The position numbers were made by a program, and so were the translations under genes. This document shows positions 1-64,000 of a stretch of 64,000 bases of DNA, in pieces. Location: positions 1 to 64,000 of the forward strand of contig OX337234.1 in the NCBI GenBank assembly GCA_946965045.2. Direction: 5' to 3'. The notes beneath the pieces are model-generated. The model was not told where the DNA came from, did no database searches, and saw nothing but the letters and a program-made list of their open reading frames with translations. Position 1 is the stretch's first letter. Every line of letters starts with the position of its first letter. The stretch comes from Epithemia pelagica. Taxonomy: Eukaryota; Protista; Bacillariophyta.

Positions 1-539
1 CCTAACCCTAACCCTAACCCTAACCCTAACCCTAACCCTAACCCTAACCCTAACCCTAACCCTAACCCTAACCCTAACCCTAACCCTAACCCTAACCCTA
101 ACCCTAACCCTAACCCTAACCCTAACCCTAACCCTAACCCTAACCCTAACCCTAACCCTAACCCTAACCCTAACCCTAACCCTAACCCTAACCCTAACCC
201 TAACCCTAACCCTAACCCTAACCCTAACCCTAACCCTAACCCTAACCCTAACCCTAACCCTAACCCTAACCCTAACCCTAACCCTAACCCTAACCCTAAC
301 CCTAACCCTAACCCTAACCCTAACCCTAACCCTAACCCTAACCCTAACCCTAACCCTAACCCTAACCCTAACCCTAACCCTAACCCTAACCCTAACCCTA
401 ACCCTAACCCTAACCCTAACCCTAACCCTAACCCTAACCCTAACCCTAACCCTAACCCTAACCCTAACCCTAACCCTAACCCTAACCCTAACCCTAAACC
501 CAACCCTAACCCTAACCCTAACCCTAAACCTAACCCTAA
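1..539 (+). repeat. Telomeric repeat array (CCCTAA)n; left chromosome end
   Basis: Uninterrupted CCCTAA repeats from base 1, with two variant units (CCCTAAACCCAA, CCCTAAACCTAA) near 495-535. Confidence 0.99.
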
Positions 540-3500
540 GCATTCAAACACAAATCGCAAAATACCATCTTATACTCCATTCAAATATCCATAAGACACA
601 TCCATTCCGTATCATGTCGCACATTCACATCTCACTCCTTTTCCCACACAAAATACAAGCATACTATTTTGTCTTTTTCACTAAGTAGTTTTCGAAGCTT
701 ATAGGTTAGCTCTAGCCTTGTTTTCGGCAATGAACTCCATGAATGTGATTGTTGAAGCATACACACGTGAAATGCAATCCTCCATGGAATGAAATTTTTT
801 CTGACTCACATGGAAGATCAGAAGTCGTTTCAATCGTGATTGGACTGGACAATCCACCATGTCATGGACAGTATATCCTGGACGATCGTGCATGTCCATA
901 CACTTGAAGCATATTTTAGAGGCAAAGTGTCTCTTCAAAAAAGTACCAAATTTACATTGTCGTCGAAAGTGGGGACCTCCACAGTTGAAACATCGCTCAG
1001 TCATACACTGCTGACCATTGCATGAGGTCTTTCCACACACCAAACACTTCTCTTTCATTATACCCAACACCAAGAGTGCTTCATTGACCACTTTGTTCTC
1101 ATTGTCAACTTGGTTCTGCATGTGCTCACACATCTGGGATACGGAATGACTATTTGTCTCATCCAAGCAGTAGTCACAGACCCGGCATGATTCACGTTTG
1201 GATCCAAATGCCGCCGCTAGAGAAACAATCTGACATGTGTCTTTTTGAGTCTCCCACTCCAAGAGTCCTCGCATAGTTGCAATGGATGTGTAGGATTGTT
1301 TGAAAGAATCATGAACAAGTTTCATTTCCTTGAGCTTTCTGTATATGATCATGTCTTCCTCATGAATGGAACGCTCCTGAGACACTCCCTCGGGATTAGC
1401 AAAGATTGTGAAACTGGACAAACTCATTCTTTGTTTCGGCCGAAGACGTCCAACAGCTTGCATGATGGATATCAAAGAGAACAAATGGCCAACCACAATG
1501 ACAGAGTGACATCTCCCATTCTCGTTGCCAACCAGGGCCACAGTAGTCGATACCAAGATAGGAAACCGAGCTGCTGCCCACTCCTTTGCAATTCGATGTT
1601 GCTCAGCCGTAGGTGATTCGGAGGTCACAAACTCCACGGTACCAAAATTCAATTTCTGAATGGCCTCTGTTACTTCTTGTCCAATCCACTTTGTTGAGAC
1701 AATAATATGCATTGCATACCTCATGGGAGTATATTTATTCATGGTCGAAGTCACAAAAAGAAGCAAGCTCTGTAAAATTTTGGGACGAATGACAATAGAG
1801 AACCTGAAACTCTTTGGGAAAGTTCCCAAAACATTCTCTGCATATCCGATTGTCATATCTTTGAGATCTTGTCTTTGAGTCATTGACATGTATCGCATAA
1901 GACTTGGCAATAAAAACCGTGGGAGGGACCCACTCAAGGTCATGACGGGCACTCCGTAGCGAACAAGACGTGGAAGGCAATCAAATTTGGACCGAAAGGA
2001 AAGCTCCGAGTAAATTGTGTGAACCTCATCAATTATGATTTTGGCCAAAGCTGACTTCTCCACCCACTCTTCTATAGTAGAGGAATGATATTTCTCCAAC
2101 ATCCATATGGCCTCGAGACTGAAGAAAACAATGTCTGGCAACATTTTGAAGTCATGGAGACCATCAGGCAGTCGGTCTGCTGTAACTTGATTGCCCGAAA
2201 CTGTCATGGAAGACACTTCCACACCTGATGGCAAGTTGCGTGATACTTGTTCTTCATGGTAACCGGATAAAAATTTGTAGGGCACGACTACCATATAGGT
2301 CTTGGGAGCCAAGTGATGTAGCTTGGCTCCTACCACCGGGACTAACCATGATAGTGACTTGCCACCTCCACATGGTAAACCAAAGTGTCCATGACATGTG
2401 CTTTCTCTCGATGCAAAAGCCAACATGGCGTGTTGTTCAGAACACGTGTATGTGGCACTAGGCCCAAAGAGTTTGTGCAATGTCCTCAATATCTCCCCAT
2501 CCGTCAAGTCTCGTTTCATGGTCACTGATTCTTTCCCAACAGACTTTTCACCCAGTGCTTTATGATATGTCTCGAACAAGTCTTCTTTTGCAGCTACATT
2601 GCTTGACCCATAATGGTCACGATGTGTTATGAGGCTGTGACCTGACTGTTCAGCCACAGTCTTGGTTGTGTACTGATTCTGGATCGACATTTCATCAAAC
2701 TCTGGGAAAAGAATATTAGAGATTGATGTCCACAAGTGCCTTACTTGGGTGCAATCCGGTCGGTTTTCGAAGCCAAAGATTGTTGCCACAGCATCGGTCA
2801 TCTCGTGTACCCTGTTATTTCTCACTGGTACAAGTCTCCGCAAGTCATGCTTCAGCTGTGACTGAAGGTGTTGACATACAACTCTGAAGACCAAAAATAT
2901 GCGTCCAAGTGACTTGGGTAGCTTGTGTTCAACAAGCTTTCCAGGTTTGTTGTTGAGTGCAGTGTATCCTTTCTCGGTGTGACTGTAATAGTAGCATTGT
3001 TGGCCATGCCAACGAATGCTACTAAACAGACACCTTTCAATTTCTGCATATCGCATGGAGCCCAACCCTGTTCCGTGGAATGCAAGTTCCAAGAATGATG
3101 CCAGAATATCAACAGATGTTGCATTGAAGGCATGGTGCACTTGAATCACTTCAGATGTTATGATAGAAGATTCTTTCTTGACCTGAAGAGACACCAATCC
3201 AGAAGATGGAACCAAATTGACGTACAAGTGCAAATTTAGGTTGAGGAAATCAGTCCATTGGTCACCAACCAGAAGAGTTCTGAAAGATGAAAAACACTTT
3301 TCTTCAATACATGGTACAACATTCGTCCAAATATCAAATTTAAAAAGGAAGTTGTCAACCAATATATCGTTTGTGGTTCGAATGGACACTTTCCGGGAAG
3401 ATGGCATAAGTGCTTCTTTTTCGCGCATGCGTCGAATGCAACTTGCCAAGAAATTGATTGTTATGGATTCCTGTGCCCGTTTTACTAGAGTCAAGGCCTG

Positions 3501-5165
3501 TTGAGAATAATCTTTGTCCATTTTGTAGATCAAGGAACATATACTCGCCCTTAGAATGGTGAGCAGAGCGGAATACATTGTTGCGATACGTGATGGGCCC
3601 AGTACGGACAATGACCCTGCGGTGTCCTTATGCCGCAAAGTCCGGCCAACCGCATAAGTCATGAGCATAGTATGGTGCCTGACAGAGTCAGGTGTCTCGA
3701 GACACAGATCAACAAGTAATGACTGTAAGTCACATTCTCTCTTCATCATGGATGGCTGCTGCTTGTGGATGAAGCACAACAATTTCTTGAGCTCTGGAAC
3801 AAGTCGGTTTGGAAACTTGGTGAATGTATAGGTCGTATTTGCTCCAGCATGTGACCCACTTTCCCTTGTACCATCAAATACCAAAAGCTTCGACCGAAAA
3901 TTTGCTGGGACCATTTTCACATGAATTGGAGCGCCATGCAACAACCACTTCTCTCCAAAATCATAGAAAAACTTGAGTATGGGTTCGTTGACTTCATCTT
4001 TGCCGGTAGTGGTTGTCAGAGAAAGCAAATTTTCCATCCGTTCTTGAAAGGTTGCTCCATCTGGCTTGGAAGAGTAGTGTTCCTCCTGAGCCAATGGATG
4101 AAACAAAGGAACAAAACAATCAACCATCTCCTCAGATACCATATGGAAAGTTTGGGTGACCGCTCTCTTTGTTTTCAAGATTGGATCTTCTTGGGAATAT
4201 TTCATACTGACAGCAGTCATAGATACCAGCCTCCCACAAGAAGTGACTTGTAATTGTTCCCTCTCAGGCCCAATGGCTCCACAGGAGTTAGGCGAGGAGA
4301 GATGACGCATAACATTGCTGAGTCTTGTCCAACCAACAAGACACCTGCAGGAATATCCAAGAACAGACCTCCCCGTGAAGAAGTTTTTTGCGGTATGAGG
4401 GTCTTCTTGCAAAATTTGCTCAAGGGACTGTTTTCTTGCAACAAGGAGTCGGTTGTCAGTTGCTGAGACACAGACTCCATGTTGATTTAGATGTCGCTGC
4501 ATCGACCAAAGACTTTCTCCGAATGATTTCTTGCATATGCCGCATCCCATACCAAAGGGTGTCACAATTGTAGCATCTAAACATGACAAGCCAATGCCCT
4601 GATCGGAACGGATCTTCTTCACCGGCCGTCTCCGGGATGGAGATGGCGTTCCAGGCCCATTGTTGGTAGCCATTGCTGGTTTCTTCGTGTGCATGGAACA
4701 GAGGAAGAGACATAACCAGCCGACTCTCAAGCAAAAGCAAGGATGGGCCTCTTTGCAAGAGTCATAATTCATGAAACAACAATGACCTTTTGTTGGGCCA
4801 ATTGAGGTTTTCAGGTGAAGATGTTGGGCCTATTGAGGTTTTCAGGTGAAGATGTTTGGCGCGAACGGGCACGCAGGCGAGCTTTTCGCGCCAAAGAATG
4901 GGGGAACAACTAAGAGTGCGGTAATGGTTGGTAATGAATGAAATGAAGGACTCATATTGAATATGAGTGCTTAGAAATTAGACTTGAGCGGGGCATAGAC
5001 ATTCTGTGCTCATCTGCACAAGGGGCAGTGCTCTTTTGCAACAAAAGGCATATATATCAGTGCTCATATGCACAGATACTATAGCCCCTTGTGCTCATAT
5101 GCACACGTTCAAATCCTACGGTGTCTAGTACTAAAGACACCCAAAAAAGGCAAATATCCTTAGGG
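540..5165 (-). mobile_element. Complete telomere-linked tyrosine recombinase-helicase element, subfamily A (unit 1)
   Basis: Abuts the telomere and carries an intact long ORF. Its proximal end ...CAAATATCCTTAGGG (5151-5165) recurs at 13593-13607, and a close variant occurs at 9591-9605. Confidence 0.85.
699..4673 (-). CDS. Zn-finger / tyrosine recombinase-like / RecQ-like SF2 helicase / Zn-knuckle fusion protein (telomere-linked helicase-like)
   Basis: Helicase motifs: LPCGGGKS (I), VVVPYKFL (Ia), IIDEVH (II), TLSGSLP (III), ILVSTTVALVG (V), QAVGRLRP (VI), plus a RecQ-like Zn site C..CRVCDYC. YR-like motifs: GSMRYAEI, HTEK, TQVRH, SGHS..T...HYG. CCHC knuckle CFNCGGPHFRRQC. Start placed at MATNNGPG (4673) by homology to the paralog start MASPSNNGPG; the ORF track starts at 4772. 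Confidence 0.9.
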   Translation of the reverse strand: MATNNGPGTPSPSRRRPVKKIRSDQGIGLSCLDATIVTPFGMGCGICKKSFGESLWSMQRHLNQHGVCVSATDNRLLVARKQSLEQILQEDPHTAKNFFTGRSVLGYSCRCLVGWTRLSNVMRHLSSPNSCGAIGPEREQLQVTSCGRLVSMTAVSMKYSQEDPILKTKRAVTQTFHMVSEEMVDCFVPLFHPLAQEEHYSSKPDGATFQERMENLLSLTTTTGKDEVNEPILKFFYDFGEKWLLHGAPIHVKMVPANFRSKLLVFDGTRESGSHAGANTTYTFTKFPNRLVPELKKLLCFIHKQQPSMMKRECDLQSLLVDLCLETPDSVRHHTMLMTYAVGRTLRHKDTAGSLSVLGPSRIATMYSALLTILRASICSLIYKMDKDYSQQALTLVKRAQESITINFLASCIRRMREKEALMPSSRKVSIRTTNDILVDNFLFKFDIWTNVVPCIEEKCFSSFRTLLVGDQWTDFLNLNLHLYVNLVPSSGLVSLQVKKESSIITSEVIQVHHAFNATSVDILASFLELAFHGTGLGSMRYAEIERCLFSSIRWHGQQCYYYSHTEKGYTALNNKPGKLVEHKLPKSLGRIFLVFRVVCQHLQSQLKHDLRRLVPVRNNRVHEMTDAVATIFGFENRPDCTQVRHLWTSISNILFPEFDEMSIQNQYTTKTVAEQSGHSLITHRDHYGSSNVAAKEDLFETYHKALGEKSVGKESVTMKRDLTDGEILRTLHKLFGPSATYTCSEQHAMLAFASRESTCHGHFGLPCGGGKSLSWLVPVVGAKLHHLAPKTYMVVVPYKFLSGYHEEQVSRNLPSGVEVSSMTVSGNQVTADRLPDGLHDFKMLPDIVFFSLEAIWMLEKYHSSTIEEWVEKSALAKIIIDEVHTIYSELSFRSKFDCLPRLVRYGVPVMTLSGSLPRFLLPSLMRYMSMTQRQDLKDMTIGYAENVLGTFPKSFRFSIVIRPKILQSLLLFVTSTMNKYTPMRYAMHIIVSTKWIGQEVTEAIQKLNFGTVEFVTSESPTAEQHRIAKEWAAARFPILVSTTVALVGNENGRCHSVIVVGHLFSLISIMQAVGRLRPKQRMSLSSFTIFANPEGVSQERSIHEEDMIIYRKLKEMKLVHDSFKQSYTSIATMRGLLEWETQKDTCQIVSLAAAFGSKRESCRVCDYCLDETNSHSVSQMCEHMQNQVDNENKVVNEALLVLGIMKEKCLVCGKTSCNGQQCMTERCFNCGGPHFRRQCKFGTFLKRHFASKICFKCMDMHDRPGYTVHDMVDCPVQSRLKRLLIFHVSQKKFHSMEDCISRVYASTITFMEFIAENKARANL

Positions 5166-8100
5166 ACAATTTGACAACGAATGAGACTGGTACCCTGGTC
5201 TCTCATGATAATCGAGACACTTGTAGCAAATCCTGCCTTTGTAATGGTTAGTCAAGAAATCACTGAACCGACAGTCCCTTCGAAAATGGTCTCCCCCACA
5301 ATTGAAACAACCCTTCGTCAAACAGGCATCACCTTGGCATTCTCTCCGACCACACACAAGACATCGTTCCTTCAAAGTTATTAAGACAAGCATAGCATCA
5401 TTTACTTGCGTAGTACGAATCTCTTCCTTTTGTTTGGCTTGGCTTCCAACTACTTGTACAGGGATCATTTTTTGCCTTCCAATACATACGTCACATACGT
5501 TGCACTGTTCGTACGTCGAGCCAAATTTGCCAGCCAAAGATACAACCCGACACTTCCCTCTCTCAGTCTCCCAGTCCACAAGACCTTTTATGGTTCCAAT
5601 TTGCATGTAATCTTGTTCGTTACTGGTATCAATAACACCAAGCTCTCTCAACCGATGGAAGTTCATCATATCCTCCTTCTCCATTGCCGCTTGTTGTGTT
5701 GATGATAATTTGTTTGCAAATATCACAAAGGATGAAGTCCCAGTACGTTGTTTGGGACGAAGTCTTCCCAGTGCTTGAACCACAGACATCAAGGAAAACA
5801 AATGGCCAACCACGACCACACAATGGCACTTTGGATTCTCGTTGCCCACCAATGCCACTGTTGAAGAAACTAGAATTGATATGGCTGAAGCCGACCATCT
5901 CTTGGCAATATCACGTTGCTTGCTCGTTGTTGTCTCCGATGTTACGAACTCCACGGGACCAAGGGACATTTCTTCCAAACTTGCAACAACATCCATCCCA
6001 AGCTGCTTGGAAGCAACAATGACATGAATCCCATGTCCCAATCGAGTAAAAGAGTTCATGGTGGATTGAATAAAATCTTTGAATTTGTAACGAATAGCGA
6101 CATCAACCACTACCGAGAACCGAAAACCAGATGGGAAGGAACCCAAAACCCTGTCGGAGTGCGAGATTGTCATGTCATCCAAGGTCCCCTTAGATAAGGC
6201 CAAATATTTCATTAATGGGGGAAGAAATCTCCGTGGCAAAGAACCACTCAAGGTCATAATGGGCACTTCATATTTTGCCAACCGAGGCAAACATTCCAAT
6301 CGTGTACGAAACCCAATTTCTGAGTAAATAGTGTGAATCTCATCCACAATGATCCTTCCCAGCTTTCCCGCCGTCACCCACTCTTTTAGAATGAACGAGT
6401 GATTTCGTTCCAACACCCAAATTGCATCCAAGCTCATGAAGACGACATCGGGAAGGTTCTTCATGTCAGAAATGACATCTGGTAATTCACCCAATGAGAA
6501 ATCAGATGCTGTCAAAGTCACTGATCTGACATCAACTTTAGTCTGTTTCGCTGTAGATATCATACTCTCGTCATGATATCCCGCCAGGAATTTATAGGGA
6601 ACAATGACTAGTGTTGTCTGTTGTTTGGTTCCATACAACCTCACCCCGGTTGTTGGCAAAATCCATGACATTGATTTACCCCCTCCACACGGCAAGCCAA
6701 AGTGACCATGTCTCTCATATTCCGAGCAAGTGTAGTGCAACATGTCCCGCTGCTGGTCGCAAGTGTAATTTGCAGCAGGCCCAAATAGTTTACGTAATGT
6801 GAGTAGTATCTGTTCGTCACTGAGTCCCTTCGCAATGACTGTCTCTTTCTGAACCAATTTTTCTCCCAAAGCCTTGTGGTATATCATGAACAACTCCTCT
6901 TTCGTGTTTCCGGATAGAGATCCATAATGATCTCTATGGGTCCAATAACTATGACCCGACTGCTCTGCGACCATCTGAGTAGTATGCTGGTTATGTATTG
7001 CTGTCTCATCCACCTGGGGAAAAAGTACATTGGACACAGATGTCCACAAATGCCTGATTTGTGTACAGTCCGGACGATCCTCAAACCCAAAGATGGTTGC
7101 CACAGCATCACCCATGTAGAATGCCCGATTATTTCTCACAGGAACAAGGCAACCAAGAGATTCATGGCGAAGTTCACATAGCACTCGAAAGACCATGTAT
7201 GCTCGACTCAAGGTCGTGCAAAGTTTGTGCTCAATCAAATTTTTACCTTTGTGGTGAACACTGAACGCTTTTTCACTGTGTGAGTAGTAATACACACAGC
7301 CTCCATGCCACCGCACGTCAGAAAACAGGCTACGAGAAATTTCAGTGTATCGCATGGACCCCAAACCTGTTCCATGAAATGCCAATTCCAAATAGGAGGC
7401 AAAGACATCAATGTCGCAGAGATCATAGTCGTCCTGAAGAACAATATCCTCTTGGGAGTAATTTTTGTGACCCGATGCCAAAGTCATTGTTGTCTTGCCC
7501 CTAGAACTCCAACACACGAACAGTGGATATCGTCGATTCAGTAGATTCACCCAACGATTACCCTTGATCACCTTGCAAAGTGAAGCAACCAACTTGTCAA
7601 AGATGATCGGAATGACGTTCGACCATTTTTGAAACTTGAACATAAAACCATCAACAAGTATATTGTATTTGTCTTGAATGGACACTTTCCGTGAAGACGG
7701 TGTGAGCGACTCTCTCTCCCGCATACGCCGAATCGTACTTGCCAAAAAATTGACTGTGATGGAGTTTTGAACATTTTCCACCAGCCGAGAAGCTTTCTCA
7801 TGGTAGCCCCGTCCCATGAAGTATATCATTGAGCAAATACTGGCCCGAAGCATGGCCAAAATGGCTGACAGCATTGTCGCAATGTAGGAGGGACTCCAAA
7901 CAGAAAGTGTCTCTGAACCTTCTTGCCCCCGGACAACTCTCCCCGCGCAGTAGGTCATGACTGTGGTATGATGCTGAACAGAATCCACTGTTTCTAAACA
8001 CAGCTTTGCCAGTAAAGAGGGAATATCTCTAGTGAGTGGCAGAAGTTTGTGGTTGCTTTGACACAGGAACGAGAGCAATTTCTTGAACTCGGGGAGAAGT

Positions 8101-8954
8101 CTTTTGGGGTACGCAGTGAAGGTGAAAGTAGAAATCGCATTGGGACTTCTTGCTCCATCAAAGACCAACAGCCTTGATCGGTAATTTGCTGGAACCATCT
8201 GGACATGGAGGGCAGCCTGTGCTGTGAGCCAGTTTTCTCCTTGATGGTACAACAAATCAAAGAGTGGTTGATTGTCGATGATGTGTTTCAAGTTGATGGA
8301 GTCATATAAGAAATGCACTCGTTCCTTGAATGACCTTCCCTTGGGCCTGGATGGGTAAGGTTCGTCTTGGGCCAAGGGATGGAAAAGGGGTACGAAACAC
8401 CCCATCATATCGGGGAGTACATGAAGAGTTGCTTGTAGTTGTGTGCTTGTTTTGAGTGAAGGGGCTTCTTGACAGGAATACTTGATCTGTAATGCCTTGA
8501 GGGAAATCATACGGCCACAGGTACTGATTTGTAGCTCCTCTTCTGTAGGGGAGGGAGCACCGCAGGTACGACCCGAGGACAAATGTCTGTACACATTTTG
8601 AAGTTTCAAGCTCCCAACAAGACAATGACATGAATAGCCCTTGACCTTTTCCCCCGTCATATATTCAGAGACACTTGAAATGTCTTGCATAACACTTTGA
8701 AGGAGGGTCATTTGATGTTCTATCAGTGACTGGCTTTCAGAACGTGAGACAGACACACCATGGCCATTAAGGTGCCTTTGCATGGACCATAGACTGGTTC
8801 CGAACGGTTTCCCACATAGGCGACACCCCATACCAAAGGGGGTCACTAGCGTGACATCGACAGCCTGTAGTTTGTTCTCTTCCTTTTTTTTCTTCGTTGG
8901 TCTCCTCCTTGATGGAGAAGGAGTCCCTGGCCCATTATTAGAGGGGGAAGCCAT
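5160..8954 (-). CDS. YR-like/RecQ-like helicase fusion paralog, C-terminally truncated by about 48 aa
   Basis: Same motifs as unit 1 (GSMRYTEI, TQIRH, SGHSYWTHRDHYG, LPCGGGKS, IVDEIH, QALGRLRP). The stop TAA is supplied by the CCC|TAAGG junction, whereas the unit 1 protein continues beyond the equivalent CP. Confidence 0.88.
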   Translation of the reverse strand: MASPSNNGPGTPSPSRRRPTKKKKEENKLQAVDVTLVTPFGMGCRLCGKPFGTSLWSMQRHLNGHGVSVSRSESQSLIEHQMTLLQSVMQDISSVSEYMTGEKVKGYSCHCLVGSLKLQNVYRHLSSGRTCGAPSPTEEELQISTCGRMISLKALQIKYSCQEAPSLKTSTQLQATLHVLPDMMGCFVPLFHPLAQDEPYPSRPKGRSFKERVHFLYDSINLKHIIDNQPLFDLLYHQGENWLTAQAALHVQMVPANYRSRLLVFDGARSPNAISTFTFTAYPKRLLPEFKKLLSFLCQSNHKLLPLTRDIPSLLAKLCLETVDSVQHHTTVMTYCAGRVVRGQEGSETLSVWSPSYIATMLSAILAMLRASICSMIYFMGRGYHEKASRLVENVQNSITVNFLASTIRRMRERESLTPSSRKVSIQDKYNILVDGFMFKFQKWSNVIPIIFDKLVASLCKVIKGNRWVNLLNRRYPLFVCWSSRGKTTMTLASGHKNYSQEDIVLQDDYDLCDIDVFASYLELAFHGTGLGSMRYTEISRSLFSDVRWHGGCVYYYSHSEKAFSVHHKGKNLIEHKLCTTLSRAYMVFRVLCELRHESLGCLVPVRNNRAFYMGDAVATIFGFEDRPDCTQIRHLWTSVSNVLFPQVDETAIHNQHTTQMVAEQSGHSYWTHRDHYGSLSGNTKEELFMIYHKALGEKLVQKETVIAKGLSDEQILLTLRKLFGPAANYTCDQQRDMLHYTCSEYERHGHFGLPCGGGKSMSWILPTTGVRLYGTKQQTTLVIVPYKFLAGYHDESMISTAKQTKVDVRSVTLTASDFSLGELPDVISDMKNLPDVVFMSLDAIWVLERNHSFILKEWVTAGKLGRIIVDEIHTIYSEIGFRTRLECLPRLAKYEVPIMTLSGSLPRRFLPPLMKYLALSKGTLDDMTISHSDRVLGSFPSGFRFSVVVDVAIRYKFKDFIQSTMNSFTRLGHGIHVIVASKQLGMDVVASLEEMSLGPVEFVTSETTTSKQRDIAKRWSASAISILVSSTVALVGNENPKCHCVVVVGHLFSLMSVVQALGRLRPKQRTGTSSFVIFANKLSSTQQAAMEKEDMMNFHRLRELGVIDTSNEQDYMQIGTIKGLVDWETERGKCRVVSLAGKFGSTYEQCNVCDVCIGRQKMIPVQVVGSQAKQKEEIRTTQVNDAMLVLITLKERCLVCGRRECQGDACLTKGCFNCGGDHFRRDCRFSDFLTNHYKGRICYKCLDYHERPGYQSHSLSNCP

Positions 8955-9605
8955 TGTCGATAGAGGTTTTGCTGAGAGTGTTCAAGAGACATCTTTCATC
9001 GTTCATCAAAGAAAGGGAGTGATGACCCTTTGCAGAATTGCATTGGGCCCAATTTACTGGACGAATGATGGGTAGGTACAAAGACCTAGAGGCATAAACT
9101 AGGAATGGTCAAAATGGGATTTTGATGAGAACTAGTGATGGGTGGAATGAGATTTTTCTGTGAAATGCCAGCGTCATTTGGCGGGAAAAAAGATTGTACA
9201 AAAAAGTTAGTTGGTCATTTGTGTACAAATATATGTCACTCGTACACACATATTAGCTGGTTTGTTGTAACAAGGAAATTTTGTACAGCAAACCAAAGGA
9301 AATTCAATCTTACGTTGATTCTTCTATGTAGAGTAGGGCAAGACAAAAACCTAACTGGCAGAGCTCTGAAAAGTATTTGGCCAGTATAGAGCATATTGAA
9401 TATGACGGCTTTTCGGGAGTGGTCAAAGGGGCATAGACAAGGCCACTGCTCAATCGCAACAAAAGCATAACAAATTGCAGCTCATCCGCAACAAATCCTT
9501 GCTCATATGCAACAGGCACTATAGGATTTTGTGCTCATATGCACACGTTCAAATTCTACGGTCTCTAGTACTAAAAGCTCCCAAAAAAGTGAAATATCCT
9601 TAGGG
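5163..9605 (-). mobile_element. Subfamily B element (unit 2), truncated on its telomere-facing side by unit 1
   Basis: Terminus ...GAAATATCCTTAGGG is homologous to the subfamily A terminus. Its ORF ends exactly at the unit 1 junction. Confidence 0.85.
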
Positions 9606-12117
9606 CTTTGACTTTGACCATTTGATAGCTAGCCAAGAAGTTGTAGGGCACAAGAAACATGTTGGTCGAAGTCTTCAGTCCTCGAATGGATTCCACCAAA
9701 CAACGCACCAAGATGTTCATGGTTTTGCCCGATCCACAAGGTTGAAGCATAACTTTATGTCTTCCCGGTGAATTGGTGCACATATCAATTGCTCTTTCTT
9801 GATTGCCTCGGAATGTTGCCTCTTCATTACCCAACAACAATCGTAATGCTTCTAACCGATGCTGACGGCTTGTTATTGTCAGCTGATGGCATACCGAGTC
9901 CACGATCATACATTTGGTACCGATGTAACGATGAAATCAGGCATAGTAGATCTCATGACTGTTGCTCACGCGTGTCTGGTAGTTGGACATTGCAGTCTGT
10001 TGGGAGTGCTTACTCAACTCACTCAATGCTGTTGAAGAGACCAATGCCTGACTGTTGCTGTCTGGAAAGAGCAAGTTCACAAGAGAAGTCCAGAACTGTC
10101 GAACAACCACCGAACCAGGACGACTATCCAAGCTGAAAATCTCTTGGGCAACATCCTCAAAGAAAAACCTCCGGTCATTACCATATTGTGGAAAAAATCT
10201 CCTTGCATTGGGCCCATTCCAAACTTTCAGCACCACAACTCTGTAGAGAAATAGACACCTTGCTATGATCCGAGGCATCTTGTGTTCAACGGGGGGTCGA
10301 TCATAAGCTTGCAGTTTGGGTTGTTTACGACTCGGTGCAGAAACATATAAATCTTGGTAGTTTGTATTTTTCCACCGAAGCTGAGTCACATCGAGACAAT
10401 GGAACTCTGAGAACCGATCTGCACCACAGCCAAAACCATGGATGGCAAATTCCATCAAGGCAGTTAGTCGTTCGAACTGACTTTTCACCAGTTCCTTGCA
10501 TTCCAAATCTTGTGTGTTGGTACCATCTGGCAGCGATCCCAAACCCTTGGACCACTCCACAATAGTCAAGTCACCATCTAAGCAGAGGAATTTCTCGTAT
10601 GCCTTTCCGACAAAGCATGCATCAAAAATACCATGGGCCTTTTCCACAACCGTAGGAACGACCTTAGACCAATGTGCTTTTTGGAATGCATGTCCATCAA
10701 CAATGATATTGAAGAACTCATCGACCACAACCTCCCTTTTAGGAGGCTTCTCTTGATATTGCTTCCTCAAAGAATAAATCTTAGGACAGAGAAAGTGTAT
10801 TGTAGGACAATGTCTGTACCGTTCCATGACCTGCTCGACCAACTTGCCCTGCCCATCGTAGTATTTTAAGCCAGCCGCAACCCCACAGCAAAGCAGATGT
10901 AAAAGGTCAGCTAGAAAGAGATGAAAGAAGACATGAGATTTGAGCAACCAAGTATATTCATTGACAGGGGGAAAGGGGGACTCACCGAGTTCTTGAGCGG
11001 CAACTCCACATGATTTCAACCTCAAGCCATTCTTCGTCTTAGTGAACAACCTCTGCCGAGAGAACAGTAACACTACCCCTGAGTCGGACCAACAAGAAAT
11101 CTCACTGTCGAGTACCAACTCTGTCAGGAGTGACCCAAGAACACAATTTTGGAATGCAGTGTCCACAGAGAATCCATCACCTTCAACCAGGTGGCAAAAA
11201 TAGTCCCATCTCTTCCACTTCCTCTGATGCAGGAAACACAAGAGAGAGAGGAGTAGAGGTTTCACTCGTTTGTCATAATCATGTCGATGGCTGAAATTCC
11301 ATGAGTGATCCACATCACCATCATGGAAAGCAAACTTAGCAATCCGACTCCAAATGTCTGCTGGAATCCCCATTACGATCGAAGCCATCCTGTCCAGAAG
11401 GTAACAACCAACCTGATAGAGTCGGTTGATTGCAGTGTTATTTCCTCTCTTATGATACTCGGCTTCAAACATAATTCCTTGTTCAATGTCTCCAAGGGCA
11501 TTCTCCAACGTGCCAGGAATCATATTACTCAGTACATCGGGCCACCTTCCCAAAATGTCGCTTGGATGCAATAATGGTTCAATCGAACTTGCAAACTTGT
11601 TGGGTAACCTGCTGCAGGGCAACGACATGGTGAATATTGAATTCTCAACTTGAATTATTGGGGTCCAGTTGGTTTCTTGCTGCATGGTTTCTCTTTGGGG
11701 CCTTGGCATGAAGCATCCACACTTCAGCTTGAGGAAAGTCTTGGCAATGACTTTGGCACTAGCGCAACAACCAGCAACGTGCTTCTCGCACAAAAGCTTC
11801 ACATGAAACATCTTGTCACAGTCACTACAGAAATACTTGATTCTTGTATCATTTGACTCATGAATGAAACAATCAAACTGTTGGTTGTTGGCATTCTCCA
11901 CAAGAGTGTGTATTTTGTTACCAAGATGTCTCCCAGGAAAGCGAAAGGACACCCCATGAATTTTGGAGCAGGTCTTGGCGTGGCGGGCAAGACACTTCAT
12001 GTTTGCTCGGAAACCACCACCACAGAGCTTACACACCAAGCCACAGGGTGTGGCAAAGTCCACAAGCCCCAAGTAATCGTCAAACTCCATTGTGGCTGTT
12101 GTCGTTCCTATGGTCAA
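9603..12117 (-). pseudogene. Diverged YR-like/helicase gene with a predicted 75-nt intron, an in-frame nonsense codon and a 3' truncation
   Basis: YR-like motifs GADRFSEF, VVRQFW, SKHSQQTAMSNY; helicase motifs QPCGSGKT and FLVPYNFL. ORFs 9937-12117 and 9571-9909 share a frame and are separated by a single TGA at 9937-9939. Predicted intron GTGAGT...TTTCTAG at 10911-10985. Confidence 0.8.
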
Positions 12118-12449
12118 AATAGGTTTGGGACGTATGACCCTTTGCAGCCAAAAAAGAGGCCCTAAAGAGGGTCATTCACCTCAAAAACTGAAAAGGCCCT
12201 AACACCAGAGATCATTCACCTCAAAATCTTTGAGCGACAAGAAGGAATATGGTTTACTATGGAGAGTTAATGTAGGTTTGCAAATCGACCTTCTTGTGGT
12301 CGAAATCGACCTTTTTGTGGTCGCACTAAAATTTCGCACGCAACAATACAGTGATTCAAAATTGACCTTTTTGTGGTCGCGCATGTGATTCTACAGAATG
12401 AACTTAGTGCGCACGACAAAAAGGTCGATTTCTAGCAAAACCCTTAGGG
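9603..12449 (-). mobile_element. Subfamily C element (unit 3), truncated within the helicase domain by unit 2
   Basis: Distinct terminus ...CTAGCAAAACCCTTAGGG, identical to the one at 15855-15872. The gene breaks off shortly after helicase motif Ia at the 9603 junction. Confidence 0.85.
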
Positions 12450-13607
12450 TTCGTTGACTTCATCTTTGCCGGTAGTGGTTGTCAGAGAAAGCAAATTTTC
12501 CATCTGTTCTTGAAAGGTTGCTCCATCTGGCTTGGAAGAGTAGTGTTCCTCCTGAGCCAATGGATGAAACAAAGGAACAAAACAATCAACCATCTCCTCA
12601 GATACCATATGGAAAGTTTGGGTGACCGCTCTCTTTGTTTTCAAGATTGGATCCTCTTGGGAATATTTCATACTGACAGCAGTCATAGATACCAGCCTCC
12701 CACAAGAAGTGACCTGTAATTGTTCCCTCTCAGGCCCAATGGCTCCACAGGAGTTAGGCGAGGAGAGATGACGCATAACATTGCTGAGTCTTGTCCAACC
12801 AACAAGACACCTGCAGGAATATCCAAGAACAGACCTCCCCGTGAAGAAGTTTTTTGCGGTATGAGGGTCTTCTTGCAAAATTTGCTCAAGGGACTGTTTT
12901 CTTGCAACAAGGAGTCGGTTGTCAGTTGCTGAGACACAGACTCCATGTTGATTTAGATGCCGCTGCATGGACCAAAGACTTTCTCCGAATGATTTCTTGC
13001 ATATGCCACATCCCATACCAAAGGGTGTCACAATTGTAGCATCTAAACATGACAAGCCAATGCCCTGATCGGAACGGATCTTCTTCACAGGCCGTCTCCG
13101 GGATGGAGATGGCGTTCCAGGCCCATTGTTGGTAGCCATTGCTGGTTTCCTCGTGTGCATGGAACAGAGGAAGAGACATAACCAGCCGACTCTCAAGCAA
13201 AAGCAAGGATGGGCCTCTTTGCAAGAGTCATAATTCATGAAACAACAATGACCTTTTGTTGGGCCAATTGAGGTTTTCGGTTTTCAGGTGAAGATGTTTG
13301 GCGCGAAGGGGCACGCAGGCGAGCTTTTCGCGCCAAAGAATGGGGGAACAACTAAGAGTGCGGTAATGGTTAGTAATCAATGAAATTTAGGACTCATATT
13401 GAATATGAGTGCTTAGAAATTAGACTTGAGCGGGGCATAGACATTCTGTGCTCATCTGCACAAGGGGCAGTGCTCTTTTGCAACAAAAGGCATATATATC
13501 AGTGCTCATATGCACAGATACTATAGCCCCTTGTGCTCATATGCACACGTTCAAATCCTACGGTGTCTAGTACTAAAGACACCCAAAAAAGGCAAATATC
13601 CTTAGGG
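12447..13607 (-). mobile_element. Subfamily A fragment (unit 4): 5' 1.16 kb only
   Basis: Near-identical to 3981-5165 apart from scattered substitutions and a small indel in the leader. ORF 12444-13238 is cut at ...NEP by the unit 3 junction. Confidence 0.9.
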
Positions 13608-14401
13608 TGATCGATTGCTGTTGTTGCTGCTGCTGTTGTTGTTGTTTGTTATGGTGTGTTGGGTGGAGGTGGAGGGAGATGAATGAGCATCGATTCTGGT
13701 GGTCGTTGATTGTTGAATGACTAGTATGCTAGGTTGTTCGGTTTTGTTCGATGGATCACAGTGTCGAGTTGGTAATCCCCGCGGTTTGGGTGATTGGGAA
13801 GGAGGATCCATCTGAGACATTCTTTGGGACATCCATGTGCGTCAGTCTTTCTGGCAGCTGCTGTGTGATGTGGTGGGAGTGGAAATTCGTGATTCAAAGG
13901 TGAGGGGACAGACGCTTGCGCATGAGGGTTGCGTCATGCGCGTCTCGGGGGGGTCGAGCGCGCCAGATAGTTGTAGTGCGCATTATCGGAGTGTGGCGCG
14001 CGTTATTCGTGGTTTGATCGCGGGCTTGTGCGCATTAAAATTGTTGCATGCGCGTGATAGTTAGCTCGATCTCTAGAACTAGCTAGAGAAATGTGCATTG
14101 TTAGACCTAGATTTGCAGATTTAGTTGGGAAAGCAGGATTATAGTCAAAAACTGCGCATATAAAAATAAACTGCGCATAAAAAATTTTAATTCGGCGAAT
14201 TTTTTCTAGAAATTTGCTTTTGGGGGTGGAAATCAAGCGCCAGGGCCCATTTCCCTCCTTAGATGATATAGGTCGATATAGCGCGAAGCTAGGGAACATA
14301 GCTCGAAGCTAGATGGCATGATGCGATAGCACGAGGCTATGTGACATGGGGAATCGATGAGATGTAGAATCTAACCACCATAGACGGTGAGAATTCTAAC
14401 A
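13605..14401 (-). mobile_element. 5' fragment of an unrelated element (family D) with a TGTTAG terminus, truncated by unit 4
   Basis: Minus strand starts TGTTAGAATTCTCACCG, followed by a CGCG-rich leader and a short ORF (13602-13832) cut at the CCC|TAA junction. About 50 bp of the terminus is homologous to 63801-63851. Confidence 0.55.
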
Positions 14402-15872
14402 GACTCACCGAGTTCTTGAGCGGCAACTCCACATGATTTCAACCTCAAGCCATTCTTCGTCTTAGTGAACAACCTCTGCCGAGAGAACAGTAACACTACC
14501 CCTGAGTCGGACCAACAAGAAATCTCACTGTTGAGTCCCGACTCTGTCAGGAGTGACCCAAGAACACAATTTTGGAATGCAGTGTCCACAGAGAATCCAT
14601 CACCTTCAACCTGGCGGCAAAAATAGTCCCATCTCTTCCACTGCCTCTGATGCAGGAAACACAAGAGAGAGAGGAGTAGAGGTTTCACTCGTTTGTCATA
14701 ATCATGTCGATGGCTGAAATTCCATGAGTGATCCACATCACCATCATGGAAAGCAAACTTAGCAATCCGACTCCAAATGTCTGCTGGAATCCCCATTACG
14801 ATCGAAGCCATCCTGTCCAGAAGGTAACAACCAACCTGATAGAGTCGGTTGATTGCAGTGTTATTTCCTCTCTTATGATACTCGGCTTCAAACATAATTC
14901 CTTGTTCAATGTCTCCAAGGGCATTCTCCAACGTGCCAGGAATCATATTACTCAGTACATCGGGCCACCTTCCCAAAATGTCGCTTGGATGCAATAATGG
15001 TTCAATCAAACTTGCAAACTCGTTGGGTAACCTGCTGCAGGGCAGCGGCATGGTGAATATTGAATTCTCAACTTGAATTATTGGGGTCCAGTTGGTTTCT
15101 TGCTGCATGGTTTCTCTTTGGGGCCTTGGCATGAAGCATCCACACTTCAGCTTGAGGAAAGTCTTGGCAATGACTTTGGCACTAGCGCAACAACCAGCAA
15201 CGTGCTTCTCGCACAAAAGCTTCACATGAAACATCTTGTCACAGTCACTACAGAAATACTTGATTCTTGTATCATTTGACTCATGAATGAAACAATCAAA
15301 CGGTTGGTTGTTGGCATTCTCCACAAGAGTGTGTATTTTGTTACCAAGATGTCTCCCAGGAAAGCGAAAGGACACCCCATGAATTTTGGAGCAGGTCTTG
15401 GCGTGGCGGGCAAGACACTTCATGTTTGCTCGGAAACCACCACCACAGAGCTTACAGACCAAGCCACAGGGTGTGGCAAAGTCCACAAGCCCCAAGAAAT
15501 CGTCAAACTCCATGGTGGCTGTTGTCGTTCCTATGGTCAAAATAGGTTTGGGACGTATGACCCTTTGCAGCCAAAAAAGAGGCCCTAAAGAGGGTCATTC
15601 ACCTCAAAAACTGAAAAGGTCCTAACACCAGAGATCATTCACCACAAAATCTTTGAGCGACAAGAAGGAATATGGTTTACTATGGAGAGTTAATGTAGGT
15701 TTGCAAATCGACCTTCTTGTGGTCGAAATAGACCTTTTTGTGGTCGCACTAAAATTTCGCACGCAACAATACAGTGATTCAAAATTGACCTTTTTGTGGT
15801 CGCGCATGTGATTCTACAGAATGAACTTAGTGCGCACGACAAAAAGGTCGATTTCTAGCAAAACCCTTAGGG
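14402..15872 (-). mobile_element. Subfamily C fragment (unit 5): 5' 1.47 kb
   Basis: Near-identical and colinear with 10979-12449, with the same CCCTTAGGG terminus joined to different flanking DNA. Interrupted at the start of the predicted intron by family D. Confidence 0.9.
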
Positions 15873-16342
15873 ATTGTACTCGTACTTCCAAGCAACGACC
15901 AACGACTGAGGAATGTGTTTGGTGTTTGGTCATAATTCATCTAACATAATTATACTCCTAATTTTCATGTCCTACTCCTTCTACTCCTCTCTAGCTAGTA
16001 GTAACTAGTAGAGGGAAGGGCGGAGGAGCTATGTCTACAATACTACAATAGCAGCAGTTATGGTTCATCGAAGGGGGTCCAAAAAGCCTGCCGACCCCAA
16101 AATCCAGGCTTACGCACAGAGACATGAGCTCGCGCGCTTAAGTATCCATAACACTTCCCCCCTAGTTGGTTTTAATAGAGTCCCACTCGGACACTCATTT
16201 TACTTCCGAATTCTTCTCCGGTTTTGCCATCTCGGTTGCACAAATAGTGATTGATCCAATGGCAACGGAGGTCCTCCACCGATTACAATGATACAACAAA
16301 CGACTCCAGATCTTCCATTGATGTACGTGTAGCCATCTCCTG

Positions 16343-18136
16343 TTGCCACTTCATATTACCATACTCCCATTCTGTCGAAAGAGCAACTTCTGTTTGAACA
16401 TGTCTTCTCTCATCCAGGAATTCATTCCCGACGTAGATGCTCCTCCCTTCTACTCTTCCATTTTTCATGACTCTTTCCAAATGGGTTCATTCGTACACTT
16501 GATCCAACCATCCCAAGATCCCAAGACCACGACGGTTGTTCGACTACTCAAATGGATTCCCCATGGAATCAAAGTACAAATTTTCTACCCTCTGTTCCCG
16601 AAGGAGAAACTTCGATGCCATCCCAATCCCCCGAAACACAACAAGATACCACTACCAACAGCTCAAGGACGCAACAATATCGAACTCTACATGTCGAACG
16701 AAGTGATGGAATTGATCAATCCTCGAGAAGATGGATTGCCGTTGCGCCTTCGGGAGATTTTTTATCCTGCTTTTGTCTTTTCTCTCACTGATCTTGACTC
16801 ACCAGCCAACCGATGGGCCTACGGAGTAGAAAATGTATTTGTGGTCCGATACAAGCAGCATTCTGAGCGAGGTTTGGTTCCTATCCCAGAGAATTGCTTA
16901 AGATTCATGGTTTCTCACGACACAACACGTTCACATCTTATTTGTCCTCCCCGTTCTTGTCATCTCAATATTTGGACAGGACTATTTCTCATTCGCAAAG
17001 CAATCTCGAAGATGCTGAATCGTCGTTCCGGTCAGGCAGAGGAGAAAGAAACCAACGCTCTGACTATTGGGCACATTCCTGTGGAGACTTACAACTACAT
17101 CAGTCTCCTATTGTCTCGTGCTCACCGTTCAAGATGTGTCCACAAGCCATTCAAGGCCTCCGAAACTTATCTTGATATCACGAATAGATTTACACGTCGC
17201 AAATCCAGAATCCAGTTCGAGTCAGGCGTCATTCGGTTTGCGACTAAAGCGGATCTTGACAAGCTTAGGACCATCATGGGATTTGGTTCTACGTATGGAT
17301 CTACGGAAATACGCCCGACCTTGTATCACGGGGATAAAGGTTTGTCTCTCAAGCGCGGCCATTCTCTGACGATTATTGCTGGAGGACCAGTCCCTGAAGA
17401 ACCCGTTCCATTCAAGAAGCGCACGAAGGAACAACGTATAGAATTGTCATTCTCTCAATTCAGTTGCCGTGTTACGGTATCCTTCCAACGATATCTTTAT
17501 GACACCTCTAGAGCTGGTGTCATCAAAGTCCCTCCCCCGACGACTCATTTGGAGTTGACCTTGAAAGGTCAGCTCCCGTTACTCAATCATGCTCCCCAGG
17601 TCAATGACAATGCTCCACAAGACAACGAAAACCTGCCGTCCCCCGTACCGAAGAGACGCGTTCCCGAATATATTCAAGTTGGCCTAATTACTCCGACAGG
17701 CAGTCCACGGGCTTCTCCCCAACCCAGCCTTAGGGACAGTCCTGAGCGCACTACAGAAGATGTTGTGCCCGAACACTCCTCTGCCATAGACCCCAGTGAC
17801 CTCTCTATTATCCAAGGAGAACAGTTTCATCTCGAAGACACTGTTTGGGAGGTTTTGGACATCTTTTCACCCAAAGATGTTTCACGGACTGTGTTGTTAG
17901 AGGTAAATACTGGCGACCTTTACACAACACGAAAACCCGAACCACCAGGCGGTTTTGATTTTCCCGATGATGAAATCCGAATGTTGGGGACGATCCCAGC
18001 CAGTGAAACATACCACATCGCTATTGGAGCATGTGCCGGCGAAGAATATGATGACAGGAAGCCACACTGTCAACAGAAGACAAAGATTCTCGAGTTGACA
18101 GACGAAGTACATGAAGCTATTCGTAACTATCGTTGA
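16343..18136 (+). CDS. Hypothetical protein convergent with the Transib/RAG1-like gene
   Basis: 597-aa ORF with a non-repetitive, protein-like composition. Its stop lies 56 bp from the stop of the opposite-strand transposase gene. No family recognised. Confidence 0.65.
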   Translation: MPLHITILPFCRKSNFCLNMSSLIQEFIPDVDAPPFYSSIFHDSFQMGSFVHLIQPSQDPKTTTVVRLLKWIPHGIKVQIFYPLFPKEKLRCHPNPPKHNKIPLPTAQGRNNIELYMSNEVMELINPREDGLPLRLREIFYPAFVFSLTDLDSPANRWAYGVENVFVVRYKQHSERGLVPIPENCLRFMVSHDTTRSHLICPPRSCHLNIWTGLFLIRKAISKMLNRRSGQAEEKETNALTIGHIPVETYNYISLLLSRAHRSRCVHKPFKASETYLDITNRFTRRKSRIQFESGVIRFATKADLDKLRTIMGFGSTYGSTEIRPTLYHGDKGLSLKRGHSLTIIAGGPVPEEPVPFKKRTKEQRIELSFSQFSCRVTVSFQRYLYDTSRAGVIKVPPPTTHLELTLKGQLPLLNHAPQVNDNAPQDNENLPSPVPKRRVPEYIQVGLITPTGSPRASPQPSLRDSPERTTEDVVPEHSSAIDPSDLSIIQGEQFHLEDTVWEVLDIFSPKDVSRTVLLEVNTGDLYTTRKPEPPGGFDFPDDEIRMLGTIPASETYHIAIGACAGEEYDDRKPHCQQKTKILELTDEVHEAIRNYR

Positions 18137-18192
18137 GTAATATATATCTTAGTACACCACTGTCACGTCTACAAATATGTGTCACCTTAGCT

Positions 18193-21100
18193 TCATATAG
18201 AACCATCTGAAGTCCAATCTGAAAAATCCTCCGGCAGTCCCTCACTAGTCATTGGCTTGATCCTTGTATCCAATGCCACCTCCCAATCGAATTCGAATTC
18301 AGGATTATTCTCGACATCATCCTCATCTCTCACTGCAAGTCCAACTGGCTGCCCAAACTCGATCGTCCCTCCATACTTCTGTACCCAACTAGGTCCAGTA
18401 GTTGCTTTTTCCTTATTGTTCGCAACAGACTCCTCGATTTCCTCCTCAGAGATCCCGAGTAAAAACACCATCCGACGTTGGATCCATCTTGCCATTGACT
18501 TCATTCGACTTTGATCGCCTTCTCCTTTGTTAGTTGCTCCACCACGCTGGGTCCTGGAGAAGTAATACGTCTTGAAAGCACTATTGAAGGCCTCCCACCC
18601 CTGTTGTGAGTGGGTGGAGAGGTTTCGCCAGTGCTGTAAGTACTCGCGGAGATGTCCGCTGCCGATTACATGAGCGTAGTTTGTTACGCCCTCGGCCCCG
18701 TAAAGTTCTACCCACAGTGCAAAGAACAGGTCAGCTTCCTTTTGGAAGTCCCAAATCTCTTGGTTGGAAAGGTCATGTTTTCGATTTACGATTTCAATGG
18801 CGGATCGGTAGTGACCAATACACTGTTTCCACTTCTCTCGACGTTCCTCATCCTCCACCATAGGATCAATTAGCTCGTTGATTTGTGAAATAATCTTTCT
18901 TACCTTAACATTGTCCATGGTGATAGTTCCCACCACGTTTTTTCGCCGATCGTATGGCATTTGCCATTGTTGTGACTGCATAGGGGTTCCAAGGACTTGA
19001 GTATTTACAATTTCCTCGACCTTCTCGATGAAAGCTTGGCACTTCCGATCGACAGAAGTGCGGTCGTCTTCATTGATCCAGTCGTGTTCGTCGTTCTTGG
19101 CATGGGTTAGACCACTCTTGAGACACATGGATAGGATCTTTATCCCCATGCGATTCTCTAGGTGTAACAGACATGGTACCGCGTCCATCATCATGACGAG
19201 AGCGCCCGCTACGTCCTTGTTTCCCTTTGGATCAAACTCTCGAACTCGGAGTGAAGCCATGCTATAAGTATATTCTGAGATATGTTGGACCTTCAAGCGA
19301 CTCTGCCTTTCTGACAAGGGTCCGTGCAACGACAACCCCCGTAACTGGAGATCGCTGTTGACATTCCGAGAGAATTCGATTCGATCTTGGACTTCGGCCT
19401 TCTGGAAATCGAAAGGAATGTTGTCTGATGAGCTGAGAGCAATGTCGTCTGGTGGGAGAGATGGATTGATGTCTGTCCTGATCTTTGATTTCTTCCTGAT
19501 GTCGTCAATTTCTTCTGCCACTTTGGGACTTTCTGCCTTGAATTTTTCAACTTCTTCCTTCATGAGTCCAATATGGGCTCCCGTGCACATATCAACGTGA
19601 CGGCATATCCAATTCTCGTCGTCGGTGTGCTTCAAATGAATGCAGATAGGACATTCTGATGCGAGACGAGTTTGTAAATGTAAGTCACTTGAAGCAATGG
19701 CGCATTTGCTACATGGATACTTACAAACCTTTGCTGCACCTCCACGTCCTGAAAGCTTCCAGTCACAGGACATATCGCAGTTCGTGGAGACTTTGGGGGG
19801 CTCGATCGCAAACCGTTGGGGAAGAACAATGGAAGCTGCCTCGTCAATCTCTTGGATCATACGAGCAAACAGTCCGCGAACAATTGACGTGCTTTCGCGA
19901 CCAATGACACAGACAATGGGGAATACTGAGTTCCTGGATTGCTTGTAGGGATTGGAGGAGTCATTGAATTTCAATCCGCCCAAAGTATGCGACAGATGCT
20001 TTGTCAACATGGCACCATCAATGCTTTGTGAGAGATTGACTGGACGAGAAGCAGCTTCACCATCCATCAATCCACCGGAATGTAGGATTACCCGCATCAC
20101 GTCAGCTGCGCGAAAGTAAAACCCTTCAGTCGAATCCCTCACATTCCTGATCATTCTAAAGGGACAAACAATCGAGCCGTAATGTTCCACCATAGCGGCA
20201 CAATTCTGCAGAGAGGATGTGCTGGGTATGATGGTACGCACATGCTTTTGTCCGTTACTCTCCACACGACGGAGTAGCTCGATTCCTTCAAAATTCAACA
20301 CTCCTCCGTGTCGATCCATTTCAGAAAGGATACGGAATGGTGTGAAAACTGTTTGACGAAGGTGCTTGCCGACCACTTCAAGCAAGACATCCTTCATTCG
20401 TCCCTGATGAATGTTGGAATTCAACAACATACCACACAAAGCTTTTAAGAAACGCGTTGCTCGGTCACTATTCTTTCCATGACGAAGAATGGCCTTGGAA
20501 ATGATGACACGAATGTTAGCAATGATCTGGTCCCCACGTTCCTTGTCCGAGGCCCGTGTTGGAACGGACTGAGACACCGCTTTGTCGGATTGTATCTCGA
20601 TGATACGAGCTTCAAGCTTGGTGATCTGTTTAGATTTCTTCTTGCTGCTCCTACGGACCTTGTTCAGATTGAGTTTGAGAGAGTGAATCTCACGGTCCTT
20701 GTTTTTCAAAGATAGCTCTATGTCCTTTTGCTTCGAGGACAGAGCGTCGTTTGCTTTTTGTACTTGTGCAAGTAACTGGCTGGTTGTCATTCCGGAATAG
20801 GATGTGGAGGAATTGGCCAGACTGCATGTGAGAACAGACATCCCTTCATTGCCATGGGGGGCAATAACTTCCTTGGCAACAGGTTCTTGTTCAGCTTCTG
20901 ATTCTTCAGAATCCGCAAAAATACCATTGGAGGATGACGAACCACTGGAGACGTCAGAATCATCTTCGGAATCAGGATCTGAATCAGATTCATCTTGTTT
21001 CGGAGGAGGTTTCTTGTCTTCTTCGGTTGTAACAACAGTAGATTGATTAACATGGGTTACATGAATCCCTTTCGACCTTTTAGAACGGCGATTCTTGCGG

Positions 21101-21540
21101 AAGCGACGTTTTGCTTTGCGTTTCTTGGGCCGGTTCTTGATAGATTCAATCTTGACTGGGTCGGTTGGCATGACTATATTGTCATGGGAAGCTGTGCAAG
21201 TGAATCGGCCATTCTCTGCTTTCCTGTTAATGGGGATGTTGGGGAAAGCGACTTCTTGTTCATCCGCGTCAAAGCAATCGCCGCAAAAGAAAAAACCTTC
21301 CCATCGCTGATATTGGTTTCTACCAAATACAGAACATGGCTTCGTGTCTTCGTTGGCAAAGTCACGGCAGATGCGGGCAATCCTTTTCCTTTCTAAAGCA
21401 CTTGAGTGGGGAGGACGCTTCGCCTCTCTACGACGAGCTCTCGTCTGTTGATTCGGGGAAACTGGGGCAGCCTCTGCTTCTTGCAGCTCTTCTTCGGCTT
21501 GCTCCATGGCAAGCCGTTGGGCTTGACGGGTGGTTGGCAT
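18193..21540 (-). CDS. Transib/RAG1-like DDE transposase
   Basis: Ordered motifs resembling the RAG1/Transib core: SIDG (D), CDWKL (D-x-K), CSKC, PCLLH, TNYAH...GH, QGWEAFNS (E). It also has an N-terminal Cys cluster and a coiled-coil. TIRs not found. Confidence 0.65.
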   Translation of the reverse strand: MPTTRQAQRLAMEQAEEELQEAEAAPVSPNQQTRARRREAKRPPHSSALERKRIARICRDFANEDTKPCSVFGRNQYQRWEGFFFCGDCFDADEQEVAFPNIPINRKAENGRFTCTASHDNIVMPTDPVKIESIKNRPKKRKAKRRFRKNRRSKRSKGIHVTHVNQSTVVTTEEDKKPPPKQDESDSDPDSEDDSDVSSGSSSSNGIFADSEESEAEQEPVAKEVIAPHGNEGMSVLTCSLANSSTSYSGMTTSQLLAQVQKANDALSSKQKDIELSLKNKDREIHSLKLNLNKVRRSSKKKSKQITKLEARIIEIQSDKAVSQSVPTRASDKERGDQIIANIRVIISKAILRHGKNSDRATRFLKALCGMLLNSNIHQGRMKDVLLEVVGKHLRQTVFTPFRILSEMDRHGGVLNFEGIELLRRVESNGQKHVRTIIPSTSSLQNCAAMVEHYGSIVCPFRMIRNVRDSTEGFYFRAADVMRVILHSGGLMDGEAASRPVNLSQSIDGAMLTKHLSHTLGGLKFNDSSNPYKQSRNSVFPIVCVIGRESTSIVRGLFARMIQEIDEAASIVLPQRFAIEPPKVSTNCDMSCDWKLSGRGGAAKVCKYPCSKCAIASSDLHLQTRLASECPICIHLKHTDDENWICRHVDMCTGAHIGLMKEEVEKFKAESPKVAEEIDDIRKKSKIRTDINPSLPPDDIALSSSDNIPFDFQKAEVQDRIEFSRNVNSDLQLRGLSLHGPLSERQSRLKVQHISEYTYSMASLRVREFDPKGNKDVAGALVMMMDAVPCLLHLENRMGIKILSMCLKSGLTHAKNDEHDWINEDDRTSVDRKCQAFIEKVEEIVNTQVLGTPMQSQQWQMPYDRRKNVVGTITMDNVKVRKIISQINELIDPMVEDEERREKWKQCIGHYRSAIEIVNRKHDLSNQEIWDFQKEADLFFALWVELYGAEGVTNYAHVIGSGHLREYLQHWRNLSTHSQQGWEAFNSAFKTYYFSRTQRGGATNKGEGDQSRMKSMARWIQRRMVFLLGISEEEIEESVANNKEKATTGPSWVQKYGGTIEFGQPVGLAVRDEDDVENNPEFEFDWEVALDTRIKPMTSEGLPEDFSDWTSDGSI

Positions 21541-22453
21541 CGTTGGGTCTTCAATCGAAAGGAGAGGTGCCTGTTTGATTGATATGTTGATTCAGGAAGA
21601 GAGACATGATGGAACTTTATTCAGAGTTCCTTGTCAACATCATCTTTTCATCGGCTTCGGGTTCTGCGATTGAGTTTAGAACGGATGAATGAAATGCGAC
21701 TAAGGGGTAATGTAATATTCATGAACATATAAATTTTATGCAAAAAATCGTCGGGCGAGTTCTCGAAATCCATTCTCATACGTTTGGACTTAGTGAAATT
21801 TGGGAAAATGGGGTTCTGAAGAGGACGTGTGACAGGGGGTACTTCCACGATGATATGGCTCTTATGTAACGATGGCCTAACCTTGCCTTATGTATCAGAA
21901 AAGGTTTGGCATAGTTACATAAGAGCCAAGTCTCCGTTGTTGTGCCAATTCATTGGCTTTTTGGTACTGGCAGTCTTGGATGTTCATTCACGGCAGAGTC
22001 TCGGATTATATTTAATGAATGTCCTATTCGGGGTTTTTCCATTGATTAGAGCGCAGTGGGTGTGACATGTTTCTGAAGCGGTATTGGGTGGGGGAGGGTT
22101 GACATGCGCGCTAAAATGAACCGGAAATGCTGCTATTGAGGTAAAGAAAAATTATTCGATTCTTATTGGGTGCGAGCGACCATATCCGCGACCCCCAAGC
22201 TGGTCACCATGGCGATGGCGTACCGTCTTTTGAGCGCTCCTGGCCCCTCGAAAGACGCCACCAACGCAGAACCTCAGAGCTTCCCCTTCGTTCTTGAACC
22301 AAAGAGTTGGAGAATTGTGTTGTGGACACAAATCGTGAGCGCATCGGTTCCATTCTTTACATCCTTCCTTCCATTTCAAACGCCAAACACAAAGGTCGGA
22401 ACCATCCACCCTCCCCATCCTGTTCTCTCTGTCCTTGTGCCTGAAACAGTAGT

Positions 22454-24359
22454 ATGACGACGCCATGCGCCGTTGATTCCAAGACGGATCCTCACAGAAC
22501 AAGAGATGAGGAAGAACCTGTCACGGAACGTACTTTATTGGTACCAATCAATGACAACGAGGACGATGACACGGTTCAGGGCACAACAACTGCTGCTTGG
22601 TCATCGTCTGCAGTGATGTCCTTGGGGTGGTTTTGGTCGGAATGTCAAACGTGGGCATTCTTGTCGATCCCCACCATGGTCATCAATTTAAGTTTTGTCG
22701 TGCCTCATGTTTGGTCGGCCTCGTATATTGGACGAACGTTGTATCCTGTCCACTTGAGTGGCTTTGCCTTGGCCACCTTGACTGGCAATGTCTTTCAAGG
22801 GACCTTGTTGCAAGGACTCTTCAATGCCAGGTTGGTCCCTAAATAGTGTTGTCGTCGTTGTGTGTGTTTTGTAGTATCTCACTCACTGCGATTCTCCTCC
22901 TGATTCCGTTTTGTTGTCATCGTGTTCATCTCTACCATGTATATTATACAGTGACACTCTTTCTCCCCAAGCCTTTGGAGCTCAACAGTATCGCGAATTG
23001 GGTTTGTTGGCCATTCGAGGCAGTGTGGCATCCCTGGTCCTGGTCATTCTTCCTCTCACGGTCGTCTTGTGGGTGTGGATGCCCGACATTTTGGTCCAGG
23101 GATTGGGACAAGACGAGGAAGCCTCTCGAGTCGCGGCCGACTTTTATCGTGTGTATTCCGTGGGCTTACCCGCGTATGCCCTGTATTGCATTGTCTGGAA
23201 ATTCTTGTCGGCTCAAAGCATTTTGTGGCCCTTGGTCGTATCGACATTGGTTTCCACCCTCCTTGTCTTTCCCGTGGCCTTGACTGTTTTATTGGAAGAA
23301 GGATCTGGTGGAGGCGGACTCTTTTTCTTCCTTGGACATTTTGGAGAAGTGACAAACACAACCAACGATATCGGTAACGTGAATATGGGTACCGACGAAC
23401 AACAAGCAGGATTCCTGGCTCCGGCTGCCGCAACATCCATTTATTACATGAGTCAATGTCTTTTGGTGCTATTGCTCGTCTGGTATTGGCAGCCACACCA
23501 TCCTGCGACATGGACCAAAGGCTTTTTGTGGGATGCGACCGTGTGGCGACAAGCCTTGGCCTGGCAACCTCTCTCGCAGTACTTGTCCTTGGGATTGGGA
23601 GGTATCTTAACCTACTTGGAATGGGTCTATTGGGAAGCCTTGTCACTCATGGTTGGTACCTTTGGTGTGGTACCCCTATCGGCCCATGCCATTCCCAGTC
23701 AAGTACTGGATGTCGCCTACATGATTCCCTGGGGAATGGGCATTGCCCTTTCGATTCGATTGGGACAAGTCCTGGCATCATCCTCTGTCAAACTGGACAA
23801 GAACCAATCGCTTTCGTTTCGTACTAGCACAAGGAATGCGATTCGAAACAGCAAACTCTTGGCCGTCACAGCGTTGCTGGTGAGTGTACTCGTGTTTGGA
23901 GTGGGAGCCTTGGTCTTGTACCAGGCGCAGGATTGGATTGTCGTACGGCTCTTTACCCACCATGAAAACAAGGATGCGGCCGTGGCGGAATTGTGTCGGC
24001 AAATTTGGGGTCATGTCGCACTCTTGTTTTTTGTCTTGGGCATGTATGCCATGGTCATTGGCATTGCCGTGGGATTGGGATTGCAATGGACCTTGGGGAT
24101 TGTCACGGTGGTGTGTTTGTGGTGTGTGGGTGTCCCCACCGCCTATTGGTTCGCGGTGCAACGCCAAGGAGGATTGGTGGCCGCCTGGTCCTGTTTCTGG
24201 CCCCCCTACCTTCTCATTAACGGCATTATGTGTCTGGTCTTTTTCGTCACAACCGATTGGGAGGACATTGTGGACGAAATTCAGCAACGCGAACAACAAC
24301 AACAAGAGGCAAAAGAAGGACAAGGAGAACACACAAAAGAACACGAGTCACAACCGTAA
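22454..24359 (+). CDS. MATE family efflux transporter (2 exons: 22454-22830, 22952-24359)
   Basis: GT...AG intron at 22831-22951 restores LFNAS-DTLSPQAFGA, a MATE signature. Further motifs EWVYWE and SIRLGQ, with many hydrophobic segments. Confidence 0.9.
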
Positions 24360-25212
24360 CAGCACAAACAGTAAGACGAGGATGTAACAACCCTAACACA
24401 CGACATACAAGTGAAGCAATGCGAGGAACGTACAAGGAACAGCAAAACCCGAGAGGAGTGGAAATTGGAATCCAATAATTTCCACAACTCATACAACGAA
24501 TGCCTAGTCGGGTGCGTCGCGCATGTGGATCCAGTGGCTTTCCTCACTCCCTCAAGGGATTCTTCCTCTTGACCGTTTGACGACTTGTAGAGAGTATCAG
24601 GAATCAGGACCAGTCGAAAACGCGCACCGACTATGCGTCATGCCTTGTTGTATCGTTTCTTGGAGAGATTCGGGGCCATTGTCGTGTTGCTCGTTTGGTT
24701 GTATGAGCGGAATTTCCGCTTGTTTTGTTTGTCTCCAAGTACCACATTCCAGAACAAGATGCACATTTCAGAACAAAACGGGCGGAGCCAAAAGCTACGA
24801 TTGTAGGCAAGCTACGTCCTCCTTGTCCTTTCTTGTGTGTCGTATTTTGCTTGGCCGTTGCCACAAATAATGTACAAGAAAGCGTATCCATCTATACGGT
24901 ATGAATGTGGTGTGGTCCATTCATGGAGACGACGCTCCGGTAATCTGATTGTGATTCTACAAAGGGAACTATCGGGACCCTCTGTACGGCACCAAAGCAA
25001 GAAAACCGACGAAACAGGTTACTACTACTTAGTTTTACATCCGGTACGCTGGGGCTGGCGGTAAATGTATATGTCGTATTGGTTCATGCGCATGTCGTCG
25101 ACGGATACACTACCGGTTTGTGTTGTGTGTGTGTGTGTGTCAAAGAAAGCGTAGCTTGGCATGGCGATGGCTGGAGCCTGTAGACTTGTTGTATAGACGT
25201 GGATGCTTCCGC

Positions 25213-26933
25213 TTAGTCTTGGGATTGAGTTCTCAAAAACTCTTCCATGGACGCCCACGACGACGACGATGCTGCTGGTGCGGGTGATGGTGACGGAGGC
25301 GGCAATCCCCCGCCATTGGCCGTGACGGCACCATTGGTCGTTGCACCATTGCTGTTGGTCTGCACCACACGGTCCCAGAGCGACGTGGCCGAGGCGGCGG
25401 CCGTTTTACTGTCGGCCAAGACGGATCGTTCCGAATAAAAGAGCGCATGTTGGGGAAGGACGGGTTTTACAGCACGTCCATTGTCGCCCGGTTGCCAGGA
25501 TTGAATTTCCGTACACCAATTGAAAATTTTGTCACAAAAGGCTTGCATGGGCAAGACGGTAAAGGGTTCTTCCAGTTGCGTGCCAATTTCTTCAATGCCA
25601 AACAACATGGTGGAAATGACCACCATGGTGGGAATCATGGCCACATGATTCCACGACGGAGCAAAGGCTTCGTACAATCCAAAGGGTAGGAGCAACAACC
25701 AGACGGCCAAGAAGCGGGCCAAATGCCGCGAATAAAACAATGGGACGGGACTGGTCAAGATGCGTTCGGAACTGCCCAAATTGTCTTCAAAGATACTGAC
25801 GGCGCGATGAATTTCATTTTTTCGCAAGTAATGCATGGGCAAATCTTCAATGGCATAGGACAAATCTTGCAGGGCGCGATTGGGTCGATGGGCGGCTTGG
25901 ATAATGGCTTCAGCCTGTTGGGTGGGCAACTTTTGGTAGAGTTCTTGACAAAAGTCAACCTCATCTTCTTCGGTCGGACTCAAGTGTCGTTTCATGCTTC
26001 GGACAAAGGCCCAGGTACATTCGGCCACATGGGTCAAATCGGCCTGACGTTGTTCCGGACTCACACCCGTACTGTCGTAATAGGCATTGGCCATGCGATT
26101 CAAGTTACGGGTGTGATTAATGTTCATTCCCCAATTCTTGCGGGCTTCGTCCCATCGTTGATAGGACGTGTTGGTACGAAAGACTGTGTGTGGTAGGTAT
26201 TAGGTAAGTATGTTGGTAGGTAGAAGCCAGGAACACGATTGAACGACGACGACGACGACAAGAGTAGTAGAAACCACAAACAGAGAAAGAACGCATTGGT
26301 GTAAGACAAACACTGTATTGGAGACAAGAACAACAAACACAAACCAACACAACCCACACACACACCATCGTGAGTAAACGTACCCAACAAGAGTCCGAGC
26401 GACGGACTGGTCAAGGTAAAGGAGGCGAGGGGCAATCCGAGTTTGGGCAAGTATTGCGATTGCAAAAGGGCGGGTTGGACGACGCCCTCCAAATTGGTGT
26501 ATCCCCCGACCAGGGCATTGTAGGCACAGACAAAGACGGCCACGGCCGTCGTCAAGGCCACTTCGCGGCCCAAATTTTTGTAGACACCACTACTAAAAAT
26601 GGCTTGCAAATACCAAATAAATCGATCTTGACTGCGATGCTTTTTCCAATCGTCATGACTGTAGACGGTGCGACGAAATTTGCGTTGGCCTTCGCCCGAT
26701 GGCAAATCCGTCAGGGTACGCAAGCGTTCAAAACTATCCCATCCGGTACTGGTAAAGGATTGCTGTTGCGCCGTTGGAGGAGGACTGTTGTGATTGGGCT
26801 CTCGCTTTTTCAAGGACGAGGGATTGGAGGAGGTGGGAAGAGACGTTTGGGTGGCACCCGGTGGCAACACAAAGGCCGAGCAGGACACGGTGGTCCACAC
26901 CGCCACGAGGAGGAGGAAAAGCCACGCTTTCAT
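25213..26933 (-). CDS. Bestrophin-like (UPF0187/VCCN-type) anion channel, predicted plastid-targeted (exons 26384-26933, 25213-26183)
   Basis: Signal peptide followed by SAFVLP. The spliced sequence reads SLGLLLVFRTNTSYQRWDEARKNWG; also contains GIEEIGTQLEEPF. Intron 26184-26383 is GT...AG. Confidence 0.9.
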
Positions 26934-28085
26934 GGTATTTGTACTGAATCGTAACGTTAAGGAGAAACCGGCTTGCCTCTGAACTGGGAGGATTGAAAGT
27001 TTTTATGAGACAAGGATAGAACCAAAATGTGTGACTGTGAGATTGTAGGAGGAGGAGGAGGAATCAAGGAGGGGGAAGCAGCGATCCACAATGCAAAATG
27101 GGAGAGACGGAGAGAGAGCGATGAGCGAGATAGAAAGCGAGTGGATTTCTCTACTAGTAGGGGAAGAGAGCGAGAGAGACAAAAGGTCCAGAGTCCAGAG
27201 AGACAAGAGATGATGATGATGATAATGATGATGATGATGATGAAGAAGTTTGCACAGGAACGGAGGAAACGAACCAGAGATAAGAGTTTTCCACTTACCG
27301 ACTTTGGCCGGCTGCAGCTGCTGCTACTCGGGTGAACACGACAAGGGAGAGACAGAGCGAAAAAAGGATTCTCTTTTCGGTGGTGTCCACCACCAATAGA
27401 GATGAAAGGCGAACGGTGGTGAAAGGTGTGTGTCTGTCCACCGAACGACGACAACGACGACAAGAGATATGTTTTTCGTCGTTGACTTGATGAGGCTAGA
27501 TAGAGTGGAGATGGAATTCGGATTTCGGATTGGAAGGAAACCAACAAGAGGCCTTGTTGCGAGAGGTGACTGTGACACGATGGACGGCGGTGATGGGTGA
27601 TGGACCTTATCTTTGGCTTGTCGTTTGTCGTCTTGTCTTCGGTTGTTGCTGTCGCAGTTGCGGTTTGAGAACGGAAAGACTTCGATCTGACGTACTTGGA
27701 CTTCTCGTCCTTCCATGTCCCAGGGGAACCCGGTGCGACATGCAAAGCGACTGAGTTTCATACAAACATTCAGTGTGCGAGCGACCGACGAGTCGAACCG
27801 TCCGTGCGGGTACGTCACACCACAGCCAGAAATCGAACCGAACGCCGTGATGGATCCTTCGAACGACCAGAAAGATACCCTCGCCCATTATCATCCATCA
27901 CCACCGTCCATTGGTGGATCGGAGTTCGAATCCTTTTTTGTTTTCAGCCTTCTTGTGGAAACCCCTCGTTGGTCTCCAGCTGCAAGACCAGATCGGGCCT
28001 CTCGTGTCTCCTCTTTGGACCAAGACCAGATCAACAGAAAGAAACACAGCACGAAAACGAGTTGAGAATTGAAAAGAATAGGATC

Positions 28086-29955
28086 ATGATCATCTCATCG
28101 TGGACCCATCGTATCCTTCTCCTCGCAACAACGTGGACCACTCTCCTTCTTCTCTTTGGGAGCACTCCTCGTACTTCGGCATTTATCCTTCCTTCTTCCT
28201 CTTCTCCCTCGTCTTCTCCCTCGTCTCCTCCTCCCCCAGTCCGTCCGACCCATCATCCTCCCGTGTCGCCGTTTGTCTTGCGAGACTTTACCAGTACGGG
28301 ATGGGATAGTTTTGAACGCATCAAAAAGGGTGGCGTCATTACCGATTTTCCCTCGGGCGAACGACAACGCAAATATCGTCGTACAGTCTACACGCACGAC
28401 GATTGGAAAAAACATCGGAGTCAAGATCGCTTTCTCATTTATTTAAAAGCCATTTTGACGCAAGGCGCCTATCAAAATTTGGCCGGTGAAGTCACGCTGA
28501 CCGCCTCGGTGGCTGTCGTGGTTTGTTTGTACAATGCCCTCGTGGGTGGCTATGACGATCTCAATGGAGTTTCTCATGCCGCCGTACTGCAATCGCAATA
28601 TTTGCCCCAACTCGGATTGCCCCTTTCCTTTTTTACCTTGACCAGTCCATCGCTCGGGCTCTTGTTGGGTACGTACCTGCACATCCTGGGATTGTACTCT
28701 ATACCCCCAAAATTTGAGTCCACAACTCACAAACAAATGACATGTCTTCTCTCTATTACTACGACTGTTTGGTTTGTGTGCGTGTTTGGTTGGTTGTGAC
28801 GACGATTTATTACTTGCTTCATCGTTTCTCGATTCGATCCTTTTTACATGTGTGGGTGGACGATTTCTCTCTCTCAATCTCTCTCTCTCTATATATATAT
28901 ATTATATATGTATTCCAGTCTTTCGAACCAACACATCGTATCGTCGATGGGACGAGGCTCGCAAGAATTGGGGTCGCAACATTAATCATACCCGCAATTT
29001 GAATCGCATGGCCAATGCCTATTACGACGACACGCGGCAGTATGGCAATGGCGCCTCACCGGAGCAACGTGCGGCCGACCTCCATCATGTCGCACTGTGT
29101 ACCTGGGCCTTTGTCCGGTGCATGAAACGACACTTGAGTCCGACCGAAGAAGATGAGGCGGAATTTGTCAAGGAATTGTACGAAAAGTTACCGGCCGAGC
29201 AGGCCCAAAAAATTGTCAGCTCCACTCATCGACCCAATCGCGCCATTCAAGATTTGAGTTTTGCCATTGAAGAATTGCCCATGCATTATATGCGCAAACA
29301 TGAAGTCCATCAAACCATTACCATTTTTGAAGACAATTTGGGCAGTTCCGAACGCATCTTGACCAGTCCCGTGCCACTCTTTTATTCCCGTCATTTGGCC
29401 CGCTTCTTGGCCGCTTGGTTGCTGCTCCTGCCCTTGGGCTTGTACGATACCTTTGGCAAATCCTGGAATCACTTGGCCATGATTCCCGCCATTGTGGTCA
29501 TTTCCACCATGTTGTTTGGCATTGAAGAAATTGGCACACAACTCGAAGAACCCTTTACCGTCTTGCCCATGCAAGCCTTTTGTGACAAGATTTACAATTG
29601 GTGTGTGGAAATTCAAACTTGGATGCCCGGCGACAATGGACGAGGCCGTCGGACCCAAGATCCCAAACATGTCTTGTACTTTTCCGAACAAGAATCGGCC
29701 GCTCATGAAGAAGCATCCTTAACCATGATGATGAATGCCATGACGCCGGAAGCAGTCTTGCCACCGCCACCACCGCTCGAACAAGTTTCTCCTCCGGTTC
29801 CGGCTGTGGAGGAACCTCTCAACAGTGTGGAGTCTGCGACACTGGAAGAACCAGCGTCGGAGGAGATATCCACCCCTCCTCCTCCAGCGTCGTCGTCATC
29901 ACCCGCATCCCTGTCCATGGAAGAGTTTTTGAAGCGTCAATCCGAAGGTGTGTAG
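28086..29955 (+). CDS. Bestrophin-like anion channel paralog, predicted plastid-targeted (exons 28086-28668, 28919-29955)
   Basis: Signal peptide followed by SAFILP. Same motifs as the minus-strand copy, with the intron (28669-28918) at the same codon position. Confidence 0.9.
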
Positions 29956-31823
29956 AAAACTCTTGGTATCTCGATACTGGTGTGGAAAAACGAACATACG
30001 GGATTTGTCTTCCCTAAATGCTCGCCACAGACACGCACACATGTCCCACTCGAACTAGTCCTAATACCCGAAAGTAACACTATAGTAGTTGAACTACCTA
30101 CAGTGTTAGGCACCCACAACAACTAACCGTGATACAACACCGACACCCTCCTTTTTGGAGAATGTGGGGGCGCCGCAAAGACTGTTGTGGCTCTTGCTGT
30201 TCCTGCTTCCACCGACCGACACTGTCTCACTCGACAAAAGAGAGAGAGTGTGTGCTACAACAAACCACAGGAAAACAGAAAACGAATACCACAACCACTA
30301 TGGTCGTTGATTGGTTCGGTGTTCATTGCCAACAACCATACCACCTTCTGGCCGCAAAATGTGTTGCGGAAGCAGATCTTCTCTGTCTGTCCCAAGGCAA
30401 CTCATTTCATCCACTATATATGGCTCCCACAGTAGTTGGTTCGAAAAAGATGGGCCAGTGACGGTTGGTTCGTTGGATTCTCGATTCGACCGGAAGGAAT
30501 TCTGGCTCGTCGTGGAATGCGTAAAAGGAGTAATAGCATTCTTTATTGCGAACTGTGTGGTGGGTCGCAGTGTGGGTCTGTTGCTCGAATGCGTCATGTT
30601 GCGTTACGTAGTTAATCCGCGGATCGAGGCCCTGGAGGATGCGCCTGCAACGCTTTATGACACCTTTGTGTCCATGAGACTAGCGCTTTCTGGGACCGGA
30701 TGCGTTGGGGGTTGTGTTTTGAGTCCAGAATCATCAAGAGGGAAAACTGTTTCGCCAGGACGACGATTGTTTGGTTCGAAGGACGGGAATCACGTGAAAC
30801 AACTAAGAGACTGGCAACAGTTACCAAGAACGCAAAAAGCACATGTGTCCTGAGTACAGTGTTGGCATGGAACGCAGTGGTGTTCTGTATTAGTATGAGA
30901 ACCACAAGGCTGGTGCGTATACTACTAGAGTCCGACGTTGGTGGTCATTCTTGGACGCGTTCCAAAACCGATACCATACTGGCCGTAGAAGCGCTTGATT
31001 TGAAAAACAGTATACACGGTGACTGTGTCGAGTGGAAACCATGGGGAATGGAAACAAAAGTGCGCAATGGATGGATTGGAGAGTAGCAGACCAAGATGTG
31101 TTCCAATCCCCATGGACATTTTTCCAACGACGACAAGGAACCGAAAAAGACGGCGTTGTTCGAATCCATCCAGTGTGTTTTTTCGTCTACCTAGTGAATA
31201 GATGATTGGTCTACCAGTGCTATTAATAGTAGTAAGCGGTCGATTCGACTCGACGCCATGTGTATGTTTTTTGACCTTTAGCCTGGAACTTGTCAGACTT
31301 GAGATCTACAAGAGAGAACAACAATAAGCGCAACCAAGAAACAAAAGCACGTCAACGAGACGGCTCGTTCGTTGCCAACCTGCAAAATGTGAGCAACACA
31401 ATCCTCCGTGACTGTCTGTGACGCCGGCTCGCTTGCAGCGCGAGCCAATAACAATTCACGCCAGCAAATTTCCGCCGTGTTCATTACTTACAACTATGGG
31501 CCTGCACGCTCGCCTCAAATTTCCATGCGCGCTGGCCGCACGATCCTCATTTTTTTCGAGCGAAGACCAAAAATAAAAAATGTCTTGAGTCGCCATCGAA
31601 CGCGACTCAGCATCCAGAGACCCGAAGCAGTGTGTGTCATCCTCCTCTTGGATTCCTATGTCCTCCATAGATCATAGAGGAAAGGGAAGAGTCGGAAAAG
31701 GAGCGCAAGCACCGAAACTGGAACGATACCCTACTGACGGACGGTCAGTGTTGTTGGTTGTGGACCACCAAGAACCATCACCACCAGAAGAACCAGTACA
31801 AACTATTAGAACAACCACACGCG

Positions 31824-34800
31824 ATGGAATTGCCTCCGACGACCACAACCAGAACCAGAAGCAGAGGGAGGACGACAACGACCACAGTCCCACAACAAAC
31901 AAGAAGAATGGCCACCACCACGAAAACCAGTGCCGTTCATGGTCCTCGTCAAACCCGCAAACCACCACCAACCACAAGCACATCACGGACGATTCTTTCT
32001 GCGAGGGCACAACACCAGTCATTCCAACGACAAGAACCACAACATGATCCACAACCGTTTGGTTCCACTCACAAGAACGACAATCACAATCGCAACAACT
32101 CCGGCGTCGTTTATCGCTACGCCATTTGCAATGGCTTGTCCAATCAATTTTTGCATCACGTCAGTCACTGGGCCCGTGCTCATGCCGAGGGATACCAACA
32201 AGTGGAAATTCCCAATGCCTTTGTGATGCATGGTGCTCAACAAAACTCGAGCCATAATGTCATGCCTCTACTCGGCGTCAATGCCATTCCTCTGACCCAT
32301 GTCGTGGATACACGACATTTGCAAGACATTTTGCTTCGACACTATCAATTGAACAGCACTCTCGTGCCACCACCCACGTCCCACAACGACAAGAACAACA
32401 ACGACAAGGACGACGAGTGTCCTTCCTTTGCCATTTCCTTGGCGCACGCGTCGCCGACAGTCGTGGCACACTTGTTGCGCGACGCCCTTCGACCCTCGCC
32501 GCAGCACGTCCAGCCCTTGCTCGAGGCCCTCTGGCAGAGTCTGCCCTTGCCCCAAACCGGCATTTGCGTCCATCATCGCACCGGATCCGATTGGCACCGG
32601 CATTGCCATTCCTGGAGTGCCATTTCCGATGGCGTCTATCGCGGCAATTGCGATTTGCAAACGACTACCACCCATACCAACAAGGACTCCCCATCATCCT
32701 CATCGTCGACATTGCTGTCGAGTTTGCAATCCCGAGTCCTCTTTGACCAACAGCGTGGTACGAGACAGCCACAACCACAAGACAGGACAAACACCACTCC
32801 TCACAATACATCGTCTGCCTTGCCGTGGATTTATTATTGTGGCGATCAACCGCACTTGCCCGTCGAACTGGTCTTGGCCTCGCACGAGGCTCACGAAACG
32901 GCCCAGAAATATGGGCGCACCACTTCCCACAACCAAAAGCCCCCGTTGGTCCAAGTCGTGACATCGCGACCCCACATTTTGAAGCAACAACAAGCACGAC
33001 AACAACGACAGCAACAGCAACAACAAGGAGTCGACGATCAAAACCATACACAACCATCCTTTGCCGACTTGTGGGAGCGCGAACGACGCTTGTTGATCAA
33101 GCAGTATGGCTTGACGCAGTTATCGGCCCACAAGGACACGGACTGGCAATCCCAACATGCTCGCGATTGGGGCGCGCTGCTCGACTTTTTTACCTGTCGA
33201 CACTTGCCACAATTTGTCGGCAATTCCGTCTCCACCTTTTCGGCCTTGCAAATTGCCCTGCGACAAGAAGAACCGCCAGTAATACCAACCACACCATCAA
33301 CAGCATTATCCGTAACAACTCCCCAAACTGACCCACTCCATCAGAGACTGGACCCAACTGGGTCGATCCAACAGAACCCAGAATTGTCTTGGTCCTCCGA
33401 GCCCGCCCCCTCCTTACCCACGGCCGCCTATTGGTACAATTCGCAATCCATTCCACTCAGTCTCATGTGGAACATTTACGACATTCCCTTGGTCTACACC
33501 TTTACCGAAGAATCCATGGCCAGTGGCCAATACTTGTTGCAAGCCTCCATTGCGTCGGCCCGCTACCACATGCCTCCCACGACACCGATTCATGTCTTGT
33601 ATCACGGATACAACAACACGCGGTTTCGACACTGGCTCGTCCACACGGCGCGTGTCACGTTGCATCAACACGAGAATATTACGTGGAAGACGGATCTGGA
33701 AGAAATGCGACAGCACGGCGATGTCACCAAATCGCACTTGTTTTTGCATGCCGGCAATTACTTTGGAACCTGGCAACGCATTGATGTGCCCTTGTACGTT
33801 CAGGCCGAATATGCCCTCTTGCTCGATTCCGATACCATTCTCCAACAAGGCTTTGGCTTGGCCGATTTGGGCTTGAATTTGACCACGAGCATTGCCATGA
33901 GTTCCGAACTCGAATATCCCCTCGCCACACCCGCCAATGCCGGTGTCCTGCTCATGAATCTTCCGTACTTGCGTCAAACCTATGATGACTTTCTTCACTA
34001 CATACTCTCGCACAAGGAGACGGGAGGCGTTTTTGGCAGACATCCCTCGCCCAGTGATCAAGGAGCCTACTTGACCTTTTACAACGACACCGTCCAGTAC
34101 CTGGACTATACCTTTAATGCCAAACCCTACTTTCGAACCACCACCACACGTGCCAATGCACGTTGGCAGGAAGAAGAAGAACAAGAAAAAGGACAAGGAT
34201 CCAGAGGAAAACGCCAACGTCCTCGTCGTCGCCGGCGGGTCCACAAAAACACCAACAAGAAACAGAAACAGTCTCGTTCCGAACCGGTGCACAAGATTGT
34301 GCATTTTCACGGCCCGAAACCACATCACTTCTTGAGTTACATCTTGTTTGGACAAGACTGTCCCGAAGCTTTTGGTCATTTGTGTGCCATGAGTTGGAAC
34401 GAGGCTCCGGAATCGCTTTGTCACGCCTTGGCAGCCTTTGCGCAGGCGTCCTTCTTGTCGTCGTCAATCGACGACGACGATGACGAATTACTCGCTCCTT
34501 CCAAGAACCAAACCTCCAACAGCACCATCCACCTGGGATATTGCCACGCCTCTTTTGCCCCCGACACCCTACAAGTGGAAACCTGTCACCGTGTCATGAA
34601 GGCGTTGGCCGCCGGAGCTGCTCCCAGCGCTGCTCTTGTTGTGGAACCTGATCGTCGCAACATTTGTGCCAATGCTGGAGAGTTTACCCGCTTCTTGATT
34701 GCCAGCATGGTACAACAAAACATGACGGCCTGGATGACACTGCCACCACCAGCACGGAGACAACGGGGACGGTTGGTTTCTTTTGACAGCACGACCCATT

Positions 34801-35222
34801 CCCATTATGTCTCGTCATCGTTCTCGAATGGAGTATTGCACCAGTATTCCTGGATCCGACCCATGGTCTACCTCCTATTGGTGGTGACACTGGTGGGACA
34901 GTGGGCTGCGAAACGCCAGTCGAGAGATTCGACCGAAGCATTGCTGTCGAAAAGCAAACGACGACGTTCCCACAAGAAATCATCACGCCATTCATCCACT
35001 CGTCGTTCGGACAGTGATGATGATGCGGAGGCAACAAAACAATCGTCCAGATCTCATCGCGGCAAGAAACGACACAAGCATTCCACACACAACCCGCGAC
35101 AAACGCCACAACCATGGTACAGTAGCTTGCCACGTGTCCATGTCCTGTTTCTGTTGCTCTGTGCCGTTGTCAGTCTCGATCAAATGTTGCAGTCGCTGTT
35201 ACTCTCGGCACTCTCTGCCTAA
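31824..35222 (+). CDS. Two-domain glycosyltransferase: O-fucosyltransferase-like + GT8-like, with C-terminal hydrophobic helices
   Basis: N-terminal half: CNGLSNQ, VHHR..SDW, FVGNSVSTFS (POFUT-like). C-terminal half: LLLDSD (DxD), NAGVLLMNL, SDQG, FNAKPY, IVHFHGPKP (GT8-like). The start codon is uncertain; the ORF is open from 31758. Confidence 0.7.
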   Translation: MELPPTTTTRTRSRGRTTTTTVPQQTRRMATTTKTSAVHGPRQTRKPPPTTSTSRTILSARAQHQSFQRQEPQHDPQPFGSTHKNDNHNRNNSGVVYRYAICNGLSNQFLHHVSHWARAHAEGYQQVEIPNAFVMHGAQQNSSHNVMPLLGVNAIPLTHVVDTRHLQDILLRHYQLNSTLVPPPTSHNDKNNNDKDDECPSFAISLAHASPTVVAHLLRDALRPSPQHVQPLLEALWQSLPLPQTGICVHHRTGSDWHRHCHSWSAISDGVYRGNCDLQTTTTHTNKDSPSSSSSTLLSSLQSRVLFDQQRGTRQPQPQDRTNTTPHNTSSALPWIYYCGDQPHLPVELVLASHEAHETAQKYGRTTSHNQKPPLVQVVTSRPHILKQQQARQQRQQQQQQGVDDQNHTQPSFADLWERERRLLIKQYGLTQLSAHKDTDWQSQHARDWGALLDFFTCRHLPQFVGNSVSTFSALQIALRQEEPPVIPTTPSTALSVTTPQTDPLHQRLDPTGSIQQNPELSWSSEPAPSLPTAAYWYNSQSIPLSLMWNIYDIPLVYTFTEESMASGQYLLQASIASARYHMPPTTPIHVLYHGYNNTRFRHWLVHTARVTLHQHENITWKTDLEEMRQHGDVTKSHLFLHAGNYFGTWQRIDVPLYVQAEYALLLDSDTILQQGFGLADLGLNLTTSIAMSSELEYPLATPANAGVLLMNLPYLRQTYDDFLHYILSHKETGGVFGRHPSPSDQGAYLTFYNDTVQYLDYTFNAKPYFRTTTTRANARWQEEEEQEKGQGSRGKRQRPRRRRRVHKNTNKKQKQSRSEPVHKIVHFHGPKPHHFLSYILFGQDCPEAFGHLCAMSWNEAPESLCHALAAFAQASFLSSSIDDDDDELLAPSKNQTSNSTIHLGYCHASFAPDTLQVETCHRVMKALAAGAAPSAALVVEPDRRNICANAGEFTRFLIASMVQQNMTAWMTLPPPARRQRGRLVSFDSTTHSHYVSSSFSNGVLHQYSWIRPMVYLLLVVTLVGQWAAKRQSRDSTEALLSKSKRRRSHKKSSRHSSTRRSDSDDDAEATKQSSRSHRGKKRHKHSTHNPRQTPQPWYSSLPRVHVLFLLLCAVVSLDQMLQSLLLSALSA

Positions 35223-36069
35223 GGAACCAGCCAACCACAGTGTGGTTGGACCATGCATGCAAGAGCACCAAAGAAAGGTACACAACGGCAATTTTGACTT
35301 TTGTTGGGATGTTTCAAGGCTCGACAATGGGATGCTGTTGGCTCAAGACAAGAGATTTCGTTTTCGTGATACACAAGGAGAGTGGATTTCCCCCGAAATC
35401 CATGGTAGGACAACTCAAAGGGAACCAAGATCAAGATCCTAGGATAAGATGTAACCTACGGTAGGTTCTACAAGTTATTCTGCTGCGAAAACACACATAT
35501 ATACCAATGTATTCCGAATCAACTCTCCAAAGAGACTTTTGTCAATTCTATCGACAGAGATACAGTCACCGGACGGCAGTCAATGACGCTCAATGACATG
35601 GAACTGGGCAATGTAGGTAGTATGTTGCTACCAATCTTGTTTCGATTCTCTCATAAATGTATGTAAGTACCTATAGTTAGTCTGTGATTGTGTGATGGAA
35701 ACGGTAACACCATGATGGTCCATGGCTCGTTTTTGTGTGGGAGGTGAAATCATGCGTGCACCGGTAGCTAGCTGTGTGGGGTTTGAATATGCAAAAAGTG
35801 CTTGGTTTGTAATGATAATGATGAAGAAACAGAAGTGCTGCTTGTGTAGTGTGGTTTGTTTTGGTGATCGTCCTTGTGTCATTCGTTTCAGTTTGGTCGA
35901 CTCCCGTCACTGGTGAGATTGACCCGAATGAGGCAAGATCCAGCGTCGTATTCAATGGGATGCATCAAGACAGGTAGTTCGAACGACTGGAACTGTACAC
36001 GCGTTATCAACGATACCAACCAACCACGTGTTCTAATATAGGGCTAGACGAAATGGTCAGTTGCAATGG

Positions 36070-38909
36070 TCAGACAGTATAGTGTCCAATCCATGGCCCA
36101 TCCGAGGCACATTCCATCATGGGATCCCCAGTAGCAGGTGACGACAAGGACGAAGACGATGCTTCATCATCACCGACAGTGGGAACATGAAGCCTGGTGC
36201 TGCCGGTTGTGTTGCGATCCATCTTTTTCTCCTTGATGTCTTGATGATGATGATCCAGAAGCTTACTTCCTTGTTGGTCCTTGACAAGCTTGTTGTTGTT
36301 GTTGATGTTGTCGCTTTGGGGTGCCGTCATCCAGGGGGAAGAAGAAGACAACCACGAGCCTGACGACGACGATGAGGCAGTCGAAACAGTCCGCCCCGTG
36401 TCTTTCTCACCGTGGCTCTTGCCGATAGTCCGTTGCTTGGGTGGTTGTTCATGACCAGGATTCGATTGGTCCTTGTGGTCCGGTTGATTTCTTGGAGCAT
36501 GGTCCTCCACCTGGAGCAAGGCATGGTCCTCCTCTTCTTCTTGTTCTTGTTGCGGCTCGCCCGTGTCTTGAACTTGTTCCATTCCTTCTCGTTTTTGCAC
36601 TTGCAGCGAGATTTCCTGCCAATCCACGCGTCCACCAAAAATGGCGGTACACATGACGACACTAATCATCAAATAGGGCGGCCACATCCACGTCCAAACG
36701 GCCAACAATCCGCCCTCTTGCACGACGGCAAAGTAATAGGCCGACGGCATGCCGACGCCCCAGAGAGAAATGACGGTCACGACGCCCAAGGTCCATTGCA
36801 ATCCCAATCCAATCGACATGCCAATGACCATGGCATAAATGCTCAAGACAAAGTAACAGACGGCCACATTGGGCCAAATGAGGGCACACCAGTCTTGGAC
36901 GTCCGCGTCTTGCGTAAAGATGGACACAATCAAGTCTTGTAACACATAGAGCAGGACCGACACGACGCCAAAGGCGGCCATGCAAATGGTCAAGGTAGCC
37001 AAGGCCAAGGTTTTGGTTTGCGACACGTCATGGGAAATCAAATTGCCCATGCGAATGCTCAAGGCCATGGCAATGCCAAAGGGGATCATAAACAAGACAT
37101 CCAAGACGGCGGCCGGAATGGTATGGGCCGAGAGGGGCAACACACCAAAGGTTCCCACCATTAAATACAAGGCTTCCCAATAGACCCATTCCAAAAAGGC
37201 CAAAATGCCCCCCAATCCCAAACTCACATAGGCCCACAGCGCTTGTGGGGGCCACAGGGCTTGGTGCCAACACTGACGCCATCCGGGCCAGGTTTCGGGC
37301 ACGTGCGGTTTGTACCAGCCCAACAAGGCGGCCACGACGACACATTCGACCAAATAAAAGACGAGCGTCGCCACAGCCGGTCCCACAAACCCCAGCGCAT
37401 GGCCCAACAAGGGCAAGGCCAGGGGATAGACAACCAAGGTGGACACGAGGGTGGCCACGGTCAAGGGCCACAAAATGGATTGGGCGGCCAGAAATTTCCA
37501 TTGAATGTAAAAGAGGGTATAAAAGGGAAAGGTCAAGGAATAGACACAAAAGTATCGGTAGGCATAATAGGTGGCATCTTCATCCTGACCCATGGCTTGT
37601 AAAATGCGCGGCATGCACCAGTACAACAAGACATTGACGGGCAAGACGACCACGACCGTGGCCACAACGTAGCCGCGCACGGCCAACAAGCCCACTTCGC
37701 GAAAATTGCCTGCGCCAAAGGCTTGCGGAGACAAGGTGTCACTGCAACAATCATAATAATATATAGAATAGAAAGAGAATGGACCGACAAGAAAGGAACC
37801 ATCACGCGTTGTGAGATGTTGTTGTTGTTGTTGTTGTTGTGGTGCGTGTTGAGGGGGTATTCTAGACTATGACCTGTCATTCATACAACACCAGGTCCCT
37901 ACAAACCAAACAGACAACCGCATCACAGCAGTACATACCTGGCATTGAACAAGCCTTGCAAGAGCGTGCCTTGAAAGATATTGGCCGTGACACTGGCCAG
38001 GGCATAGCCCACCAAGTGCGTGGGTCCAAAGTGTCGTCCAATGTACGAAGCGGTCCAAAAATGGGGAATCATGAGGGTCAAATTGATCCAAATACTGGGC
38101 AAACTCAATTCCGTCAAGGTGGACCATTGCGAGGATGACGACGAAGAGCGACGGCCACCACACGAGCAACACCAACGGTGCCAGGCCACGGTCCAACCCG
38201 AGGTGGATGCCGACATTGTGGACATGGACGACAAGGTGGACAGTGTGGTCGTGGCTGTGGTACTCGTTGTCGTCGAGGGTGGCACTGGTGTCACGAATGC
38301 CGTCGTCGTTGTCGACGAAGAGGAAGAAGAAGAAGATGTGGAGAATGGACCGACGGGCACAAAGCCGGTCTTGATTCGTGATTGCAATTCTTGTTGGGGA
38401 GAGAAGGCTGATGATGATTCGGAGGAGGAGGAGGAAGAAGAAGAAGAGGATGTGGAGGATTGCAAGGGATCCGCCAAACGTTGGCCTTTTTTCTGTTGTT
38501 GTGGTTGTTGTTTGGGCAATAACAATGGATTGGATTCGTCTTGTGAGGAGGACAAGACGTGTTCTTCTTCTACTGGTTCTTTTTGCTGCTGTGATTCGGT
38601 AGGATAGCGTTCGGGAGGATCGGCAAAGGAGACCATGAGGGGAGAAGCAGTACTTTGCGTATCAAAAAACACTTCCATTTCATCGTCGTCCTCTTGTATT
38701 CTGGTTGTAGTTTCTTGTATTCTGGATGCCGTCTCTGGGTCTTGTAGTAGTATTCTGGCAGTTTCTTCTTCTTGCGATGATTCCTCTTGCGGTGTTTCTG
38801 ATGTTGCTGCCTGTGAATCATAGAATCCTTCTTCGTCTTGTTGTTGTTGTTCCTCTTCGGGGGAAGCCACCAAGAGCTGTCGTCGTAGTATCCGATTGTC
38901 TTGGTTCAT
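36070..38909 (-). CDS. MATE family efflux transporter paralog (exons 37939-38909, 36070-37741)
   Basis: Intron 37742-37938 sits at the same LFNAS-DTLSPQAFGA position as in the plus-strand copy; EWVYWE is present. Long acidic/Ser-rich N-terminus. Confidence 0.9.
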
Positions 38910-40386
38910 TGTTGTAGTAGTGCAAGCTCTATTGTTGCGTTCGTCTTGTTGTTCTTGTTGTTGTTATTATTATTATTCTTGATTGGTTAGTGTTGCACAT
39001 GGGCAACGTTCGTACTTTGTATATTTTGTGTGGTTTCACAACAATTTATTTACTTCTCTCGACCATCCAAGAACATGGTCCGGCCTTGCCTTTTTCCAGA
39101 TAATAACGCAGCAACCAACAATACTGTTCCACCACTTTGTGTTGGCATTCAGAAAAGCGACCAATCAGCAGCAGCAGCAGCAGCAACCAAAAGACGAATG
39201 CACACACCACCACAGATCCCAAGGTGCAGCTGTCGGATTTGTTCTCTCTCCAAACCAAGAAGAAGCAGCTCAAATTGAGACAAAAACCAAACAAAGCAAA
39301 AGACACTCCGCCTCTCAAATGGCGGTGAGTGATGGTGCACCCTCGCGACCCAATCAAAAGACGACACTCCCGAAACGCAACGGCTCCATCCTCCACGTAG
39401 TCGCTCTTGGTTCGCGCTGAAAATGATTGGCTGTCGCTGAGTGTCCATGAGTTGTCGCATAGATGTCTCTCCAGTGTCGCATCTACTTCTGGCCGTATGT
39501 CCCAATATGGGTCTGGCCGGATGTCCCATTTCATCAGCGTCTGGCCGCATGTCCATCAGTCGTATAAAACAGTCATCTCAATAGACCTTTAGTAGTACTA
39601 TCCAGCTTCACACCATCGAATGTTATTCTTCTTGTCAAATGCAGAATCGTGATGGATGCGATCGGTTGTGACCCAACCAACCAGCTCGAGCACTCTTGGT
39701 TCCCACACACACATGCGTCACACTGATGTGTTGGATGCGAACGCCCCTCCATGGACAAACAAGACCCACCGGCTTGCTGGTGCTATGTGCTATTGCAAGG
39801 ATGAATCTTGTAAAACCATCAGTCTTGTATTGTAAAATCACCTCTATGAAAAATTGATCTGGGTTCGGACGCGTGCAGAGTCGGAGAGTTTGATAGAAGA
39901 CATCACGTGCCAACAGCCAATCGCAACTGGAACAACGGACTCGCAACGGAGACGATACAACTTATATCAAATTGGAATGGGACAGCGTTGTATAAGCATC
40001 GAGGCTCGAGTCTTGCACCGGACGCGGTCCGTTCTCACAATTTGAGAATCGCAACGACTGGCCAAATTTGGTAGCTAGCACAATGGTCTCTCGTTTCCCC
40101 AACGACTCTTTTTCTCTCTCTCCTGTTATAGACCCCGAAATGAGCGCCAAATTTTGTCAGGCCTCTACCTATCACATACATATTGGTACAGTCCGAACCC
40201 GACGAAAACAGGTTCGTCAATGACCCAAGTGATCCATGGACTTCCTCCAATCTACCGGAGTAGAGTTTTTTCAACTCTCGTGTTCGGATGCCACAGTCTC
40301 TCCCATAAATTTGTTGGCTTGTCCAAACACAGCACAATTGTTTTTTCACACGTTTTGGTATTGTTTTGTGGTTGGACACTTGCACC

Positions 40387-41418
40387 ATGAGAATTTCGCT
40401 CTTGTCTCTTGTGCTTACAGGCAGCGCGGCCGTCGTCCAGGCCTGGGACGAACCCATGCATGACGATTACAGTCCGTACGATGACGACATGTACGACGAT
40501 GACATGTACGACGATGACTACTACGGCGGCAAGGGCAAGAAAGGTGGCAGCGGCAAAAAGGGCGGCAGTGGCAAGAAAGGCGGTGATTACGATGACTATT
40601 ACTACGATGACTACTACGAACGGTGTTATTACTACCCCACCTCGTACGGCTGTCCCGATTACGACAAATGCGAACACTATCCCATGAGTGATGGCTGTTA
40701 TCACATTTGCGATTATCATCCCTACTACTATGGCTGCGACGATTACGATCCCTGCTTCACCAATCCCTACCTCTGTTACGATGATGATTACTACTACGAT
40801 GACGATTACAGTGGCAAGAAGGAGAGTGGCAAGAAGGAAGGAGGAAGTGGCAAAAAGGGCGGATACGATGACTACTTCTCCTACGATGACGATTACAGTG
40901 GCAAGAAGGGAGGCAGTGGCAAGAAGGAAACGTACTATGACGATTACATTTACTTGGATGATTACTACTACTTTGACGATGATTACTACTACCATCCCTT
41001 CCCCGGTGTCCCCTACTACGATCATGACTATAATTACGGCTATGGATACGGATATGGATACGGCCATGGATACGGATACGGTTACGGCTATGGCGGCTGC
41101 GGCTACTACGGATACGACGATGACTACTCGTATGGAGGCAAAAAGTCGGGCGGCAGCGGCAAGAAGGGTTCCGACGACGACTATTACTATGGCGATGACA
41201 TCTTCTACTGTGGTGGTGGCTATGGTGGCGGCTACGGCGGTGGCTATGGCTTCCCCTTCCCTGGCCAAAGATATCCCATTGTGGCCTTGCTCCCCATTGG
41301 CTTTGGCGGATACCGACCTCCCATGCGACCCTACCAGCCTCCCATGCCCTACTACCCAACGCCGGACCCACCATCGCCCAGTGGCAAAAAGAGTGGCAAG
41401 GGTGGAAAGCGATTATAA
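40387..41418 (+). CDS. Secreted Tyr/Asp/Gly/Lys-rich protein, cingulin/silaffin-like (putative biosilica-associated)
   Basis: Signal peptide MRISLLSLVLTGSAAVVQA, repeated SGKKGG/SGKKE blocks alternating with DDYYY tracts, a GY repeat and a Pro-rich C-terminus. Confidence 0.7.
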   Translation: MRISLLSLVLTGSAAVVQAWDEPMHDDYSPYDDDMYDDDMYDDDYYGGKGKKGGSGKKGGSGKKGGDYDDYYYDDYYERCYYYPTSYGCPDYDKCEHYPMSDGCYHICDYHPYYYGCDDYDPCFTNPYLCYDDDYYYDDDYSGKKESGKKEGGSGKKGGYDDYFSYDDDYSGKKGGSGKKETYYDDYIYLDDYYYFDDDYYYHPFPGVPYYDHDYNYGYGYGYGYGHGYGYGYGYGGCGYYGYDDDYSYGGKKSGGSGKKGSDDDYYYGDDIFYCGGGYGGGYGGGYGFPFPGQRYPIVALLPIGFGGYRPPMRPYQPPMPYYPTPDPPSPSGKKSGKGGKRL

Positions 41419-42684
41419 ACGACGACCTCGCGTATTCCTCAAGATGATGACGATGATGGTGACCAGAAGAAGACGAATGACGCAAGTGTTGTTGTCGTCG
41501 TCTAGGTGGTAATGGTGAACGCTCCCCAAGATGGTACAGTTTCAGACCGTATCGGTTGATGGGGGCGAGGAGGAGGATTGGTCCCAGTGTGTGTTGTGGT
41601 GCAGTTTGGGAACGTTTCTTGCCCTGGATTGTATGTTGTGATTGGTGAATTTCTATATATTATACTTGCATGAATGGAAGAAGAAAAAAGGGCGGAACGA
41701 GATGCAACTCTACACACACTACAGAATTTGGCATTGGTGCTCGATTCTATACACTCTTATTTTTATTGTAACAAAAGATCTTTCCATTCATTCATTTTCT
41801 TTCATCCAAAGCGTCCATGCATAACATGGACTATCGTACGAAGCGGCTCATTGTTCCAAGTCTGTGGAATGGGGCGCAGGCGGACAAAGAAAAAGGATCG
41901 ACGACTATCATAGCTGGCATAGTTCCAGCGACGCTAAATCGCCTCTGAGTCGCTTCAATAGTGCGCTCTGTACACATGCGCGCAAGATGACTATCGATCT
42001 CGCGCGAGCGCAGCACCTCTGTCGCCGGTCGTGATACCGACCCCGCAAAATTGAGCCTACGGACACAAAATGTAAGAATGGTTCTGCAGTCGTGTGCAAA
42101 CGGCCAGAACAAACACTCCTTTGGAGAGAGAGTGTGTGCCTTGTCATAGCAGGGCTTGAAACTTGCAAGCAGCGAGGGGTTCGGTTGTCTATCAAGACTG
42201 AACAACGGCCATAGTGCAGAGCAGCGAAAATCAGGAATGCTCTACACTTGCTGTCACAAGGCAAAAGCCTCGTGATTGTAAGTACTTGCTAGGAACAAGA
42301 TTCCTAGTTGTAGAAGAAATGCTTTACTTGAAATGTCCAAGAATAAAAGTTTTGTGAACCCAAAAGACAAAAAATGACAATCATCGGGTCAAAATGGTAA
42401 AAAACTGCGTTGTAAAAAAGAATGGGACAGGGTTTTTGACGGAAGTTGGGGAAATCGGCCCTATTATGCACAATCAGGGTTTTGTGGCAAAAAACAAGGT
42501 CTCTAGGTAGGGGGGGGGGGATGCACGAGGATACACGACCACTAATGGAATGTGGACATCTCTTATCTCTAGAGATCCACAGCTGCCATATCTCTGGCTG
42601 GTCAATCCTTTCAAGTGCACTGAAACCTGGTGTCGTATTGTGTCATCGGAGACAAATTGTGGGTACGATATTGGTGCGTCACAA

Positions 42685-42985
42685 AGAGGGCATATATAAA
42701 TTTGAACGCGAGCCCGCTCTTATCGCGACGGCCCGCTCGATTCGGGTTGGCCTGCTCGATTTTCCCATATCGGGCTGGAGTGCACATATCGGGATAGCCC
42801 GATCATATCGGGCTAGCCCGATCATATCGGGCAAACAACGTGTAAAATCACAAAATAAAATGCACAGATCGGGCTGGCCCGATCGTATCGGGCCAGCCCG
42901 ATCAGATCGCGCTGGAATGCTCATATCGGGCTGGAATGCTCATATCGGGCATTTAAATTCAATAGCCCTTTAGATAGCCCCTCTC
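42685..42985. repeat. Cluster of ATCGGG/CCCGAT direct and inverted repeats, possible MITE remnant
   Basis: Multiple ATATCGGGC and GCCCGATC units in both orientations, with loosely inverted outer ends (AGGGC...GCCCT). Confidence 0.45.
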
Positions 42986-43457
42986 AGAAATAAGAACACA
43001 ATACACATATTATAGCAAATTATTGATGAATATATCATATTGCAAAGTCCAACATATGGAAAAAGGGCAAAGAGTGTCATATTCATATTAAAAACGTGAA
43101 GCTGTTGTCATATCGGCACTCACATATGACAAACGACTGCGGTGGAATGTCGAATGTGGAAGATATGGATCTTGTATTGGGTATGCCTTTTGGTTTTTGC
43201 TTGAAAACCAACGACCAACCCTCAATCAACCTCAACCCTGACCCTGTCCCTGTGGAACACAACATAACAAGGCATCCCCGTTGTTGTAGCTAGTGTATAC
43301 CATGCGTAGACCCTATTCTATGCATACTTCGGGTGGGCGGGCTGATTTCCCCAACTTCCGACGCTGGTTGTGTTGGTTATGAAAAAAAGAGTCCAATTTT
43401 TTCCCACGAGTGGTAGAAAAGAAAAATGACACATGTTGTTGCGCTTTCGACGACCAT

Positions 43458-45405
43458 TTAATTGTTTCGTGGTCGTTTGGGCGAAGGTTGTTGTTGTTGT
43501 TGTTGTTGTGACGATGAAAATGGCGCGGTACCCATGGAGTCGATTCCAGTCGTTGTCCGTAATGAGGTTGCGGAGGACCGAGCAAACATGGAGGGAGGAT
43601 TCATGTCGTTGTCATTGCTGTTGGATGCCATGTTGGAGGAAAGGAACCAGGGCATGCCGCCGGTGCCCGATGAACTGGCGGTCGTTGAAAGCATGGTATT
43701 AGGTGTGGAGGAGGCAGACGGAATGGACGACATGGCGGAGGAACCCATGGGCCCTCTCATCATGGCCTCCAGTGGTCTGGGTGTCGGCTGAATCATGGTG
43801 GTGGTCGCTGTAATGGCTGGAGGACGGAATTGTCGGGGGTTTAAAATGGCTGGAGACTGCTGTTGGATGCGCTCCTTCATCAAGCTGTAGCTCCTCCGTT
43901 CTCCCAACAAAATCTTTTCAAAACATGTTTTGGTAAAAGTCCTCTTTTTGGTCGTTCGGGAAGCAGGAGATGTCTTGGAATCGTCCTTGTCGCCTTGCTG
44001 CCTCGTGCCTTCGCTTGGATCTTTTCGAAACGCCGATCCTTCGTTCTCCTCCTCTGTAGTACTACGCTCGTCACCGTCGGCACCTTGTCGTGTTTCTTCT
44101 TCTTCTTCTTCTTTTTTGGCCTCGAGCTGACTCCACAAACGCCGATAACGGTTCATGCGTGCCGTAAAGGTCCGAGAAGAATGTGCATCGGCAGTCCTGG
44201 TAGACGACAGAGGCCAAACGGTCGATGCCGAGTTCGTGGCCGTGGTGGTGGGTGTGGCCGCCATGGCGGCATCGGTCGGACCCAACAAGACGGACGGAAA
44301 AGTGGCTCGACGTTCTCGATCGGACAAGGCATGAATCAAGACATGATCACTACTAGCCGTAGCAGAAGGAGACAAGAGATTGGAATGCTGCAGGGTCATG
44401 CTGTTGTTATTGTTTTGACCCAACAGCGCTGCTTGTGGGTGAATCGAAGGTACGGTACCACCACCCAGTTGTTGCTGTTGTGGTTGTGGTAGAATGGGAG
44501 TTGCCAAAGCGTTGTTGCTGGTACCAGTAGAAGTGAGCATACCAGAAGCTGCAGTCCCCATGGCCGTGGTGTTGGAGCCAAGTGTCGTTGTTCCGGTCGG
44601 CATCCAAGTATTATTCCCCGCACCCATACCACCGGTACTCAGTGGACCCGTCATTGTATTCATCATGGCGGTTCCTGCGACTGACCCACTGGGCGTAGTA
44701 TTCCACAGCCCCATTCGTTGTTGCTGCTGCTGTTGAATCAGAAGTTGTTGTTGCAACAGTCGCTGTTGTTGCTGTTGCTCTTGAAGCAGCATCCATTGTT
44801 GTTGTTGCTGCTGTTGTTCGGCCAGTGAGGAAGAAGAACCAGGAAACATGGGAGCCTGTTGTTGTTGCTGTGACAAAAAGGCTTGGTTTGGTGGCTGCTG
44901 CTGCGACTGTGAAAAGGATGGTGGTTGTTGAAGTGTGGACGGCAAGGAAGAAGAAGACAACTGTTGCTGTGAAGTCGATCGCATGGCTTGTTGTTGCTGC
45001 TGCTGCAATTGTGATTGCTGCGACATGTTGTGGGCTCCGCCCATGGAAGAAAATGGCTGTAGAGATTGCGGTTGCTGCTGTTGCGCAGCTTGTTGTTGTT
45101 GGTGTAGCTGTTGTTGTAGTTGCTGCTGTTGTGCTGCTTGTTGTTGTTGCGCAGCTTGTTGTTGCTGTTGCAAATGCATGACTTGCTGCAAGGGTTGTTG
45201 TTCCGTCAAGAGGGAAAGGACACTGGCGGTGCGAGGAGACGGTGCATGGTTCGCAGCAGAACTGGGAGACGTCGTAGTACCAGAACTGTTGTTGCTGCTG
45301 TTGTTGGTAGAGGTTCCAGCACCCGTCCCCAGTGATTGTGGTTGCTGCAACAGCGGGCCTCCTCGTTGTACTTGCTGCTGTTGTTGGTGTGGTCCTCCTC
45401 CTTGC

Positions 45406-45490
<85 letters not shown>

Positions 45491-46208
45491 GCTGCGAGGT
45501 CAAGAGAGACTGCTGTTGTTGTTGCCGCTGAAACTCTTGTTGTCGTTGTAATTCTTGTTCCAATTGTTCTTGTTCTTGCTGTTGTTGTCGCAACAAGAGT
45601 TGTTGTTGCCAGTGATGTGGTTGCTGTTGCAACAACAAGGATGCCGATGACAAGGATGAGGAGGAATTGTGTTGTGACGATGATCCTGCTGCTGCGCCTG
45701 CTTGCAGTTGAGGCAAGGAGGAAAAGGAAGAAGAAGAAGAAGGTCCACCACTGGCAGCCATTGACGAGACAAAGGGATCCATACCACTACTAGTAGCAGC
45801 CATTATGGAAGTGGAGGATCCACCATGTGCTGGTTGCTGTGCTTGCATCGTCTGACTCGAAGACGAGGAGGGAAAACAGCTTTGTTGTTGTGGAGCTTGC
45901 GGTTGAGAAGCAGAAGGAAACGACAGGGAGGAACTGGAGAAATACGGTGAACTTGTCACACCAGCTTCTTGTTGTTGTTGTTGTTGCAGTTGTGCCATGG
46001 CGGTTGCAGTGCCACCGACAGCAGCTCCAGAGCCAAAGCGGAGATCTTGTGTGGTGCTGGAGGGCGGCATGGAGGTGCTAGTGCTGTTGCCGGTGGGAAG
46101 AAAGGAAGAGGAGGCCGGTTGCTGTTCTTGTTGTTGATTTGGTAGTTGCTGTTGTTGTTGCAGTGACCCCAATGGTTCCAAATTATTGGGTGATTGGAAG
46201 GGCCGCAT
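43458..46208 (-). CDS. Low-complexity Gln/Ser-rich protein of unknown function
   Basis: 916-aa ORF with long polyQ and polyS runs and a basic C-terminal end (KRPR). No catalytic motifs seen. Confidence 0.7.
45403..45494. repeat. (TTG)n microsatellite encoding polyglutamine on the minus strand
   Basis: About 30 consecutive TTG/CTG triplets. Confidence 0.95.
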
Positions 46209-47103
46209 GAGAGGTGGTGGTTGTGGATGGAATGACCAATACTACACCGCAAAAGTACTTGGAGGAGCTTCGGAACCGTGCGACTCAAACAAGAAATAGC
46301 TGTTTAGCATTGTAGCTGTAAATCGATGATACCTTGCCTCCTCTTGCCCTGCACTTTATTTGCTGGTGTCTTTCGAATGTTGCTGGTGTCTTTCGAATGT
46401 AGGAAGGGGTAACAGAAGGCTCCGATGGTGACGCCAAACAAAAGGAGAAACACACAAATGAGAAGCCAACGTCGTGCTGAAATTTGCAACGCTCAACTGC
46501 CAAGACGCCACTGAACACAAAATCGCGAACGCTCTTGCCAGCAAACGGAAAAATATGAGCAATCCCAAGAAAAAACTGCGCCACCGCAGAATTTTTGCAG
46601 CTATGCCAGATGCCAGACGGAAAAATGCCACGCAAAATAAACTCCGACACGGACAAAGCCAAATAATAATCCGAATCATGCACAGAGGCAGGACTCAGAA
46701 ATTTCTCTTTCAAGTTTATGGAAAAGCCTTCAAGTTACAGTCAAAATTTAACTGAGTCTGGATTCATCGTTGAGGTGTAGATCTGGGTGAAAGATGCAAC
46801 ACTCATAAAAAGCTACTACCTAGTTCTCCTAACCGTGATAGCAAAAGGAGAGTACTTCAGATCAAGACTTTAAAGTCGACCACGTTCCTTTTCATAACAT
46901 CGAAGTTCCTCATTGCCATAAACCAGAACTCAGAGGCGCACTGCCTACTTCTTAACCTACCATCTAGAAGTCACTGGAAGATTCCAAGTCAATCATCATG
47001 GTCAGAGAGGCAAGACACGGTTCTTGTTTGGACAAACCCTATGCAGGGATCATTTGCAATTCGCATTCGCAGTTCTAACAATGAAAACTCCATGGACGTG
47101 TCG

Positions 47104-47496
47104 TGTTAGCTTGGTATAAATGGTAACGTCAACTGTCACGTCAATCTTATCGATGTGACACAATGACTGCCTCAGTGACGAAATGACTTTCAATCGAGTA
47201 GATTCGATAACAGATATTCCTACGGTAGATAAGGTGGACCTAATGAAACGTTGGAGGTTAGAGGAGTGTTTCCTTACTTTTGTGACTCCTTACACCACTT
47301 TATCGAGCTACTAGAGAGTAGCAGTACTCCTTACTCATGACTACCTAGATACTCAAAACTCGTAATTCTGTATAGGAGTGCTAGTCTCCAAGTGCTACTC
47401 ATATGGGCCATGGACCCTTCCAGACTGACTGACCCGACCTCAGTCAAGAAGTGTTATCGAAACTGTCAACGTCATGCTGACTGCTGACACCTGACA
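47104..47496. mobile_element. Possible solo LTR or LTR remnant
   Basis: Begins TGTTAG and ends CTGACA (imperfect terminal inverted hexamer), is about 390 bp and lacks long ORFs. No TSD found. Confidence 0.3.
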
Positions 47497-48201
47497 CAAT
47501 TCACAATGATATTGTATATCAAAACTTCTTGTAGTAATAATGTGGACGAGAGGAGCTACCTAGAGGAGTTACTCCTATCTACAAGTAAGAGTAGAATGTA
47601 TCGTCTATCGTCGAAACACGAATCACGTACAGTCACATTATCAGTGATCAAAGTTTGCTGATGGAACTTGGTACTTGGTAGAGCTATTCCACACTTGCAT
47701 TTCATTGGTTGGACGCTTGGTATAGTACGACTCACCGATCCCCTCATTTCTTAAAGGCTTAACAAAGTCACACGAAACATCCGGAAATTTGTCCTATTCT
47801 GCCTCGTTTTCACTCAGAGTTCTGCGTGTTTAATGTTTTCCTATTGGTCCTTGTTATTGGTGATATTCTAACAAAGCGGTGTGCTTTTTTCCGTAATGTA
47901 TAAAGGGCAAAGGGGCGTGCTGCCGCTCACTTTTTGCTTCCAGCCTTCATTCCCACTTCCGAGCATTTGGGTAAGAGCTTTTTGCTCTCGTACTTCTCCT
48001 TCCAGCAGTCACACGGTCATAACGCAATAAAGTATTGCGCGGACGGACTCTGAGATGGGACTACCTACCTACAACCTACAGGTCCGATCGAGAGGGCACA
48101 TCCAGGGGCTCACGAAATAGAAGGCAGAAATATGATTGGGTTAGAAAACTCACAAGACATAGACAAGACATCAAAGTACTTAACGAAAACTCACACAAGA
48201 C

Positions 48202-51200
48202 ATGTCTTCTCTTACCAGTAGACATCGCGCGCCACGCGCAAAAAGCCACGGAATCTTGCCGACTTCCCCACGAAAACAGCCGAAACGACAGGGATTTCGT
48301 CTCCAACACGATTCCGTGCCAATGAGGCCGGTCGCGGTTGCCGTGCCCCAGGACATGGACAATGGTGTCGATGTTTCTGGAGCGACAATGGACCCAACCA
48401 CGATGACTGTCCCTGAGGAGAATGACTCTCCTCCACCACCACCAGCACCCTTGGTGGTGAACCCATACAAAAAGCTCAGCAAGGAGCAAGAGATGGGTGG
48501 GCAGAGTCAACGACGAAACAACCAAACAAAAAGGGCAAAGTCGTTAGCACAACAGAGAAGCAACAAGAAGAGGAAGCAACAAGAGGCAAAGCAGTTGAGG
48601 CAGCTCACGCTTGAGAAGAAAAAGGCCTTTGAGCCAGACAGGGACTGCACCATCTGCAGTTCCAAAAGGCTTGGGACCAAGCCTCCCAAGCGCCCCCATC
48701 ACGTCTTCTGCCCGAAGAACACAAAGACCAGGGGCATACCAGACCACTTGGTAGAGGCCATGAAGGAGGAGGAACGACTGAAGAAAGAGGCCAACAAGGA
48801 AGTGACTTACCATCCAATCATCATGAGGCAAGAAGATTTCAACCTCTTCTTTCGTCTCAACAATAAACCTGTCTCGGAAGCTTCAAATGAAGCAACGACC
48901 GTGACAGAGGACGATTTGAAACTTTCCAGGGTTCGGAAGGGGAAGCGCAACTGTATTGCGCGCACGGACTGCCTGATCAATAATCAGGTGACGTCCGCCG
49001 TTGGGTCCGATGAGTATGTATTTATGCAATCGGTACTGGCTAAATACAAGGAGATAGAACAAGACGAGTCGATCACGTGTCCGAAAACAATGTACGCGCT
49101 TGCCAAGACTATCGCCGAAACTTGTTTGGAACGGAAGCGCGACGTGCGGTCACTTAAGCCGTTCATGCGAGACATGTGTTTTACTGTACCCGACGTGCGA
49201 AACAACAATAATGCCCTGTGGGACTCAATTGTAGGGCGACGTTTGTACATTGTTGACTGGGAGCTGTTTATGCCGGTGGAGTTTCAGAAAATTGGGCTTA
49301 AGTGTCCAAAGTGTAGCAACTGTACACTACAACGCGAGCGGACCAACCTTTCCAAGAGCAAAAGTCTATTCCCCATTTTTGGTCTTGATGGCGCACCGTC
49401 TTACGCCCTTGTCACGCACTACCATTGCAAGGAGTGCAATACCACGCATGCCGGCAACGACGGAGCACTTCTCAATTCGCTGCCTCCACATTTTGCGAAA
49501 TGGTATCCGGTCGAAGCAAAGTGGGCTCGAGGTGCCCAGCACTTCGACATTACAACAACAACAGTGTTGGAGGAGGAGATGCTTACCTATGGCAATGGTG
49601 ACCACTGTAGTGGACTATTGTATGCTGCAATCAACAGGGATTATAGGAATAGAATAACTAACTATTACTCCTTCTGTGATGCAACACATCAGCAAGGGCA
49701 AGAGTATCCAGCGAAAGATGGAGAGTGGCTCACCAGGTATCCTCCTCTTGGTGAGACAATCAGACAGGCCTACCACGAGGCATCAAGATCCAGACTCAAT
49801 CCCTGGAGAACAAGTGACTATGAGAGGCACACCAGGGAAATCCAAGCAGTGGGCTGCCAAACAAGTTTTGCCCAAGACCACACCTTCCAAGCAGTCAAGA
49901 ACTATCCCAAGAGGCTCAAGGCAGAAGCTGTATGGGATGCTGCCAATGAAGTAGGCGAGATTGCATGTGCAATCTTGGTTCCAAACTTGGAAACCAAGAC
50001 CTTCTCCCATGCTGCCCAACAACTCTGCAGCCGTGGAAATTTTAACCCGAGCGTCATCTATTCCGACACATTCCCCCACAAGAGCGATTATTGGGTTGGA
50101 TTGTTGGGTGAAGATGTAGTCCCAAGACTGGGACTCTTTCATTTCCTCCAGCGAATTATCAAGACCCTGCGCCATAAACACATGGACTTTGGTGACGCGT
50201 TGCGCGAATTGTTGGATTGCATCTACGAGTATCACGATGGTGACTTCCATAAAGTCATCACGGCCCTGAAGAATGGCACCCTTGGAGGCAAGAAATGTAA
50301 TGACAAGCAAATAGCAGAAATGAGACAGACCAAGGTTTTTCGCGAAAGATACGGCAAGTACTTACGGAAAAGCATCCGCGCGTTCCAAACAATCGTGATG
50401 CGCCTGGAGGAGTGGAAGATAAAATATAAAGTGAGAAGTAGTAGTGACAGTGGGCCACCGGCACGAGGAAGGCTCGATCACAAGACACAACAACCATTGT
50501 TCACACAAGATACTCACTCAGCAATCGAAAACTGTAAAAAAAAGGCAGAGTTTCTCGCAGATCCGATTCCAATGGAAGACATGTATCGTGAGATCAAACC
50601 ACACCCAAAATCAAGCCATCAATTGTCCGAATGGGTCTCTTACCGAGGGGAATCCAAATTGGAGTCATGGCACAACAACTTGGCCCATTTCAGTAATGGG
50701 GGCACAAATGAAAAACTCTCGGACGACTTGAACTTGTGCGGAACGGCGCGGTACAACCGTCAGATTCGACACAAGCTGCGCTTTGTGTCGAAGACAACGG
50801 AACAACGCAACAAGAAAATGCCTGCGGCGTGGGAAACAGTGGTGAGTCATTGGAACCACCAGCAACTTGCCTTTATCAACAAGTTGGCCGTTCGATGTGG
50901 CGCATCCAAGTTGTTCGATGACGTCGAGCACTTACCGCAAGACAATGGTGAACGCTTTTTTTCTGAGTACTTACAAGTTTATGAGCAACTCAACAAGGTC
51001 TGGAACATCTCGGTCCAACAGCATGACTTCTGTCCCTGTGAGAAATGCGAGGCTCAGCGCAATATGCAAGATGAAGAAACAATGCAAACAAGTGAGACAC
51101 TGGAACAACAAGATACAGAACAATCACGAGAAAATGAAAAAGAGCAACAAGTTGAGGAAACAGAAGAGCATCAAGACGAAGCAAACCAAGAAGATGACGA

Positions 51201-51645
51201 TGATCCAATGTTGAGTGATGAGGAGGAAGAGCTGCCGCCACCACCAGCTCCAACAGTGCATCTGTCTTCTCCAACACGACCACAACGAGCACCACCACAA
51301 ACACAACAGCAACCTGCTCCCAAATCGCAACCAAGAACAGCAATACAACCGGCCCCCAGACCAATCACCATGCCACAACCACAAATGCCATCACTTCCAC
51401 CATTGCTTCCGCCAAATACGCCGCTTGCTAGTGTTCATCACTTTCAGCAACAGCTGCTGCAGCAAGCGGCGTATTACTCGTCGTACCTTGGTTGCCAACC
51501 GATCCATCAACAACCAACACATCCACAACCGACTCAAAATTGTTGCATCCGCAATATTCAGTATTGGCAGAGGCCCAATCGTCGGGGCATCCCACCCCAT
51601 GACAAATCTTGTTCCAACCATCCCAGTAATGCATCGTACCCTTAA
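48202..51645 (+). CDS. Mutator-like (MULE-type) DDE transposase
   Basis: QDHTF (D), YSDT (D), LFHFLQR (CxxH-equivalent) and RGESKLESWH (E), with Zn clusters CPKC...HCKEC and CTIC...HHVFC. No TIRs identified. Confidence 0.65.
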   Translation: MSSLTSRHRAPRAKSHGILPTSPRKQPKRQGFRLQHDSVPMRPVAVAVPQDMDNGVDVSGATMDPTTMTVPEENDSPPPPPAPLVVNPYKKLSKEQEMGGQSQRRNNQTKRAKSLAQQRSNKKRKQQEAKQLRQLTLEKKKAFEPDRDCTICSSKRLGTKPPKRPHHVFCPKNTKTRGIPDHLVEAMKEEERLKKEANKEVTYHPIIMRQEDFNLFFRLNNKPVSEASNEATTVTEDDLKLSRVRKGKRNCIARTDCLINNQVTSAVGSDEYVFMQSVLAKYKEIEQDESITCPKTMYALAKTIAETCLERKRDVRSLKPFMRDMCFTVPDVRNNNNALWDSIVGRRLYIVDWELFMPVEFQKIGLKCPKCSNCTLQRERTNLSKSKSLFPIFGLDGAPSYALVTHYHCKECNTTHAGNDGALLNSLPPHFAKWYPVEAKWARGAQHFDITTTTVLEEEMLTYGNGDHCSGLLYAAINRDYRNRITNYYSFCDATHQQGQEYPAKDGEWLTRYPPLGETIRQAYHEASRSRLNPWRTSDYERHTREIQAVGCQTSFAQDHTFQAVKNYPKRLKAEAVWDAANEVGEIACAILVPNLETKTFSHAAQQLCSRGNFNPSVIYSDTFPHKSDYWVGLLGEDVVPRLGLFHFLQRIIKTLRHKHMDFGDALRELLDCIYEYHDGDFHKVITALKNGTLGGKKCNDKQIAEMRQTKVFRERYGKYLRKSIRAFQTIVMRLEEWKIKYKVRSSSDSGPPARGRLDHKTQQPLFTQDTHSAIENCKKKAEFLADPIPMEDMYREIKPHPKSSHQLSEWVSYRGESKLESWHNNLAHFSNGGTNEKLSDDLNLCGTARYNRQIRHKLRFVSKTTEQRNKKMPAAWETVVSHWNHQQLAFINKLAVRCGASKLFDDVEHLPQDNGERFFSEYLQVYEQLNKVWNISVQQHDFCPCEKCEAQRNMQDEETMQTSETLEQQDTEQSRENEKEQQVEETEEHQDEANQEDDDDPMLSDEEEELPPPPAPTVHLSSPTRPQRAPPQTQQQPAPKSQPRTAIQPAPRPITMPQPQMPSLPPLLPPNTPLASVHHFQQQLLQQAAYYSSYLGCQPIHQQPTHPQPTQNCCIRNIQYWQRPNRRGIPPHDKSCSNHPSNASYP

Positions 51646-52892
51646 AACACAACAACAACATCGGTTAGAGAGCAGCAAAAATCAACACAGCATCAACAGC
51701 CAACAGTCGCGACTTACCATGGAGGCCAGACACTTTAAGACAAAGATTCAAGAGATGTAACAACAACAACAACGACAACAACAACAGTAGTGAGAAAACC
51801 ATCGATCAGAAAATAATGAACTAACAAAAACTGTGCAAAACTTCTCGTCCATGCCGTAGCTATGATTGCGCGATATACTGGAAACAATGTATGCCAATAT
51901 CTTCGCACAGGCAATACAATCAGAGATCAAAGGCATATGTGAGGCTGACGATGTTTTGTATAGGTAAAAGACACACGGTGTCAGCACTTACCGTAGCCAG
52001 ATACGTAGAACGACCGTAGGGAACTGCCAAATCCCCCTCCACCGGGACATTGGAGCAACACGTAGTCACCACACATCCCACACAGACCAGAAGCAGTGAC
52101 AAATGGATCAACCAATGAGATCATAATATGATGGTGGCAATCGCACGTTCGTAGCAAAGGGAATCTTACCACTAATTCTTCCTCTTTTTTCTTTTTTCCT
52201 TCTTCTTCTTCTTTTTTCTCTTCCTTTCTTTCCCCTCCTCTTCTGCGACTTCCCCCTATAAAGTTGTTCCAGGGTTTGGAGTTTGGAAAGCCATAAGCCC
52301 ATCCCGAGCAGAGTTGTGAAGTACCAAATTACCAATTTCACCAAATTATATCATTTTGTACTTTCTTTTACGGTAATTTGTCAAAGTCCAAGTACACCTT
52401 TCACAATCATTGATTTTAGCCCGAACTACGAAAGTCCCCCACCCCCTTTTCCAATTATCTCATTTAAATTACCAAATTACACCTGCCCCCAATTTCCATG
52501 TACTTTTATGTCCCAAAGTCCTTCCCCCCCCAATCCACGACGGTACTTCATGTATCCAATTCCCTTCCCAGAGTCACATGACCAGTACTTTAATTACCGA
52601 AGTCCATCCACATTACATCTCCTTATCGCCCAATAAGTACAAAATCACTCCTCATCTCACCCAATAGGTACTTCTCATTCCCCAACCATTCATTGACATC
52701 TCCAATATTCCAAATGATCACATACAAACGATGAGAGAACAGATGAGATATGAGGCCTGAGGGTCATCGTTCATCTGCACCTCTGCTTTGTGCTACCTCA
52801 AAAACACACCCGTGAATGTGTTTCCAACTGATCTTCCACAGTGTCCACTCCCCAATCTTCATTGTTCCCATTCCAGCTTGCTTAAGAACTCA

Positions 52893-55800
52893 ATGTCTGA
52901 CGACGACGAAGCAGCAGCCCCAGATCCTGGTCCTCATGACGAAATAGTGGAACAGAAGGACCAAGTTGACGAAGAGCATCTACCCCCTGCCAAGAAAACG
53001 GTGAAAAAGAAGAATCCTGGATCGAAAACAAAGAAGAAGTCTCCTCAACTGGTCAGGAAACCATCGGCTTTGGAGAAGAAAAAGAAAGCAGTCGATGCTG
53101 ACTTTGCTCAAGTTGCCCAGACTACGGAACAATTTCACCAAGAAGAAAAGGATCTCATTCCACTCATCGATGGCAAGTTTACGCCCTTCATAAGCTACGG
53201 CAGAAACACCTCCCCATATTGGAAATGGGTGACTCACGTTGACTGGTTGAACAACAAGAGAAAGGAACACTCGAAGACCTTCCTGGCGCTCGCGATGGTT
53301 TCGACAAGCTGGTTGCCGCTTTTGAGGACTTAGTGAAGATTGGAGAAGACTCCTTCATGAACACCGCGGAAAAACGAAAACCCATAGTTGCAAAAGAACG
53401 ATACTCTCTTATTTGCAAGACAGCCGTTATCTGTCCACTCTGTTTCAACACTGGTTCAAAACCATTGAATGAATGCGTCATCTTATGCAGTCATTACAAA
53501 CCTTCGAACGTTGACCAACATGTTCTGAAGCACCACAAAGGATTGGATGAAGAAATTAAGAACAACAAAAAAACTTCTGACAAACAATCGACGCTGTCGA
53601 CTTTCCGCCAGAATACGACGAAATCTGAAGCCAAGTCTCAGCTGCAGACCTTGATATACCGTTTTGTGAACGACTGTTGCTTACCCGCAGTGACAGTTGA
53701 GAAACCACAATTTCGCGAACTCATACAATACGCCATCAAAAACGCGACAGCACTCAAGGATAGCCATGCTGAGATTATGAGCCGACGTCAGATTACGAAA
53801 GTACGAATCTCCTCGTACAAACAATTCTTTATCACGGTCGGCCATCTTATACGCAAGAGCCGTGACGAATACAAGCGTCTGTGTGCGCAATCTGTACCAT
53901 TCGTGACCTGCTGTCACGATATATGGCAAGCAAAGAACCATGACGTTCTCGGTGTCACCATCATGTTTACCGACCCGAGAAATTGCGTGGTATATAAAAT
54001 TCCAATTGGGTTGGCAGAGTGTCACGGGCATGCTGCCACCGACGTGGCCAATTTGACCGACTCCCTTCTACTGAGTGTTGGTCTTTCCACCGCTGACCTA
54101 TGTGCTGCTGTCAACGATAATACTTCATCTGCCGTTTTGGCGGGTAAGTATATCATTGGCAATCCCGACAAAACTGGCAAGTGCGATATGCACAAGGCCG
54201 AGCTCGTGTTAAAACACGCTACTGGCTTGGTACAACGCTACCAAAATCGCATTTTGATAGATTCCAACGACTCTTTTTGTGATCTATGGAGTGTTTTCAA
54301 GAAATTTGCGAGCTGGTTGACCTCCAGCAAGGCACCACACCGGTGGGAACGATTGAAGGATGGAGTCAAGAAATTTGGTGGCAAAATTGTCCTGATCCCC
54401 TTGCCAAATGACACCCGGGTTGGGGGGCTTGTTCTGTCAATTCACAACTTGTTTCGCGATAAGCCCTGCATGGATGAATATTGTAAGACAGCCACTCTAA
54501 GCGACCCCAATTTCAAGAAGCGGTATCCCTCAGAGGACGAATGGTTGCAACTCGCGCAATACGAAGGCATCCTAACCAACATAAAGATGGTCGCAATGAA
54601 ATTACAGACCGATGATCCTGGTTCCAACTCCGCCTCTCTTCTGGAAATTTACACTTCTTTCTACCATGCTCAAAGAATGAGAATGGAAGGTCCCGACTGT
54701 GGTGTTGGGTGTTTGTTGCGACCCAATAAACCTCAAAAGTATTGGGACGCTAGAAAAAGTATTGACGACTTGGATGAGGCACGGAGAGCCATTCCATACA
54801 AAGAACTCTATCCTGGGCCCAGATTGTTGGTGAGACGAATCATCCAAGAGTTTCGCTACTATTTGTACAATCGGGATCCGGACGCTTTAAAAGCCGTTGG
54901 ATGCAATCCCCTTTTGGCAAATGTATATGCCGACATGTTTGTAAATTTCGGTGTATACGATCAAGACAACGTGAAGGAAGGTCGCACTATCATAATCAAC
55001 GACATGATAGACCGCTTCACTAACCATCGGGTCTCGGCTATTGGAGCTGCGATGACGTCTCAAAACAAGAAAACATCTGACTCCTCGTCGGAATTGGTCG
55101 TCGAGCCGAATAGAGCCACTCTCAAATATAAGTCTATGGATGTATTTGAAAGAATGCGCCAAGCAAGTGACCTGAGAAAACAGGCACTACTGAATATAAC
55201 TGGAAAAGCGTCCAAGGCCGGCGAAGAACAAGTTATACAACAAGCACTCAAAAAGGCATGCACAGAGTGCTATGACGACTTTCTCCGCCATTGCGAGTCA
55301 CAAATTGACTTCAATTGGGCGGATATTATCAAACAATATCCGACGGAGGCTTATTCCAAGGAATGGCCGAAATGGGACGATGCTCAGAAGCAGATGTTTG
55401 CCCGACATTGTCACAGTCGTAACTATTTGGAAGTGGGTCGGTTCTTTGACTTAATGGGATGGTGGCGTAAACACTCAAGTAACTGGTCCTACGTGTTTCC
55501 ATCCGCTATCGTGTGGTTGGCTAAACCGGCAACTAATGCGTTCCAAGAACGCATTTTCTCGATTGGCAGTTGGATGATGCAGAACAAGCTAATGTCGAAT
55601 TTGGACAGGAAGACAAATGAAATGCGCACAATGGAGCGTATAACACGACAGCTAGTGGCTGAAATCGAAAGTAACGAAAAGGACATCAAGGCAGGAAAGG
55701 GTACCACGAAATCATACGATAAGCGAGAAATAGATCCTGATGACATGGCAATTAGCGCGGCGATTGAAGAGAGTTTGAAAGAACAAGACAACAAGTTTGC

Positions 55801-56968
55801 TGTGTCAGGAATGAGGGACTCCACGTCTTCGTTACGGCGGTACTTCAACACTCGAGACATTTCTAAAGACGTAATCAAGGACCCCGCCGTAACAATGTCG
55901 TTCTATCCAGTAGAAGGTGCCAAAATACCAAGTGAAGACAGCCTGCAAGGTAGAAAGAGTGCAGGTGGTATAAAACCACCACCCGATGCGCCATTGGATA
56001 ATGACTCGATGGACACAAAACCACCGGCAAAGATTGACCCGACTGCTACCAACAAAGACCATAGCTCAGGACCTGTTGGAAATAGCGCCAAAGGACGAAA
56101 GGCGAACAAGAATGTCAGTCCCTATACCCTAACGACACACGGAGAAGACACAACTCCAGCCAATGCAAACCGAATTGTCTATGTCACCATTGATGATCGT
56201 TACGATGACGATTCGGTTGATGCATCTATTCCGCCACCAGAAGAACCAGACGAAGACAGTGATGAAATCATCAACCGTCTACTAGATGATGAATGGATGG
56301 ACAACAATGACGACGATGATGGACTAGTCGACGTCCAAGATGACTTTGAGGTAAACTTCGAGGATGGAACAGGGTTGGTGGACCTGAATGAGAGTGATAG
56401 GAAGAATAACGAGAAAGATACAGTGGTTGAAGAAGACATGGTGGCTCCAGGTGATGTTGCTGCTGAAGATGACGATGCCGACGATGTACTTGTTGTCACT
56501 CCACCAACAAAGAGAAAGACCAATCAGAAGTTGAGCTCGAGTAAAAGGCGCAAGAGAAAGTGCCCACCCAATCCCAGCAGTGGTAGTGGCAAGAAAAAAT
56601 CTAAATCGTCCATTGGTAAGAAGCCAAAACCCAATACACCAAAACGGAAAAAACCAACGGAACCAGTACGCTTCTCTCCCCGGAATAAGAAGGGTGCGGC
56701 ATCAAAGCAACAAACTATCGATACTATGGCTGGTGTGGCAAGTGCACAAAGCAGGAAGAAGAGCATCAGGGGAAAGAAGGACGACAAAGAAGAAGACCAG
56801 GGCGAGGATGAGGTTAGTGAGCAAGGGGATAGTATGGACAATGACGATACATTCGTGGATAGTGATGGAAATGAGGATGATGACGAGTACGAAGATGAAG
56901 ATGAGATGAAGGAGAACGAGAATGACGAGGAGAACAACGATGAGAACGACGAGGAGAATGATGAATAG
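52893..56968 (+). CDS. hAT transposase with an apparent frameshift near 53243-53260
   Basis: BED-like finger CPLC...HVLKHH, catalytic-type motifs CHDIW and VNDNT, CDMH (CxxH), NDTRV, and dimerization region WW...PATNAFQERIFS. The upstream ORF (ATG 52893) and the main frame overlap after a stop at 53240-53242. Confidence 0.88.
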
Positions 56969-57056
56969 TGATGAGTAGTATGCAAGCAAAGAATGAATGA
57001 ATGAAGAGTAATGAGTGATGACAAAGATGAAATTAGGTAACAAACTAGGAGAGCGA

Positions 57057-58829
57057 TTAATATTTGTGAATCATTGTCATTATCTTCTTTCTGACAGGGT
57101 CGCTGACTCGGTCTGTCTTTGTCAATGCTGCTATAATTTTGGATTTTGAGTCTATGGTACTGCAATGTTGACCGAATGCACCAAATAGGGGGTTTATTGC
57201 GTACCACTTGTCTTGGGGCAACCATGATTCCAACACTTTGGAACAGGCAATACCAACAATGCCGGTGGGAGTCCACGAGAGATGATCGGCCCACCGGATC
57301 ACGTGAATATCCGCAGGTATGCCATCAACTCGGTGAAATGCTTCTTCGATGACGATGCATGCAGTTTTATATCCAATTCCGTGTAGTTTCGTAAGCTCAT
57401 AGATTGTTATGTCTTCAGGTATTTTACCACCGTGGTACTGACAAAAATAATCTGCAGCGTTGACAATCCTCTCTGTGTTGTTGTAATACAGTCCTGATTC
57501 CGAAAGAAGGCTACAAAAAGCATTCATGCCAAATTGTTGGGCAATGTCGATTACTGCATTTGCCGAAGTGAGGCCACATGCAAACAAGCGTGGGATTATT
57601 GAGCTCAGTTGGGAATCGGACGTGCTAGAGCTCATGCAGATTGTGATTAATATCATGAAAGGCCGATCAGCAGTAGGGTCATCAGTGAATTGGAGCCAAG
57701 CAGTCCACTTATCACGTGGAGCAAATATTCCTTTCTCTTTAAGCTCAGCATGAAAAGACATCATTTGGGACAATTCCGAAATACGTTGTTGTCGAACGGT
57801 TTCTTCCACAGGAGTAATACGAAGTGAGCATCGAGCGGGTGTTGTTAGGTTTGGAGGGTCTCCCGGTTGATGTCGTCTGTCCGGATATTGTATTTCTTCT
57901 TTAGAATGCGAAGTAGATTGTAAGAATTGGGAAATGATTGCGTTGCGGTATCGTGTTGAATACGAGTGTGTGGAATACTGAACCGACGACTTTTTGGGAT
58001 ATTGTTGTTTTCTTTGACGTGATTTCGGAGTCGTTTGTTTGGTTCTGTTATCGTCATCCGTATAATTGTTGTATGGGATTGTGTGGTCCAATGGTTGTGA
58101 ATTGTCCTGTGATTTGGGAGTTATATGTTCGGTCGAAAATGATGCCACCAATTTAGAGACATAAAGGTTCAGGGACAGAGGGAAACAGAATTCTGAATCG
58201 GTAGACTTGTCCTTTGAATCTTCGACGTAGTAATCGACGATCATTTCCTGCGGGACTTGTTTACAGACAATAGGTACACCGGTACGGAAGAACCAGGATG
58301 ATACAATCGAATGAGCCTTGGAAGGGGGGCGTGGTGGGCTTGGTTTTTTTCCGTAGGTAAATTGAAGGCAGTCCCAATAGTGTTGGTTCTTCACTACGGT
58401 AATGTTTGGACGACAAGAAATTGAAAGAAACAGTCGATTGGAGAAGAAAGGTTCGTCTGGAACAAAGAAGTGTTGGTAGGAATCGATGGATTGGTGAGGG
58501 GAATATCCATCCTTGAGGGTCCGTATAATAATTCCAACAATCAGCTGGACTCGTTCGAAGAAAATGAACTCCGAAATCCGGCATGTGTGTGTGCGAGATT
58601 GCCATGTATTCTTTTCTTGGAATTGGATATGTCCGTTGTTGCGAAGGAGCCATGCGATGGTTTGGCTTTGGACGGCACGTCGTAGAGCATTCGACGTCAT
58701 GGAAGCTTGTTGAGTGGTTCTCATGAAGTCGTACATGAACGAAAAAAAGGCCTCATTGGAATGTAGACAGTAAATTGGGAAGCATTTCGATTCGAAACGG
58801 ATGCAATTGCGTTCAACATAGTCATCCAT
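57057..58829 (-). CDS. HhH-GPD DNA glycosylase (endonuclease III/Nth-like) with long N-terminal extension; hAT cargo
   Basis: Motifs FMILITICMSSSTSD, GLYYNNTERI, HhH LTKLHGIGYKTA (catalytic Lys position) and GIPADIHVIR (catalytic Asp position). No complete 4Fe-4S Cys motif. Confidence 0.85.
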   Translation of the reverse strand: MDDYVERNCIRFESKCFPIYCLHSNEAFFSFMYDFMRTTQQASMTSNALRRAVQSQTIAWLLRNNGHIQFQEKNTWQSRTHTCRISEFIFFERVQLIVGIIIRTLKDGYSPHQSIDSYQHFFVPDEPFFSNRLFLSISCRPNITVVKNQHYWDCLQFTYGKKPSPPRPPSKAHSIVSSWFFRTGVPIVCKQVPQEMIVDYYVEDSKDKSTDSEFCFPLSLNLYVSKLVASFSTEHITPKSQDNSQPLDHTIPYNNYTDDDNRTKQTTPKSRQRKQQYPKKSSVQYSTHSYSTRYRNAIISQFLQSTSHSKEEIQYPDRRHQPGDPPNLTTPARCSLRITPVEETVRQQRISELSQMMSFHAELKEKGIFAPRDKWTAWLQFTDDPTADRPFMILITICMSSSTSDSQLSSIIPRLFACGLTSANAVIDIAQQFGMNAFCSLLSESGLYYNNTERIVNAADYFCQYHGGKIPEDITIYELTKLHGIGYKTACIVIEEAFHRVDGIPADIHVIRWADHLSWTPTGIVGIACSKVLESWLPQDKWYAINPLFGAFGQHCSTIDSKSKIIAALTKTDRVSDPVRKKIMTMIHKY

Positions 58830-59593
58830 TTGTTTGGGTATTAGACATCAAAGGTCAGAGGTGCAAAAGGCGGTGAAGAGGTGCGAGGATCGAGGATACA
58901 GCAGCAAGACTTTGTGCTCTGTGGTATGTGTTACTGAGAGTTACTAAGTATCGTGTAGTTTTCACTGCTGACTACGTGAATTAAGTGCTAAAGTACATAA
59001 GGAAAGTAGAGCTAAATTACCTATGAATGTGTAATTTGACGGGTACTTTCGAAAGTACCTCTTGTAAAGTGATGAAGTACTTAAGTCCCTAATGAAAGTA
59101 CATACCGGTTGGGTGGAGGTACTTAAGTACCTAAATGAAGTACTTACTGGTTACTGCAGATGCCTTGGAAGGAGTAATGATCCGATTGATAGTTGGGATG
59201 AGTACTTCTTCTTACTAAAGTATTTCAGTCTAAATTGTAGAGTGTACTTTTTAGTCATTATTCCGCTGTGTATTGAATTCTTATAGTAATTTTAAGTACA
59301 AAAGTACTTACTAATCAATTCTTTAGTGTACTTGAAAGGACTAAAGTCCTCTAAAAACTCGATATTTGGTACTTCACAACTCTGATCCCGAGTCCCGATA
59401 GGACAAAGCTTATCGTGAAAAATCCAACAAACAAGAACCAACGATTAGAAAAAAGGTACATCGTTCTATGGTATTGATCGTGGTCGACTTGTTATTAAAA
59501 AGCCCAGATAACAGATAAAATATAATGTATTATTGTGCTATCACAACACTTTCATCTTGGAACAGTGAGCTCCATCATAACAAACTTACAATA

Positions 59594-60885
59594 CTCCCGA
59601 TTAGGCACACCCAGTTTTTTATCCGGTCGCTCTTCGCGACCAACATTTTCATTTTCGTTTTTTTGCGTTTTTAATGAAAATTTCTGGTCAAAATGAAAAT
59701 GATCACGCCGGCCTTCTGTGTCACCCTTTTGAAATCTTGTGAGCAGACGTGCGCGCTTTGACCGTTGGTCTTCTCGTTCGTCCTCACTTTCCCCTGCCAA
59801 TCCACACAATTTTTTCTCGTCTTCTTCTCTTCTCCCTCTTTCTCATGGACAATGGACATGCACCATGACCATGCATTCTCTATCATGCATACCACTGACA
59901 TTTTTGACATGAATAGACCATAGATAGAGTTTGGCTGTGCCCCATCCCTCCTTTTTCTAGTGTTTCTTTCTCCTGTAGTTCTCGGTTTAAAAGCACACCC
60001 TCATCCACAACACCTTGTCTATGCTGTAGGCATGTCTCTTTGCAAGCAATTGTGACCTTGAGCTAAAACTACACCCTACACCCCTATTTGGAATGACTCT
60101 CTTCGTGCTTTTGTTATGGAGCCTGCAGAGTCCCAAATGCTGCTCAGAAACACCAGCATGCTCCGGGCAAAAAAAGAACAAGAGGAGCAAGTCGACAACA
60201 CAAGCAACTGAAGACTCAATCTGAGCAACAGATGATTTGCACCACTAATTCTATCTCACTGAGCTTTAAAACTCTATATAATACTAAAAGAATCCTACAA
60301 TTGATTTTAGCTGCCGCCCATTGAATGGACCAAAAATGGATGTTATACGGCACAAACACATGGCACTATGGCAAAGAAGTGAGAGAACCTATCCCAAACC
60401 ATTGTCCAATTCCAATGCAGGGGTTAAGCTATGTGGAACTTACCATGCTGACAAAGATGAGATGCTCAGTGCTCAGTGATGAAGCATGAGGCCGTTTTGG
60501 TGTTGTTGTTGGTTTGGTCGTTGCCCCATTTTGTTTTCTGCGTGGGTTTTGTGGCCTCCGGACCGGACCGGAGTCTTGTTCAGCAGCACGCCTGCCAACT
60601 TCCAACTGCCATATCACGCAAGCCTTTCCAGAGGGATGTGAAATTTTTTTCTAGACAAGCTGAAGTTTTTGGTGAGCGGGACAGACCATGAAAGAGTTGA
60701 CAGGTAGACCACTGGTGCCAAAAAACTGGGTGTGGTTAATCGGGAGTGATCATGTTCGAGCTGCTACAGAGAACCTTTCACATTCACATTTTACATTGAA
60801 ATTTTCATTAAAAACGCAAAAAAACGAAAATAAAAATGTTGGTCGCGAAGAGCGACCGGATAAAAAACTGGGTGTGCCTAATCGG
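59594..60885. mobile_element. Non-autonomous TIR element (MITE-like) with ~88-bp inverted repeats
   Basis: 59597-59684 is a near-perfect inverted match of 60798-60885. A second partial right end lies at 60720-60746. No coding capacity and no clean TSD. Confidence 0.75.
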
Positions 60886-61931
60886 TCGGCTGTCGGCTGT
60901 AGTGTCTGCCAAGGTATTTCACGTTTCACTAGAAAAGATTCTGGTGATCTTATCTTCTGAAATGCCAGATTCCATCGTCGTCCATTCAGTCCCATATAGT
61001 GCACATAGTAGAAGACATCCGATCCATCTACCGATGTTACTCCTACTCCTACTCCTACAAAAGAAGATGAACTCCTTGCTAGGAGTACCTTAGAACAAAC
61101 AACTACTCCTAGAGGTACTCCTAGAGGAGTAGGAGTAGCAGCTACTCCTAGCAGCCGATGCCGCGAAACAACGCGTTTCATACGCATGTGGGTCGCTTTA
61201 GATATTCTGGAGATAGTTTGCGTGATCGTAGAACGGCTCATACTTGCAGGTTACGACTAGACCTTACAGGCAACTCTTTTTTTCAACACATATTGCAAAA
61301 GGGAGATCTCATCATCGTGCCGTCTCCATTGATACGTCGATGACTGTTGTCATAAACAGCGATGACGACAACAAGAGCTGACACAGTATCCATGGTGACG
61401 ACAATGGCAGTCATTACTCCGAACCAATGGCAATGCCAGATTACCACTTGCTTGGGCGGTGGCTCCTCATGGAAAATTGAAATGCTTCTCTCAACGTGGA
61501 TGCACCAGAACATATCCATCCGGGTTTTGCATGCCCTGATGTGTCATAGAGGAAAACACTGGACCAATTTCCTTGTGTAAGAATTCTCAAGACAAGCCGT
61601 AAGAGACCCAAAACTCTCAAACGACCGTGCTGCATCTTCTTTTTGTGGCGAAAGGACCTTGCTGATTTTCCAGTTTGGGTTACCCCTTGTTTGACAATAT
61701 CTTCGAGACCCAAACCAACAGGAATCGTTTGCTTTGATGGACTGCCTCTATTTGGTTTGCTTGGTCACACAGCGCAGGGACTGTCTCAGCACACATGGCA
61801 TACAAAACATGCATGTCGTATCAACGAGATGTTTGGTTATTATGCTTGTGAATTGCGTTGTGGCCCGTGTGGATCTAGGTCCAAACTTTACCAACATTAT
61901 TGTACTAACGCGTGGAACCACGGGTATTATC

Positions 61932-62315
61932 TTAGTAACAGTCATCGTAATCTCCTTCGCAAACACTGTCGCAGTCACCTCCTTTGCCGCCTTTGCCAGT
62001 CAATGGACGACGGCCACGTCGGCGACTGCCTTTGCCCTTGCCACTACCCTTGCCACATCCCCCCTTGCCTTTTCCGCCGTCCTCAGAACCCGGCAATCGT
62101 CGTCCAGCCGTGGTGGTTGTTTCCGTCGTCGCCGCCACCAAGTCTTGCACCTCCATCATTTGGGAGTCTTCCATATCACCCAACGCATGCTCGAATTCAT
62201 TGGCAAACTCCGCAACCTTTCGCTGACGGCCTTGCAAGTTACCTTGACGATCCTGCTGGGCCACGGTGAGGGCCAGAACCGAACAGAGAGTAAAGATAGA
62301 GGTTGAAATCTTCAT
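61932..62315 (-). CDS. Small secreted Gly/Lys-rich protein with an RRL motif, silaffin-like
   Basis: Signal peptide MKISTSIFTLCSVLALTVA, an acidic propeptide-like region, GRRL, then GKGKGGCGKGSGKGKG and an acidic/Cys tail. Confidence 0.6.
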   Translation of the reverse strand: MKISTSIFTLCSVLALTVAQQDRQGNLQGRQRKVAEFANEFEHALGDMEDSQMMEVQDLVAATTETTTTAGRRLPGSEDGGKGKGGCGKGSGKGKGSRRRGRRPLTGKGGKGGDCDSVCEGDYDDCY

Positions 62316-62822
62316 GACTTGTTTTCTTCCTCAAGGTAGCGGATGCTTTGTTTACGTGCCTTTGCAATTCTTGAATGCTTGCAAATTATGAGACGTCTCG
62401 TGTGGGCAATCGAAAGTTGCTGAAACAGTTGCTACACGATTCCATCTTTCCGAATTTGTCGTGCTCTGCACATGGTCATTGCTAGGTTTGGGTTTTGGAG
62501 AATTTGTTGAACAACCTTGTATGTGCCAGGTTACATGCTTCATTGTTTGTACTCATCAATTTGCTTGTTTCTCGACTCTGGACATAACGTCCCGATCTAC
62601 AACGGAGACATTAGGTTGCAAAAATTCGTCGTGCCATCTCCTAAAGCGAGTCCATGTCAACGGGTGGGGCTAGTCTATTTGGTGGCGGTGGACTCTGGTG
62701 TTGTGCTCCGTTTGGCCAACATCGGGGGCAAAAAGAGTCTAGATATCTCTCTCGATGGCTATAGCATTCGACTCTATCTTGGAAAATTGAAAATTTGTCG
62801 TGTCGTTCACTCTAGGTCATTC

Positions 62823-63851
62823 TTATGACCAGACAAGGAATGCTGCACAAACCTGTATTGCTTCCTGCTTTCGAAACCAAACATGTTTGGTTCTTGATTG
62901 GTATGGTGCGACGGAAGATAACAACATCATGGTAAATGTAAGTGCTGGATTTGGTTGGGATGGTGTTGTTAGCCTCCCCTTTGGTCTCGGATGGAGCGCG
63001 ACTGTTAAATCGCGCGCGTCGGTGTGGGAATTGAACCTCCTTAAACCATTTGCCACAAAAACCAGTCCCAACGGAAAACGGAGGCTAAGATCCTGATAAA
63101 CTTCTCTCGATTCAACAGGGGTTAGACAGATAGGTAGGATAGGTAAAAGGCTCGCTGAGCCGACAATCGAATCACCAACCGATACAACAATCCTCCACGG
63201 GTCAGAGAAGAGTTGCAAGTCGAAGTCTGCCGTGGGTGGGGGCAGTCGGTCCACTGATAAGAGGTAAGTCTTAAGATGAGTGTTAAAATGGTGATATTAA
63301 TGATTGTGAGACGATTACTAACTAAGGTGGTTGATGGTGCCGAAGTCCTGGCTCTTGCATACGGCCATGGATCTGGTGTGATAGGTCCTCACTGGTTGGA
63401 GTAGACCGGCATTGGTGTATATTGAATGTATAGGGTGATGGATAACATGTATGGGATGCAACAGCTCTTGCTTTGTCGTGGTATAAGTCTTGTCCTGGGC
63501 GCGTTGCTGTTTGCATTCTTGGATTTGTGGGAACAGAGATATGGTCTCGCGTGATCGTGATTCGTGCTTTGATTACATAGACCGTTAGGTCGAATCGTGG
63601 ATGCGCGTACTCGGATAGTAGAGGCGCGCACTTGATCGTTTTGGGCGCGCACGTGTTGGGCCATAGTTAATATCCGAGCGGTCGCCGATAACGCGTGCAC
63701 TGCGAGCATGCCGTGGCCAAATTTATAGTTTCGCGAGCATGCCGACATTCATTTCTCACTTTTAGGAAAATGTCATCGGATGCCATAAAATACTAGCATC
63801 ATTCGATGAGTTGTAGGTTTCGCCACCTAGTTTTCGGTGAGAATCCTAACA
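62823..63851 (-). mobile_element. Second family D-like element end with a short ORF (62823-63254)
   Basis: Terminal ~50 bp homologous to 14352-14401, a CGCG-rich leader, and an ATG about 600 bp inside the terminus. The left boundary is unknown. Confidence 0.45.
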
Positions 63852-64000
63852 CTCCCCACAATTCGTCGAATGAGGATTGTCAATTCCCTCATCACTTTCC
63901 TGGATTTTTCCTCTCCAGAATAACAAAGATCTGAGCATGGGCCAAACTGCGGCGAATTCCCAATGTTTACTGAGGATATCAGCTGGGTTTGTCTTTCCAT

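Follow-up and report, generated by a model that had tools for sequence, protein, structure and literature searches.

Nested recombinase-helicase units at Epithemia pelagica chromosome ends suggest a one-ended element that replaces the DNA distal to its target

The window analysed here, 64,000 nt of Epithemia pelagica (OX337234.1, positions 1-64,000), opens with a telomere of (CCCTAA)n repeats on the + strand (1-539), degenerate repeats of which adjoin the first of five related units; seven further chromosome ends were taken from the same assembly. From the telomere inward the order is A, B, C, A', a 794-bp segment X, and C'. All five units share one orientation and terminate in CCTTAGGG (+ strand). 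The + strand has six copies of this octamer and the - strand none, against 0.88 occurrences expected from shuffled sequence, and none of 100 shuffles reached six. Five of the six sites (ends at 5165, 9605, 12449, 13607 and 15872) coincide exactly with the limits of unit homology, bearing out the precise shared terminus proposed in the initial annotation; the sixth, at 17728-17735 inside an unrelated ORF, is probably a chance occurrence. The common orientation with ORFs directed at the telomere, also proposed there, holds for the window, but in another family, D, the ORF is directed away from the telomere. No telomere tracts were found between units of the window array.

Unit A (540-5165, - strand) is complete as to its ORF (699-4772, - strand, 1357 aa), with its 3' end against the telomere and its fixed terminus at 5158-5165. 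The fixed-end region (5003-5165, - strand) carries the terminal CCCTAAGG, read on the sense strand, and four subterminal TGTGC-CATATG-GCACA-like motif copies, which are candidate recombinase-binding sites. Unit B (5166-9605, - strand) retains the first 4444 of the 5856 nt of a full B and is cut by the A terminus at a CCCT site, so that the stop codon of its truncated ORF (5160-8954) is the TAA of A's terminus. The B terminus in turn cuts unit C (9606-12449, - strand) at a CCCT site, leaving a 5' part of 2844 nt; C is 26-27% identical to A in amino acid sequence, and its subterminal repeats, at 12279-12440, are of the AAATCGACCTTTTTGTGGTCG type. Unit A' (12450-13607, - strand) comprises ~1185 nt from the start of an A copy (97% to A 3981-5165), cut by the C terminus at a CCC site (A 3981-3983); A itself has GGG at 3981-3983, giving 3 nt of microhomology at this junction. 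The target of the A' terminus is segment X (13608-14401, no strand assigned), which shows no relation to the units and does not recur in any other locus fetched. Unit C' (14402-15872, - strand), which spans 1471 nt from the start of a C copy (99% to C 10979-12449), is joined by its terminus to chromosome-unique DNA at 15872/15873. The junction between X and C' has neither CCTTAGGG nor a CCC motif and sits at a GTGAGT-like site in C. Thus three of the four neighbours that had been described as cut internally at GGG are indeed so cut, while A' abuts the unrelated X and not C'.

The ORF of A encodes, in order, N-terminal C2H2-like motifs, a domain of tyrosine-recombinase fold, a RecQ-fold helicase, a Zn subdomain and CCHC knuckles. 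The recombinase-like region (2463-3875, - strand, aa 300-770) escapes HMM searches, matching neither Pfam nor PDB sequence profiles. For an AF2 model of the N-terminal half (pLDDT 88), Foldseek placed only Cre or its variant Tre in the first 27 ranks, with XerH, XerA, topoisomerase IB and Flp coming next; as modelled, the N-terminal half is a tyrosine-recombinase (Cre-like) fold. The candidate catalytic residues R574, K601, R678, H712 and Y721 (R-K-R-H-Y) are invariant across 35 full-length relatives that share ~25% identity, and the spacing from H to Y is 9, as it is in Cre and XerD. Against this assignment, the usual HxxR motif lacks a conserved histidine. The C-terminal half is a RecQ-fold helicase (702-2555, - strand, aa 740-1357) with Walker A GxGK805, DEVH915-918, four Zn cysteines and the C-terminal CCHC knuckles, so the earlier description of these as tyrosine recombinase-helicase units stands. 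Among complete B copies dN/dS is 0.3-0.55, which counts in favour of the reading preferred below.

Across the eight chromosome ends, a sample that is small and known from the assembly alone, we found 33 junctions from at least eight element families, all of which begin (C)CCTAA. The target motif was scored on the 21 junctions with an uninterrupted target copy. In these empty targets C stands at base 1 in 19, at base 2 in 20 and at base 3 in all 21 (full CCC in 18), 20 carry A or T at base 4, and the bases beyond are random; the chance probability of this motif is about 1e-32. Junction overlaps are 3-5 nt (CCC, CCCT or CCCTA). With ACC, CAC or GCC in the target, the product retains the target bases and base 4 onward is always element-derived, which places the exchange at one defined phosphodiester, as an enzyme would give. 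The exchange point is CCC^TAAGG, in agreement with the junction predicted initially.

The distal remainder of an interrupted unit was not found beyond the incoming unit at any junction examined on the eight ends, extending to all of them what had been claimed for the window. Nor is one terminus tied to one target: the B terminus alone is joined to nine different targets. Positions 279-282 of C were struck independently by C and by H. The composite of B(1-4444) joined to A is present at two ends that differ in the DNA upstream of B; the internal terminus therefore carried everything distal to it, and the event duplicated DNA. Duplication of composite arrays is thus directly observed. Some loci fit less well. 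The completeness of only the telomere-touching unit, correct for the window, fails at another end, L003, which holds a complete B at an internal position. Array junctions without the motif count against the mechanism proposed below (X/C' in the window, and one near 8470 in L003), as do two loci of another organism (L016 and L017) in which relatives lie internally, adjoining relic telomere tracts.

Every family has a terminus that amounts to exactly one telomere repeat unit, while the subterminal repeat beside it differs family by family. Between A and B the fixed-end region is 87% conserved and the coding region about 68%. In two distant relatives from unrelated metagenomes (L007 and L013), homology begins exactly at CCCTAAGG and the DNA beyond the terminus is unrelated and non-telomeric; both copies are therefore integrated. 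The 3' region, in contrast to this fixed end, is loosely defined, with tandem repeats in B, and telomere repeats start at varying 3' positions between copies; the distal end is therefore not fixed. The element is one-ended, its sole fixed end carrying CCCTAAGG. In sense orientation it reads 5'-CCCTAAGG, family-specific subterminal repeats, one large ORF, a loose 3' region and (TTAGGG)n.

We somewhat favour the view that this is an autonomous, recombinase-driven, one-ended element of telomere-linked-helicase type that replaces chromosome ends. The encoded protein would bind the subterminal repeats, and its recombinase domain would cut and rejoin between CCC and TAAGG, linking the element terminus to a CCC(A/T) site close to a different chromosome end. 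The recipient would keep its sequence up to CCC and acquire the element with all its distal DNA, including the telomere, while its original distal DNA would be lost. Because only 3-5 bp are shared, the joint would probably be finished by helicase-assisted copying resembling break-induced replication rather than by a full reciprocal exchange. Successive rounds would pile up 5' fragments, the oldest innermost, and produce an array like that of the window. We infer this chemistry, both the catalysis of joining by the encoded recombinase and the choice among crossover, copying and capture, and several points count against it: 3-5 bp of identity is little for a tyrosine recombinase to carry an exchange to completion, such enzymes leave no 3'-OH from which a copy could be primed, so that an extra step must be assumed, and the terminus, as a mimic of one telomere repeat, could just as well serve host end joining as a substrate.

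This last point leads to the strongest competing explanation, which we regard as possible, though clearly less probable: that host repair makes the joints. With its 3' strand, a resected broken or eroded end would anneal over 3-5 nt to the element's ...TTAGGG-3' end, offered by a free linear copy or by a nicked or unwound chromosomal copy, and microhomology-mediated end joining or break-induced replication would complete the joint; the encoded protein would only ready the donor end or aid telomere maintenance, with no strand exchange with the target. The identity of each family's terminus with exactly one telomere repeat fits this account, and the junction overlaps are typical of microhomology joining. 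The variable telomere addition sites indicate that these ends erode and heal; in L017 a relic telomere meets inverted CCCTAA via the palindrome GGGTTAACCC, resembling an end-to-end fusion; and fungal telomere-linked helicase (TLH) ends are documented to undergo terminal truncation and capture (PMC1635262). However, telomerase-extendable free ends predict varying numbers of repeats, whereas exactly one is present at 33 of 33 junctions. Simple annealing likewise predicts neither the limitation of target position 4 to A or T nor an invariant position 3 despite mismatches at positions 1-2, and host repair leaves unexplained both the family-specific subterminal repeats and a recombinase domain whose catalytic set is invariant among such divergent relatives.

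It is unlikely that the units are occasional captures of an episome that replicates as a free linear molecule, with a normal telomere at one end and, as a telomere resolvase would make it, a recombinase-processed hairpin or minimal telomere at the other. Telomere resolvases (ResT, TelK, TelN), which belong to the tyrosine-recombinase/topoisomerase IB group, and the single-ended terminal elements of linear bacterial replicons do resemble the present case, as proposed, in having a tyrosine-recombinase-type enzyme dedicated to the end of a linear replicon and in replacing ends by a single exchange. ResT is reported to have unwinding and annealing activities as well (PMC5388405, PMC3905847). The terminus set against its own complement is a perfect palindrome, and relatives assemble as 6-10 kb metagenome contigs. 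Such short contigs are, however, expected anyway for repeats in short-read assemblies; no locus contains a head-to-head palindrome or hairpin-type junction, no contig carries CCCTAA repeats on the upstream side of the terminus, the L007 and L013 copies are integrated, and the distal end here is a conventional telomerase-type telomere.

Reverse transcription, as in telomere-targeted retroelements (HeT-A/TART/TAHRE, SART/TRAS, MoTeR, and Athena/Coprina of the Penelope-like type), is very improbable and contradicted by the data. These elements are likewise added successively at chromosome ends in head-to-tail arrays, older units lacking their distal part, and those of Athena type also have telomere-repeat-like termini as attachment point. 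They move, however, through RNA, either encode a reverse transcriptase or depend on one, and are attached by their 3' end, whereas the ORFs scanned here showed no reverse transcriptase, poly(A) is absent, and the polarity is opposite, the promoter-side 5' end being complete and the 3' end missing. The terminus lies upstream of the ORF's promoter and hence outside its transcript; an antisense transcript would need to end in ...CCUUAGGG-3'. Equally remote is an assembly artefact, or a plain subtelomeric segmental duplication by no specific mechanism: subtelomeres are difficult to assemble, and the composite shared by two contigs means that some junctions are copies of one event, but 33 sharp junctions with distinct flanks on eight contigs, in at least eight sequence families, share a target motif far beyond chance, and the same terminus recurs in unrelated metagenomes.

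Least credible of all, and also contradicted by the data, are two-ended transposons (Crypton-like or other) nested in a repeat-rich subtelomere, where nested insertions are common: Cryptons of fungi, stramenopiles, animals and Chlamydomonas share with these units a eukaryotic tyrosine recombinase and the absence of target-site duplications (PMC9977147; PMC3212892), but they have 4-6 bp direct repeats at both ends, insert interstitially, can be excised and lack a helicase, whereas here only one end is fixed, the other is the telomere, units in the array all point the same way relative to it, and the distal half that a nested insertion leaves beyond the insert is missing at every junction examined. 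In Cryptons the recombinase links a terminal motif of 5 bp to a near-identical target (CACCG with CAYCG), and it also brings about translocations and inversions that involve a copy and unoccupied target sites (PMC9977147); we count this joining and these translocations as a precedent for recombinase-driven end replacement.

The Y' elements of Saccharomyces cerevisiae are likewise head-to-tail subtelomeric helicase repeats that spread among chromosome ends, and a suspicion of long standing is that they are relics of a mobile element. In Y' arrays, telomeric repeats in normal orientation lie between the copies, most copies are full length, and homologous recombination spreads them; the elements described here differ in lacking telomere tracts between units, in forming nested 5' fragments and in their site-specific junctions.

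Most of the checkable predictions of the initial annotation held on the eight chromosome ends, and its interpretation of chromosome-end replacement is supported. It had missed a likeness to a known family: as judged by published descriptions, the architecture matches the TLH genes of fungi and a choanoflagellate. These adjoin telomere repeats with tandem repeats between, have a discrete proximal boundary with unique DNA, occur in many truncated copies and are polymorphic for presence or absence among strains; their protein has two N-terminal C2H2-type motifs and a conserved domain of ~250 aa directly before a RecQ-type helicase (PMC1635262; bioRxiv 10.1101/2024.02.27.582403; PMC7473861), the same telomere-adjacent placement and protein order as in the present elements. 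In that literature no recombinase fold is assigned to the 'TLH domain', and a one-repeat CCCTAA terminus, a CCC(A/T) target and nested 5'-fragment arrays are not described. The match makes the element less categorically new and the recombinase finding broader in import: end replacement by such elements may explain the presence of telomere-adjacent helicase genes in many microbes.

The left end of the window is a eukaryotic chromosome end with TTAGGG-type telomeres, on a contig of 519 kb that carries ordinary genes deeper in, such as MatE and bestrophin paralogues. The layout of the stacked units was derived from self-comparison of the window together with a listing of its ORFs. The telomere, about 90 copies of CCCTAA (1-539), is followed by unit A (540-5165), which carries an intact ORF of 1357 aa on the minus strand (699-4772), then by unit B (5166-9605; about 51% amino acid identity to A) and unit C (9606-12449; 26-27% amino acid identity to A). 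Two shorter units lie further in: A' (12450-13607) is 97% identical to A 3981-5165, and C' (14402-15872) is 99% identical to C 10979-12449; between them sits X, a 794-bp segment (13608-14401) with no relation to the elements. Chromosome-unique DNA begins beyond 15872. The single orientation described in the initial annotation holds, as every unit ORF in the window points toward the telomere.

On the plus strand every unit ends in the octamer CCTTAGGG, which is found six times on that strand of the window and never on the minus strand, versus 0.88 occurrences expected. Five of the six sites are homology boundaries of units, which bears out the precise terminus claimed for five units. The further claim, that four neighbours are cut exactly at the GGG of this terminus, stands for the three neighbours that can be shown to be elements; it fails for the fourth, C', to which A' was said to be joined: A' adjoins X instead, and the motif is absent from the junction between X and C'. 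The sixth octamer (17728-17735, plus strand) was rejected as a junction: it lies inside an unrelated ORF (16343-18136, plus strand), no unit homology begins there, and with about 0.9 occurrences expected it is probably due to chance.

Several local features accompany the array. In sense orientation, X starts with TGTTAG right after a GTGAGT-like site of C', and it may mark the border of a further transposon that inserted into C' and was later cut by A'; neither X nor the DNA proximal to the array had a match among all the loci fetched. Single TTAGGG units in sense orientation occur within the 5' untranslated region of C and C' (12160-12165, 12197-12202 and 15583-15588), inside a direct repeat of the AAGAGGCCCTAA type, and may be bound by telomere-repeat-binding proteins; C also contains a putative intron of 75 nt. 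The truncated ORF of B stops at the TAA of the incoming terminus (TGT CCC TAA, 5160-5165), so that the terminus gives a stop codon to the very ORF that it cuts. Two MatE transporter ORFs (22911-24359, 36070-37734) and two bestrophin-type ORFs (25213-26127, 28774-29955), all within 15 kb, look like subtelomeric gene duplication. Other transposons are present in this subtelomere as well, with a large ORF containing a hAT dimerisation domain and a second ORF weakly matching the CxC5 cluster of KDZ transposases (53333-56968 and 48202-51645). An Rfam scan of 1-22000 returned nothing.

Cluster look-ups followed by contig retrieval supplied seven more subtelomeres from this assembly (L001-L006 and L015), on which every copy faces the contig end close by. 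In L001 and L002 that end is an assembled telomere, (TTAGGG)n, and there the gene is telomere-adjacent, as A is in the window; the copies of L003-L006 and L015 lie 0-30 kb from contig ends and point toward them. The simplest end, L002, consists of ordinary genes, then CCCTAAGG, one complete B of 5856 bp and the telomere, and L004 has at least 12 junctions stacked in about 12 kb. With the window included, a total of 33 junctions was obtained, from at least eight terminus families (A, B, C, C2, D, E, F and H). Common to all families are positions 1-7 only, (C)CCTAAG, which amount to one telomere repeat, inverted; the short subterminal repeats differ, each family having its own type. A conserved terminal structure was set aside in favour of these family-specific repeats, since single-strand folding of five termini gave no common hairpin. 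The head-to-head palindrome TAGGGCCCTA was not found in this genome's loci. Two relatives, L007 and L013, which come from unrelated metagenomes of ocean or environmental origin, can be aligned from exactly CCCTAAGG onward. Family D (L001 657-3919; L004 1530-2513) has an CCCTAAGG terminus that looks normal and GTCCCACTGCAGAA repeats of its own, and its helicase ORF, 524 nt after the terminus, is inverted, reading toward the terminus and not the telomere. In L005, about 1.17 kb of other DNA (8309-9478) splits a copy of B between B positions 124 and 130.

For 21 junctions an empty target was available, that is, an uninterrupted homologue, elsewhere, of the sequence upstream of the junction. Position 1 of the target was C in 19/21, position 2 in 20/21 and position 3 in all 21; position 4 was A in ten cases, T in ten and G in one, and later positions were random. 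Given a background CCC frequency of 1.1%, the probability of such targets is about 1e-32. At the targets reading ACC, CAC and GCCTA the target's own bases survive in the product, and from position 4 on the product is always TAAGG of the element. With target bases kept up to position 3 and element bases from position 4, the exchange point falls at CCC^TAAGG, where it had been placed in the initial annotation. One site in C (positions 279-282) was hit twice, by different incoming families.

The elements appear to be defined at this end only. The remainder of an interrupted unit, for which a check beyond the incoming unit had been proposed, never follows there, and querying with the C-terminal third of B yielded no orphan 3' fragments of that element; P0166, the best match of the search with the C-terminal piece, was discarded as such a remainder, because it belongs to a full-length copy of H that a frameshift or stop has split. 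Telomere repeats start at differing positions in A, in the B of L001 and in the B of L002, so the elements lack a fixed distal boundary. The composite B(1-4444)|A, in which B is cut after position 4444 by the terminus of A, is present both in the window and in L004 with 0.6% divergence and with different DNA upstream of B; the internal terminus thus travelled along with all DNA on its distal side, in an event that made a copy.

There are exceptions to the simple picture. Complete copies were expected solely beside telomeres, and this does not hold for L003, where a complete B lies away from the telomere and its 178-bp repeats lead into an internal piece of another family, with no CCC at the junction. 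Tandem repeats of about 178 bp lie between ORF and telomere of complete B in variable arrays (L002 13972-15205; L001 13972-16664; L003 5724-8470 and 13972-18846); the repeat unit resembles the short 3' region of A, and the telomere start varies within the array. The only 5'-truncated fragment seen (L003 8457-9299, aa ~411-689 of another family) adjoins the last of B's 178-bp repeats, lacks the CCC motif at that joint, and is cut on its other side by a B terminus at 9350. In the assembly ENA ERZ25039600, from another organism, relatives are internal to contigs of 59 kb and 100 kb, with relic telomere tracts after them. L016 has about 165 bp of TAGGG/CAGGG repeats (14019-14183), and in L017, whose element has called genes on either side, about seven degenerate TTAGGG repeats (15342-15391) run straight into inverted CCCTAA (GGGTTAACCCTAAC). 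These two sites look like former chromosome ends that have gained new distal DNA.

For the N-terminal half of the protein, the likeness to recombinases came from fold search only and not from sequence profiles: no recombinase match was found in Pfam (Phage_integrase and its relatives), in NCBIfam, or by phmmer and hmmsearch against the PDB, including 57 members scanned singly. With an AF2 model of the region (pLDDT 88), Cre or its variant Tre took every one of the first 27 ranks among Foldseek matches in the PDB (probability 0.84-1.0, best E 8e-4); XerH, XerA, topoisomerase IB and Flp came next. In its two-domain fold, with a core-binding and a catalytic domain, the model resembles solved recombinases; the TM-scores are low (0.28-0.38), which probably reflects a different orientation of the two domains. 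The catalytic residues follow the order R-K-R-H-Y at typical spacing (R-to-K 27, R-to-R 104, H-to-Y 9), and we take an H-to-Y distance of 9 and an R-to-R distance of about 100 to agree with Cre, XerD and lambda Int. R574, K601, R678, H712 and Y721 are all invariant in 35 full-length relatives (22-51% identity to A); when 57 relatives are aligned over A aa 300-770, the first four remain invariant and Y721 nearly so. The reading as a tyrosine recombinase-helicase is therefore upheld for fold and catalytic residues, with the qualifications that profiles miss the recombinase and that the histidine of HxxR is not kept among relatives (T675 in A). Judged by aligned residues and predicted fold, the domain is a very divergent putative branch of the tyrosine recombinase superfamily.

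The helicase half is more readily recognized. In A, Pfam finds DEAD above cut-off and a weak Helicase_C below it (aa 800-1110), and NCBIfam a weak match to the RecQ Zn-region. For an AF2 model of the C-terminal half (pLDDT 93), the top 50 Foldseek matches listed all belong to the RecQ family (RECQL1, BLM, RECQL5, WRN, bacterial RecQ; E 1e-17 to 1e-14). The RecQ hallmarks are present, namely an SF2 core with Walker A, DExH box and motif VI and a four-cysteine Zn subdomain, with GxGK805, D915/E916, Q1105/R1109/R1111 and C1180/1196/1199/1202 invariant; two CCHC knuckles are invariant as well. A profile of A, B and C, run against 1.84 billion cluster representatives, found 695 relatives (clusters at 50% identity), 204 of them at E 1e-30 or better, many being 1200-1600 aa long and spanning the whole profile; many of the clusters come from ocean metagenomes. 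The most specific name among the relatives examined was a generic helicase label, and homologous-protein searches with a single protein, with the C-terminal piece and with a 35-sequence profile matched only the window's own genome. Complete copies of B have dN/dS values of 0.3-0.55, and comparisons with truncated copies tend to be higher (0.29-1.0). In distant relatives a second ORF of 230-315 aa lies just 3' of the recombinase-helicase ORF (L007 8080-9024, L013 6715-7605, L016 11561-12472, L017 14671-15360); it has no Pfam match and is absent from A and B of the window.

Telomere-linked helicase (TLH) genes of fungi and Monosiga have the same arrangement in the same order, with C2H2 motifs (C2H2-like in A), a conserved ~250-aa domain directly upstream of the helicase and a RecQ helicase, and also the same setting, being telomere-adjacent, with gene-telomere tandem repeats, a sharp proximal boundary and many truncated copies (PMC1635262; bioRxiv 10.1101/2024.02.27.582403; PMC7473861). 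Their N-terminal C2H2 patterns have been published as Cx2-3Cx8-14Hx3-5H and Cx2-5Cx11-16Hx4-5H (bioRxiv 10.1101/2024.02.27.582403); the first motif of A (C77-x2-C80-x13-H94-x3-H98) fits, and the second (C142-x-C144-x12-H157-x6-C164) resembles the published pattern without matching it. From this architecture, set beside the TLHs by description and not by alignment, we infer that the window's elements belong to the TLH family. By one account no domain is detectable in the TLH protein beyond the helicase core (PMC7473861); nowhere in the TLH literature searched was the 'TLH domain' named a recombinase, and full-text searches found no paper tying a tyrosine recombinase to telomere-linked helicases.

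We suggest, as the most economical reading of the fusion protein's role, a four-step scheme of strand exchange and copying. The protein would bind the subterminal repeats and exchange strands between its own terminus, CCC^TAAGG, and a CCC(A/T) site near another chromosome end; the exchange would be only partial because the homology is short, and the joint would be completed by copying to the end, plausibly with the assistance of the helicase. The recipient would gain element and telomere and lose its own distal DNA, and repeated rounds would produce nested 5' fragments. A precedent is the Crypton, whose eukaryotic tyrosine recombinase matches a terminal motif of 5 bp to free target sites and also gives rise to translocations (PMC9977147). 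The main rival to this scheme is that the host joins ends by microhomology, or by break-induced replication, onto a telomere-like terminus. Host joining accounts for the overlaps of 3-5 nt, but leaves unexplained why a single repeat is found at all junctions, why target position 4 is restricted to A or T, why the repeats are family-specific and why the catalytic set is conserved.

Known mobile elements differ from those described here in structure. Cryptons share a short terminal motif near-identical to the target (here terminus CCCTAA and target CCC(A/T)), but they have two defined ends with short direct repeats, sit interstitially and keep both target halves, whereas here one end, the proximal one, is fixed, the telomere forms the other, and none of the junctions examined showed a distal target half. 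Telomeric retrotransposons encode or require a reverse transcriptase, are attached proximally by their 3' end (poly(A) or repeat) and are truncated at the 5' end; the polarity of the window's elements is opposite, and the ORFs scanned contained no reverse transcriptase domain. Y' elements form arrays of full-length copies with telomeric repeats in normal orientation between units; internal units here, in contrast, are 5' fragments, and neither the window nor L001-L006 has a tract of TTAGGG orientation separating units. The data presented above contradict each of four other readings: nested insertion of two-ended elements, retrotransposition, segmental duplication alone and an artefact of assembly.

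For more than 25 years helicase genes have been known beside telomeres (the TLH genes of fungi and of a choanoflagellate, Y' of yeast), and to our knowledge there is no agreed explanation for their telomeric position and their spread between ends. The TLH gene family and its telomeric habit are known already. What appears to be new is the identity of the recombinase, a terminus precise to the base, a rule for the target and evidence that ends are replaced in a one-ended manner. A testable mechanism comes from three findings: a domain upstream of the helicase that, by fold and residues, is a tyrosine recombinase whose catalytic set is intact; a terminus of one inverted repeat; and landing at CCC(A/T) that replaces all distal DNA. 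It is a serious possibility, if one we still lean slightly against, that TLH genes generally (the window's family, the TLHs of fungi and of the choanoflagellate and perhaps the forerunner of Y' in yeast) are an unrecognised class of one-ended mobile DNA, in which the 'TLH domain' is a recombinase and the fused recombinase-RecQ protein cuts a single inverted telomere repeat at CCC^TAA and transplants element and telomere together. If true, this would be a protein-only, DNA-level route to replace and cap chromosome ends. If the mechanism holds, a one-ended, end-replacing class would join eukaryotic mobile DNA, with a recombinase of 3-4 bp target active at chromosome ends, and subtelomeres would turn over and terminal genes be lost without reverse transcriptase.
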